64,000 bases of DNA from contig MU004240.1 in the NCBI GenBank assembly GCA_010405405.1, positions 1,084,882 through 1,148,881 of the forward strand, in the 5' to 3' direction. The stretch comes from Microthyrium microscopicum (taxonomy: Eukaryota). Below the pieces are notes generated by a model. That model saw nothing but the letters and a program-made list of their open reading frames with translations, did no database searches and had not been told where the DNA came from. Made by a program: the position numbers and the translations under genes. Positions 1-64,000 of this stretch are shown piece after piece (within the stretch, counting starts at the first letter, position 1; each line of letters begins with the position of its first letter).

Positions 1-34
1 GGCTGAAAGAGTTGCGTTCGGAAAGGATCATCAT
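1..34 (-). CDS. Possible 5' start of a gene running off the left edge (MMILSERNSFS...)
   Basis: ATG in good context (ttcaATG) preceded on the minus strand by a pyrimidine-rich leader; only 11 codons visible. Confidence 0.3.
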   Translation of the reverse strand, partial: MMILSERNSFS

Positions 35-3000
35 TGAATTTTGGGCTTCGTATGCTGTTGAAGCAAGATATGAAGATAAACGTAAAAGAGGTTGCGGTGT
101 TCTGGGAGTAGGATGCGATTGCGAGGGGGTGAGGCGAGCGGCGATCGCTGCCGCGGTCCGTAGCAGTTCATAAATAGTCCCCTCGTTGATATCAAGGCAG
201 CGAGGCGCTCACGTTGAAAGACCGGTCAAGATTCATGATACCACTAGTCAAGGATCATGCCAGTTCCAACTCGAAGTTTAATCCTGATTTTTAGATTCTA
301 TTCGATGAGATTGCCTTGTGAACAAACATGTAAGTCAGTACCTGCATTCAATGAATGCTTCACTCAACTCCAGTGCTTTATTTGTGTATGTTGTACTTCG
401 GCATCCCAGGGTAATCTCTGTTCAATGCTGGACGAGGCAGCCGATGGCGATACAGTGTCGTTAAGATAAGCTCTGGCACGCAAATACACACATACTCTGG
501 CACGATGAGAAAGTACCGAATCGCTCGATCATTCCCAATGGGGAAGTCTTTTGTTGGTAACCCCCGTCCCCCACAGTTTCAACCTGTCAACCACTCCTTA
601 TGTACTCTACTATTCTCCGGCTGCAATGATTTGCTTTGCATTGCATCCCGCTGTCAAATTCCTCCGCACTCATTCCCATATGTTGAAGATTTTTGGTACC
701 TTGCATCTGAATCCTGAAGTCCCTTTTGGTTTGTTGGCTAACTACACCGGTACACTCCTAGAGTATATATCGATCCATTTCACCACTCCTTTGATTCTTT
801 CAGTCCCCCTTTTGACATTCAATTGGGTATTATTCAGAGCTAAAGTCCCTGATACCAGCGATTTGGAAAAATCACAGGCCGAAACTATGCTTGCGCAGCG
901 AAGATCGTGTGGCCCTACACCACCACTGCATTACCTTGCCGATCCTTAGCCTCACTTTTTTCGAACACAGTGGCAGAGACATGCCCATGTTGATTTTGGC
1001 ATTGGCTTCGATGTTGATAGTTCGATTGTATAGCAAAAAACATGCTCGCTACTGAGTAAGGTATCTGTGATAAATTTGTCTTCGAATTATGCACCTGGTC
1101 GACCATGAGAGCAGTACTCTGATCTCTTGGCCTGGCTCATCATTGACAATATAAAAAAACTTAGCATTTGGCTTGTGATGACTTGCTACCCATCTAGTCT
1201 AGAAGTTAAGACTTCCTTGAATAAAGCTCCAGAGTCAGCTCTAACCATTGTTAGATAGGTTTTGATTGTTTCAAATGAGAGTATGAAATCCATTGAGAAC
1301 TCGAGGCTACCAGATGCTAACGCACGGCTTCAAGATAGGCATAGGATATTCAAGTCCGTATCAAAAAACATGTCCTTATGCTCGCTCAGGCTCTGTTGAC
1401 ACTGGAGGTATTTTGACATATCTCTAGATATACCTTAGGTATGTATGACCAACCTGGTATGAACAGTGTAAGGCGTGATTTTAGTGGCAGCATCATCTAT
1501 ACTAATGCACAGTACCAGGTACAATGACTCATAGGGAGTGGAAACAGGATGTTTTCACCACTCAGACGTGATACTCTATCTCTTGCCCATCACTTTTCTT
1601 TTCTACCTATCCTAACATGCCTGATAACAAGGACGATAACTTAGTGTTTTGCCTTTCAACACAGTACCAGGTTGATCCTGTTATGATTGGATCCTCTACC
1701 TTCAAACCACCGGGTACTGGAGGATATTGCTCTCCTGCAATAATGCCGATGAGATTTCAATCTTGTTGATGGAAAGGCGGGAGAACAGCCAGCCGAGTCC
1801 ATCTGAGTGACGCTCATTGACCGCCTAACATCTCAACAACCAACTTCCTCCCAGATGCTCGAAGATCATTGTGCCGAAACTCAAGACACTACACGACTGA
1901 GAACGCAAAGCCATGTCTATTCCCCAGCTCTACGCCCTTCCGCCCTGCACAACTGCTTGCATACTTCACTGACGCTAGGTAAGTACTTACTTACCTGGTC
2001 AAGTAAATATCTAGAAGTCCTAGAAACACGCTATCAGAAGAAGTTATAGATCCCAGATCCTTGGGAGCCAGTGATGAAACATGCCTCACTCCCAGCAGCT
2101 CACGGCCTATCCATTTTCTCGGGTTTGACTCTTCACAGCTGACTTCCCTTCACCCAACGCCCGACAACATCTTCCGGCCAGTATTCATCCATCGATTGAC
2201 TACTAGCCGGGCCGCACGGCAGCACTGTTAACAAGCCGCCCGGCCTACTGCCCTCGCCTCACTCACCCACTGTTCCTTCCGTGGGACGCAATTGGCCAGA
2301 CTCTGATTTGTATACTCGTATAACTCCACTTCTCAATCTCCAGTTCATGGTATGCAGATAAGGCGATGAAAGCTGACCTCGAGGCGTGTTCGGGCGGCAC
2401 GGGCGGATAGGCGCATTAGCTGAAATGGTCAGAGAAGCCTTGTTATGAACGCATTATGAAGCTGTCAATGTGTAAGAGATTATCACTGTCATTTCTGGAA
2501 GTAAAATGCGTGGTCTAGGGTGTGTACGTATGTACTAGCAAGTATCGAGATGAAGAGTTGAATTCAGAAGGCGTTGGGGGTGAGCAGGATGCCCACTGTT
2601 GAGTTGAGCATCACAGCTTTGCTTTCCCACAGTCTCAGTTCTCAGATGGATACACTAGACTACTTTGCCACTCCTGATTCGTGAAGCCAAGTAGCTTGGA
2701 CGTGACGGAGCAAGAGTCGTTCAATCAATCCTGGGAGACTTATGGTGGTTCGATCAAGCTTCTTCGTCGCTGTAATTGATGCTCGGACTGTCTGCAGTGT
2801 CTCCGAATTTATCGCAGCAACTATCCTTCTACGTAGTGAGATTGTTATATTGGGCTCTCTGTGCTGGAAGCATTGAGGATTGCCGCTTGGATTGGGACGA
2901 GAGTAAGCGATTGTCGTCTGCCGACATCTGGTTTGTCAATCGTGAGACTTCGTCAGATCTCACTGAGGTAGCCGAGAGCTTAGTAGTCCACTTATCATCC

Positions 3001-3333
3001 TTATGCTAACATCACAATGAACCCACAGACACCATTAGACAGATAATCGCATCATAACAATTTATTCACCATCCGCCTCCATAGACGCCCACGATTCGGC
3101 CACGGATGCCACATCTGACCATGAACCCCACGCCCCTTTTTTATATCCAAGACGCCGACAGTAAACAAAACCCCATGCAGCAATTACAATGCTATAGAAG
3201 AGCCACATTACAGAGAAACAAAGGGAGCAATGGCTTCAGGGACAAACAACAAGCTAACGAGAATAAAAAAAGGGGGCCTCTAACACGAGAAAGTTATGTG
3301 CAAAGTCGTTTTCCCGCAATGACCCCAAAAGAC

Positions 3334-4787
3334 TCAATGCATCTCCTTAAGAACCTGAGCATCAACCTCATCCTGCAAATTCAACTTACTCCGTCCCCGT
3401 CTGCCATCAACCGGGCTGCCAGCTGGCGTCCCCTCACTATCGCTGTCGCGACTATCGTTCAGTGTTCGTCGGCTCTTTGACATCTAGAGACGGGCTTTAG
3501 CATTCAGTACATTATCACGGGAGAGAGAAGAACGAACCCATGAGCGTACACCGCCAATTAGACCTAGACTGTAGCCAGCCGCAAAATCTGACTGCGAGGC
3601 ATGGCCTGTGCCAATCATTGGTGACTTTGGCACCTCGATTCGTGGCAAGGAGCTGGCGCTCGTTGGACTGACTCTACCGTCGCGACGTTCGCGGCCTGAA
3701 GGTGCGGGACTGCCGGGGCGGCTGGGCTGCCAGAAGGTGCGGAGCTCGCGGGTGAGTTCTTGGCCGGTGGCGGACCAGTTTGTTTTGATGTTGTCGCGTA
3801 GTTCTGTGACGGCGCGTTTGATGTCGAGCTCGTTCTTCTTGAGCCAGGAGACATTGAGTTCTTGACGGGATGTGCCGCGCTGTAGCTGGCGGGCGATATA
3901 AGCGTCGTAGTCCTTGACAATCTTGGTGATGATGCCGGTCGTGCTCACTCCTTCAGTGCGCTGGGTAACGAGGAACTTGCCAGCTTTCTTGATAGGCGCG
4001 TAAATATCATCGCCTTCGTCCGCGCCATAGGGAATATCATCGTGTGCGACATAGTCAATCTTGTACTTGTCCATAAAGTCTGGTGCGTCGGAGATGATCC
4101 AGGGGCAGTCTTCGACGACTTCATCAACCCATTTACAGTGGCGAACAGATTCGGCGCGCTCAGCACCGGAGAGAACGGTCAATCCTTTGCGGCGGTGAGT
4201 TTCCTTGTCGCCTGTTACGCCAACGATTAAGTATGTGTCTGGGAATGCTTCTTTGGCTTGTTGTAGCTGTCGCATATGTCTATAACTTCCCGTTAGCTTG
4301 CAGCTTTCCCGCTGGAGGAAAAAGCTTGTCCTTACCCCAAGTGAAACAGATCAAAAACCCCATCAGCATACACACGAACAGGCCGTCCCTCAGGTGGAGG
4401 ATTGGTAGTATAACCTGCCGGGTGGATGAGGCCCGCCTTTGGTGGTGCTTTCATCTGTAAACGGCCTCGTTCGCCGCCCTCGCCATGCTCCAGGGCATCT
4501 GCAATACGCTGTTGCTCCTCAGCAGACTTGCTATCAGACTGCTCCATTCCATTACTAGAGCTGCCATTCATGCTATTATCATCGTATGATGATGCATTGG
4601 TAAGGCTGGGCCTGGTGCGCTTAGCGGCCGGGCTATCGTCCTGCTGCTGTTGAGCCGCTTTAGCTGCCGTCACTTCGTGGAGGATAGGATCGGCAGTGTC
4701 AGAGGCAGAGGCATCGCGGGAAGATGGTTGAGGCGGAGGAGGGTCGGTCTTGCTTAGTGTTGAGGTTCGTTTCCGTTTTGGTGCCAT
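3334..4787 (-). CDS. PCT1: Choline-phosphate cytidylyltransferase, 3 exons (introns 4280-4335 and 3484-3537)
   Basis: RPVRVYADGVFDLFHLG|HMRQL (HxGH motif joined across a GTAAG...GCTAAC...TAG intron), RTEGVST motif, YVAHDDIPY; third exon ends in TGA at 3334-3336. Confidence 0.95.
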
Positions 4788-5996
4788 TGTGAAGATTGCT
4801 TAATAGCCTGCGAGGCTAGGCGTAGGCTTGTTGGAGTGGAAGGTAGACTAAGGGTTGGATAGACGGAGTTGGGAGGACAATGGCAATAGGTCGTTTGATG
4901 GACAGGTTCGATGGATGAGAGGAAAAAATGGTTCCGATGTTGGAGAACGTTCGTCAAGAAACTTGGTGTTGGATCTTGGGAGCTCAACACATGCCAGTAG
5001 CCGAATGACGTGACGTGACTTCTTGGAAGTTGAGCTCTGCCTTGGAAAACACCAATACCAACCCTTTGCTTTTCCAACTCTCAATCGAGACTACAGGATA
5101 GCGGCATCTGGCAATCGTCGGTAGGAGGTCTTTGGTGTCCTTTGGAGAATTGTTGTACTAGTTTCGCAACAATGCGAGCTCATTCTACAGACACAATATG
5201 TCCAAACGCCAGATGAGCAGCTACAAGCATGCTATCCCTGGCTTGTTCTAACTGCAGTCGGGGCTCAAATTTCACCTTCGCGGGGATTTTTATTGAAAGG
5301 CGGCCCATAAACAGCAATCATTTGACCTTGTTGTAATCTAATTGCCTCTAAATTTCGCCTTATGTCCAGACCAAAGTAGCAGCTTCATTGGTCCGCCTTG
5401 GCATCTGTATATCTTTCACTACATCGACATCAATGGACTAATTGCACCTGATGCTTTGAGTACTGTGTGTAGTAGAAAATCGCGGAAATTCCCGAGCATT
5501 GCTTTCAATCAAACATTAACAAGTCTATTTGTCCAAGCAGCAAGAGTCAAATGGCGCAATGCGGATGTACCAGGTACATAAGATATAGAAATGATCCAGT
5601 TCCCCTAGCCAACACGCAACAGCAGTAGCATGCACCAAAATGATCCTAGAACGCATCAGATTTCCAACAAAGTAGGTATCAATGAGAAAGCAAGACCAAA
5701 AGAAAAAAGACCACATTTCACACCCTCCACACCCTCCCAGGGTCTACTACTGAATGCAGCTTAACGGGGTAATAGTATCCATAAAGTAAAACAACCAAGC
5801 TCGTATAATCGCACAAACACGACACGCAATCGCAACCAGCCATCTGCTAAAGATGACCGCCTACACCAATCCGATCCACATCGTGTCATGTCGCTCCCAG
5901 TTCCAATGCCAAATATCTTTGAACAAGAAACTTTTTGCTAATGCATCATAGGCTTCCTAACTCATGTCGTACAAGTTCATCGCACATAGCAAGGCT

Positions 5997-7877
5997 TTAA
6001 GGCTTTGATTCTGTCTTGGTGCCCGTATCTGTCGTCTTGGTCGTTTCGCTCTCCGACTTCTTGTCGGCTACACTGGAGGCAGTACTGGCTTCGGTATGCG
6101 ATTTGGCAGGAAGAGTGTCAGTGCTGGAAGTGGGTGCTGGAGTTTCTTCTCGTCGGCTTCGTTCCTCGGCTGCTTCACCTTCGTCTTCACTACCGGAAGG
6201 TGTGCCCTTGGTGACTTGCTCTTCGAGATCTTTGTCCTCATCTTGGTCAAACATGTCAGCGTCGTTCTCGTTGGAAGTGGTAATGTTGAATCCTCCGCTA
6301 CCGTCCCCAAGAAGGATTATACCGCGAGGCAGTCTTCCTCCTCCAAGTTGATTGGGACGGTGGTCAAGGTCCATTGACATATCAAAGTCTTCATGATTAT
6401 CATCGGCGCGCATACCGGGTCCACGATGTTCCGCTGCGCAGTCAATTAGCAGGGAGGGCTTGTTGACATTAGACATTAAAAACTAACCAAACTCTGGGGG
6501 TGCACATGGGCCATCGCCCTTGGCGACACGATCTGCAACATCTTGATACCACTGTTCCTTTGTCTTTCCTTGAAGGAGAGCAACTACAATAACGGTCATG
6601 TTGTCACATCCGACGCCTCCAGTATCGCTAGTCCTAGCTAGGCAATTGTCCATGAGGTTCTCGCAGATTGATGACAGCTCTTGCTTTGCGACAATGCCAC
6701 GTCTAACGAACTCGATAACGGCTTGAGAAGACTGGCAATCCCAGATACCTAGACAGTGTGAGCAATACGAAAGAAAATTCTATTAGAGATAAAATCATAC
6801 CATCGCATGCAATGACAACGAATTCATCGTCTTCAGTGACCTCGTGTTCGGTAACATCGGGGAATGCGGTGACTATCTGTTGCTCCGGAGGGAGTTCGGC
6901 GGTTTTCTTGAATTCGAAATCGCCAATGGCACGAGAGAGGGCGAGGTTTCCATTGACTCGTCCAAAATCAACGAATCCACCAGCAGCAGTGATGCGGGCT
7001 CTTTCGGCTTTTCAGTGTTAGACAGATCATTGTCAAGTTGAAGGTTTCTCTTACAATCGTTCTGAGGCTTGTGGTCAAAGGAAAGCGGCTTAGCCCGTCC
7101 TTTGATACCCAAGACAGCGCGCGAGTCGCCAGCGTTGCTCTGCAAAAGTTAGTGGTGGTTTCCAGATGGTTGGGTGTTCGAAAAACGTACGCAAAAGATT
7201 TTGTTGTTTGTGAGTACTCCAACGCATGCGGTGCAACCCGAGACTTCTTCCTCGTATTTTGGATCTTGAAAACGTCAGTGTATGTATGGAAACGCCAATC
7301 GCTAGAGCTCACCATTCAAGATTGCTCTATCGGTAGCCAAAAACCCATCTTTGAGAGCCTTTTCAAGATCGCCCGACTTGTATCCTTCCTGCTTTGCAAT
7401 AATCTTATGCAGATATTCCCCAGCGTATATCGCTACTTTGTCTCCACCATGTCCATCGTAAACACCAAAGAAGCTCAACCGTTTGTCGCCAGTAGTAAGT
7501 TCAGTGCTCTTGTCGCCTTCGGCTTTGAGGTCGAGGATAGTAGCGTGGGCATCTTCCATACTTATTCGCCATCCTTGCATGGAGGATACACCGTAGACGA
7601 AACGTTCATCTTCACCGGATGCCGAATGCTATATCGGTCGTATTAGCAGGGCGCAAAGGCCAAAAGTCCTGTTGTAAAATTGCAGGAAAGTAAAAAGTCA
7701 AAAAGGTAGGGTCACTACTAGAGACGGGCTGAAAAGAAGCCGATAAGAGAAATACGAAAGGAAAGTATCCAGCCAGACCGCATGTCATCTCACTCGCGAC
7801 CACGAACGCAATGCAAATCACGCAAAATTATTTGGACTAACCTTTTCTACCACGGGCTCACTGAGAGTCTGTCCCAT
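5997..7877 (-). CDS. PTC2: Protein phosphatase 2C, Ptc2/Ptc3 type, multi-exon
   Basis: [13 protein letters not shown]-terminus, [51 protein letters not shown] motifs; acidic C-terminal tail; 213-nt first intron 7629-7841. Confidence 0.95.
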
Positions 7878-9049
7878 GATTGCAGTCGGTACTCGTCGGG
7901 CGAGCGGAAGGTGGTATTAAGAGGAGGATATAAGCAGCAAGTATCTGTCGTTCATGAGATTTGGTCGGGAGAATGCAAACGGACTCAGATTCGAAGACTG
8001 GGCTGAATGACGCTGGGTACGACAGAGTTTGTTGGTGGTTGAGAGGGGCTGAGTTTTGAGCGGCAGGCGGCGGCGGGCAAAGGGCAATGACGACGTGTAG
8101 AAGACAGGAGAATTGAAAGCTGGCGATGAGAAGAGATGTGTTGGAGAAGGAGAGGAGGGGAGCGAAAATCACCACGAGAGGATGACAAGAAGTTGGTCGT
8201 TTGAAGAGAAAAGTGGAAGTATGGACGATGGAGTTTAAATCGAGTAAGGTTGCGAACTGGTGGTGGGACTGGGAGGTTGTCCAGAGCGAGGTCCACAGCA
8301 CCACAGTCGCGCCTGCCTTGCCTGGGTCTTGACCCCTCCGTTCCTTCCCATCATTGCTGCCAGCACCCGGCCTCAAAGAACTCTAAACAGAAAGAGCGAC
8401 GGCTGCCCACCAAATCTACCCGCCGCAACGCCAATACCACTAACATCTCATCTCATCTGGTTATGCGTTGTTCCTTCTTCCTAGTCTCAAAGTATATCAT
8501 ACACTACTCTTATTCGGGAAATGACACCATTGAACATTGGAAAGAGCAGGTCCACGTGATGTGATATTACGGAAGGCGTTAGGTACCGGTACCATGATCG
8601 TTGGTATGTAGCTTCCGCTTGCGGCTACTTGTCTTCAATATCAAAATTGATGATACATCGTGACAAAATGAGATAGAAGCAATATCGGGCGTGTTTTCAC
8701 GGCAAGGTTAAAAACCCAGCCACCTACATACGCTACGTCTTCAGCCAGTACTATATCAGCCATTGTCGTTGATATCTTATTGACCTTGGTAGATTCAACA
8801 AGGCAAGAACGCACGCGACCGAGTACATGTGTAAAAGCATATCAATCATACAACACAGGTGAAATAGAATAATAATAAATACGCTCATCGCAAATCTGAA
8901 TTCCTAACCCAGAGCTATAACGCTCAATGCTAAAGCGCGCTAAAAAAAGGAAAGTCGAACTGATGGTATCCAAAATCACAATTCGCTGCCATAGCTCGCT
9001 TGCTCGCTTCAAAACCCAAAACACCACGCCGTCTCTAGTCTCCTCAACA

Positions 9050-11243
9050 TTACAACATCATACTCCTCCGTCTCGCAGCCACCCGGTTCGCGCGATCAAG
9101 AGGATTCTCCCCTCTAATCTTCCCAACCGCCGCCAACTCACCACCCCCTCCCTTCCCCTTCGCCTCGTCCCCGCCCCTTACATCAGTCATACTCGAATGC
9201 CGCCGCTGAGCCCGCCCCTGTGTAATACTATCCGACGACCTATCGCTCGATGTCGGCGAACTCTCATTAAAATCGTAAACTGCTAATTCAGCCTCACGCA
9301 TCTCATCTACGCGCCGCCGTCGACTTGGTGCGGGGAGCGCGTCGACTGCTGCTGATGCATGGCGTGCAGAGGTAGCTTTCGTTGAAGCTGTAGTGGATGA
9401 AGTGGATGATGGAGTAGCGTAGCTTGCGCTGACGGAAGCTCGTGGGGCGCGCTTAGTTTTGGTGCTGGTGCTGGTGGAGTCTGCTTCCGATGCGTCGGAT
9501 ACAGGCAGTGGTTCCGATATTTTGTTGACTAGCGGGCTTGGAGCTTCGTCGATGTATGATGGTGGGAGATCAGACGATGATGATTTTGGCTGCCATGGAT
9601 GTGCCGAGTCTTTTTTGACGATGGCGCCGGGGATTGGACGGCCGTCTTTGCCTACTGCGTCAGAGAGCTCCTTTGTGGGTCGGCGCATTTTGCTGATGAG
9701 GTTGGGTTCGGCGTAGTTGACGACTGCGCGGGCGCGGCGCCCGGGTCGGCCGCTTGGCTCGAGGCCGGTGGTTGTTGATATGGAGGCTAGGTTTGTGGGG
9801 GGTGGTGTGTCTTTGCCTACTGGTCTGTCTGTTGATGGTTGGGATGGTGGTGAGAAGAGATCGAGAGCTGGGGTTTTTGGTTGAAGAGCTGCTTCATAAG
9901 CTGCCATGTCAACGATGTTCAAGTCTGAGGACGCTTTTGACTCTGGAATTGCTGTTTTTCTCGTGGTTTCGATATTGAGCTCTGGGAGTGCTTTTGACTC
10001 TGGAAGTACTGGTTTTCTATCTTTTATCTTGGTTCGCGGTGGGTCCTTGAGTAAAGATGGCGCTGGAGGAGCTTTCAATGATTTCTCGGTTCCAAGCCCT
10101 CTCCTTGGCTTCTTTGGAGAAACAACTGGATCCGTATTGACGGGTTCTGTCATCAAATTAGCACGTTATCAGAAGTCGAACCTCGGAAACTTACTCTCGC
10201 CAAATGGCTTTCGATCTATCGTTGGTTCCTTCGATGGGCGCGAAGAACTTCTCTTCTCACTTATATCAGTTCTGCGCTCAGAGCTCTTCTGCAACGAAGT
10301 TTTCCGAGCAAACGTAAAGGATTCCACTGCCGGCGCAGCTTTTGCAGTCTCATCATCTCGCGCATCGAGTTTCCGCTTTAACGTAGTCCGTATGACCGGC
10401 TTCGTCTCTGCAGAACTTTCAGCACTCAACTCATCTATTTCCATCTCGGGCTGCTCAAAGGAAACCGAACGCCTACTGCTCATCTTTCCACTATCTCTGC
10501 GCTTGCGTCTCATTTCCACATTTGATGGCAACCCTTCTGGAAGCATATCATCCATTCCCTCCACAGCTTGTGCAGGCGCAGGTATGTCCATTATCGTGTC
10601 AGACTCCTGGATGGGATCGGGCATGAGGGAGAGCGCAACAGGGGGCGGGCCTGGATCTGAATCGAATGAACTGCTTGTTATTTCTGCTTGTGGTTGCTCA
10701 GCTAGCGATGCGCGCGGCCAGCTCTTATCTTCCGCGATTGTCGCCAAACGTCCTTCTTGCTCCTCAAGCATGTCCAACTCATGGCGTTCTGGCCTGGCTA
10801 GAGATTCTCTGTGCTTTTGTTTGGGAGGAAGCTTCTGGAATGAAGCCAACTCGGAGACAAGCCCGCTCAGCATATCCATCTGTTGTTCCAGCTTTTCGCG
10901 AACAGACCGAACGCTGATCTTATCAGGCCGGTTGTCAATTTCGACTTTGAGGGCGATATTTTCTTGGGAGAGTTCGGCATTAAGGGTGAGAAGTTTGGAG
11001 ATCTCGCTTTCGAGGACGCGTATTCGAATGGATTGTATGGAGTTGCTTCTAGGTGACTGGTTAGTTTTTGCTCCTATCGCAACATTCAGATATGCGCGCT
11101 CACTTTGCCAACTCTCGATTTTGTCGCAGAAACCTCCGTTTAACTTGAAACCTCGTCAGCCTTATTTTTGATCCATTCAGAAGAGTATTCATACCAGCAT
11201 CGACAGACTCGGCGGGCGGACCGAGTTCATTTACCCTTGCCAT
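9050..11243 (-). CDS. SGO1: Shugoshin, 4 exons
   Basis: Spliced N-terminal coiled coil MARVNE...KRRFLRQNRELAKSNSIQSIRIRVLESE; SGO motif RPGRRARAVVNYAEPNLISKMRRP; C-terminal RRRSMML; intron 10147-10194 joins the two large ORF pieces. Confidence 0.9.
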
Positions 11244-11624
11244 GGGTTTCAACCACAGTTCCAGCGGCGGAACAGTCCGATTTTGTCACAAAATTGTAGT
11301 AATAGGTATTCAGGTTGCTCCGAGGAAGCTTTCGATCGAGTAATGCCAGAATAAGCGACGTGGTTGCTGTTGCGTGCGTGGATGGCTTGGACAGATTGAT
11401 GGGTAAGAAGTTGGACTTTTGAGAAAATCTACGGAGTAAACAACAACAAATGGCCGAACCTAGCAACAGCGCTAGGCCCAACTAGGCATGCGCTATCCCA
11501 CCCCTCCATCATGCGAGAAAAGTCGCGATATCCCCGATCGCGTCGCAAATTATTTGAAAGTGTCTGACAACTGCACAATTTGAGATCTTTGTTTTCCAAC
11601 CCTCACCAGGTCTCATCTATCACA

Positions 11625-12120
11625 ATGTCGAACTTCACCCGCCCCATACCCTCTCACACGCGCAATCTCTCCCTCAACCAACCCAGCGCAAGCCAACAAG
11701 CCGCGCTCGTCGCACGCGTCAACGAGAAGAAAGCAGAGCTCGCTGGTCTTCGCGAACTACAAGCACTTAGCGGCTCAGTGGCAGATCAAATGCAAATGCT
11801 CGAAGACAAGCTGTCCACACTAGCCGACGGGACAGAAGGTATGGCATATTTCAACAATTGAAGAGATAGCGCTGACAGCCTCAATAGCGGTCGCGACGGT
11901 CCTAGCAAACTGGCACAGTGTACTACGCGCAATACATATGGCTTCGAGTGAGATGCTCACTATGCAATGGAGGAGTCATGCTGACGAGCGGATAGCGAAA
12001 CTACCAAAACCGAAGGATGATAGCGCGAATGAGACAGTACTGCCGCAGACGTTGGTGCGGATACCGACGCAGCATGCGGATCTGATACCGCAGGGGACTT
12101 CGGGAAGTATAGCGGAATGA
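11625..12120 (+). CDS. DAD2: DASH/Dam1 complex subunit Dad2, 3 exons
   Basis: RVNEKKAELAGLREL...LSTLADGTE|AVATVLANWHSVLRAIHMAS|...LPQTLVRIP matches the Dad2 pattern; two short GT-AG introns. Confidence 0.9.
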
Positions 12121-12489
12121 AACGTGACTGGCGAAGAGGCTTTGGTAGTAACCGGAAGCTTGAAAGCACGTGCTATGCAGCATCTACGAAGATGACAGGA
12201 TGCGCGGTATGTGATTAGACTCTAGTGCAGAGTTTGATCAATGACGAAATATGATATGCATCCACTCAGTTGATAGAACGACGCCCGAGGCACAGCATTA
12301 GTGTCAATTGGGCAGATTCTGAATTGGTCTAGACAGCGAATCCATCTAAACAAGTAACGCTATGAAGCTATGCTGCAGCGGAAAACACCCCTTTATGTCT
12401 TCCCCAAGAAGAGAATCTATATGAATCATAACGCTCATCAATCATTTTGGACCTTGGTACCTCATGACACATATCTCAATTGGTAGGTG

Positions 12490-13024
12490 TCAAGAAGATG
12501 GTCCACTCGGCTGTGCTGGCTTATACTTTGGCACTCGCTCATAAGCATTCGGACTAGGTTTTCTCGCTCTACCATCTCCGTCCTTATCCTCATCATGTTT
12601 GTGATTATGCCGCCGCTTCGCTCTCGATCTTTTCGCTCCGCCCGCGGGACGCGCTCGACTATTGTCTGGCTCCGAGTCTAAGTTACTATCCGAATCACTG
12701 CTGTCCGAATCATCGCCTGATGACTCGCCGGCCGCATGTGGTTTGTGGTATATGCAGCATACTATAGTGGCTGCTGTTAGCACAATTGCCCATGTAAGTG
12801 GTTCCCTGCATCTTACCTTTTGATGATTTTTTGCCCATTCCTTCATTGTCTACTACATCTTCCGCCCATTGTATATGACGTGTTGTGGCTCCCTCTGCTC
12901 GCAGCACAAGGATTGGCCGGGTCTGTTGAGGTTGGGTTTCTGTATGAGTTTGGGTGGTAGTGGCAGTAGTGCCGGGCCTTGTTCGTATAGGTAATGCCTG
13001 ACGGGCAGACTGGGAGGTTGCCAT
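12490..13024 (-). CDS. YPI1: PP1 regulator Ypi1 (inhibitor-3), 2 exons
   Basis: [29 protein letters not shown], acidic Ser-rich tract, PSPNAYER tail; intron about 12762-12816. Confidence 0.92.
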
Positions 13025-13379
13025 TGTAATGGTGCAATTTGTAATGTTTGAAAATTTGCTTTGCTTAAGAGCTGGATTGATAAAGGAGGGAACAAAGAAG
13101 TTTGCTGTGACAAGATGCTTTGTCTGAGGAGGAGGCAGGAAATGGGGGGGCGGCGCTTGGCAGATTTACACGTCACGGAAAGTATTATGCCGTAAGGTAG
13201 TGAAACAATGTAGTCAGCTTGAAAGCCAGAAGCGGTGTGAAGGGTGCGAAGCTGACAAGCTGAAGGTGAATATTAGGAAGTTGTAGGAACCTTGGAATAA
13301 TGGGGACGATTAGCAAACGAAATCCTGCAACATTCATTTGCAGATCTTCACCTAAGATAGCTAGTAAACGAAATCGAGC

Positions 13380-13412
13380 AGTTGCCGCTAGACCTGAGGT
13401 CTAGCGGCAACT
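13380..13412. repeat. Perfect inverted repeat, 16-bp arms with 1-nt spacer
   Basis: agttgccgctagacct-g-aggtctagcggcaact; 3 more pairs (gag/ctc) follow after one mismatch. Confidence 0.9.
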
Positions 13413-14170
13413 TCTCAAAAACTTCTCCTCGAAAAGGTATAGCGCCTGAATTTATAGCCCCTTATTGGTTGAACTCTTTAGACCTGCTCTGGCTAAATAA
13501 TATATGGAATATTTAAGGTTATATGCTAGAGCTATAAAGGCCTAGTATAGCTCCTTTTGGTTAGCACACGAGCAAACAAATGTTGCAGGATTTTGGTTGC
13601 TAATCGTCCCCAATGGTGAAGAATGTTTGGAAGGATCATGTCAGTTCGGGTAGCTTCGGCTCGGCCCGCATTTGCGATGTCATTGTTATGTACTGCCAGA
13701 CTGGTAGTGATGGGGCTGCGTAGGAATGTTATATTCTGGAAGAGACCAATCCTTCGCAATGCTTCCACGAATTATTCTAACAGATATTACATTTCCTAAA
13801 CACAAAGCAAAGAGAAATCGAGCTCAACATGTCTTAGTATACCCCTTGACAGGTCACAGTTGGCAGTCGCTCCCCATGAGTTTGTCTTAGCTGTTCATAC
13901 AGCAGAGTCTACAGTTTACAAAAGCTTAAACATTGGAGATTTCACTCATTTGTCACTGAGGCTCTTTCCAAAGTTTGTCTAAATATCAAACAGTAAATCT
14001 GGCGTAGGAATTTGATCTTCCTCTGTCTAGTAATGCTGCATTTCTTGCTTGCCGCTCAAGCACCCCGCCATCAACATTACGCCACTAGATCTCTCATTTG
14101 TCTTAGCCTGTCGCAACCAACATCCATCGTGTTTCCTACCTATTGAAGGGCCTTTACTTCAAGCGCAATC

Positions 14171-15231
14171 ATGGACAGGTTCAAAGGTCTCGCAAAAGGA
14201 GGCTGGCATCCAGAGAAGAATTCTGGTGACGGCAAAGCGGGAATAACAGGACTAGGCATTCGACAGAAAGCATCAAATCTCGGCGACAGCAAAGAGGGAA
14301 TAACAGGACTGGGCATCCGACAAAAAGCTGCAAGTCTTGATGTCCTCCTTGATGTAACCAGAACTAATGATATCAGAAAGGTTTAGTGGGCAAATCCGAC
14401 GATAGGCCAGAATCAACCTATCATTCCGAACCTTACATACGCAAAGATCCGGCACAATTTGCTCCTCCACCAAGAACCAAGACTTATGCTGAAGGCGAAG
14501 GACCAGTCGCACCGCCTCGCACGGCATCTCCCATTGAACCCGAGGTTATTCAAGATGCACCTTCAAGAAGAGCTGGTCCTTTTGTTGCAGATACATCCGG
14601 GATTGATACCTCGAAATACCCAATGCCCCCTCCACGCAATGGCGCAGTTTCATCATCACCTATAACTTCCAAGCCGAAGCCGGGGCTTCCTCCGAGACTG
14701 CCTCCTAGAAATGAAGTATCAACTCCAGATCCATCAGAGGGACAAATGAACCAAGGCGCAATGAGCAGACTTGGCGCAGCTGGAATTTCTGTACCTGCAT
14801 TTGGCATTGGTGGCCTGCGCAGCCCGCCACCGCTTCCATCAAGATCTCCTGGAACCTTTGGAACGTTTGAAAACGATTCAATCCCTGTAGTAGCGTCTCC
14901 AACAACGGGCACAACCTGGGCAGAGAAGCAAGCTGCGCTAAAGACAGCAAACAACTTCAAGAACAATCCGGGTGCTGTTTCGTTGTCTGAAATTCGCACA
15001 GCAGCTTCAACAGCAAAGAACTTCCAAGACAGACATGGAGAGCAAGTATCATATGGTCTACATTCCGCTCAACAAGCGAACCAGAGATACGGCCTCCAAG
15101 AACGCATGGCTGGCTTGTCAATCAATCCCAGCAAGCCACAACCACCACCACCTCCTCCAAAGAAATTTCAAGGAACACCACCTCCTCTTCACTTAAGCAG
15201 CAAACCAAAGCCATCGGCTCCAGCGGTCTGA
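14171..15231 (+). CDS. Proline-rich protein, Aim3-like, 2 exons joined by a probable GC-AG intron (14330-14376)
   Basis: MDRFKGLAKGGWHP start, KDPAQFAPPP, PGLPPRLPPR, GTTWAEKQAALKTA, terminal PPLHLSSKP; Aim3 assignment rests on motif recall only. Confidence 0.7.
14225..14338 (+). repeat. Imperfect 57-bp tandem duplication in exon 1 (GDGKAGITGLGIRQKASNL / GDSKEGITGLGIRQKA)
   Basis: Two copies with period 57 nt, visible at DNA and protein level; the second copy runs into the proposed intron donor. Confidence 0.85.
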
Positions 15232-17186
15232 TATTGCACATCATGGTGGATAAAGAGCTATCAATTGACATCTGAAACGCTAGTCTACTGCATTTATCCG
15301 AGGATTTCCGACCCCATATCTCTAACGCAGTTTCCGATGAAATAACCACTGTAATCAGTGACTTTTCCTCAAGGACAAGCTGGCAAAAGAGCAATCTGGA
15401 AGCCCCTACTATACTAGGAAGGATTGGCGTCTAAGGGCTCCGAGCTCACAGGGTCCAGATCGGTATTCTCATAGCTTAAATTGTCCGAGTTAACAAGACA
15501 TCCTAGCAGGTGAAGAGGAGAAATATCAACCAGATGGGACAAGGATCGCAGTAATTCATCGGCAATAATTGTCAACCAAGCACGTGGCTGGACAATCACA
15601 TATCCCGAAATTTCGATTTACGCTCGGGTTCTGGATCTTCCAGAAAGGAGACAAGATGTTCTTTTCTCAAACTCGACATTGAACATCTAATGTCTTGTCA
15701 TGGAGCGATTGTGGACCAAGATTCTTCTAACTCCACCTTATCTAAAACCGATGGAGACTGCAGCACCAATACTTTATACAGCACTTTGCTGCCGAGCGTC
15801 TAAGAGACGATGTGATTTCCAAAGCTACATTCTTGTCATATATTTTCTTCTAGTAAGCTAATAAATGTGGAGGAATGTTAAGCTATCCTAGTGCTGTACC
15901 AGTAGTACCGACGATCAAACCGTTTGACATGATTGTGATTCCGTTTACACCGGCAATTGATGGGAAAATGGGAAAACAACTCTTTTGCTTGGACAATTAC
16001 AACAACTATCCTTATACAATCGACTACGGAGCTCTATTTCCTACAGGATCATGGCGAATATATCGAACGTGATAGGACTACTTGTTATGACGGGTTATCT
16101 CGCATTCAAGTGTGCTTTCTCGGCTTTTCATAAGTCTGGTTAGCGACCAAAGCAGTAGTAGCGAATGCCAGGGTTAGACCATCTACCTTTTTGGCCACGG
16201 ACAAAAGGGTAGGGATTTTGGTAGGGCAGAGCAATTAGAAGATACATCATTGGAGGCGAGAGATAGAATGGCAATATGTCATTCGTAGTAGTACAAAACT
16301 AGACTTATACAGCCTACCCAACCCATTATGGCCATCAAGGTTTTTCTGCGAGTTTTGGAAGAATATCCTTTCTTTACTGATGTCTTTCTACTTTTCATAG
16401 AATCTTTGATCCATTTCCCTTTCCTGAATCCTCTATCGCGGAGCTCGCGCCCAAGCTCTTGAAGGTCCCCCTGTATCTTCACAAACCTGTACGGATAAGG
16501 AACTTGAAAAAGGTGAGATGCGCATCCACCTAAAATGCCATGAAAACTGTGAAATGGTCGTCTTGATGGAGCTCTCGACGTCATTCTAGGCAACCTCGGA
16601 GTTGAGTGTGGGCACACTATCAAGATTGCAGTTGAGTTGCTGCAGAAGCGTGGCGTTTACAGTCCAGACAAGGAAAATTGTCCAAGCTCCTGGGGTCTTC
16701 CACGTCGGCTGCGAGTTGGTCTTGCTCTCTGCAGCAGTTCGGCGATTTTTGTTTGGCTGTTGATTGTTGCTTTGGAGCAAAAACGCATCATAATTTTGAA
16801 CCACCCTCATTTTTCGCCTTGTCTGTTCAACAACTCAACTTTGACAACCTGTTGTGTTGCCTGCTCCTGCTGCTGCAAGAATTACTGGCCTCTGCTAATG
16901 ACGCTTTCCTACTCTAGGTTATCTTTCATCGCTCCTGCTCTGCTTACCTTTTCTTCTAGTCCTGCTCGCGGTTGCTCTTGCCCATTGTCGGAACCGTCCT
17001 TGCCCTCCTGGTCCTGTGCCTCCCTTGCACCTGCTTCACTTTCTAACCTTGTCCTCGCCTTTGAGGTTTGACGACATCAATCAACTCGGCTATCTTCCAG
17101 GCCTCCAACTCCAGCTCCTCTTCCTCCATCTCAGGTCTCACAATTAAACCCTCCTCTTTGTTGTTCGTCATCAGAAGTCGTTCAAT

Positions 17187-19753
17187 ATGTCCGCACCCTC
17201 CTTCAGGCTGACCATGCCACCTCGGTCCCTCTTCAACTGGCCGCCAGACCCATATCCTGTCTCTCTGCCGCCGCCCGTCGATGCTCGCACGTTTGCGAGT
17301 CCATTCCCTATCAATGCCGAGCTTTATAATGCCGCTCTTGACTGGAAAGTTCCTGTCACGATTGGAGCTCTCTATGCCAGTACTGCCTTGATTATGAACC
17401 GCATCAATCGCGAACGCAAGAATCAACCATGGGCAATCAGCAAAACCACCGCTTTCCATTACTTCGTATTGGCTCATAACATCTTCTTGGCTATATTCTC
17501 TGCCTTGACATTCATTGGAATGATTCGCGCTTTGGCTCATTCATGGCCTGGTCGTCGTGACCTTCCTTTCCTTGGGAAGCTCTGGCCTGGTCTTCGAACT
17601 CAATACGGTCTTGCTGGTGCAGCTGATGCTCTATGCAAACTCCACGGTCCGCGTAACATTGGAGACGCTGTGTACTACAACTCAACAATGCATCAATGGA
17701 GCACCACTAGTCGCGTTACCAAACTCACTGGAAGTCATGAGCCAAACCCAGCTGATGTTGGTCGATTATGGAATGAAGGACTGGCCTTTTGGGGCTGGTG
17801 GTTCTATCTTTCAAAGTTCTATGAAGTTTTGGACACCTTCATTATCCTCGCCAAAGGCAAACGAAGCTCGACTCTGCAGACATACCATCATACTGGTGCT
17901 ATGGCTTGCATGTGGGCAGGAATTCGATACATGTCTCCTCCTATCTGGATGTTTGCTTTTATTAATTCCGGCATTCACACCCTCATGGTAGGTTTCTTCT
18001 GACTGGATGACTTCATAAGCTAATAGGACGATAGTACTCTTACTACACATTGTCTGCCCTCAGAATTCGAGTACCACAAGGCATTAAACGGACCTTGACT
18101 ACCATGCAAATCACCCAGTTCTTGGTCGGAATAACGTTCGCGACTCTACACCTCTTTGTCGAATACTCTGTTCCAGTACCAACACAATATTACATCTCCA
18201 AGACTGTTAGCTCCGCAGCCCATGTGGCAGCTTCAGCAGTGTCTGCAGCAGCGTCCAGAGCACCCGAAGTTGCTGCAGCAGCGGCACCAAGCATTGGAGC
18301 GTTCCTCAAGAAGCTTTTGCTCCGCGCTGCTGGTGAAGAGGGAATGGCCCAAAAAGTACAAGCACCCCCTGGTCCAGAACCTGGTTGGATCCCTGTTTCC
18401 AACGCGACCCAGGCTGCAAAGTCTGAACAAGAGACCAGATGGCGAACTCAGTATAAATATGTTCCATGCATTGACACTGAAGGACAAGCATTTGCAATTT
18501 GGTTGAACGTGTTCTATCTTGCCCCATTGACGTAAGTTGAATTATATTGTACATTGGGCACTGCTGATTGTTGTAGGCTTCTATTTGTGCGATTCTTCAT
18601 CCGATCATACTCTCGACGAACTGCGCCTAGCAACAAGAACCCAAAGACAGCACAGCGAATCTATAAAGCCGCCGAAGATGCTGCTCATGGCACCAATCGG
18701 GAGGTTGACAAACTCGGCAAAGAAGCGGAACAAGCGGCAGGAGACCTTGCACAAAACATTTCCAACAAACTACAAGGAAGTCAAACTGGAGCTGGATCTC
18801 AAAGGCGTGTGTCCGCACAAATTGAACGGATTGCCAAGGAATTTGAAAAGGGTGAGAAAAGTGATAAGAATGAAGATCAAGCAGATGAGCCAACACCGGA
18901 ACGACCAGTGAGCAGCCGGAGCAACCACAGCAGTGACTCTTTGAAGGGTGGACAGATCCGGAAGAAGCCAAGTGCCGAGCACATTAGGTTAAGACAAAAG
19001 TTTGAGGAAGGTGCAAATGCCATTGGACGGTCCGTAGATACTTTCCTAGGGGAGGCTGCGTCGAAAACTAAGAAAGAAACAGAACGCCTCAACTTGTCGC
19101 CGTGTGCTGAGGATGAGGAGGCGGAACGTGTGAAGCTGGAGAGACTGGAGAAGGAAGCGGAAGAGAAGGTAAGAGACGTTCGAGAGGCGGTTGGTGGTCA
19201 GGCGTCAAGAGCTGCGGAAAGTATTGAAGGTTTGAAGGATGGTGCTGTGGAACAGGTTTCGAAGCTGGGCAATTCTTTATACACGGACGATGGGGAGTTC
19301 TCGTTGGTCAATGTCAAGGCATGGGGTGACAAGAAGGATGGAAGTGATGCAAAAGATACTCAAGATTCCGAGGAACAGAAAGAGTCGGAAAGTGGACAGG
19401 AATCGCAAAAGGACGGGGATACAAAGTCATCTGAAGCATCTTCGCCTTTTGATGAAGATACAAGCAACGCGGACGACTCGAGAAAATCCCGCTCCGAAGT
19501 CTCTGTTCATGAACAGAAACCAGATCTCTCTGCCCCAGACGAGCCACGCAGCACAACACCTTCGCCAGATTCGTCGAGCCCCAAGAAGCAATCCCCGTCA
19601 CGAAAGTCGAAGATTCCCCAGCCAAAGAACAAGCGATCGGCTTCACCGATCAAGAAGGTACTCACACCAGCCACTACGACGGCTTCAGTTGCGGCCCACT
19701 CGGGTGCGGCTATTGTGGACAAGAAAGAAGCTGATGGAAGCACTGGTAATTGA
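17187..19753 (+). CDS. ELO/GNS1-SUR4 family fatty acid elongase (Gig30-like) with long hydrophilic C-terminal tail, 3 exons
   Basis: FYLSKFYEVLDT, STLQTYHH, NSGIHTLM|YSYY, LTTMQITQF, YLAPLT|LLFVRFF motifs. Confidence 0.9.
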
Positions 19754-20587
19754 GTCACACAAGCCTTTTCCATGTTCACTTTGACGAAGCCCAAGAATTG
19801 AAGCATATGTACAATTTTCGTTTAGCGTTGCTGTTTCGGCGGCAGGCAAAATCAAAGTCCGTGTCATTCACTGTTGCACTTTTATATTATTAGTCCTTTT
19901 GAACAGCAAATTCCCAAATCACTTGCACTTCTCCCCTTCCCTAGTGACTAAGACTTGACATCAAAAACTTCGCATTATCATAGCTAACCAAACAAATTAT
20001 GTGTAGATCTGGGACATACTTCGCTGGCGCAACTGTCTCTGAAGAGACTACAGAGCAGGACAAGGCCAGGATTAGATGCTCTCCGTAACGATATCGAAGT
20101 TGCTGGCTGTTATGACCTTGAGAAGCACGAAGACGAGAATTACGGAGGACACGTTCAGGATATGCCATCCTGGTCACTTTTGTAGAAACCAGTCAATGTT
20201 GCTTTACTGATCATCCGACTCTCTTCGAAAGCTTGGGACCGATTCAGATATAGAACGCCAACAAGGCTGAACGCAAGGCTGAACTCCACTACGAGCTGAT
20301 CGTCTACCACACAATTAGAGCTCTTTAGTAAACCACCAAGTCTGGTACATGAGCACAATAATTACCCCATCTTTCCATACCACTATCAATTGGCTCAACG
20401 TTCCGATATCTAACATGATGGTACTCTATTGCTCACTGGAGCTGAGCTCTTTCCAGATGCAAAACTTCTTCGCCCCAAGTCCGCCATCATCTATTCAGCT
20501 CCTTCTCGTACCTGATATTCCTAAACGTGCATCTATCGCCTCATCAAACACCGTCATCAAGCATCATTGGGGCTTCAACCCACCATC

Positions 20588-21516
20588 ATGGGTCTTACCT
20601 ATCGTAACCATGATGAAGTCACTGCCCACGTCCACGGCATACTCCTAAGCATCGCCTTCTGCGCCATCTTCCCCATCGGCGCCCTAATCCATTCCATCTT
20701 CAAGAACAGCAACCTATGGATCGCCCACGCCATCACCCAAACCTGCGGCCTCATCTTTGCCATCACCGGCCTCGTCTTTGGCTTCGAAATGGTCTACAGC
20801 TTCGTTCGTCTTGCCTCTTTACCTTTACCTCTTTCAAACCAATCCATCTAACCAACTTTAAACAGGAAAAAATGCCATATCACCACGGTGTCCTCGGTCT
20901 CATCATCGTGGCGACTCTCTGCGCCATGCCATTCATCGCCATCATGCACCGTCGTCTCATCGCCGTTCACCCACACCTACCCTACTTTGGCTGGATCCAC
21001 CGCACACTCTCGCTCATCTGCATGTTCGGCGGCATCATCAACGGCGCCTACGGTCTCAAATACAGCTCTGCCCCACGCAGTCAAAAAATCGCCTACGGTC
21101 TCCTCGCTGGCATCTGCTACGGGCTCTGGTTCGGTGCGCGCATCTACCAGTTCGTTGTGCAAGGCGAACAAAGCATCAGCACTCGCTGGTGGGGCTGGAT
21201 GGGCAGACATGGACTGACAGAGTTTGAGCTGTCGGAAGAGACGAGAGGTCGTGCGTATGTTGAACGGCCGGGTGTTGAGATTAGGCAGATGAGTGCGGCG
21301 GTGGAGGCGAGAGTGGAGGAGGAAAGGTGGGTGAGGCGGTTGACGGGGGCGAGTGCGGGTAGTATGGGGACGGGGAAGGATAGTAGGGGGAATAGTCGGA
21401 AGGGTAGTGCTGGGGAGGGGGATGGGGAGATGTGTATTGGGCCTGCTATACCGTGTCCGGTTGGAGGTTGGCGGGAAAGGCCTAGGAGCGGGACGCGTCA
21501 TGTTGCAAGTTCGTAG
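20588..21516 (+). CDS. Cytochrome b561-like integral membrane protein, 2 exons
   Basis: Four spaced His in transmembrane segments: HVHGILLSIAF..FPIGA, WIAHAITQ, HHGVLG, WIHRTL; intron of about 60 nt ending at acag 20865. Confidence 0.75.
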
Positions 21517-22844
21517 TCAGTGAATAGGGAGGGATAATGGTTTATGATTGTGTAAAAGCTTGCACTGGTTGGGGTAGATGTGTCTGTATTTGTGTTTGAT
21601 TGTGGCAGAGTCGAAGTTTGTCTTTCAGAAGCTCGATATATTTCAATGATCACTGATAATCAGAGCTTAACTCCCAGTAATCACCAAAGTTAGTTGAACA
21701 GTTACGTTGTTCAATCCAGCCGAGTGACTGCTTCATACCTGCCATGCGGCATGGAATCTGATTCTCTTGATAGCCGTGGGCAGCTTTCTAAAGTCTTGTC
21801 CGTAGTGATCAAGCCGTTGCTTGTTGCTAGAAGTATATCTTGTTTTCTAGTAATTGTAATTCCATGAGGGAACCGGATTTTTGATAGCTAGAATGAACAG
21901 CCAAAATTGATGCTGTATCACTCATTTGAGAGAGACTACCTTGAATATCTAATTTGGAGAAGTAAGCTCTTGCTTTGTTGTTGACTCTTGAAGAGATCAT
22001 GTAGTTAGCTGGAATCAAGCTGGGGCACAATTGAGCAAAGCTCATATTATAAGGAGAGTTGGATTAGATATCTTGAAGTTTGTATGGACATTACAGTACT
22101 AGAAAAATTAGGAAGTGTGGAATGCTCAGCTTACATGACTTTTATTTCTCTGGCAAGAAATTAAGGCGGGATCGGGGGTGGCTATTTGCTATATATATAC
22201 ACCAACATCTGAATATTCTTTCGTACTAACAAAGCAGGTTGCCCCATGTAGTCGAGGTTGAGATCCAATTCTTGTGAGCTCCTTGGTCAGCATGGGGCGA
22301 AAATAACAAACATAATGGAGTAGAAAAAACATTACCTGGTTACTCACCACACTTAATTGTGGATGACTAACACAGAACACTGCTCCTTCCCCCGGAAAAA
22401 GCCGTAGGAGGCTTTCATTACACCCCTCGAGTTCCTTTACAGTGAATTCGGGGTGTATTTTTTGTCACTCAAAGGTATCGTGTTCGATTTCGGTAGAGTT
22501 CAGAATTTGAACAATCGGATTTTTGTTCTCTTTTGGTGTTAACTGAAAGAGATAAGCTATAGGCTTCCTTCTTATTTTTTTAAGCATTTAATATTGTTTT
22601 AAATGGCTGTTGTTGTGAAATTTCCCAATGTTGTTGTTGATTGTTGTTACCCTCCTCAGCCTTGTTCAGCCTTGCGTCCAATAAATCCAATTTTATGATT
22701 GGCTCCCATTCAAGTCCGTGCATATCTTGAATTTTCGTGGGCTTCAATGTTCTTCTAGTGCTGGCTTGCGCGAGCTTCATCACGCAAGTATTAATTCGAT
22801 CTCATCGGTTTTAAGCTGCACCCTTCGAATCTGATTTTGCGATC

Positions 22845-25165
22845 ATGTCAACTGATACTACAGCCGATCACCCCAGAAAGCGCATTCGCCTTGATAATGA
22901 CGCTGCTGCATCCGAGTCAAATGCCATCCAACCACCTCCCGTCCCAGGTTGGGAAGATGATTATGAAAAAGAGGTTCGCGCAGGAATTACCGCTTTCGTA
23001 AGCCCAGGAACTCCGGGGTTGGCTGGCGTTTTCAAGCAGAGGTTGGCAACGTTGATCCATTCTTTGGAGCTCTACTAACTCATCAAGATACTCTGATTTT
23101 CTGGTGAATGAAATAGTAAGCTCTGGAGATGTTCTCCATCTTACAGATATTGCAGACCAAACATCACTGTCTACTGTACGAGAAAGTTCCAAGGCTGGAG
23201 CTGAAGCAGGCTCCAAAACCGAGCAGCCAGTAAAACCAAAGGCGACAGTTGAAAAGTCAGAAAAACCACCGCCAGTTGAGGTACGATAGACAAAAAGCCA
23301 AATATCACAAATGCTAACTATGACAGTTTGAGATGTCTGAGGAGGATCTTGCCCAATTACAAGAAATCTTTGGGGAATCAACGACAGCCGCCATCGTCAA
23401 GCTACATAAAACGGTACATCAGCATCCTGACAAAAAGAGGAAGGACTTCGAGAAGATTACATCCGAGGAAATCGAAGATAAAGCAGATCGGACAAAAGCT
23501 CATCAAACCATTCGACGTGTCTTTCAGTCCAGACTGGATTCTTCTACAAATGAAAATAATGCCTTGATAATATCCGCAAGCCTCTCCGCTGCTTCAAGGC
23601 AAAGCAAGGCTGATTGGCAACAAAAGCGTGAGGCCGGTGGTAATCAATCCAAGGGAAGACTTGGATGGGAAGAGCTAGGTGGCGAGTATCTTCACTTCAC
23701 TCTGTACAAGGAGAACAAGGACACCATGGAAGTTCTCAATTACATTGGTCGCATGTTCAAACTGGCTCCAAAGCATTTCCAATTCTCTGGTACGAAGGAT
23801 CGACGAGCTGTGGCGGTACAGCGCATTAGCGCGTATCGAGTTCAGGCTGAGCGCCTTGCTGCACTTAACAAGTCCCTTAAAGGTGCGAAGATTGGTGGAT
23901 TCAAATACGAGACCTATCCTCTCGCACTTGGTCAATTACAAGGAAATGAATTCAATATCACGCTGAGAGACTGTCATTTTCCGGGAGAGGATGGCCTGGA
24001 CGAGCAGGCACGCTTTGACCTAGCCAAAGGCATTGTCACAAAAGCTGTTGAAAATATCAAGAAAGATGGCTTCATCAACTACTTTGGTCTACAAAGATTC
24101 GGCACCCTTTCCATTAGTACGGACGAAGTTGGAGTCAAAATGTTACAAGGCGACTTGAAGGCGGCGGTTCAACTCATTCTAGGCTATTCGCCGATAGCTT
24201 TGGCTGCTGGAAAAAATGGCGGACTCACTACTACCATCCCTATAGACGACCGAAAGCGGGCACTAGCTCTCGAGGAGTGGGAAACATCAGGCAATTCCAA
24301 GAAAGCTTTGAATATGATGCCAAGAAAATACAGCGGAGAGATTGCCATCATAACCTTCTTGGGTCAGCGTAGAAATGGAGTCAAAACCAACGAGCAAGAT
24401 TGGAAAGGCGCACTCTCCAGTATATCGAGAAATCTACGTCTGATGTACATTCATGCCTATCAAAGTATGGTATGGAATACAGTTGCTGCACGTCGCTGGG
24501 AGCGGTTCGGCACTAACGTGGTGGAAGGAGACTTGGTTGTGGTTGACACTGCTGCCAAGAATAGTCTTGTCGATGTTGATGAGTCTGGAGAACTGATTAT
24601 CCAGCCAGAGGGGGAGGATAGAGCCGCGGGCGATGCCGATTTCATTCGTGCGAGACCTCTAACCAAAGAAGAGGCAGAAAGTGGAAAGCACTCCATCTGG
24701 GATATAGTATTGCCTCAACCTGGTTTCGATGTCAATTACCCAGCCAACGAAATCGGCGAATTCTACAAAGAGTTCATGGGTAGCGAGAAGGGCGGCGGAT
24801 TGGATCCACACAATATGCGGCGGACATGGAGAGAGATCAGCTTGAGTGGAGGTTACCGCAACTTCTTGTCTCGCCCGAACTTGATGGAAGGTGACGTTCG
24901 ATCCTATACCAATGACACTGAACAGTTGGTCAAGACGGATGTTGATCTCCTACTGGAAAAGTCCGGCGAAGCGCAGGCCAATCCTTCTTCAGAAGTTACC
25001 ATGGCCGGCGATTCCGATGCGTTGCTCGCAGTCGTATTGAAGATGCAGCTTGGATCAAGCCAGTACGCAACGATGGCTTTGCGAGAAATGCTCAAAGCGG
25101 GAGGCCTGAAAAGTTACAAGGCTGAATTCAAAGAGTTCAAGGACTTCAGAGGCCCTACTGCCTAG
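22845..25165 (+). CDS. PUS7: Multisubstrate pseudouridine synthase 7 (TruD family), 3 exons
   Basis: KQR|YSDFLVNEI, LYKENKDTM, catalytic SGTKDRRAV, GNEFNITLR, GFINYFGLQRFG, HAYQS, SQYATMALRE. Confidence 0.95.
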
Positions 25166-25598
25166 GTTAACATCAAATTAACGTTAAATATCCTTGCTTA
25201 TCATCATTTGAAGAGCCTCATACTTTCCGTAAACCTGGAACCGCATATGCACATGAAATCGGGCCAGCCCTCTTCCAGTCATATGGTCAGAGCAATGTTC
25301 CGATCATATGCAGCATGAGCAGCCGAAGGATGTTATATGATAACATGCCTGCGCCTGTCAAAGCACCTGTTCAATGACCAGGTTGACTATAAAGCTTCTC
25401 CACAGTCGACGCAGGAGGTAGGATCAAAATGCATCAAGGATATAAGGCATGCATTTATCAGACCAACAACTGATCCCAGTTTGACAGAAAATCTTAAGCA
25501 CTGGACCGAAGATCCCGATCCCATCAAAGATTGCTAAATGTCCACTAATTTACATATACATTTTCTCAAAGTGTTCTCTAAACGCAAATTCTGCAGTC

Positions 25599-28359
25599 TT
25601 AGCTTTCATCTGCACCCAAGTAGCGCCATCCAAGTTCAGGGACATCTCCGTTCAGCCCTCTTACTCGGATAGTTTGTTCATCTCCGGGCATGATATCGAT
25701 GGCACTATCGTCAACTAGAACTCCTTCGCGTTCCTCAAACACGAATCCCTTTGCGGGTCGAGCTGAAGATACGGTAACGGACCCCTTGCTATCATACTTG
25801 ACCTTTACATCACGATGTTTGAAGCTCAGGTATTTCAAGGGCTGGGGCCAATCACTATCCCGAGCGACAATGGCGTCATCGACAAAGAGTCTCGCTGCCA
25901 GGACATGAGGCTCATCCGTGTGCTCGTTGATAGAGCCTTGGAACACATCGGTTGTGCCATTAGGCGTGATGGTGACTTCCTTGCTGATGGCAGCTTTAAT
26001 ATCTTTGCCAGTGGCAATAGATATAAACCGAAGCTCGACTCTGCCTTTGATGGCTTTTTGCTCTTTGCTTGCCACCCAGCATTCGAAACTGAGCTCCTTT
26101 GGTGGCCTAGCATGGACGACACTCCAGTCCCAGTGTTCTCTCTTGACGGCAACTGCGAGTGGTGCAAGGACTCTTCTCATGGTATAGTACGCAGGCTTCT
26201 TCCGTTGGTAGTAATCGACAATCGACCATGATGTGACGGGCCAGCAGTCGTTAAGCTGCCACACCAGAGCGCCACCACAATGTCTTTCTTTTCCCCACTG
26301 TTGCCGCCAGCCTCGATATCCGAACATAAGAGCTTCGGCCTGAACCATCTGTGAAAGATGGATATATCCTTCCAGACTAGGAACGTTTCGAAAGTTCTCG
26401 ACAAGGTAAGTCGCGATACGCCTCTCATGTCTGTCTGCTTTGTTGTGGAAATCCAGAGTGCGTGATTGAGGATAAAGCTCGTCCGGATTCGTACAATATG
26501 CTTTGATAGTTCCGATATGAGGGAATGCTTCCATTCCGAATTCACTGTTGAATCTACCGCCAAGTGTGTCGAAGATCTGGTACTTTTCTTGAGTACCGTG
26601 CCACACTACGGCCAGTTAACATATAAAGTATTCCGAATAGCTTTTGACGCTTACCATTCCACTGGTGCATATCACCAATAGTTGGGTTTGCGCTTTCAAG
26701 CCCATCTCCCCACGGACTTCCTGGATGATAAGGAATCCACGGCGCGTGCTCTGCCATTACTTCTGGCAGGATCTATGCAAGTAAGCACAAGCAAGCAATA
26801 TGAATATTCAAAGATCATATGCCTTACCTTTTCGTAGATGTATCTGGCGGGAAAATTAGTCTTGAGCCAACTCTCCGGGTCTTTGTCCTCGTAGTTGTAG
26901 GTCAGATTGAATGATTCTTGCACCTGATAATCTTCGTTGTTTCCAGCAAAGATGGCAATGCATGGATGATGACGGATTCTTTTGACATTCTGATCTGCTT
27001 CGTGCCTGATGGAATCAAGTATTTCAGGATAGGCTGGATAGTTTCCGCAACCAAACATAAAGTCATGCCAGACTAGAACTCCCAATTCGTCGCAAATGTC
27101 GAAGAAGACGTCTTCCTCATAGATGCCTCCTCCCCAGACTCTGTCAATGATTAGAAATATCTCGGTTCATCTGAATATTCTCCCACCTAATCATGTTTTG
27201 GTGGCCATCAACCATCATTTGTAGCCATTTACGATAAGTGTCAGCAGAAACTCGGGGCGTGAAGCTATCAGCAGGAATCCAGTTTGAGCCTCCACAGAAC
27301 ACGTCGATGTTGTTGACTCGAAAGTAGAATGACTTTCCGATCTTGTCTTTCTCCTGAATCAGCTCAAGCTTACGAAATCCAAAAGTCTTGGTTACGGTCG
27401 ACACCTCTGAGCCAGTTGACACTTTTATTTCGTACAGATTGGCCTCACCATAACCGAATGGATACCAAAGATCAGGATCCTTGATAGAAAATGGAACCTT
27501 GACTGAGCCAGTCTTGTCAGGTTTGACGTCTTGTTCGAGGATTGAGCGGCCGTTTCGAGTCATTGTACAGTGCGCGGAATGAGAGAGATCGCCTTGGATT
27601 TGAGCATTTATTGTACCATGAACTTGATCTAGAGCTGGAGAAACGGTGTAGTCGACTCGAACTTCAGTGACTTGAGAGCGAAATATCTCTAGTCGGACAG
27701 GCCTCCAAGGACCGCAAGGACATAATACGGGGCCCCAATCCCACCCCCTAAAATATGTCAGTATACCAAGTATCGGTTCAGACCTAAAACTATTAGTTAC
27801 CAGTGATACTGCGCCTTTCTGACAGCCAGTCGTCCCATGTCGCCATTGAACCCCACCCATTCATGCTTAGGATGAGCCTTTTTGATCTGGCGAGCTCGTT
27901 GGAACGCGGAGTCAAAGAATATTTCCAGTTCGTGGACGCCAGATTTGCTTAGTTGACTTGTTACGTCGATTCGGTGAGAATGAAACATGTTGTCGCTCTT
28001 GAGAATCTCCTCTCCATCCAGGGTTACGGTTGCGAAAGTATCCAGTCCCTCAAAAGAAAGCATCGCGATGCTACCAGGCTCCAGACTGGGCACGGAGGGC
28101 AATTTGGTTCTATAAGTCCATGACGTTTCTGCTACCCATTCACATTTCAGCTCATTGAAATCAATGAATGGATCTTCGATACTAGAGTATGATGAGTGAC
28201 TTAACTCAGCGGATGGGAAATGACTCACAGCTTATGGTTCATCAGGTCCAGATGAACGTTGGTCGGCACCGTAGACACTGATAGCCAAGAAGGAACATGC
28301 TCGCCTGATGTCTCCTTGAACTCCCACCCCGACTCTAGAGTGAAAATCTGATCCCCCAT
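25599..28359 (-). CDS. Glycoside hydrolase family 2 beta-mannosidase, intracellular type, multi-exon
   Basis: RKAQYHW|GWDWGP, GSNWIPAD, NMIR|VWGGGIYE, WHDFMFGC, GNNED, SEFGM, WQLNDCWP motifs; N-terminus MGDQIFTLESGWEF lacks a signal peptide. Confidence 0.93.
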
Positions 28360-31141
28360 TGTCGTGGACGGCAAGAGAATTTCGTTCGCATCCAAGATCT
28401 GACATCCAGGGGAAAGACAGATATATCAAAGATAGACAATCTCACATAATGCGCAAGCACCCCTTTTTACCCTGTCAAAAGAGCCCCTGAGAGAAATTAC
28501 GTTCTTTTCTTTTCAAAGATTTGCCTGTCAATCGAGCGGAATTGATTCTGGAAGGGTAGACAGTGCGGTAGGAGTCTGATTTTGCTAGGCTTTTAGTACT
28601 ACCTGATTGACGCATTAATTCTAATAAGGCATCGTGCTTTGCTGAGTGGATGTCTAGTGTTCACTGTTTGGTTCAAGCGTTCTCCTCGGCCACGCTGATG
28701 TCAAACCGATATACAGACTGAAATTCTCCTAGAACCGCGGCGTTCGCACAACCCACAGTCCGTACTACCGTACCTGCTTTCTCAGAATCTTATAGGAGAG
28801 ATATCCCCTGACAAGGAAGCACCTAGTCTATTAGCATGAGGAAACGCACAGAACGTGTCAGCTATGGTCCGTTCACTTCTTCCGAGATACCCAATGGGTT
28901 AATTTCAGCCTCATCAATTTAAGGTATGACACTGATAAGTCAAATTATACAATATTGGGAACCAAAATTGTGTAAACGATCTAAGGAACTGCACATGTTA
29001 GGTTATTAGTCCCTGAGCACAGATAGTCCGTGAGGCACCGAATGTCTGTGCTAGAGTTGAATGTCCGCTAATATGGAGTTTTGGGCAGTGGCATGGCTTC
29101 TTTCGTGTTGAACAGTATGACTCTACCTGTGTCGATCCGTGGCACTACCTGGTAGATGAAAATCGCACCTCTCCCGTGCTTGTTGATCTTGACATAATAT
29201 CGGATCCTATATCCAGGCTGATGTTTCGATATGATAATCATTTTGGCTTTACTCTATAGAACACATTGCAGTTCTTACGATGGAAATCCTTTGCCGAATG
29301 CCCTGACATCATACCATTGCTTTATCTAGAAATTCCCGGGTGTTCATTAAAAACCTGGGAGCAAAGAGGTTGGAGGACTTGTAAAGTTTTGACCTAATGT
29401 CTCAGAGCCATCTACCCATAGCCCTCAGCATGGCGGAGTGCTTCCGATTTGCTGGGTTAAGTGTAGATCAGTTGTCATGATGAAAATAAATTGCGAGTGG
29501 AGCCTTTGAGAGCTTGATGCTGAATTTGGTGTACGATTGCTTGCTGAAGACTGTAATGCACGTCCGAAAGAATGGAATAAAGTCTCGTTTCACGCTCTCT
29601 TATTGAGTGACCATGTGCAGCTTTCCGAGATATGACATTTTCATCATTTGCGATTCAGATCATCAAGTACTTGTCACGTTGCTCAACAGTCGGTAGGCTT
29701 TCGAACAAGATTTCAACTCAGACCTTGTGGCAATTTCAGTTCCTCGTTCGACAAGAAAGCCCATAAGTTTTCCTTGAAGATGAGACCTGGCAAACCGGGC
29801 GATCTAATAGAGTTATCAGCTGCTGTACAGCAACGGACCAGTTAAGGATGTCTTCAGGACGAAAGTATCCTTGAAGCTATACTGCTTGGCTTATCCGAGA
29901 TCGAGGAGGACTTTGCAGCAATTCCTAGATATCAGATAGATATTTACCTCCCTCGAAGTGAATTCAACACAAATAGCGTGCTAATATTTTCATAGTGGGC
30001 AATGATTAGATCATTTTGGATCAATAAATCCATAATACTCTGAGCACATGTCATAGAGAGTGAAGATCTGGATGATTAGAAGTTAAAGATATTCTCCTTG
30101 TAGGGGACAATTAGAAAAGCTCAAAAATCTACTTAGACTGATATTGCCATATATCGTTTGTTTTCTCCATCATATGATTGTTGAGTACTTGATAGTAATT
30201 TTCGTTCAGACAGGATATAACTCACAAGTATTGGAAATGATTTCGCCATGGTATGTAGCCCACAGATCGACATGTAATATCGAAGTAGGATCTACAACTG
30301 GCATGTTCTGAGACATGTTCAAAATCTCGAATTCTAAACTCAACCTCATCACCAAGAAACATTCGTCAGTGCTAATCAAATGCTTATGGTCTAGCAGACT
30401 AAATCGACTTGCCAGGCGGATTTGAAGTTCGAACGCGAAGTGCTTCTCTCTACAATACTCCATAACCCAATCAAATGAGACTCCTTTGATGAATTCTCGT
30501 GCTCGCCTACCTTCTTGAATGATGAGCATAAGCGCCGTTAACCCACTATCAAGGCCATAAGCAAGTCAGCTGTATCGAATCCTATTCGAGCAGCTTGGAT
30601 ATCTGGGTTTTCTACCGTGATACTGAATAGTCCACATGGGTGTTCTATCTAATGCCATGTCGAAGAAAGTTCAGTTATCGTGAAGTTGTGATAAGAAAGC
30701 TTCAGGGGCTACCGTACATCAAAAGAAAGCAACGGTTCAACAGTTCCTAATACAACCATACAGAAGATTTGGGCCAGTAGAATTGTTCTTAAGACCTACC
30801 ACTATTACGGTTTTAGTAAGGCTTCAAAAGCAAATATGGCGATGGGGCTGGGACGCTGGGATGTGGACTTGGTAGTCGGAACGCACTGTGACGTTCATAG
30901 CGTTGCTTCTCTGGAGTCTTTACCGTATTTTCGATATTCCGCCGATACTGTTCTTCATACCTATTACATTCCTGCTCACCACACTCAATTGTCTTTGATC
31001 ATCGGAAACATATCTGATCAAAGTCGATTGTCAATTGCTGCCCCGCGTTTGGCAGCTGCAACCGCTGCTGTTGCCCTCCATCACGATCACGCATTGTGCG
31101 AACAGAAACCCCGCCACCCAGACTCCAGCTCAACAGACATC

Positions 31142-34100
31142 ATGGAGCCTCGCGACAAGCATCACCATCGCTCCAAGTCACAGCTTGCGAAATCCCTCCT
31201 CCACAAGGTCTCTAGCAAGGCCGATGTACACAAAGAAGACCCTGGCGAAACGTCTGAAAGTGTTGGCCGCGATTCTCTAGCCGCCTCGGAGTCCAATATG
31301 TCAATGGCATCAAGATCCTCACGCCCTCGCCCAGGGCCATCATCCACAAGCGTACCCGATGAAGGCAATGGCAAAGCCGCCGTGCAATCAGACCCAGCGG
31401 CTAGTGGAGCTTCGCTAGAGCAGTCTGTCAGACTTTTCCGCTACTTCGAAGCGCTCCAAATTGGCGACCGAGCTGCCATCGCCAAGGCCTTACAAGAGCA
31501 AACTGCTGGTTCCTCCAACCGACTTGAAGGTACTACACTCTTGCATCTTGCGATCCAATGCGCCGATGCTCCAACCATCGAATATGTCCTTGGCAATACA
31601 ATGAGCTCCGGAGATGTGTGGGCTATCAACTCGCGGGACAAGGATGGCAATACGCCACTTCATCTGGCATCTAGGTTTGGCCGGGCGCCCATTGTCCGAC
31701 TAATACTGGATCAGGATGATGTGGACGACTCAATCACCAATTTTCAAGGTCAGACAGCTTTAGACCTAGCGTACAGTCCAGAGATTTTCCAACAACTGCA
31801 GCTAGCGCGCTCCTTCCTCATCGATTCCAACGTGCGCAAAATCCAAGAACTTATTGCACGCCGGGACTACATTGGGCTAGAGCAAGCACTAAATGAATCG
31901 AAAATAAAAAATACGATTGATGTCAATGGCATGGAACTTGCCACTGACAAAGGCACTGTTGAGACTGGTGGCACTCTGCTTCATGAAGCTGCTAGGAAGA
32001 AGGATTTGAAGCTCATTCAGATATTGCTGATGAACGGGGCCGATCCATTTCGAAGGGACAGAAAAGGCAAGCTTCCTCAGGACGGTACAAAAGATGAGAA
32101 GACGAGACATATCTTGAAAAGATCTCCAGCTGCTGAGACAGCTCAAAGAAGTGTTCAAGAGAAAGGAATTTTGGGAAATTCTAGTACTCAAGCTCTCAGC
32201 ATTGCACCAAATGACAACCCACTTGGTGGCAAGGAAAGCAGAGAAATGAAAGGTTATTTGAAGAAATGGACAAATTACACCGGAGGTTGGAAGCTTCGAT
32301 GGTTTGTTCTTGAAGAAGGCGTTCTCAGTTATTACAAAAACCAAGGTTTGTGTTTCCTGACTATTCCTGTTGACTCTTCTAACCCTCGTAGATGATGCTG
32401 GAGCTGCCTGTCGAGGTGCGATCAATATGCGCATCGCAAGATTGAATATGGACCCCCAAGACAAACTTAGACTCGAAATTCATGGAAAATCATCAGTCAA
32501 GTATCACTTAAAGGCCAACCACCAGGTGGAAGCAAAGCGCTGGTACTGGGCTCTCAACAATGCTATTCAATGGGCCAAGGATGAGGATAAAGAGGAGCAA
32601 AAACGGCAAGACCAAGAATCCGAAACGCTGAAGCAGGCAAGAGCCGAGCAAGATAGACGACATGGAGACTCTGCAAGCTTGCAGAGTGGCCGACCAAAGT
32701 CTTCCTTTCAAAGGCAAACTTTGGCTCCTCCTCAACAATCTGTCGGTGCTCTCAGCACTGGGCCAGACGATGATGATGAAGGAGACGCAAGCATGTTTGA
32801 GTCTAGCATAGCTGGGCCAGCAACTCGATTTACCAGTCGAACTGGCGCAGATACGTACAACGAGGACGAGGATGCCGGCGATGACACGAGCAGCCATGAT
32901 GCTCAGCCTGTTCACAAAGACGCGCTCAATATCACCGCACAGTCCTTGAAGTTACAGCTCGATCTTCTTGCTCAAGTCTCTTCGTCTCTGACAGCTGAGC
33001 GATCGCGTAATCCGAACTTGTCCTTTGCAGATCCCTCAGCCACGGCTGCTATTTCTGCCTACGAGTCTGCAGTAGGCAACCTTAAAGGACTCATTGGTGA
33101 CTTCCTTCGCATTGCCAATGATCGTGATGCTTATTGGCAGTATCGCCTAGATCGCGAGGCAAACATCCGCAGAATGTGGGAAGAAAGTATGGCGAAGGTC
33201 GCTCAAGAGCAAGAACTTTTGGGTGCAAAGATGGAACAGTCCGAAGACAAGCGCAAACGAACCAAGCGTGCATTGCGAGATGCCTTGGAAACTATTCAAA
33301 CTGAGGGCAGCCGGCCTATTACACCGGCAGTCGAAGGGACAGAGCCACCACTAGGCGGAAGTAAGGCAATCACTGCGATGGAGGGGCCTAGTCAATTAGT
33401 GTCCCCACTGCACAGAAAATCAACCGTAGCGGAGGTTTCACAAGAGCTATCCGACGACGAGAGCGCTGACGAAGAGGAGTTCTTTGATGCCGTTGATGCT
33501 GGAGAAGTTGAAGTCGTCGAAATGTCTGCTACAGTTGAGCAGGAAACCGAGGTGCCGAAAGCGGTTGGAAGCTTGCGAGATAACAAACTCACTGAGATTC
33601 AAAAGTCTTTTGCAGGCTACGAAGATGGAATTCGTAAGAGGCTGGCCATGGATGCAGACGACCGGCCAAAAATCTCGCTCTGGGTAAGTAAAAAGGCCAC
33701 TCCGCAGAATTCAACTAATATCACGTAGGGAATTTTGAAGAGTATGATTGGCAAGGACATGACGAAAATGACCCTTCCAGTGTCCTTCAACGAACCCACA
33801 TCACTACTACAACGTGTTGCCGAAGATATGGAGTATACTGATCTTTTGGACTCAGCTGCCGAAGTCACGGACTCAACGGAACGAATGGTCTATGTTGCTG
33901 CATTCGCTGCTAGCGAGTATGCGTCTACAATTGGGCGAGTAGCTAAACCTTTTAATCCGCTGTTGGCTGAGACGTATGAATATGTGCGTCCTGACAAGAA
34001 CTACCGATTCTTTATCGAACAAGTTAGCCACCACCCGCCAATTGGAGCCGCTTATGCAGAATCTCCAAAATGGGATTATTATGGCGAGTCGGCAGTGAAG

Positions 34101-34922
34101 TCCAAGTTTTACGGAAAATCATTCGATATCAACCCGCTTGGAACTTGGTTTCTACGCTTGCGCCCAAGTACTGGTGGCGAAGAACTTTATACTTGGAAAA
34201 AGGTCACCTCATCCGTCATTGGCATTATATCAGGCAGCCCAACCGTTGACAACTATGGCACAATGGAAGTCAAAAACTGGAAGACTGGAGAAGTGTGCAC
34301 TCTGGACTTCAAACCTCGAGGCTGGACCGCAGCATCTGCGTACATTGTCGGTGGACGAGTAATCGATGCCAAAGGCAAGACAAGATGGAGCATGGGCGGT
34401 CGTTGGAATGACAAGATATATGCCCGTCTCACACCTGGTTACGAAGACAAGGGCTTTTCGGATAAGGAAATGGCTGGTGCTCGTGGCTCACGTACTGAAT
34501 CGATGTCTTCATCCCAGGCATTCCTGGTATGGGAGGCGAACAAACGACCTACTGGCATTCCTTTCAATCTGACGCCCTTCGTGGTCACTCTCAATGCGCT
34601 CCCCGACAAGCTACGTCCAGTTCTGGCACCAACAGATACCAGACTGCGCCCAGATCAACGCGCAATGGAAGACGGTCTGTATGACTTGGCAGCTACTGAG
34701 AAGGATCGCGTCGAGGTGAAGCAGCGGGCACGGCGGAAGATCCGTGACCAGCGTGGGGAGCACTTCACCCCTAGATGGTTCACCCAGACGGTGTGTGAGA
34801 CAACAGGCGAGAAGTTTTGGAAGTTCAGCGGCGAGTACTGGGCCATGCGCGATTCGGTCGCTCATGGTGGAAGTTGGAAAGGATTGGAAGATATCTTTTC
34901 TACAGATCCGGTGGAGGAATGA
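31142..34922 (+). CDS. Oxysterol-binding protein, Osh1/Osh2 type (ankyrin + PH + FFAT + ORD), 3 exons
   Basis: Ankyrin [57 protein letters not shown] and [14 protein letters not shown]. Confidence 0.95.
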
Positions 34923-35345
34923 GTGATGACTGTTTATTCATACTCAGTTGAACAATTCTACCTATCAGGAGGTACATGCTCTGTATGCTGAGTACTTGCC
35001 ATGTTAATATGTCTTGCAATTGTAATAGTGTAATGAACGACCACGAGAATGATTCCCAAGACTGTCCAAGCTATCAAAACCCCTACTGAATTTAGTTCAC
35101 AAGGTAATCCCCGGCCGGCTATAATCAAGCGTGGTGACGCGCGGTGGATATCGATCTCCACACTCCAAGCACAATCTGGGGTATTGTTGTGGGGTAAAGC
35201 TCCAGATGCGGAGCCTAACCTGTTGTGAGGCCGTAGCTTCCGTCCATCCACGGATTCTGATTCGTTCGAATCTTCAGAGACCTTGGTATCAAGGACTTAG
35301 CATTCGGTCTGATGGCTTTCTAGTTGACCCATAGGACACTTGCTG

Positions 35346-35380
35346 AGCGGAATTGATAGCTCATAGCGGAATTGATAGCT
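35346..35380. promoter_or_regulatory. Exact 16-bp direct repeat AGCGGAATTGATAGCT x2 (period 19) upstream of the FMO
   Basis: Copies at 35346-35361 and 35365-35380, each with a CGG triplet and a TGATAG GATA core; TATA-like cttatata near 35473; regulatory role inferred. Confidence 0.6.
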
Positions 35381-35551
35381 TGAACAGACAGTTCATTGAG
35401 ATGTACAGAGCGGGGACGTGATACAAACGCGCTTGCTTTGGTCCGAACATTGTATTCATATAGCTCTGGGAACTTATATAGCAGTGGACTTCCCACTTCA
35501 AGCGTGAGTTGAAACGCTTAAATCATCACTCGACTCCTGGCAAACAACACA

Positions 35552-37650
35552 ATGGCCGCCACTCAAACCCAGTTCTCTAACCCACATAGCGTACCTCTCC
35601 CTGTCTTTGGCAAGCTTCAACCATCTTCACCTCAACATGTAGCATCAGAATGGCTGTCGAAATTCGAATCAGTGGTAACTAACGGCGATGCTTCGAGACT
35701 CGGCGATGTCTTTCACGAAGACTGCTGGTGGAGAGATCTTCTGTCAATGTCATGGGATTACCATACGCTCCAAGGTCTCAGTAAAGTAAAGACATTTGCC
35801 CAAACTCGCATGAGCAGCGCTGGGTTCAAAAATTTCAAGCTCCGTGAACAAGGCGCATTTACACCAGCTCAAGCAAAGGTCACTGACACTTTGTCGTGGG
35901 TGGAGTCTATCTTCTCCTTCGAGACTTCAATAGGTCGAGGACAAGGTGTACTGAGATTGACCCCTGATGCAGACGGTGCATGGAAAGCCTACATCGTTTA
36001 TACCTCGCTTCAAGAGCTGAAAAGCCATGAGTGGGCTACCGGTGCAAACAGACCGCACGGTGGAAAGAATACACTCGAAGGAGGCATTATCAAGGGCAAC
36101 TGGGTGGAAAGAAAACAGCGACAAAAGGAGTTCTTGGATAATGAACCAACTTGCTTGATAATTGGAGCCGGTAAGTACTTTGGAGCTTCGAGAAACTCTC
36201 TAGGTCTAATTGATAGCGTAGGCCAGGCTGGACTCATGATCGCCGCTCGTCTCCAAGCTCTAGGGGTATCTTGTCTTTTGGTCGATAGAAATCAGCGCAT
36301 TGGAGACAACTGGAGACTTCGATACAGAGTAAGCAATTTCTGAACCTTGAGAGTCCTCATTTAACATCCACGCAGACTCTGGTCACTCACGACCCCGTCT
36401 ACACATGTCACATGCCATACATGCCCTTTCCTTCAACATGGCCATTCTTCACTGCCAAGGACAAACTGGCAGACTGGTTTGAGTCTTATGCTGAGTTGAT
36501 GGATCTCAACGTATGGATGAACACAAATCTAGAATCAGCAACTTGGTCCGAAGATATTTCGTCCTGGACCGCCACCGTCAAACGTGGAGAAGAAAGCACA
36601 CGAACGTTCCACCCAAAGCACGTAATTTTCGCGACTGGACATTCTGGAGAGCCTAAGATACCGTCATTCCCAGGACAAAGTGACTTCAAAGGCACAATCT
36701 ACCACGGCTCTCAGCATCAGGATGCATCAACCACTGGCGATGCTACAGGCAAACGAGTCATTGTCGTCGGTACTGGCAACTCTGGCCATGACATTGCACA
36801 GAATTACTGTGAAAATGGAGCCCGAGTAACCATGCTTCAACGGAGAACTACACATGTCGTCAAGGCAGACACCGGTCTGCTCATGATGACTGAGGCACTA
36901 TACGGAGAGAACAGTCCTCCGACTGAGGACGCAGATCTCTATGCCCAAAGCTTCCCCGTGCCAGTCAACTTTGCCCTCATGAGAGCTACCATCAAGGCGA
37001 TTGCTGAAGCAGAGAAAGAGAACCTGCAAGGCCTACAGAAAGCAGGCTTCAAGCTAAATGATGGGGTGGATGGTTCAGGACTCTTCAGTCTTTACTACAC
37101 CCGAGGCGGTGGCTATTACATCGACGTTGGTTGTTCACAGCTTATCATCGATGGCAAGATCAAGATTGAGCAATCGCCCAATGGCATCAAGGGCTTTGAC
37201 CAAGATGGTTTGATACTGGCGGACGGAAGACGACTGGAGGCAGACATTGTTGTCCTTGCGACTGGATATGACAACATGCGAACTAGCTTGCGAAAGGCGC
37301 TAGGTGACGAGATTGCCGACAAATGCAAGGACGTGTGGGATCTCGATGACGAAGGAGAAATGAACGCGGTAAGTTTTTCGGAAGCTTTGTTTAAAAAGCC
37401 TGCTTACTGACTTGAGCAGATGTGGCGACCTAGTGGCCACCGCGGTCTGTGGTATATGGGCGGTAATCTTTCGCTTTGCCGACAATACTCCAAATTTCTG
37501 GCACTACAGATAAAGGCAATTGAAGTTGGGTTGAGCAAAGGTGATGCTGTGAACAGCAATGGAGTGAATAGTAATGGTGCAAATGGCAACGGTGTCAATG
37601 GTGGAAACGGTCATGCAGCGAATGCTTCTGCTCCTTTGCCTTTATTGTGA
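35552..37650 (+). CDS. Flavin-containing monooxygenase, type II-like, with N-terminal SnoaL/NTF2-like extension, 4 exons
   Basis: CWWRDLLSMSWDYHTLQG extension; FAD site IIGAG|QAG; GDNWRLRY; fingerprint FKGTIYHGSQH; NAD(P)H site VVGTGNSGHD; GGGYYIDVG; VVLATGY. Confidence 0.92.
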
Positions 37651-37757
37651 AAATGGATCATGATAATTGGTACGAGGAAATGTCACCTATGATTTATATT
37701 TTGATAGCCACATAAACTCTTTGATGATAACCCAGTACTCGTCAATATACAGCAGCA

Positions 37758-39188
37758 TTACTCAAAAAATTGGTTCTTCGGCCTTGCCAGACCAAGATGT
37801 TCTCTCAACGTTGTCCCCTCGTAGTCGTTACGGAACAATCCACGGCGTTGCAATTCCGGTACCAAGCGCTGAGTAACATCGTCGAGACCCTGTGGTAAGA
37901 AAGGCATAACACAAGTGAACCCATCGCATGCTCCTTCTTTAAGCCATTCTTCCATCGTGTCTGCTATGGACTCTGGTGTCCCTAGCAGACATAATCCAGC
38001 ATAGCCGCCGTAACGTGAGGCTAGTTGTCTAACGGTCAACTTCTCTGTCTCAGCCAACTTGATGACTCCCGCGCGACTGGTTTTGCTTGCGTTAGTTTCT
38101 GGTAGATTCGTTGGCAATTGACCATCAGGATCAAACTCAGATGCATCAGTGCCCAGTGCAATGGATAATGAGGATATGGCACTATCGTAATGCACGAGAC
38201 TGTCGACCTTGAGGCGCTTTGACTGAGCATCTTCCACTGTATCACCAACGATTATCATCGCAGCCGGCAGAATCTTGAGACTACTACGATCACGTCCAGC
38301 AGCTTCAGCACGGCCTTTGATATCCGCATAGAGTTCTTTCGCAGCATCCAGATTCTTTGGCGAACAGAAAACACATTCCGCAGTCTCAGCAGCAAGCTGT
38401 CGACCAGGATCCGACTGACCAGCCTGAACAATGACCGGCCAACCTTGCACAGGTCTCGCAATATTCAGCGGCCCTCTTACGGAGAGCTCATCGCCCTTGT
38501 GGTTGAGAACATGCATTTTCTCAGGGTCCAGGTACGTGCCGGACTTTTGATCACGCACAAACGCATCGTCGGCAAAGCTATCCCAGAGTCCAGTGACGAC
38601 ATCGTAAAACTCGCGAGCTCGTTTATACCGATCGCTATGCTGCATATGCTCATCCTGGCCAAAGTTTTTGGCTGATTCAGGGTTGCCGGTGGTGACAATA
38701 TTCCAGGCAGCTCGTCCACCACTGATGTGATCGAGCGAGGCGAAGCGACGAGCGATATGATATGGCTCGTCATATGTTGTGGACGCAGTCGCAGCCAGGC
38801 CGATTCTCTCAGTGACCTGTGAAAGCGCGGACAATAGTGTGAATGGTTCGAAGGATGTCACGGTGTGACTGCGCTTCAGAGCCTCGACTGGCATGTTGAG
38901 CACAGCCAGATGATCCGCCATAAAGAAGGCATCGAATTTGGCAGCTTCTAGCTTTTGTATGAAGGACTTTAGATGTGTGAGATTGAAGTTGGCATCTGGG
39001 TATGCTCCTGGATATCGCCAGGCTCCGGTATGTAAGGACACAGGTCTCATGAAAGCAGTGAGATGTAGTTGTTTTGCGGCTTTAGAACCCTCGCCGCCTT
39101 CTAGACTGTCTGTTTTGTTCTTCTTGGAGCCATTGTTGCCGTTTTCTTCTGTTCCATTTCCGTTCTCTTCATGCTTACGTTTCGTCAT
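37758..39188 (-). CDS. Luciferase-like FMN-dependent monooxygenase, NtaA/SnaA/DszA family, intronless
   Basis: HTGAWRYPGA, KFDAFFMAD, FEPFTLLSAL, ATASTTYDEPYHIARRFASLDHISGGRAAWNIVTT, QAGQS..GR, LVPELQRRGLFR.DYEGTTLREHLGL; first ATG at 39188. Confidence 0.95.
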   Translation of the reverse strand: MTKRKHEENGNGTEENGNNGSKKNKTDSLEGGEGSKAAKQLHLTAFMRPVSLHTGAWRYPGAYPDANFNLTHLKSFIQKLEAAKFDAFFMADHLAVLNMPVEALKRSHTVTSFEPFTLLSALSQVTERIGLAATASTTYDEPYHIARRFASLDHISGGRAAWNIVTTGNPESAKNFGQDEHMQHSDRYKRAREFYDVVTGLWDSFADDAFVRDQKSGTYLDPEKMHVLNHKGDELSVRGPLNIARPVQGWPVIVQAGQSDPGRQLAAETAECVFCSPKNLDAAKELYADIKGRAEAAGRDRSSLKILPAAMIIVGDTVEDAQSKRLKVDSLVHYDSAISSLSIALGTDASEFDPDGQLPTNLPETNASKTSRAGVIKLAETEKLTVRQLASRYGGYAGLCLLGTPESIADTMEEWLKEGACDGFTCVMPFLPQGLDDVTQRLVPELQRRGLFRNDYEGTTLREHLGLARPKNQFFE

Positions 39189-39858
39189 GTTGGCAGTGGC
39201 TGATGTGGGCAATTGTGTATTCCGCGCTCCTATATTTCAAAACGTTGAAACAGGACAAGCGAGCATCTGATACTTGTATGCGAGCTCAAGTAGTTCGGTG
39301 GAAAGTAGTAATCAATGATATATAATCACATCCTTGATGGCATTAGCTGGGGTAGCAATCACGACATCGTCGATTTCATGCGGGGCGTGCATCTGTGTCC
39401 AGCCTCCAGTATTGTAGGGTAAAGTGAGAGATACGAGTAGAAGGATCAAAACGTTTGTTGTAGACAAAGTACCTAGTAAGTTAAGTTAACCCATGTCATA
39501 AATGCAGTGGGTACAGTGATGTGCAGCCAGCATAATCTCTAAGTCTGAAGTTGAACACAACAATCAGCAAATACTAATGATCAAACCGAGCACTAAAGAG
39601 GCCTAGGTAAATTGATATTAGAAACTGGAAGCTGCCCGTTAAGTTTCTTGGTGCTCTTGCCCAGATCGTTTACCTGGTGTTAGGTGAGCCAACAGAGAGA
39701 AAGCTTGCAGGTAGCAAGTTTATGGAGGTACTTTCTTATCTTGCAATATGCTCCTTAGATAACAAGCATTATCAACATTGCAATTCAAAGTGGACCTAGT
39801 TGATATGGATTGAATGGGCCGTAGAAGTTGTCTATGATTACTACCGCTGCATCCTACT

Positions 39859-40250
39859 CTAGACCAGGAGTCGCCCATGAGCCGATATGATATTGGCTCC
39901 AGTAAGAGAGTTATATTTCATCAAATAGATTTACATCTCCGCAATATCCTCTGGCTCGCTAATCTTGCACGTCGGCGTCATCTTACTGAACACATCCAGC
40001 GGCACATCTTTGGCAACATGGCGCAGCATATCGGTGCGAAATGCACCAGGTGTGGCCATATTCACCAGAAAGATGCATTTCAGGTCGACAGAGTGGTGCT
40101 TTTTGTGGGAATGTCTCTTTTCTCATGCTTGAGCCACCCAGATGCCATGTTGTGTTGCGCTCCTGGGAGATATGTATATCGCCAATAAGCAAGGCGTTAT
40201 ATGAGCACAATGCTACCGATATCACTTAAGCTCCGGTGGGCAAGACGAGT
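39859..40250 (-). pseudogene. Degenerate short-chain dehydrogenase/reductase (C-terminal half)
   Basis: Manual translation VNMATPGAFRTDM...TPTCKISEPEDIAEM*IYLMKYNSLTGANIISAHGRLLV* with in-frame TAA at 39931-39933; frameshifted upstream piece LSDIGSIVLI*...PTKS. Confidence 0.7.
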
Positions 40251-40962
40251 CGTTGATACTCAACAGGCACCTCAATTGAGGATGATGTTACTCTAGATAT
40301 GAATCGAAGTGTGCTCCCATAACCGTGAGATGCTGTCGATCTTTCACATCATCAGCGATATTTCAACATAGGCTCGTTAGAGGAAGTAATGACTTGTACG
40401 ATAGGAATGTCAAATTGAAGGTGATTGTCTTGGCTTTTTGGGACCTCTGCTGGTGGTTGTTAGCACCTTAATTGGGAAGGAGCATTGGGCAAGGGGGTTG
40501 GTTTCTTACCTACGGCTACCAGTCGCGACATCTCCTTACTACATGCCCCTTCTGGCCTTCGTCGTCTTTCTTCCGCATACATTGCAACTCCAGTACCTCT
40601 CTCCTTCTACCTTTCTGGAACGTAGCAGCGCCAGACTCCAGAGGAAGACGCGTCGTGCTTCACGCGACACTAAACGAAAAGAGTGGATCAACAGTGACGT
40701 CACGATGGAAAATGCAAAGGGTTCGCGAATGGCCTAGCCGCGCTTGGTCGCATTTCACGTTGCCGCCGACGACAATTGACGAACAGACAACACGCTGCGC
40801 CATCGACTGAATACCATACTACCTTTGCATACGAGACCCGATCGCTGTTACAACCTAATTGTGTGCCAGATGAAACGCTGAAAACCTGCATTCGTTGCCG
40901 GCTTGGATCTGGACGCCAAACCGCCAGAAAAACCATTGCAACCCCTGTCATGAGCCGCCAAT

Positions 40963-43900
40963 ATGAGGGATCAGGTCCAACAACTCTCTTCCGAGTACAT
41001 CGACTACCTGAACTATGACCAAAGTCTTACCTTTGTCTTGGACCTGGAAGCTTACAACACTAGCCTGCAAGGCAAGGATATATTAACATTTTGCAATTCC
41101 GCTTTGCGCGAAAATCATCCGATCCATGAAATTATATCTCTCATCTTCTCCCCAACTACATCTTTGTCACAGCATGCAACCGAGGCCGAGTTTGCTACCT
41201 GGATTTCTGACCAGTTGGCGAGTACTGGTATCCGGAAATCGAAAACCTTCTTCGACGTATTATGGACGATCACATTACTCCCCGATCGTGCTGTGATTCG
41301 TGGGATTGATTGTTCAAATATCGAGTCGGACGGTTTCAATGGTGTGAGCACACAGGGAGAGAATCCGGAAATCGTGCCAGGACAAGCCGCTATTCTAAGC
41401 AATTCAAAATCAGATTTAGACGAGTCGAGGCTTGAGCCCGGCATATCTTTGAAAAGCATCGAATCTACCAAGCCTTTAGAGGAAAATTGGCCACCCAAGG
41501 AAATGTGTTCGTCTTCTTATATCGCCTGGTTTCGCGACTTCGACTGGGCCTCCACGTCACTTGGGCCAACTCATGAATGGCCTGATCAGCTGAAACGACT
41601 ATGCGAATTAATGCTTGTCAATCCGGATCCAGTGACAGTTTTCTGGGGACCGGAACTCATTCTAATCTACAATGAGCACTATGTAGCTCTAGCAGGAGAC
41701 AAGCATCCACAAATGATGGGGGGATCGGCAAGAGAACATTGGGCCGAGATCTGGGATCAGTACGATTCATTATTTGATCAAATGATTCTTGACAGGCAAG
41801 CTTTCAAGCAAGAGAACACTCAGCTTCACATCCGCCGACGAGGCTTCCTTGAAGAAGGCTTCTTCAATATGAGAGTCATGCCAATTCTGGGTCGCGATGG
41901 CTCGGTAATCGGGTTCTACGAGCCAGTGTCTGAAGTCACGAAGCAGGTGTTGACGGAGAGAAGAATGCATACGCTGTTGAAGCTGAGTGAGCGCACTTCT
42001 TCTGCAACTGCATTGCCAGATATTTGGCGTTTACTCCTGGAAGCATTGAAAGATCATCCAAGCGATATTCACTTTGCTGAATTGTACAGCCTACAGGACG
42101 AGGTCACATCAACGGACAAGCCACAGTACAAGTTGCATGGCGCCGTCGGTTTCAAAATGGACCATCCGGGCTTACAATCGGCACTGGAAATATCTGATTC
42201 AGACCGGCAGGGATTACACACTGCTTTGCGACAAGCACACGCCAGCAACAAACCTGCTGTGTTGTCTACTGCAGATGGAAGTCTCTCTTCGTCGTTTCTT
42301 ACCAAATTGGAAACAGTTGGCATAACTGAACCACCGAGAACATGCATCGTGTGTCCTCTATCGTGTAGTTTGGACGATGGCATTGAGGCAATGCTAGTGA
42401 TTGGCGTCAATCCCAAGAGATACTACAACGAGGATTACGAGCTCTTTGTCAACTTGCTCACCAGGCAAGTGGAAAGCACCATCACTTTTGTTAAACTATT
42501 CGAGAAGGAAAAGGAACGTCTACGCCAACAGGCAGTCTTTGATGGCGAGCTGAAATTCAAAAAGTTTGCAGAATCGGCCACGGTCGGAATCTTTTCGTTT
42601 GATCCTGCTGGTAACATAACATTCTGTAATGAATCCTGGCTGGAGTTGAGTGGACATGACAGAAACGACATGTCCGCCATGTCTTGGACCAACGATGTCC
42701 ATCCTGACAGTGTCGAAGATACTAAAAAGTACTGGGACAAGATTGTCAACCTTGAGGGACAACAAACCTTTGAAGTTCAATACAAGAAGCCATGGAAACC
42801 ATCTAACTTGAGCGATGATTCAATCTACTTAGATCGGACATGGGTTATAGCGTCAGCATATCCAGAAATTTCGGAAGAAGGCGAGCTTACAGCGATTCTC
42901 GGCTGCATTACTGACATATCGACCTGGAAGTGGGTTGATCAACTGCAATCGCAGCGTCTCAAGGAAGCGATTGAGCTCAAACGACAGCAAGAAAACTTCC
43001 TAGACATCACATCCCATGAAATGCGTAACCCATTAAATGCAATACTACATTGTGCCGCAGAGCTAGTGGATTTGCTTTCGGGTATCATCGCCTCAACCCC
43101 AGAACGAGCTCTAGTGATAAGCGACTGCCTCGATGCTTCGCGGACTATTGTTTATTGCGGCAGACATCAGAAACGCATTATAGACGATGTTCTCACACTA
43201 TCAAAGCTGGATTCAAATTTACTGAGCATCACCCCAGTCGAAACGCAACCACTTCACGTAGTTGAAGAAGTTCTCAAAGTTTTTGATACGGAAATCAGAG
43301 CATCAAACATAAAAACACAAACAAAGCTGGCCGACTCTTACAAAAATCTGCAGATAAAGACTCTTTTAGTGGATCCACATCGACTTATTCAAGTATTAAT
43401 CAATCTCGTGGTATGTTTACGTTATTGATCTTGTCTCACGGGTTTCAGGATCCCAATTCTGACCATTTTGCAGGCCAACGCCATCAAGTTCACCAAAGGT
43501 GAATCATTACGAAGCTTACATATAGTCATTGACGCATATGCGACAGAGCCCGTGAGCTCAGATAGCGGAGTACGATACGTACCTAGTGGTCGCCATCAGG
43601 TCGATCCAACAGCCCGAGCCGAATGGGGAACCGGAGACATTGTCTACCTCTATTTCTCAGTTCAGGACACAGGCCCTGGAATGACGCCTCATGAAGCGGA
43701 CCAGCTTTTCAACCGCTTTATACAAGGATCACCACGAACACACGTCCAGTACGGAGGTTCTGGGCTAGGTCTCTTCATCAGCAGAGAATTGGCAGAATTG
43801 CACGGTGGACGTATCGGCATCAGTTCTGAGCTTGGCTTTGGCAGCACATTCGATTTCTACGTCAAAGGCAGACGGGCTACAGCTAGCGCAAGTCAACAAA

Positions 43901-44487
43901 TACCAGAAGATTATCCTCGTCAAATGATAGCTTCGCATAAACCGATTTCCAGAACGCAGAGCCCAGATCAGTCTCTGCCAGCTGCACTGCCGTCGATGAA
44001 TTCCAACGTCATCCCCGAAAACCTCTCTTCCGTTCCTGTTATCCACGTACTCGTGGTAGAAGACAATCTCATTAACCAAAAGATCTTGGCCAAAATAATA
44101 AGAAAGCAAGGCTACGCAGTCAGCATTGCTAATCATGGCGAGGAAGCACTCAATATTGTTCAATCATCAACATGGCACAGGAGTCCTTCTATGGAGAACG
44201 CGCTAAAACTCGATATCGTTTTAGCAGATATCGAGATGCCGATTATGGACGGCAAGGAGTTTGTGCGGCGCGTTAGAAAGATGCAGAGCGAAGGAGTTCT
44301 GGCTAGTTATATACCAATCATCGCGGTCACAGGAAATGCTAGAAACGAGCAGGTTCTGAAGGCGAAAGAGTCTGGATTTAATGAGGTTGTGAGCAAACCA
44401 TATCGTGAGAGCGATGTTGTTTCCATGATTGAGAATTACATAAAGCAAGAGCATAGATTGGAGCAGAGTACTCCAGATGAATCATGA
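40963..44487 (+). CDS. Hybrid sensor histidine kinase (PAS/GAF-like, PAS, HisKA, HATPase, REC; group XI-like), 2 exons
   Basis: FDWASTSLGP..EWP; H-box FLDITSHEMRNPL; N-box QVLINLV|ANAIKF; VQDTGPGM; GGSGLGLFISR; receiver VLVVEDN, DIEMPIMDG, SKPY. Confidence 0.93.
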
Positions 44488-45039
44488 TAGAACTAGTACA
44501 CTCACCTTTATCTTTTTTGTCGCTGAATGATTCGCGAAGTCTACTTGGCAGGACATGAACTATCCTTAGTGAGCACTGACATGGAAGCAATATATCTACT
44601 AATATTCCTGCTTGAAGCAGTTGACATAATGAACCTTCAAACTTCGTCATCTGCTGCCTTACTCTCCTATGCCTCTGAGACTCTCCGACACTTTTCTTAT
44701 AACTTAGTAGGAAATCATTCGTCGAGTGGTTATAACAGGTAGCTTTAGTTAACCTTGGAATTTGTAAGCACTAGATCTCAGATCCACAAAGATCGACAAC
44801 TATCAACCTCTTACCCCACAAGCATGCTCTACTAAAGGTACTAACGACTAGTCGCATTCAATACTTTTCTCATAAACTTGCGTCAGAGTCTTGATAGTTG
44901 TCACAGCCCCGCATCCGATCGGTTGTCATCAATTACTTCTACTAGTAGTAGTACATAATCCACAAGTCGATCCTCCTCAATTCACTCCGACTTTCATAAA
45001 TATATGCGAGGTGGAAATCCTCCCGTTTTTGATAAGACC

Positions 45040-46697
45040 ATGAAAATACCAAATTACATGTTCTCGAGCCTTGGTGTGGCCCTTGGCGGTCTACTCAATG
45101 GCCTTGACACAGGATGTATTGGCCCAATCACTACAATGCCGGAATTCGAGGCAGTGATGGGCAAGCTCAGTCCTGGACTACTGGGCTTTACGGTCTCTTT
45201 GATCATGTTGACGGGAGCTGTGCCATCAGTGTTTGCTGGATATTTTGCAGACAAACTCGGCCGATTGAAAGTCATTGGCGTTGGAGCTACATTATTTCTT
45301 GTAGGCGCAATCTTGCAGGGTGCGTCGAGCAAGTTGGCAACTTTCTTGTGTGGAAGAGCTATTGCTGGTCTGGGTGAGGGAGTTTTCTTGAGCAATATCA
45401 CTGTGTGAGTGAGCGGAGATAAGCTTCATGAGAAGATTACCATGGAGGCTAACAAGTCACAGGTATATCTCTGAGATAGCACCATCAGTTCGACGAGGTC
45501 CACTGGCTAGTATGCCTCAGTTTCTGGCTACTACTGGAGTGTGTCTTGGTTATTTTATATGCTACGGCACAACACTTGTTACAAACCAGTTCTCGTGGCG
45601 AGCACCATACATCGTCCAATCTGCGGTCGCTGTGATGCTTATGGCTTGCTGCATTGTCTTACCAGAGTCACCACGGTGGCTGGTTGGCAAAGGCAGGAAA
45701 GAAGAAGCTATCGCCTCAATCAAAAAGCTGGGCGTCTCAATGGCAGAGGCTGAACATGACTTCCTCGGAAGTCAGAATCAAGAGGCCACTAGCTTGTCTT
45801 TGTGGCACAGCTTCTCGCTATTGTTTCGCAGAGGTTACCGAGCTCGAACTATCCTGGCGCTCTTCCTACTTGGTATGGTGCAACTCTCCGGTATCGATGG
45901 AGTACTTTATGTAAGATACCTCTCATGAGATTCGTCATAACGCACAACTGATCTGCGCACAGTACGCTCCCATCTTATTCGCTCAAGCAGGTCTTCCATC
46001 AACTACCTCTTCATTCTTAGCATCCGGTTTATCGGCGATCCTGATGCTACTAATATCAATCCCAGCGTGGCTACTTGCAGATAAATGGAACCGACGAACC
46101 TCTGCCATATCAGGCGGACTCGGTCTCTCGTTCTGCATGCTAACCATTGGCACACTCTACGCTTCCAACGCCGTTCACCCACAAGGGGCTGCACGCTGGG
46201 TAGTCATCATTCTGGTGTTTGTCTTCGGCATGACTTTCTGCGCTACGTGGGCCATAGTTGGGAAGATCTACGCGAGCGAAATTCAGCCCGCAAACACGCG
46301 AGCTGCTGCCAATTGTGTTGCTGTTGGACTCGGATTCGTGAGTTTCCATCGAAAAACTACCCATGTACAGTCAATTAACACTTCGTAGTTCACCAACTTT
46401 TTGGTTGCCATCCTGACACCATTGTTCCTTGCCAAATCCGCTTTTGGCGCATACTTCCTCTTTGGATTCCTTGCATTAGGGACGGTCTCTGTACTCGCTG
46501 CTTATATGCCTGAGACACGCGGACGCTCTCTCGAAAACATTCAAGAGGCTTTCCATCGTCCAGTCGCTGCTGGTTGGCCATCGCAGCTTCGTAAGAGATT
46601 TACAAAATCGCGCTCTTCTGGGACGAGAGAAGAAGACAGTATGGAGCTGCGGAACCACGCCACGTTGTCGACTACAGCCATAAATAGGATATCCTAG
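45040..46697 (+). CDS. MFS sugar porter family transporter, 4 exons (alternative ATG at 45004)
   Basis: GLDTGCIG, ADKLGR, YISEIAP..RG, LPESPRWL, QLSGIDGVLY|YAP, YASEIQP..TRA, MPETRGRSLE. Confidence 0.92.
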
Positions 46698-46906
46698 AGC
46701 TGATAAACCACTATCGTCATAGCACCGTTCTTGGGAAATAACTTCTGGAAAATAGGGGTTGCACTTTCGCTCCTCCCAAAAACAGTGGGATCTCGGTGTA
46801 GCTTAGTGTCCGCAAAAGGGCGCTAGGGACGGCCCGCGTAGCTAGCGCGATCATACAAAGAGAGAAGGAGCTGAGAAACATTCTCCAACTTCATTTCACA
46901 TTTATT

Positions 46907-47939
46907 CTAATCATGCAGCTGTTTGAGTCCCTCATGATAGTCGCTAGTGCCGTGCAATGGATCTGCATCTTTTGCTTTGCACTTCGGGTTCTGTTTACCC
47001 ATGCCATGCGAACCGTCAACCCGCATGAAGCTCTGGCCTCGAGCCTTCAACATGTTCCTCGCAGCGTCCTCATACCAGCCATTCACGAAGTCTCCATGGA
47101 AGCAGTACCCATCTCCGAGCTATATTATGGATTAGTTCACAGTCTTCGCGGTCATAAGACAAATGGATGTACTCACGGCTCCGCAAGAAAGCTTGAATGG
47201 TGGCGTGCCTTTCCATCCTTGTGGAATAGCGCTACGCGTATTGTACCGCACTGAGAAGCGCAGTGAAGGCATCCGCTTCATGCCTGCTGGACAGCGTCCA
47301 CCGTGAGCTGCGGCATATGCGTAGTCCTTTAGGTTGCCTGGATTCACACAGTCTGGGAATCGCAGGATCGCTTGCATATGAGCGCTGCAAGTTGTCCGAG
47401 GGAATGTGCCTCGAGGTCGACTGCCGCGATCCTCTGGTCCATTGCCATCGCACCACCAGGTGATAGCGGATATTTTTTCGTTGATATCGGATTGGCTCTT
47501 TGCTGTCTGGTTGCCCGCGACCATGTAGAAGTCGTTTGGAAAAGGGATTTCAGCCCTGTCTATTTGCTAAAATTTGTCAGCGTAAGAACTTCAGATTCAT
47601 GCTTCGAGGCTGTTTCACCGAGAAGCTTACCTCATAATATGTTTTAAAGGTTGCTGGATATATTTCCTTGTAGGTATCCCCTTGGACATACCAAAGCGTA
47701 GGTGCCCAGTAGACTGAAAGGTCATTTGGGTTCTCGCCAGATGGGCATCCCTTTTGTAAGTCCTTTGTCGTTGGTAGAACATTGGTTATGGCATCTGAAC
47801 CGTAGAAAGAGTGCATATGAGAGACATATTTCCCTGGATGCACGATGGGATCAATATTCTTTCGCATAAAAGGCCGATGTTGGATATCCGTGAGGGCAAC
47901 AACCGTCCCTACCAGCAAAGTTACTGAGGCTCCAATCAT
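46907..47939 (-). CDS. DUF1996 domain protein, probably secreted, 3 exons
   Basis: NIDPIVHPG, HMHSFYG, DLSVYWAPTL, LRFPDC, FHGDFVNGW motifs; short hydrophobic N-terminus; an upstream in-frame ATG at 48017 is possible. Confidence 0.85.
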
Positions 47940-48844
47940 ACTGAACAGTGTTTTATCCGCGATAGTTTTCGGATGAATCGAGCTCGTTGAAATAGGCTCA
48001 AAATTATGTTTTAGCATCGTGATAAGATGGATGGGACGAATGGTATGTTATAACTGACCCTTGCAGTTAGCTGCAACCCAAACCTGGCAAATGAGCACCA
48101 AAACCTGGATATCTTTAATATATAAACATTTAGCCGGTGTGGGGAAACTGTTGCAAAGTCGATCCTTAATCTGGTATATCGCTTAGAATAGCCTCGCTGT
48201 GTCCAGTCAAAAAGCGGCATCTTCTCTTCATGTGTTGTGTCTGTCACGGAAAAATGCTGTTTTATCTGGACAATAATAACCTTCGCTGGCAACTACATAT
48301 TTGAAGGTCATCTGCATAAGCTAGTGCAGGAACAGCCGTGCGATTGATGTTGTAGTAAGACTCTCACGGAGAATATTACTTCATGTTGACCTTGCAACCC
48401 TTCTTAGCTATTTTTGATTCAGTCACATAAGCAACCCCGATCGTAGCAAGTTTGCTAGCGAGATTTGCACATCTATTGGTTCTCCAAGTAGATTGAAAGG
48501 CTATCTTAACCTCCGGCTCAATTCCCACCACTTGGAAACCAGTAGCGAGCAAGTCTATGCAAAATAGCTCCACGCATTAAACGACGAGAACTTACACTAA
48601 AGAAGCAGCGTTATTTCCACAACAGAGTCACACCATTCTGTAGGTCAACCCTATATCAATGCAAAGAAGCTTTTTGAAACCCAGGATTTACCATGACTTC
48701 GCTCAGAAATGGAGCTTGTTCTCCTAACGTATGGTTTCTTTGGGGATTTCGACTCGTCCTAATGTTTACATATACTTCAGGCTGGCTTCTTCGACTCTGT
48801 CTTGTTGTTTTGTCAGTATGTATAAAATTTGAGTATGGTTTCCG

Positions 48845-49065
48845 TGGCCAGATCGATCACCTAGCTCCTTGGGCTGCGACTGGAAGTCAAAAAGGAAGTG
48901 ATCCAGTGGTAAGGTGAGGCAAAATACAACCTTCAGAAATACAATAAAGATTTGCATAAAACGCCCAAGAACTGATTCATGGCATCCAAACCGCAGGGCT
49001 TCCCAACTTGTTGACCACAAACTGCGTCATTATGCAAGAGGATGGAGTTGATGGTGAAGGAGAAT
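48845..49065 (-). pseudogene. Possible highly decayed MFS (Dal5/Tna1 allantoate permease-like) fragment
   Basis: Collinear fragments across frameshifts: INSILL, FVVNKLGSPAVWMP*, LGVLC, PKELGDRS. Confidence 0.3.
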
Positions 49066-49450
49066 GGCTTATGATTTCGAATCGATCTCCCGGAGTCCAA
49101 TGAGACACACTCAGAATATATTGAGGCAGGCACAGGTGTTAAGACCTTTGAAGTGTAACACAAACTAGAAATAGGAAATATTGATGTGCTGCGCCTCAGT
49201 ATTATGCAGCCTAAAGAAGGCAGGCTGCTTCATTGCTTACTGCTTCCCCAGCTCTCTACCTAGGTAGTCTTACCTCAACCTCTCTCTTTCTACCACCCGC
49301 CGAGCCTTCGCATACTACCGAATTCTGAGCACCGATCGCCGTACTTCTCGATACGAATGCTGGAAGGCTGTCACTTCCAGGCGGTACACGTAACGCTTTG
49401 GAAGCAAGCTGTTAGGCCTTTCGCAAAACAACACCGGATAAAAAGATTGG

Positions 49451-51938
49451 ATGGAGTCGCAGAATTACTCGGCTGCCGAAGTGTCGGTTCCAACCGTACT
49501 GATAGATGAAACTGTAAGTTGCAGCTGACTGGGAGTGAAAGATCGTTGCCAGTCGAGTTAGATTTCTTCAAGCCTACTTGCTCCTAACCGATTAACAGTC
49601 TAAAAGTTGTGATAGTTGTGCAAGGCTGCGTACACTTTTTCGATATACCTACTCGGAAGAAGGAACCTTCACATTGGAGAAGTCTGAATTGTTCAGTTCG
49701 GCATGCACTTATCATCCTCATTTGATGCGTAATGTGTTTCCTTCCCGGCTCGACGAAGAATCCATAACGTCTATCGACGTTACCAAGCGGCCAAATGAAC
49801 TCCTAGTGAGCTTCCACGCGTACAAAGATGGAAGAAAATGGAATTCAGCCGGACAGTATCACTCCAGGGCCTTTCTTGCATCTAAGCAAACTTCTGACAT
49901 CGCAATGATCCTAGACCCACAGTGGATTGATACTTCTAAACTGAAAACGTGGAAGACTACATGCGATACACAACATAGCCATAGGGGGGATTTTCGACTT
50001 GACTCCTTTGCCAAAGTAGGGCCAATCCTCTTAATGTGAGTTCACTGCAGAAACATCTTTATTCCTAAGCCAATAGTTTGTATGGTCGATATCAGGTTAA
50101 GAAGAGCTGCTCAAGACTAAAATGACTATAATAATACAGGCTAACATCTTTTTAGTGACACACACTCTGAATGTCTAGTCCAGGCAGATTCGTCCATGTC
50201 TTACGTTGCTCTCAGCTACGTATGGGGACGAATGCCTTTTTTCAAGACCTTGAAACGGAATCTGGATTACTTGTTGACTCCAAATTCACTCACTACAATC
50301 GAATCCATCTTGAAGATTCCTCGCACTATCAAACATGCCATGGCAGTAGTCAAACTGCTGGAGGAGAGATATCTTTGGGTTGATGCTCTTTGCATTCCCC
50401 AGGATGATGAAGAGACAAAGCACACCAGCTTTAGAAATATGGCGGCTATTTACGCTAATGCCAGTTTAACTATTGTGGCTGCTCAAGGCTCTGATGCAAA
50501 CTTTGGATTGCGTGGTTTGAAGCGGATATCAGAAAGCAGGAATTACTGGCGACTGGCTACTAGATTTGATCGTGAAAGTCAAATTGTGCGTTACCAGAAC
50601 TCTCACATCGAAGCGCACAAGTCTATATGGGCCAGCCGTGGATGGACATTCCAAGAACATCTTCTCTCCAGCAGGACTCTTGTCTTTGTTGGCGATACAG
50701 TGTATTGGAGGTGTCTTGGAGGGTTTTGGGAAGAACCTTTCAATGACACCTGCAACGAGGCTAGCACGTTCGGAGAAGAATCCAATTACTGGCAATATCT
50801 GTTGGGAAGCAAAACTCCAAATTATAGAACCGACATGTATAAAGCACTAGGTTGTATAATCTGCGGATACAACTCGAAAGAACTAACCTATCCCGAAGAT
50901 GTATCAGAGGCATTTTTGGGACTCATCACAAGGTTGACCGAAATATTTCCTGCTGGGTTTCTCTTTGGAATGCCCCTCGAGTTCTTTGACGTATTCATTC
51001 TCTGGCAACCACTAAATGTGAGAAGAAGAGTACCAAGCAATTCGAAAATGTGTCTTCCAAGTTGGAGCTGGTTTGGATGGCAGGGAGCTCTAGATGACAG
51101 CTCGTTCATGCGAGATTTTGATTCTGAAAACATTGAGACGATTTTGGACAGTGATCGTGTAGTGGAGGTCATACCGATTATGCAATGGTTCAACCATATT
51201 ACACCTGACGCCGAGGGAACTCCGATTTTGAGTTCTCATTACCGATATCGAAAGGATTTCTACAACACCCACTCCAAAGTACCACCTTTTCATTGGAGGC
51301 GGCACGAAGCAGTACATGAACCCATCCGCACGCTGCCTTCTGACACTTCTTCTCTTCGTAGACCGCGCTGGTTCTACACGCATGAGGACTATCCGACCAA
51401 GAAGTTCTGGTATCCGGTTGCCCTACCTGACTCCAACAATATGCGCCAGAGTCCAGTCAGTGGAAGATTCATCTCGTGCCATACACAGCGGACCTATTTA
51501 TTCCAAGCCGAAGCAAGAATCAACTCGTATAACAGAGCTTACTCGACGATTCGAGACGCTGCAGGTATCTGGATTGGTATGGTGGCGCTACATCAGGACC
51601 ACATTGCCGGGAAAAAGGAAAGGCTCGAGAAAAATAATTGTGGTGAAAGCGAAGCTGGTTCTACGTACGAGACCACTAGCTCATTTTACAACCGTATTGA
51701 GCTTGTCGCCATCTCTCAAGGCTGCGTTGACAACTCTCAACGGCTCTCAGGAGGCTTCAACATACTATGTGAATGGAATGAACCCGAGCGACCGAAAGAC
51801 ACAGACATGTACCGGTTCTATGATGTGATGTGTATAGAATGGGAGGGCTCCATTGCATATCGTCGAGGCGTTGGTCGAGTTTTGAAAGAGGCTTGGGAGC
51901 GCCAGGAGCTCGAATGGATAGATCTAATGCTTGGATAA
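49451..51938 (+). CDS. HET-domain (heterokaryon incompatibility family) protein, 3 exons (introns 49514-49598 and about 50036-50155)
   Basis: YVALSYVWG, IPRTIKHAM, RYLWVDALCIPQDD, MAAIYANA.LTIVAA, SRGWTFQE, LPSWSWFGW; upstream exons splice in phase (MESQ...IDET|SKSCDSC, PILLI|DT). Confidence 0.9.
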
Positions 51939-52060
51939 GATTACATTGCTCTGCCAATTGATTATCTATGTTTTACCTCCTCGATTATGTAGACAGTGAC
52001 CTCGTATACCAGTCAACTCGAACAACAGACTCCCATAGGAACTAAACACATATTACATTA

Positions 52061-54756
52061 TTACAACCTAACCTTCGCCCCAATCCCCTTCCCCTCATAC
52101 CAGACCGATTCCTCCCACTCCCCAATTCTAATCCCAACCACCGCACTCGCTCTAACCTTCAACGTGCCACCCAGCGCCCGTTTTACCGCCTCATACCCCA
52201 CACTCCCCAAACTCCAGTCCACCGGCAACCTTGGCGTCAGCGACACGCCAGGCGGGACGGCAAGCGGGAGGTCAGAGATGATAGTGCCAATGGGCTCGTC
52301 ATCGTAGAAGGCGGTCGCGTTGATACTGGTTATGTAGATGGTGGTGTGAGAAAGGGGAGAAGAGAGTGTGAATTCGGCGGTTGAAGTGAAGAGATGCATT
52401 GTAGCGGCTTGGATGAAGTGTGGGTGGTTGTCGTCTGGTTCGTCTGGATCTTCAGGGTCCTCAGGGTCGGCGTTGGGGTCTGATGGGAAGTTTATGCGCG
52501 GGGCTGGTATGTCGATGGGGAATTTGGAGAGGGCGTGGCCGAGGGTTGGGTTTGATGGGATGGTGTTGTTGTGCGCTTGGATGGTGAGGGTCAAATTGTA
52601 GCCTTGCTGTGTTAGATATATAGATAATGGGATGGAGACAGGGGATTTATACCAGAGATGAATCTTGAGACCACTTCTCTCGCCATGTCACTTCCATTCT
52701 TACCATCAGCTGGATCAGCGCCCCAAACAGCCTTGACTTTGAGATGCTTATTCTTGCCTTTCGTCACATTGAGATGGTGTACCGATGCACTGCCGATACG
52801 CGTGCCATTAACGAGGATAAACACATCAGCATACGGCACATTAGCACTGTAGACCGTGGGATTAAAGATATCCACATCGGCTGTCAAGCTCAGGGAAGTA
52901 TTCGACGTCTCGACGATGCTCAGGTTCGCAATTTTGGGCTTGAAGGAAGCCAATCCGTTTCCAATTGACAGGGCTATATACCATACACAACATCTAATTA
53001 GCTAACAGTTCGCTTACATGTACACTCCAAAACAAAAAGATCAGAACCCAAACGTACGTTTGACTGGTACCTCGCCCTCGGCGGGAATGTCGCGAACTGT
53101 TAACACGCCCAGCGTGGTGCCGATTTCAACGTCGACCTTGGCTTTGACGAGTAGCATGATGGGCTTGGAGCCAAAGAGCATGGCTTGTATAACGTCGGTG
53201 AAGACATCTTCGTCAGTGATTTCGAGAGGCGCTTGCTTGATGTCGGATTCGACTAAGATGAGGGGACGGTTGTCTTCGTCGTGGCCTGAGGGAGTCGATT
53301 TGGCAGCTTGCCATTTGCGGAGGTTAAGTTCGCCGAGTTTGCGCTGCTTGTAGAAGACATCTGCTGTGGCGCGAACACGTTCAACCAGGACGTCTACGTT
53401 GATCTCTTGAGGTAGCGCGATGAATGTCTGGATGGTAGCGGAGATTGCTGGATTTGAATCTGGATCATCTGGAGGCGCTAGTGGATCAGGAAGATCAAAC
53501 TTGACGTCTGCCAGGGTAAAGTTGTGAATGATACTTCCGAACGTATGCCCCGGAACTGGTACCGGGACAGTGACGCTCGATAGAAGGTCTGTGATCCATT
53601 TTGGAGCATTCGTAGATGGATTCTTTGAGCCTCGAACGTAAACCATAATGTCGTGGCCTTTCATATAACCTCCTAGGAGAGTATCCATTGGGCTCTTTCC
53701 GGAAGATGGACATTGCTTCGTCAAAGACTTTGGTAGTTCTCGAATGAATACAGTGGCATTGACAATTACATCTCGCTTTGGGTAAGTATGTACCTTGTCC
53801 ACACTGGCATCAGCAAGCATAATCTTTGGTTGATCTGATAGACAATTTCCGACGAGAATATCGAACGATAGTGGAGGAATATCCATCTCAATTGGAAAGT
53901 CGTTCTCTACAGTGATAGATGCGTCTGCTGACATTCCCTTGGTTCCATCTGGAAGTCGTCCTTCCTGGAACATGAGCCTTGTGATGTTAAAATGCGGCAT
54001 TGTTGGTATTTTATCTTGTGTAATTCTGATTGCCTGACTGATGGTCTGTGTTCGTAAATGGACAATTCCAGATCTAAGTTTTACTTGGGCGATTCCCTCT
54101 ACGTTTAGATGATCTAAAGATTGGTTAAGCCACTGATCAATGACAGTTCTGATACTGTCTACTGATTTGGGTGGCGTAAGGTCTGCAACGATATCCAGAT
54201 CCGTTTTCCGACCGTCGGCCAGTTTGACTTTGAACCCGGGGAGCTTCGCAGTCCCTAGCAAAGCATTGTTGTAGTCCGGTAATACAACATCTACCGTTGA
54301 TTCCCCTGTCTCTGCCTCTCTTGCAACCCAAGTTCCGAATTTTCCTACGGTCCGTAGAAATCCGCTTTCGACTTTGGAGGACTGCATAGAGAATGTGCCT
54401 CGTATCCGAGCTCTTGCGCCGGTTTCTGTGAATTCCGGAACTAGGCTATCTAGATCCAAAGTCGCGGCTTGCGTCGCATATCTCTCCATGGTGTCTGGTA
54501 CGAAGAACGCAAATATCATGATTAATATTGCGAGAAAACATAGAAAGCCCAATGTTATGAAAGTCGGCCAGCGGCTCTTGGACTTGGATGTGGTGGCGGG
54601 CGCATCATAGTTGTCATAGATGCTCTGAGGCCGGTGTTCAGAATCGTATCCAAAGCCATTTGCGCTTTCTGAATCTGATAGAAGTGGAGTATTTTCCGAT
54701 GCATTATGCGAAGGGTCCTCGCGGGGAGAGCGTGTCGGGGACCGTTGTGAAGTCAT
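52061..54756 (-). CDS. Tag1-like single-pass membrane protein with repeated beta-rich (LEA2/DUF3712-like) lumenal domains, 3 exons
   Basis: SENTPLL acidic-dileucine motif, one TM helix, repeated beta-rich segments, C-terminal SVGYEAVKRALGG...GKGIGAKVRL. Confidence 0.75.
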
Positions 54757-55089
54757 GACGACGTGTGTAGAGTGGAGGTAGTAGGTAGTTGTAGAGGTTG
54801 GCTTTATGACGAGGCGCCTGCGGGGGTTGACATGTCTTGCTTGGGCAGTGATGCGAAAGACGTATGATACAGCGTTAGGAAGTAAATGTTGAGTAGAGGA
54901 AGAATAGGTAGAGAGGTGGTGATAGGTGTAAGATGAGAGGAAAAGGATGATGTTGAAGATGGGACAGAACCAAGGTGAGGCAGCGGCGACTTCAAACGTG
55001 CAGCAACTGGGCGAGGCAAGAGCGACTGGGGAGCTGCCGCATTTGGGAGGCTCAACCCAGAACCTTGAAAGAAGGCAGGAACGTCATAT

Positions 55090-55132
55090 CTTATCGCATC
55101 TTATCTTTCTCGAGTCTTCATCTCATCTTATC
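55090..55132 (-). promoter_or_regulatory. Cluster of three GATAAG sites in the divergent Tag1-like/ARG3 promoter
   Basis: cttatc at 55090, 55100 and 55127, each in the context atcttatc. Confidence 0.5.
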
Positions 55133-55285
55133 TTAATCTCTACTGATGTGGGGTCATTTCTGTTGCAGGAAATTCTTGAGCTCCAGATTTTTATTTTCTC
55201 TAAAAATGACGAGCATTTGAACCTGCATTGATTGCAAGGGGCCATTGCGGTTATTTGACCGCTCCTCCACTCGCATATTCTCCAT

Positions 55286-55292
55286 TGACTCA
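55286..55292 (+). promoter_or_regulatory. Gcn4/CpcA consensus site TGACTCA about 100 bp upstream of ARG3
   Basis: Exact consensus upstream of an amino-acid biosynthesis gene. Confidence 0.6.
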
Positions 55293-55391
55293 TACCGACT
55301 CCTCCTTGAACCTCTTCTCTCACCCATTCTCTCTCTTTAACCAGCTCCTCACTCATACATCAACCCCACCACAGCTATCACCACATCAATC

Positions 55392-56390
55392 ATGTCAACA
55401 GCCTTCCGCCGCGCCGCTCCCAGGCATCTCCTCTCCATCGCCGACCTTACCCCCAAAGAACTCACCACTCTAGTAAACAACGCAATCTACCATAAAACCG
55501 CCATAAAAAACTCCAATGCCTCCTCCACCTTCCGCAGCGCCCTCGCCGGCCGCACCATTGGCTTGACCTTCAACAAGCGCTCGACACGCACACGTATCTC
55601 CACTGAAGGTGCCGTCGCCGCCATGTCTGGACACCCTATGTTTCTCGGCAAAGACGACATCCAGCTCGGCGTCAATGAGAGCCTGCGAGATACCTCCATT
55701 GTCATGAGCAGCATGATGGCTGGGCTCGTAGCGCGCGTTGGTCCACATAGCGATGTAGAGGGGCTTGCGAAGTGGAGTAGTGTGCCTGTTATAAACGCGC
55801 TCAGCGATAAATTCCATCCGCTGCAGACGGTGGCGGACTATCAGACTATTGCGGAACACTATGGGAGTGATTTGAGAGGCCTGAAGGTCGCTTGGGTTGG
55901 AGATGCGAATAATGTATTGTTCGACTTGGCGATTGGGGCAGCCAAGTTGGGCGTGCATGTGGCGGTGGCTACGCCAAAAGGATATGAGATTCCACAGGAG
56001 ATGAGGTCGTTGATTGAAAAGGCGAACACAGATGCTGGGATGGGTGGAAGTCTGGTGGAGACGACGGTGCCGGAGGAGGCGGTCAAGGGGGCTGATATTT
56101 TGGTTACAGATACGTGGATTAGTATGGGACAGGAGGGGGAGTCGGCGAAGCGGTTGAAGGCTTTTGCTGGATTCCAGATCACTGAGGAGATGGCGAAGCG
56201 AGGAGGTGCTAATGCCGGGTGGAAGTTTATGCATTGTCTGCCTCGACATGCTGAAGAGGTTGCGGACGAAGTTTTCTATGGCCAAAGGAGTTTGGTATTC
56301 CCTGAAGCAGAAAATCGACTCTGGGCAGCGATATCTGTCTTGGAAGCATTTGTGGTGAAGGGCGGTAAGATAGAGCCAGTCAGCACATGA
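55392..56390 (+). CDS. ARG3: Ornithine carbamoyltransferase, intronless
   Basis: KRSTRT, HPLQ, VGDANN, TDTWISMG, FMHCLPR, EAENRLW motifs. Confidence 0.97.
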   Translation: MSTAFRRAAPRHLLSIADLTPKELTTLVNNAIYHKTAIKNSNASSTFRSALAGRTIGLTFNKRSTRTRISTEGAVAAMSGHPMFLGKDDIQLGVNESLRDTSIVMSSMMAGLVARVGPHSDVEGLAKWSSVPVINALSDKFHPLQTVADYQTIAEHYGSDLRGLKVAWVGDANNVLFDLAIGAAKLGVHVAVATPKGYEIPQEMRSLIEKANTDAGMGGSLVETTVPEEAVKGADILVTDTWISMGQEGESAKRLKAFAGFQITEEMAKRGGANAGWKFMHCLPRHAEEVADEVFYGQRSLVFPEAENRLWAAISVLEAFVVKGGKIEPVST

Positions 56391-56486
56391 TAGAGAATTA
56401 TACGTCTTGCGACTATTGTCTACTTTGTCATTTGTTCCGCTTTGATTCTACAGGAGAATGTTCCTTCAAATAAACCATGAAACCAT

Positions 56487-57483
56487 TTAACCTGGAGGTA
56501 AAACACTTGCGTCAACAATATCTTCAGCGTCCTTCTCTTCAATATCGGAAGTACTGTTCAAGGGAGAGCGGGGAATGGCCATGAGACCTATAAAATGTTA
56601 GCAACCAGCATTAAGGTAAAGTATAATATGACTCACCCGTTCTTGCGCTCTCTAAAATACCAAAGGGCTCGATAAGCTTTAGGAAGCTGTCCACTCGGAA
56701 AGGCTTAGCGCTCAATTCAACTACGCAGTTGTTGTTGCTAATATCCAAAACCTTGCCCTTGAATTGATGGGTCAAGAAAGTGATGGCTTGTATGTGTGTC
56801 GATTTATGTCGAAGAGCTTCACTAGGAGCGAGAGTGGAGGGATGGAAATCTCGCCGCAGCGAGTCCAACGCCTTTTCCGTTGCCGCATCTTGTTGATCCT
56901 TGGGCAAGTCTGAGAATTGTTCCTGAGCTTCTACTTCTGAGGCCGACATCTCTTGATGGTGTGCCAACAGCTCCTGGAAATACTCGGGGCCGAGGATGGA
57001 GATTTTGGCTAAAAGCAGTTCGCGCTGAACGAGGGCGGCATCGGTATAGTCCAAAACAGCCCAGACAGGAACCAGATCTTCCAATTGGCGTCGCGCTTGC
57101 TCAACAACCCCATCCTGGCCTTGAAGTACAATTGTCATGCGCGAAAGGTCCTTTACTTCGGTGTTGCACACGACCAAACTGTCAATGTTGAAGCCCCGCG
57201 CGGCCAGAATACCCGAGATACGGGAAAGTACACCGGGTTCATTTTGTACGAGGCAATTGAGAATGTGCTTGGTGGGTTTGCTAGGCGAAGGCAATGGGGT
57301 CTCGTAGATAATGGAGCTCACAGCGGCAGAGGCGGACCATGAGGGAGTAGTTTCAGTCGGAAGCGGTGATATGCGGCGGTGAATAGCTTTGTAGGCCAAG
57401 GCTGAGGTGCTGGATGTTGATGAGAAGCGAACAGTGGCAGGTCCACGTTGGCCTAGAGCCAACAATGCTCTTCGTGCAGCCAT
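56487..57483 (-). CDS. ILV6: Acetolactate synthase small (regulatory) subunit, mitochondrial, 2 exons
   Basis: LNCLVQNEPGVLSRISGILAARGFNIDSLVV, RELLLAKI, ILESARTG|LMAIPRSP, terminal LPPG; presequence-like MAARRALLAL. Confidence 0.96.
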
Positions 57484-57951
57484 TGACCCCTTCTTGCTCC
57501 AAAGCCGTGATAGATGTTGAGTTAAAGAGTCATAAGTTGTTGAGAGAGGGTGAAAACAAGGGCGGGTCACACCGCAGAGTCAAAGTCAGCGATTCTCACA
57601 CTAACAATCTTTTTGTTTGCAAAGGTAAGAGCAAGGCGCAGGGTTCATGAGAAATGGAAGGAGCTCTGTAGCCAATGGCAGGCGCTGTGTCGGTCTTTCC
57701 TCGGTTTACGGATAAGCCTATCACACCCCTGTCATGCCTTTCCCCAGAAATTAGTGTCACGCAGTCTTCAACCTCATCAACCTTTTACAGCTCAAGCATC
57801 TTCACTTTTCTTTTCCACTGCTCAGCCTGTCAGCCTGCCAACCTTTCAATTTTTCCACCCTCCCAACATATTCATTCGATACTGCGACACTGCGCTATAC
57901 CCATATACCCACTTGATCCACATAGTATAGACTTTTCTTCGAACCATCGAT

Positions 57952-59885
57952 ATGGCCGAAGAACCGCGCAAACGCTCTCGATTCGATCAAACCGAGCCAA
58001 AGAAACCTTCTCGCTTCGATCGCCGCTCTAAATCTCCTCCCTCTCGTGCCACCGCCGAGCGAAGTCGTAGTCCTCTTCCTAGTCGGAGCCCATCTAGTGC
58101 CACTGATAACAAGGATCCTGCTGCCGCCGCCGCTGCTGCAGCTGCCCGCATCAACGCCCAAATTCAAGCACGAAAAGCCGACCTCCCACCACCACCGCCA
58201 GTAAGGTTGATAATGTCAGACTAGAAGAATTGGGCTGACTTGCCGTTATAGGTTCTAGCTGCTCCAAAGAAATCCACAACTGCCCAGGGCGTTACAAGCG
58301 AGATATATTGTCAAGATGGTGATTACATCAAAGACATTGAGATCAACGATCTTCGTAACCGATATACACTGACCAAAGGCGGAACTCAAAAAATGGTAAT
58401 TATTCACTTGTTTGTTCTATTCCCACTGATATCTAGAATCGCCTTCTAGTGGCAAAGGACAGCTGTCTATGGCAGCCATGTCGTTCCTCTTTCGCTCTAC
58501 TTGTTCTATTATGGAAGCTCACCAAACTTCTGATCTCTAGCTACCACCCATTTTGCATCTGCTGACCTGACCTGAATAGATTAAAGATGAAACAGGCGCA
58601 GGTACGCCCCAACCTTTACAACGTATATTTTAAGATTTCGTACTTATACTAGCAAGATATCACCACTCGCGGAGAGTATTATCCAGACAAATCCATGGCG
58701 ACGCCATCAGTATGTCCAAACTTTTCTGTGATAGACATTGCGCCGTAGCTAACATCAAACAGGCTCCCCCACTCCATCTCCACGTCACCAGTACCTCCAA
58801 AGAAGGACTCGAATTAGCTATCATCAAAATCAACGAAATGATGCAACAAGAACTGCCCAATCTCGTGGATGAACGCCGCTTTAGACGTCGCGAGCCCGAA
58901 CCCTTCGAGCGGGACGAGTTTGGCCGAGTAAGTAGCCCAATGCTCGAAAAGCATTATTACTGACCTATGTAGCGAAAATGGCCCGAAGAGAAGATTCCCA
59001 TTGATCTAGAGCCGATTCCTGGCTTCAACTTGCGTGCTCAAGTGGTAGGCTCTGGTGGTGCCTACGTCAAGCATATCCAGGGTGAGACTAGATGCCGTGT
59101 TCAAATCAAAGGACGCGGATCTGGATTCAAAGATCAAGCAACTCAGCAGGAACACGATGAGCCCATGTATCTTCATGTCGCGTAAGTGTATCATACAACA
59201 TAGGAAAGTCATGATTTCGCTAACGTCTACAGTGGCCCTGATGCCGATATGGTCAAGAGAGCCAAAGAGCTCTGCATCGATCTTCTAGAAAACGTAAAGA
59301 CAGAGTATGAGAAATTCAAAGAACGTGGCCCTCAAAATCGTGGAAACTTCAATGGAGATCGATATGATGGTCGCAATTCCAACCGTCAGGATAGCTATGG
59401 TGGTGGTGGTGGCGGTGGTGGTGATCGCGGTGGCTACAATAACGGCGGAGGCTATCAAGGCGGTTATGGAGGTGCTCAGTCTCCGAGTACACCAGCTGGT
59501 GGCGATGCAACTGGAGCTCAATCTCCAACTGCTGCAGGAGACTATGCGGCTCAGTATGCACAATACTATGGCGCAAATGGCCAGGCTGATCCATATGCTG
59601 CATATGGTGGTTATCAGAACTATGTTGCCATGTACTACCAATACTATCAACAACAAGGCGCCACTCCTCCAGCGCAAACTGGTACTCCTGGCACACCAGG
59701 CTCGGCACCACCACCACCACCATCTGAAGCTCCTCCGCCGCCGCCTCCTGGTGGAAGTGCTCCTCCACCACCGCCTCCTGGAGCTCCTCCCGGGACTTCG
59801 GGCGGCTACAGTGCTGTAGGTTGAATGATGCATATGCATTGGAAACTGCTGACATGCTTAGGTGCCACCCCCTCCTGGTTTGTAA
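57952..59885 (+). CDS. KH-domain RNA-binding protein, KHDC4/BLOM7-like, about 8 exons
   Basis: KDIEINDLRNRYTLTKG, ITTRGEYYPDK, PPLHLHV, FNLRAQVVGSGGAYVKHIQGETRCRVQIKGRGSGF, Tyr/Gln/Pro-rich tail; includes a 22-nt exon at 58580-58601. Confidence 0.88.
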
Positions 59886-60584
59886 GTGTTTGGAAGTCAT
59901 TCTGTTGTTCTAGGATTGCATATTCACACTGGAGTCATGAAGTATTGTTTACAGTGAAGTTCTATTCTTAGCAGCTTCAATTACAGATGGAAAAGCCGTC
60001 AACATGAAGGGAAATGTGGATATTCATTTGATACTCGAGTCCAACTTGCCAAGGATGAATTGTTGAAAGTCTAGAAATGAATATAACAATTAGACTTGAG
60101 TCAATTGATAATTTATCAGCAGGACAAGTGATTCAGAGATTATTCTACTTGTATGAATGATGCGGAACTTCCCATATTGATGGCGACAAACAACCCCTGG
60201 ACTCTTGGCTTCAGACTCGACTGTCACAAGCTCCTCCCAAGCTAGAGTATCTCCCATCCACCCTTTGTCCCACCTCAAACTTCCTTCATCTTCCTTCTAC
60301 AAAGACAGCAATCTATACTAGCCTTATACGCTGGCCTAATTGACTGTTCTGGCTGTCTGCACCAATTCTGTCCGCCCATCATTACCATTCAAGCCCCTCT
60401 TCTGCGACTCTTCCGTCATCATGAACAACACGACCTTCGCGCTTCTCGATATGTGAAGCTCCACTCTCATAATCAACTCCATTTTTCTCTCCTTAGTCTA
60501 CATTCCCTCTCTACAAACTTTTAATCTTTCCTTCTCGACTTTTCGAATCCTTCCTTCTCCAATAATTTCTTCCCTTCAACCACC

Positions 60585-62887
60585 ATGGCCTCAACCCGTT
60601 CACGCGCCTCGCGCATCCTCCGAGCCTCCGTCCGCCCTCTTCTATACACCACAGCTGCCAGCTCCGTCATAGCTGCCGGTTTCTACATCACATATCGACC
60701 GCGGAATATTCCCGGCTCTGAAGATGCTGCGGTTCCGCCACCAATCTATGGCGACGGCGGCATATTCCGCTTGCCCGATTTCCCAGCCATCAAGCCTAGA
60801 GCGGAACAAATTGCGGACTTGAAACGTAGTGCGGCTACCAACGCTTCTGGCGACTCCAAGGGCGGGTCTTGGCTAAATTTGGGCTCGTCAGGTAAAGAAG
60901 CGACAGACACACCGGTGCTGCCACCGGCGGATGAGCCATATGACTTGTTGATTATTGGTGCGGGCGCGACGGGCACTGGAATAGCGCTTGATGCGGCGAC
61001 GCGTGGGCTACGTGTTGCTGTTGTTGATCGCGATGATTTTAGCAGTGGCACGAGTAGCAAGAGCACGAAGTTGGTTCATGGAGGAGTACGGTACTTGGAG
61101 AAGGCTTTCTGGGAACTCGATTACAGCCAGTATAAGCTCGTCAAGGATGCATTACGTGAACGGCGATACTTCCTGGATACGGCGCCGCATTTGTCTTCGT
61201 GGCTACCCATTATGATTCCTTTGGACAGTTGGTGGAAGCTGCCATATTTCTGGGCTGGCACGAAGATGTATGACATTCTGGCGGGGTCAGAGAACATTGA
61301 GAGCTCGTACTTTTTGACCAGAAGTAAGGCGTTGGATGCGTATCCGATGTTGAAGAAGGATGCGCTCAAGGGCGCATTGGTTTACTATGGTAAGCAAGAC
61401 CTATTGTATGGGGGATGTCGCTAATGTTGGTCTAGATGGAGCACATAATGATTCGCGTATGAATGTATCGCTCGCGATGACCGCATCTCTTTATGGGGCG
61501 TCGGTGGTTAACTACGTCGAGGTTACGTCGTTAACGAAAGATGCGAATGGCAAGCTCACAGGCGCCATGGTCAAAGATTTAGAACCAGGACTCAATGGCA
61601 AGGCAACTCCCGAATTCCAAATATGCGCCAAAGGTATAATTAATGCCACCGGTCCATTCACCGACGCGATTCGCAAACTCGACAATGCCCAGATAGACAG
61701 CATTTGCGCGCCCAGCACTGGCGTCCACATCATGTTGCCCGGCTACTACAGTCCGTCTAACATGGGTCTCATTGATCCTTCGACTTCAGACGGCCGTGTA
61801 ATTTTCTTCCTCCCCTGGCAAGGAAACACCATTGCCGGCACCACCGACAACTCAATTCAGACCGTCAGCCAGAACCCCATCGCAACCGAGGACGAAATAA
61901 ACTTTATCCTTAAGGAGATTCGGGGCTACCTACAGCCTGACATCAACGTGCGACGTGGGGATGTCTTAGCTGCCTGGTCCGGCATCCGGCCACTTGTGCG
62001 CGACCCCAAAGCCAAAAACACAGAAGGCCTTGTACGCGCACATCTAATTACCACCTCTGACAGCGGCCTCATCACCGTCGCTGGCGGGAAGTGGACAACA
62101 TACCGTGAAATGGCCGAAGAAGGAGTCGACGCCGCCATCAGCACATTCAATCTCACACCGCGCACGCTATCCCAGCCACCACGCGTCTCAGGCACGCATA
62201 TCGTTGACGAAGCAGCGCTCTTCGATGGCTCCTGCCAAACACACCAAGTCAAGCTTGTAGGCGCCCATGGCTTCAGCAAAACTCTCTTCATCAACCTAAT
62301 CCAGCACTTTGGTCTCGAGACTGAAGTCGCACACCATCTAACCACATCATACGGCGACCGCGCATGGATGGTCGGCGCACTCTGCGCTCCTACAGAAGAG
62401 CGCTTCCCTGTTCGTGGAAAACGTATATCCACGCTCTATCCAATCGTCGATGGCGAAGTACGCTATGCTGTGCGTCACGAGTATGCTCTCACAGCCGTCG
62501 ATGTTTTAGCACGCCGTACGAGACTGGCCTTCCTCAACGCACAGGCCGCCCTTGAGGCATTGCCAGGCGTCATCGATCTGATGAGTGCGGAGCTGGGCTG
62601 GGATAAGAAGCGGGAAGAGCTGGAGTGGAAGAACACGGTGCAATTTCTAGCGAGCATGGGTTTACCGGCGGGCAAGATGAGCTTGACGAGGAAAGACGTG
62701 GAGAGTGGGAAGGCGAGACAATATGCTGGTAAGTCTACAGCCATGACATTGGAAAAATTGTGGTTGCTAATGGTGTGCAGATGAGGAGTATCAGCTTTAT
62801 GCAAGACATGATAATCCGGCGGATGTGCTGGAGTCTGATAAGAAGTTTTTGACGAAAATAGCATCTGAAGCGAGTTTGAAGAAATGA
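60585..62887 (+). CDS. GUT2: Mitochondrial FAD-dependent glycerol-3-phosphate dehydrogenase, 3 exons
   Basis: IIGAGATG, DFSSGTSSKSTKLVHGGVRYL, YY|DGAHNDSR, INATGPF, GGKWTTYR, DVLARRTRL; last exon 62781-62887. Confidence 0.96.
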
Positions 62888-64000
62888 AGTTGACTTGTTG
62901 GAATAGACATGAGAGATGTAGCATATAGACATTCGCTTTAGAGCGATTTAAAAAGGTTCCCTCTTACTTTGTATAGAGGTATTTACACCGCATTGTGATG
63001 GGTCATGGTTTTATATAGCATGTATTGGCTTCCATGTATAGATGAAGCATAATAATAGACTTTTCTTCTTCTTCCAACCTTGGAAACCTTGGCATCTTTG
63101 AACCCCTCCTGATGCCTAGCAGACGCGCTTACAGTAGCACTCTAGTCTACATGTGCTGTTGCAGCTCCGTCCTCTAAAGCATCATGAATACTGTAGTGCC
63201 AGAACTAGCAATGGTGTGGGCGACAAGCGCACCCCCCATCCTACACAAAGGCAACAATACCACCTGAATGAGTGGGGCCCAGCACTACCAGTCGTCAGCT
63301 GCTCTACCTTCCACCCATGGAAGCATTCGCGTTCTACACAAGAAGCAGAAGCTTGCTTTCTGCGTCTTCTATCATGCATTGAAGTGGCTTAGATTCAAAG
63401 GTTATCTGCTATGTGGTCACTGGCTTCCGTAGAGCAGTTACAGTACCTTTGAGCAGGTCATTGAATGGGACTTTGTTCTCATGGCACTGGAGCGAGCGAG
63501 TGTGGAGAAGTACGTTCTGTAGATGGGGGGATGAGCTGTTTGAGTAAAGACCAAGTTACCTCGCGTGTAGTTGCTTCACGTGCCGATGATTTGGAGATAT
63601 GTACCAGAGAATCGTGCTATAGCTGGTCGTATAGCTAGGGAGCTGAAGGGACGAGCTGACACCGCATGTAAACAACAAAAGACAAGCACGCGAATCACAA
63701 GAGAAGATGATCAAGATGAATGTGGATGGAAAAATACTACCCAGTGAGGGCGTTTGTCTATTAGGCTTTTGCCGTCCTAAGAGACGCCGTAATGGCTTTT
63801 GACAGCAAGCGCTCTATCTACTAGCCTATCAGCGGGTACAGACCCGGTCCAACCCCAAGTTTGGTTCTGAGTAATATTCCCTAGAACCACCAAAAAAAAA
63901 TAGCACAATGAAAAGCGTCTCCAAGCCGTCAATCTTGGTATCTTTCATTGCCCGAAATAACCCCTAGCCAGCGTTTGGCGAGTGAAACGCTGGTATGCAT

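Follow-up and report, generated by a model that had tools for sequence, protein, structure and literature searches.

Close counterparts of the Microthyrium microscopicum monooxygenase described here are found in Rhizobiaceae, where they are annotated as 'LLM class flavin-dependent oxidoreductase'. For instance, the R. leguminosarum pPR3 protein WP_018246985.1 and that of Neorhizobium galegae pNgVX belong to the same orthologous group (78-81% identity over residues ~38-475). To our knowledge, none of these orthologues has been characterised. Their catalytic domain is equal in length to the fungal one, but they are devoid of its N-terminal extension and have a GC3 of ~0.74. They frequently lie close to SfnB, Rrf2 and peroxiredoxin genes on megaplasmids or chromids, whereas the fungal gene has only unrelated eukaryotic genes around it.

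The best structural match is CmoJ/YtnJ (MoxC) of Bacillus subtilis (PDB 6ask, 1yw1, 1tvl; E 8.9e-45, TMq 0.81, 319 bits). This protein is only ~38% identical to that of M. microscopicum, the likeness being one of sequence score and fold. BdsA/DszA (PDB 5tlc, 5xkc, 5xkd; 320.7 bits, TMq 0.84) also shares family and fold, with ~39-40% identity and largely conserved FMN residues. PMC5819316 gives V137, S139, H156, R159, Y160 and L230 as the FMN-binding residues of BdsA, and F12, H20, F56, F246, V248, H316 and V372 as those of its substrate pocket.

In fungi, Fekete et al. 2021 (J Fungi 7:710, PMC8469720) describe a nitrilotriacetate monooxygenase-family gene of Hypoxylon sp. CO27-5 that codes for 447 aa, the protein being >84% identical to Rhizobiales orthologues. 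This gene carries a newly gained stwintron and is otherwise without intervening sequences, whereas that of M. microscopicum is intron-free; judged from that description, both very probably belong to the same fungal orthogroup. The Rhizobiales likeness is there mentioned in passing, without phylogeny or transfer analysis. LLM-type monooxygenases of N. crassa and C. albicans are described as induced under sulfur starvation. N. crassa mox-7/NCU10015 and NCU05888, and C. albicans SOX and FMNH2-dependent monooxygenases, are reported to be controlled by CYS-3 or Met32, with no phenotype in C. albicans single mutants. These fungal enzymes, likened here by description, are homologous to the desulfonating flavin monooxygenases of bacteria and would have the role proposed below. 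Neither of our searches listed an N. crassa or Candida protein in its best 120 rows.

The M. microscopicum gene was analysed within a stretch of 64,000 nucleotides, called the window hereafter. The best explanation overall, which we hold with good confidence, is that it was acquired from bacteria and then domesticated. One copy of an NtaA/DmoA-family gene would have passed from a Rhizobiaceae-like alphaproteobacterium to an early filamentous ascomycete ('leotiomyceta', an NCBI clade). The features of the locus are collected in Table 1.

Table 1. Coordinates, within the window, of the monooxygenase gene and its parts
Feature	Position	Strand	Description	Evidence
Monooxygenase CDS, LLM/NtaA-DmoA family	37758..39188	-	476 codons plus stop codon (37758-37760), intron-free	ORF list, translation, joint-free transcript contig
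Catalytic TIM-barrel domain	37797..39062	-	residues 43-464	whole TIGR03860 model, PF00296, AlphaFold, Foldseek
Fungus-specific N-terminal extension	39069..39188	-	residues 1-40	outside the TIGR03860 model; pLDDT <50 for residues 1-36
5' untranslated leader	39189..39260	-	minimum extent	end of transcript contig record 2
3' untranslated region	37419..37757	-		same transcript contig (record 2)

The ORF list contains the gene as a single ORF from ATG to stop, its end coordinate counting the stop codon. Transcript contigs of run X1 were aligned to positions 30000-48000 of the window; X1 is a presumed RNA run whose cDNA content is shown by its spliced joints. Ten such joints, each of 45-63 nt and bounded by GT..AG or CT..AC, were found in the neighbouring genes. 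Contig record 2 spans positions 37419-39260 with no joint, thus covering the whole ORF and at least 72 nt upstream. The 5' leader is free of ATG, and the start codon lies in the context CCAACATGAC. The monooxygenase gene is transcribed unspliced, from its own promoter, in M. microscopicum.

A convergent FMO-like gene lies on the plus strand, and the 3' untranslated region is either common to its last exon and 3' end or directly adjoins them. This immediate neighbour, an oxidoreductase, shows its Pfam match at 36376-37365. One transcript contig runs from it into the monooxygenase gene, skipping the introns at 36169-36221, 36328-36376 and 37367-37419. The flanks in the window are constituted by ordinary fungal gene families with introns, including a HET-domain gene. 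The gene is therefore physically linked to fungal DNA, both by its spliced neighbours and by the transcript contig that spans it together with the FMO-like gene.

The protein matches the whole NCBIfam model TIGR03860 of the NtaA/DmoA family (model positions 1-422 of 422) with 537.9 bits against a cutoff of 279.7, and Pfam PF00296 (luciferase-like) with 175.7 bits against 27.9; every other NCBIfam model scores under its own cutoff. A sequence-only reading had described an intronless gene of 476 codons among intron-bearing neighbours, coding for an NtaA/SnaA/DszA-family monooxygenase. The ORF list and the joint-free contig bear out the first part, the joints of the neighbouring transcripts the second, and the two model scores the third; both peptides that it quoted are present in the translation.

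The AlphaFold model of the protein (pLDDT 84.4, pTM 0.83) shows the LLM TIM-barrel fold, including the large insertions that mark the ~440-aa subgroup. Foldseek superposes it on CmoJ, NtaA (Burkholderia) and BdsA with TMq of 0.81-0.84 and TMt of 0.89-0.90 over 439-450 columns; matches in the ESM Atlas are generic bacterial LLM clusters only. In a hand-counted alignment, four of the six BdsA FMN-site positions are identical (V137, H156, R159 and Y160 correspond to V165, H184, R187 and Y188), and S139 and L230 are replaced by T167 and Q258. The FMN-binding site as defined for BdsA is thus largely conserved. In an alignment of 35 sequences, V165, R187 and Y188 are invariant and H184 almost so. 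The substrate pocket could be compared at six mapped residues, V372 being outside the mapping. F46, F89 and F274 are kept, while H20, V248 and H316 of BdsA are changed to L52, S276 and A344. With three of six pocket residues different and the identity given above, which is far under orthologue level, a dibenzothiophene sulfone monooxygenase of the DszA/BdsA type was rejected as a candidate, and the substrate is predicted not to be dibenzothiophene sulfone.

The enzyme would be a group C, luciferase-like, FMNH2-dependent monooxygenase. A separate NAD(P)H:flavin reductase would supply the TIM-barrel protein with reduced FMN, on which it would form a flavin-(hydro)peroxide with O2 and then oxygenate a small substrate. 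The 26 large ORF pieces of the window showed no flavin reductase domain; in N. galegae, a gene annotated as 'NADPH-dependent oxidoreductase' is located 4 kb from the orthologue.

With respect to function, there is about an even chance that the enzyme cleaves the C-S bond of an organosulfur compound of the sulfone or sulfonate type, which would free assimilable sulfur. This suggestion is made because 24 of 80 bacterial orthologues stand back-to-back with an SfnB gene. The bacterial sampling was seeded by peptide patterns from the fungal query, and the 80 loci are the best of the matches listed. In two of them (L090 and L096), the divergent neighbour is an SfnB-family oxidoreductase of TIGR04022 (552 and 550 bits, cutoff 430.9), and SfnB is also annotated as divergent neighbour in R. 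leguminosarum pPR3. By tblastn, an SfnB-like gene lies within 3 kb in 28 of the 80 loci, 24 of which show it as a clear divergent neighbour. Other loci contain SsuD, CysK, a cystathionine gamma-synthase-family fragment or more NtaA paralogues. An Rrf2 regulator is also present near bacterial orthologues, with CymR, under its cutoff, as best specific match.

A tentative alternative, with a smaller though real chance of being right, is that the enzyme acts outside sulfur metabolism and oxygenates an aminopolycarboxylate (NTA/EDTA-like), an alkane, a xenobiotic or an intermediate of secondary metabolism. NtaA, EmoA, LadA, HcbA1, riboflavin lyase and a streptoseomycin enzyme are matched at similar levels, and in 52 of the 80 bacterial loci an SfnB-like gene is missing within 3 kb, many loci having unrelated neighbours. 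The fungal surroundings also point in this direction, the adjacent gene being an FMO-like oxidoreductase and not one of sulfur assimilation. Relatives of SfnB, peroxiredoxin, Rrf2 and CysK were not found in the window or in six fungal-like contigs, and tblastn with the SfnB of L090 placed no SfnB next to the fungal gene in this same material. The sequence ATGRYRYCAT, which we take to be the CYS-3/MetR consensus, has no match upstream of the gene; the window contains two matches against 1.31 expected, both elsewhere. However, those functional neighbours that recur beside the bacterial orthologues are all sulfur-related: SfnB (24-28 of 80 loci), SsuD, CysK, the Cys/Met enzyme and Rrf2. Moreover, both best structural matches act on sulfur compounds: BdsA and, presumably, CmoJ/YtnJ, which we take to belong to a Bacillus sulfur-utilisation operon.

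As to the origin of the gene, proteins of Rhizobiaceae and Brucellaceae, 74-81% identical over residues ~38-475, are the closest non-fungal relatives among the matches listed, and the best 80 bacterial loci range from 64 to 81%. Of 431 matching plasmid records, 114 show at least 60% identity, Neorhizobium and Rhizobium megaplasmids being on top. In a 50%-identity representative library, one full-length relative reaches 67% and the next full-length ones at most 48-49%. The best E-values, fungal and bacterial alike, are effectively zero.

A careful maximum-likelihood tree was built with IQ-TREE from 60 rows, including 24 fungal and 26 Rhizobiales ones. The 24 fungal sequences all fall into a single clade (UFBoot/SH-aLRT 100/100), which joins the 26 Rhizobiales rows with 100/100 and is nested inside Rhizobiaceae behind branches of 98/83, 99/90 and 98/84; the exact sister of fungi within this family is weakly supported (72/48). 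The bacterial orthologues appear as a single group in 0 of 200 bootstrap trees. A Rhizobiales clade without fungi, a group chosen only after the tree was seen, is rejected with a delta lnL of 28.8 and p-AU of 0.004. FastTree with 191 fungal rows also recovers a single fungal clade (support 99). In the rooted tree, the fungal sequences are thus nested within the donor group, as in a transfer from bacterium to fungus.

The identity to Rhizobiaceae/Brucellaceae, the nested clade and the topology test support the proteobacterial origin that had been read from the sequence. A broad fungal clade following the species tree had been named beforehand as what would speak against it. The clade is indeed broad, but it lies inside bacterial diversity and does not follow the order of class taxonomy, so that the transfer stands and only one specific to this genome is excluded.

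Among the best 120 of 8000 rows of each search, named orthologues come from four classes of Pezizomycotina: Leotio-, Dothideo-, Eurotio- and Sordariomycetes. All organism-named rows in these two lists belong to Pezizomycotina except one Quercus suber record, which groups among fungal sequences. Orthologues are located on Mb-scale contigs of many fungal assemblies. Comparison of the query with three fungal-like orthologues gives a saturated pS of 0.80-0.85 and a pN of 0.10-0.11; the copy is kept under strong purifying selection. The GC3 of the gene is 0.479, against 0.503 +/- 0.045 in 20 neighbouring ORF pieces and a mean of 0.743 in 79 bacterial orthologues, and its RSCU correlates at 0.52 with the neighbours and at 0.14 with the bacterial orthologues. 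The gene took on fungal codon usage and remains intronless, introns being also absent from the gene in four full-length fungal-like contigs examined. The transfer is old because orthologues exist in four classes, synonymous sites are saturated, and GC3 and codon usage are fungal, which confirms the suggestion of an old event common to other fungi. Age and entry point are only bracketed, since the fungal orthologues come from the best 120 rows per search. By tblastx, positions 28001-50000 of the window and six fungal-like metagenome contigs (L081, L084, L085, L086, L098 and L134) match solely in the monooxygenase gene; their flanks are short (0.7-10 kb), so this comparison says little about synteny. 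An apparent break in L086, considered as an intron or frameshift, is actually an in-frame divergent stretch.

Within fungi, the gene tree disagrees with class taxonomy. When the seven Dothideomycetes rows, a group fixed by taxonomy, are forced as a clade, this is rejected (delta lnL 44.8, p-AU 0.0126), and class labels on 68 named rows require 11 changes against a minimum of 3 and a shuffled mean of 33.6. Venturiales (Dothideomycetes) cluster with Helotiales (Leotiomycetes). A variant of the main reading, rather unlikely but tenable, would explain this by a single acquisition from bacteria, in one fungal lineage, from which the gene later passed to fungi of other classes. The rejected monophyly and the excess of label changes favour it. 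So do the position of the fungal clade within Rhizobiaceae crown diversity and the Venturiales-Helotiales group, whose common N-terminal extension is independent of the tree. However, hidden paralogy with differential loss yields an equal pattern, class labels are still strongly clustered in comparison with the shuffled mean, and inner fungal branches are mostly weakly supported. Moreover, saturation of the fungal synonymous sites means that any such spread would be old.

A transfer from fungi to Rhizobiaceae is very improbable. The unusual likeness of both sets of proteins (up to 81%) would agree with it, but the monophyly of fungi and the paraphyly of bacteria around them are at odds with it in the rooted tree. 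Orthologues of Acetobacterales, Rhodospirillaceae and Hyphomicrobiaceae lie further out, with thousands of distant clusters beyond these, and neither the window copy nor the four full-length fungal-like contigs contain an intron. Vertical inheritance, from the alphaproteobacterial ancestor of mitochondria or from a last common ancestor with loss elsewhere, hardly deserves credit. The nearest relatives are certainly Alphaproteobacteria, but the identity of 74-81% to one bacterial family and the nesting are unexpected for a divergence before the eukaryote radiation, and the named eukaryotic matches listed are all Pezizomycotina, save the plant record among fungi. Bacterial contamination or an assembly chimera, suggested by the bacterial look of the protein and nothing more, is already refuted by the transcript contig that links the gene to its spliced neighbour, the fungal GC3 and codon usage, the fungal-type N-terminal extension and the Mb-scale contigs of other fungal assemblies.

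The domesticated bacterial gene also shows a fungal addition. The N-terminal extension is of low complexity and contains two basic clusters, KRK ... KKNK. The bacterial orthologues and most fungal ones are devoid of it, but it is conserved and alignable across the Helotiales-Venturiales subclade, including the query, and was left out of the tree alignment. This basic extension of ~40 residues was gained in the query's own fungal subclade. A joint scenario, which we consider quite improbable, would start from an ancient single entry from a Rhizobiaceae megaplasmid. It would continue with class-crossing between Helotiales and Venturiales, the extension being a conserved bipartite NLS-like module that would target the flavin monooxygenase to the nucleus in a new role, instead of cytosolic sulfur scavenging. 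Agrobacterium transforms fungi in the laboratory via type IV secretion. An entry from Rhizobiaceae would fit an Agrobacterium-like route of this kind.

In our literature search no paper devoted to this bacteria-to-fungus transfer was found. As a class, acquisitions of metabolic genes from bacteria by filamentous ascomycetes are well documented. The present one is a clear but not unprecedented case, unusually clean in its ~80% cross-domain identity, resolved donor family, one entry and four-class retention under strong constraint. The incongruent fungal tree, together with the lineage-specific N-terminal extension, constitutes a small testable system for the domestication of a transferred gene. 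The case points to a highly conserved uncharacterised enzyme, common to rhizobia and to many plant-associated, soil and clinically relevant fungi, which may widen the sulfur sources usable by the latter. The fungi named as sharing it are Venturia, Fusarium, Diaporthe, Exophiala and Fonsecaea. Three Exophiala dermatitidis rows, considered as possible paralogues, are 98-99% identical and represent strain variants.

The monooxygenase ORF, taken from the ORF listing, contains both peptides quoted in the sequence-only reading. The NtaA/SnaA/DszA-type assignment made there is borne out by NCBIfam: TIGR03860 (NtaA/DmoA family FMN-dependent monooxygenases) scores 537.9 bits (cutoff 279.7) with the entire model (1-422) aligned to residues 43-464, and the other NCBIfam models, SfnG, SsuD and RutA included, fall far under their cutoffs. 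Pfam detects PF00296 (luciferase-like monooxygenase) at 175.7 bits (cutoff 27.9). The AlphaFold model, built on a 35-sequence alignment, shows a mean pLDDT of 84.4, a pTM of 0.83 and pLDDT values below 50 for residues 1-36, and Foldseek matched it to CmoJ/YtnJ, Burkholderia NtaA and BdsA (dibenzothiophene sulfone monooxygenase) with TMq values of 0.81-0.84.

Features in the window and in contigs or plasmids (L) carrying orthologues
Feature	Location	Strand	Basis or detail
Monooxygenase gene, 476 aa	window 37758..39188	-	ORF listing; single ATG-to-stop ORF; coordinates include stop codon
FMO-like flavin monooxygenase gene	window 35552-37760	+	transcript contig and Pfam; three short introns
Transcript joint, CT..AC ends	window 40449-40510		GT..AG intron on minus strand
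HET (heterokaryon incompatibility) domain ORF	window 50145-51935	+	597 codons, no obvious break
Two further NtaA/DmoA-family genes	L035:4297-6997		Brucella pituitosa; 586 and 350 bits
VapC/Phd-YefM pair	L162:8326-9017		R. leguminosarum pPR3; as annotated
TIR-domain and TPR protein gene	L124:7046-9025		soil metagenome contig; Thoeris ThsB-like TIR match
Second LLM gene	L134:8458-9546		fungal-like metagenome contig

Only one public sequencing run (X1, RNA type guessed) covers this stretch, and its contigs were mapped on window positions 30000-48000. These contigs skip ten short stretches, 45-63 nt long and bounded by GT..AG or CT..AC, and therefore derive from spliced transcripts. The skipped stretches lie in neighbouring genes, which encode an oxysterol-binding protein, the FMO-like protein, a hybrid histidine kinase and a sugar transporter. 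Record 2 of the run (3566 nt) spans 37419-39260 with no joint, that is, the complete ORF plus a leader of at least 72 nt in which no ATG precedes the annotated start. The earlier description of an uninterrupted 476-codon gene among intron-containing neighbours is thus confirmed, and the gene is unbroken in the window copy and in four full-length fungal-like metagenome contigs. Record 2 continues into the convergent FMO-like gene, skipping its three introns, so that the 3' ends of both genes abut or overlap; a contig crossing two genes is no proof of a single transcript. This pairing is absent on L085, the only fungal-like contig with enough downstream flank. The joint listed in the table sits in the 1.7-kb gap between the monooxygenase gene and the plus-strand histidine kinase gene, and points to a minus-strand or antisense transcript missing from the annotation or, conceivably, to a longer leader; no convincing ORF was found around it.

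The gene lies in an ordinary fungal chromosome region. Its G+C content (0.47-0.51 per kb) is unremarkable for the window, and Pfam analysis of 26 large ORF pieces identified shugoshin, ELO, Pus7, GH2, OSBP, HET domain, OTCase, AHAS small subunit and G3P dehydrogenase. The HET domain is typical of filamentous ascomycetes.

A search of 5.8 billion proteins scored 8000 rows, and in the best 120 of them identity to the window protein is 78-87%. The organism is named in 36 of these 120: 35 are fungi (Leotio-, Dothideo-, Eurotio- and Sordariomycetes), and the remaining record is labelled Quercus suber. This plant-labelled record (P0078) is nested in the fungal clade next to Mycosphaerellales sequences (98/87) and appears to be fungal DNA that entered a plant assembly, not a gene of the plant itself. 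Two Venturia proteins (P0005, V. inaequalis; P0015, V. nashicola) are labelled "Histidine--tRNA ligase" at source, an annotation error that may be passed on, since they are really full-length luciferase-like monooxygenases (PF00296). When a Diaporthe orthologue was the query, the organism-named rows among the matches listed were all fungal, adding Sordariomycetes (Diaporthe, Cytospora, Fusarium, Ilyonectria, Neonectria, Clonostachys, Sarocladium, Lasiosphaeris, Echria and Podospora) and more Eurotio-, Dothideo- and Leotiomycetes. On L134 two family members stand in tandem: the second LLM gene shares about 43% identity with the window protein and lies about 0.5 kb upstream of the orthologue.

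Prokaryote contigs (one genome per species) were scanned with peptide patterns of the fungal query as seeds. Across the best 80 of the loci listed, identity to the window protein is 64-81%, with Rhizobiaceae and Brucellaceae at 74-81%, in agreement with the nearness to a proteobacterial subfamily noted in the sequence-only reading, and Acetobacterales (Belnapia, Roseomonas and relatives), a Rhodospirillaceae MAG and a Hyphomicrobiaceae MAG at 64-70%. An independent tblastn against plasmids was again led by Neorhizobium galegae and Rhizobium megaplasmids (79-80.6%), and 114 of 431 matching records were at least 60% identical. Among 50%-identity cluster representatives there is one close full-length protein (67%), the next reaching at most 48-49%; the wider family comprises 11066 clusters at E <= 0.001. 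This gap, together with the high fungal and bacterial identities, indicates that the fungi and these Alphaproteobacteria form a tight orthologous group, set widely apart from the other members of a very large family that is bacterial in essence.

The maximum-likelihood tree with bacterial and fungal homologues that had been suggested as a check places the fungi as one clade (100/100) nested within Rhizobiaceae/Brucellaceae-type rows. This IQ-TREE analysis (446 columns, LG+C20+F+G4 by PMSF) included 60 rows: 24 fungal, 33 bacterial orthologues below 90% mutual identity and 3 distant outgroup sequences; a quick 65-row tree was concordant. Fungi and 26 Rhizobiaceae/Brucellaceae-type rows form a clade (100/100), outside which fall Acetobacterales and the Rhodospirillaceae/Hyphomicrobiaceae pair. 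Inside it, three branches (98/83, 99/90 and 98/84) group the fungi with Neorhizobium, Agrobacterium, Shinella and Brucella, apart from R. leguminosarum-, Sinorhizobium- and Mycoplana-type sequences; the immediate bacterial sister has weak support (72/48). The bacterial orthologues formed one group in none of 200 bootstrap trees, and constraining the 26 Rhizobiales rows together without fungi, a group chosen after the tree was seen, cost 28.8 log-likelihood units (p-AU 0.004). The nesting gives the direction, bacterium to fungus. A 225-row FastTree also recovered all 191 fungal rows in a single clade (support 99), and one entry is therefore enough. We conclude that a Rhizobiaceae-type NtaA/DmoA-family monooxygenase gene passed once, long ago, into the filamentous ascomycetes, which supports the bacterial origin proposed in the sequence-only reading.

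The Rhizobiales likeness of such a fungal gene was already in print in 2021. A paper on Hypoxylaceae stwintrons (PMC8469720) describes in a single sentence a protein of this family, 447 aa long, as ">84% identical to orthologues in Rhizobiales"; its gene is otherwise without intervening sequences. Our literature search found no paper analysing the Rhizobiales-to-fungus transfer. The kind of event is known, and the window gene is a new, well-resolved case.

The gene is fully domesticated and expressed in Microthyrium microscopicum, and its orthologues are widely retained. Its GC3 is 0.479, against 0.503 +/- 0.045 for 20 neighbouring ORF pieces and a mean of 0.743 for 79 bacterial orthologues; its RSCU correlates at 0.52 with the neighbours (0.50 for a typical neighbour against the rest) and at 0.14 with the bacterial orthologues. 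Compared with three fungal-like metagenome orthologues, the synonymous proportion is 0.80-0.85 (saturated) and the non-synonymous one 0.10-0.11, so the 84% median identity among 121 fungal proteins (the window protein and the best 120 of 8000 rows) reflects constraint, not recency. The old event common to other fungi that had been proposed agrees with these saturated sites and with orthologues in four classes.

Within fungi, the gene tree differs from the class tree. Constraining seven Dothideomycetes rows together (class checked for Tothia, Oleoguttula and Venturia, assumed for the rest) cost 44.8 log-likelihood units (p-AU 0.0126). When 68 named rows are labelled by class, 11 changes are required (minimum 3; shuffled mean 33.6), and the labels are still strongly clustered. 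Among 113 scored fungal rows (8 of 121 were dropped, the anchor motif not being found), 27 carry at least 28 residues ahead of the conserved LHL(T/A)AF domain start, 22 of them with two basic clusters 8-24 residues apart. In a tree built without the extension columns, a single clade (28 rows, support 91) takes in 24 of these 27; it contains, besides the window gene, Helotiales (Mollisiaceae sp., Oculimacula, Leptodontidium) and Venturiales (three Venturia species, Tothia). The extensions are alignable (M-x-KR-x-R/H ... NG ... NG-x-KK-x-K), and may represent a bipartite nuclear localisation signal. Both hidden paralogy and fungus-to-fungus transfer fit the fungal tree pattern.

With respect to function, BdsA residues described in the literature were mapped by hand counting on the alignment. 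The FMN site is largely kept (V137, H156, R159 and Y160 identical; S139 replaced by T and L230 by Q); the substrate pocket differs at three of six mapped residues. The protein would sensibly be read as an active flavin enzyme whose substrate is not dibenzothiophene sulfone. Its predicted role is sulfur scavenging by C-S cleavage of organosulfur compounds, which we consider about as likely as not. On two Rhizobiaceae-like contigs (10-kb flanks) the divergent neighbour belongs to the sulfur acquisition oxidoreductase family SfnB (TIGR04022; 552 and 550 bits, cutoff 430.9), with an Rrf2 regulator and a 1-Cys peroxiredoxin close by, and the orthologue/SfnB pair is also annotated on R. leguminosarum plasmid pPR3. 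By tblastn, 28 of the best 80 loci have an SfnB-like gene within 3 kb of the orthologue, clearly divergent in 24 (identity of 59% or more over 406 or more residues); the four remaining matches comprise a fragment, a piece at a contig edge, a relative at 32% identity and one copy lying downstream. Single loci carry SsuD with another NtaA paralogue (L077), the two extra NtaA-family genes of L035, a cystathionine gamma-synthase-family fragment (L012), a cysteine desulfurase-like gene (L063) or CysK (L082).

Oxygenation of some other small molecule is a more doubtful alternative. It is favoured by the 52 of those 80 bacterial loci with no SfnB-like gene within that distance and by the fungal window, which holds none of the bacterial sulfur-related neighbour genes; however, the recurrent functional neighbours of the bacterial orthologues are sulfur-related only. 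No CYS-3/MetR motif (consensus ATGRYRYCAT) was found upstream of the window gene. LLM-type monooxygenases of N. crassa and C. albicans, which may or may not be orthologous to the window gene, are reported to respond to sulfur starvation.

Other observations concern the bacterial loci. In B. pituitosa the orthologue is followed directly, on the other strand, by the two extra family genes, making a cluster of three family members. On pPR3 the toxin-antitoxin pair immediately follows the orthologue, and the N. galegae orthologue is carried by a 2.1-Mb replicon whose typing (MOBP, MPF_T) marks it as conjugative. The TIR and TPR gene of the soil contig lies about 1 kb upstream of a bacterial orthologue that is 70% identical.
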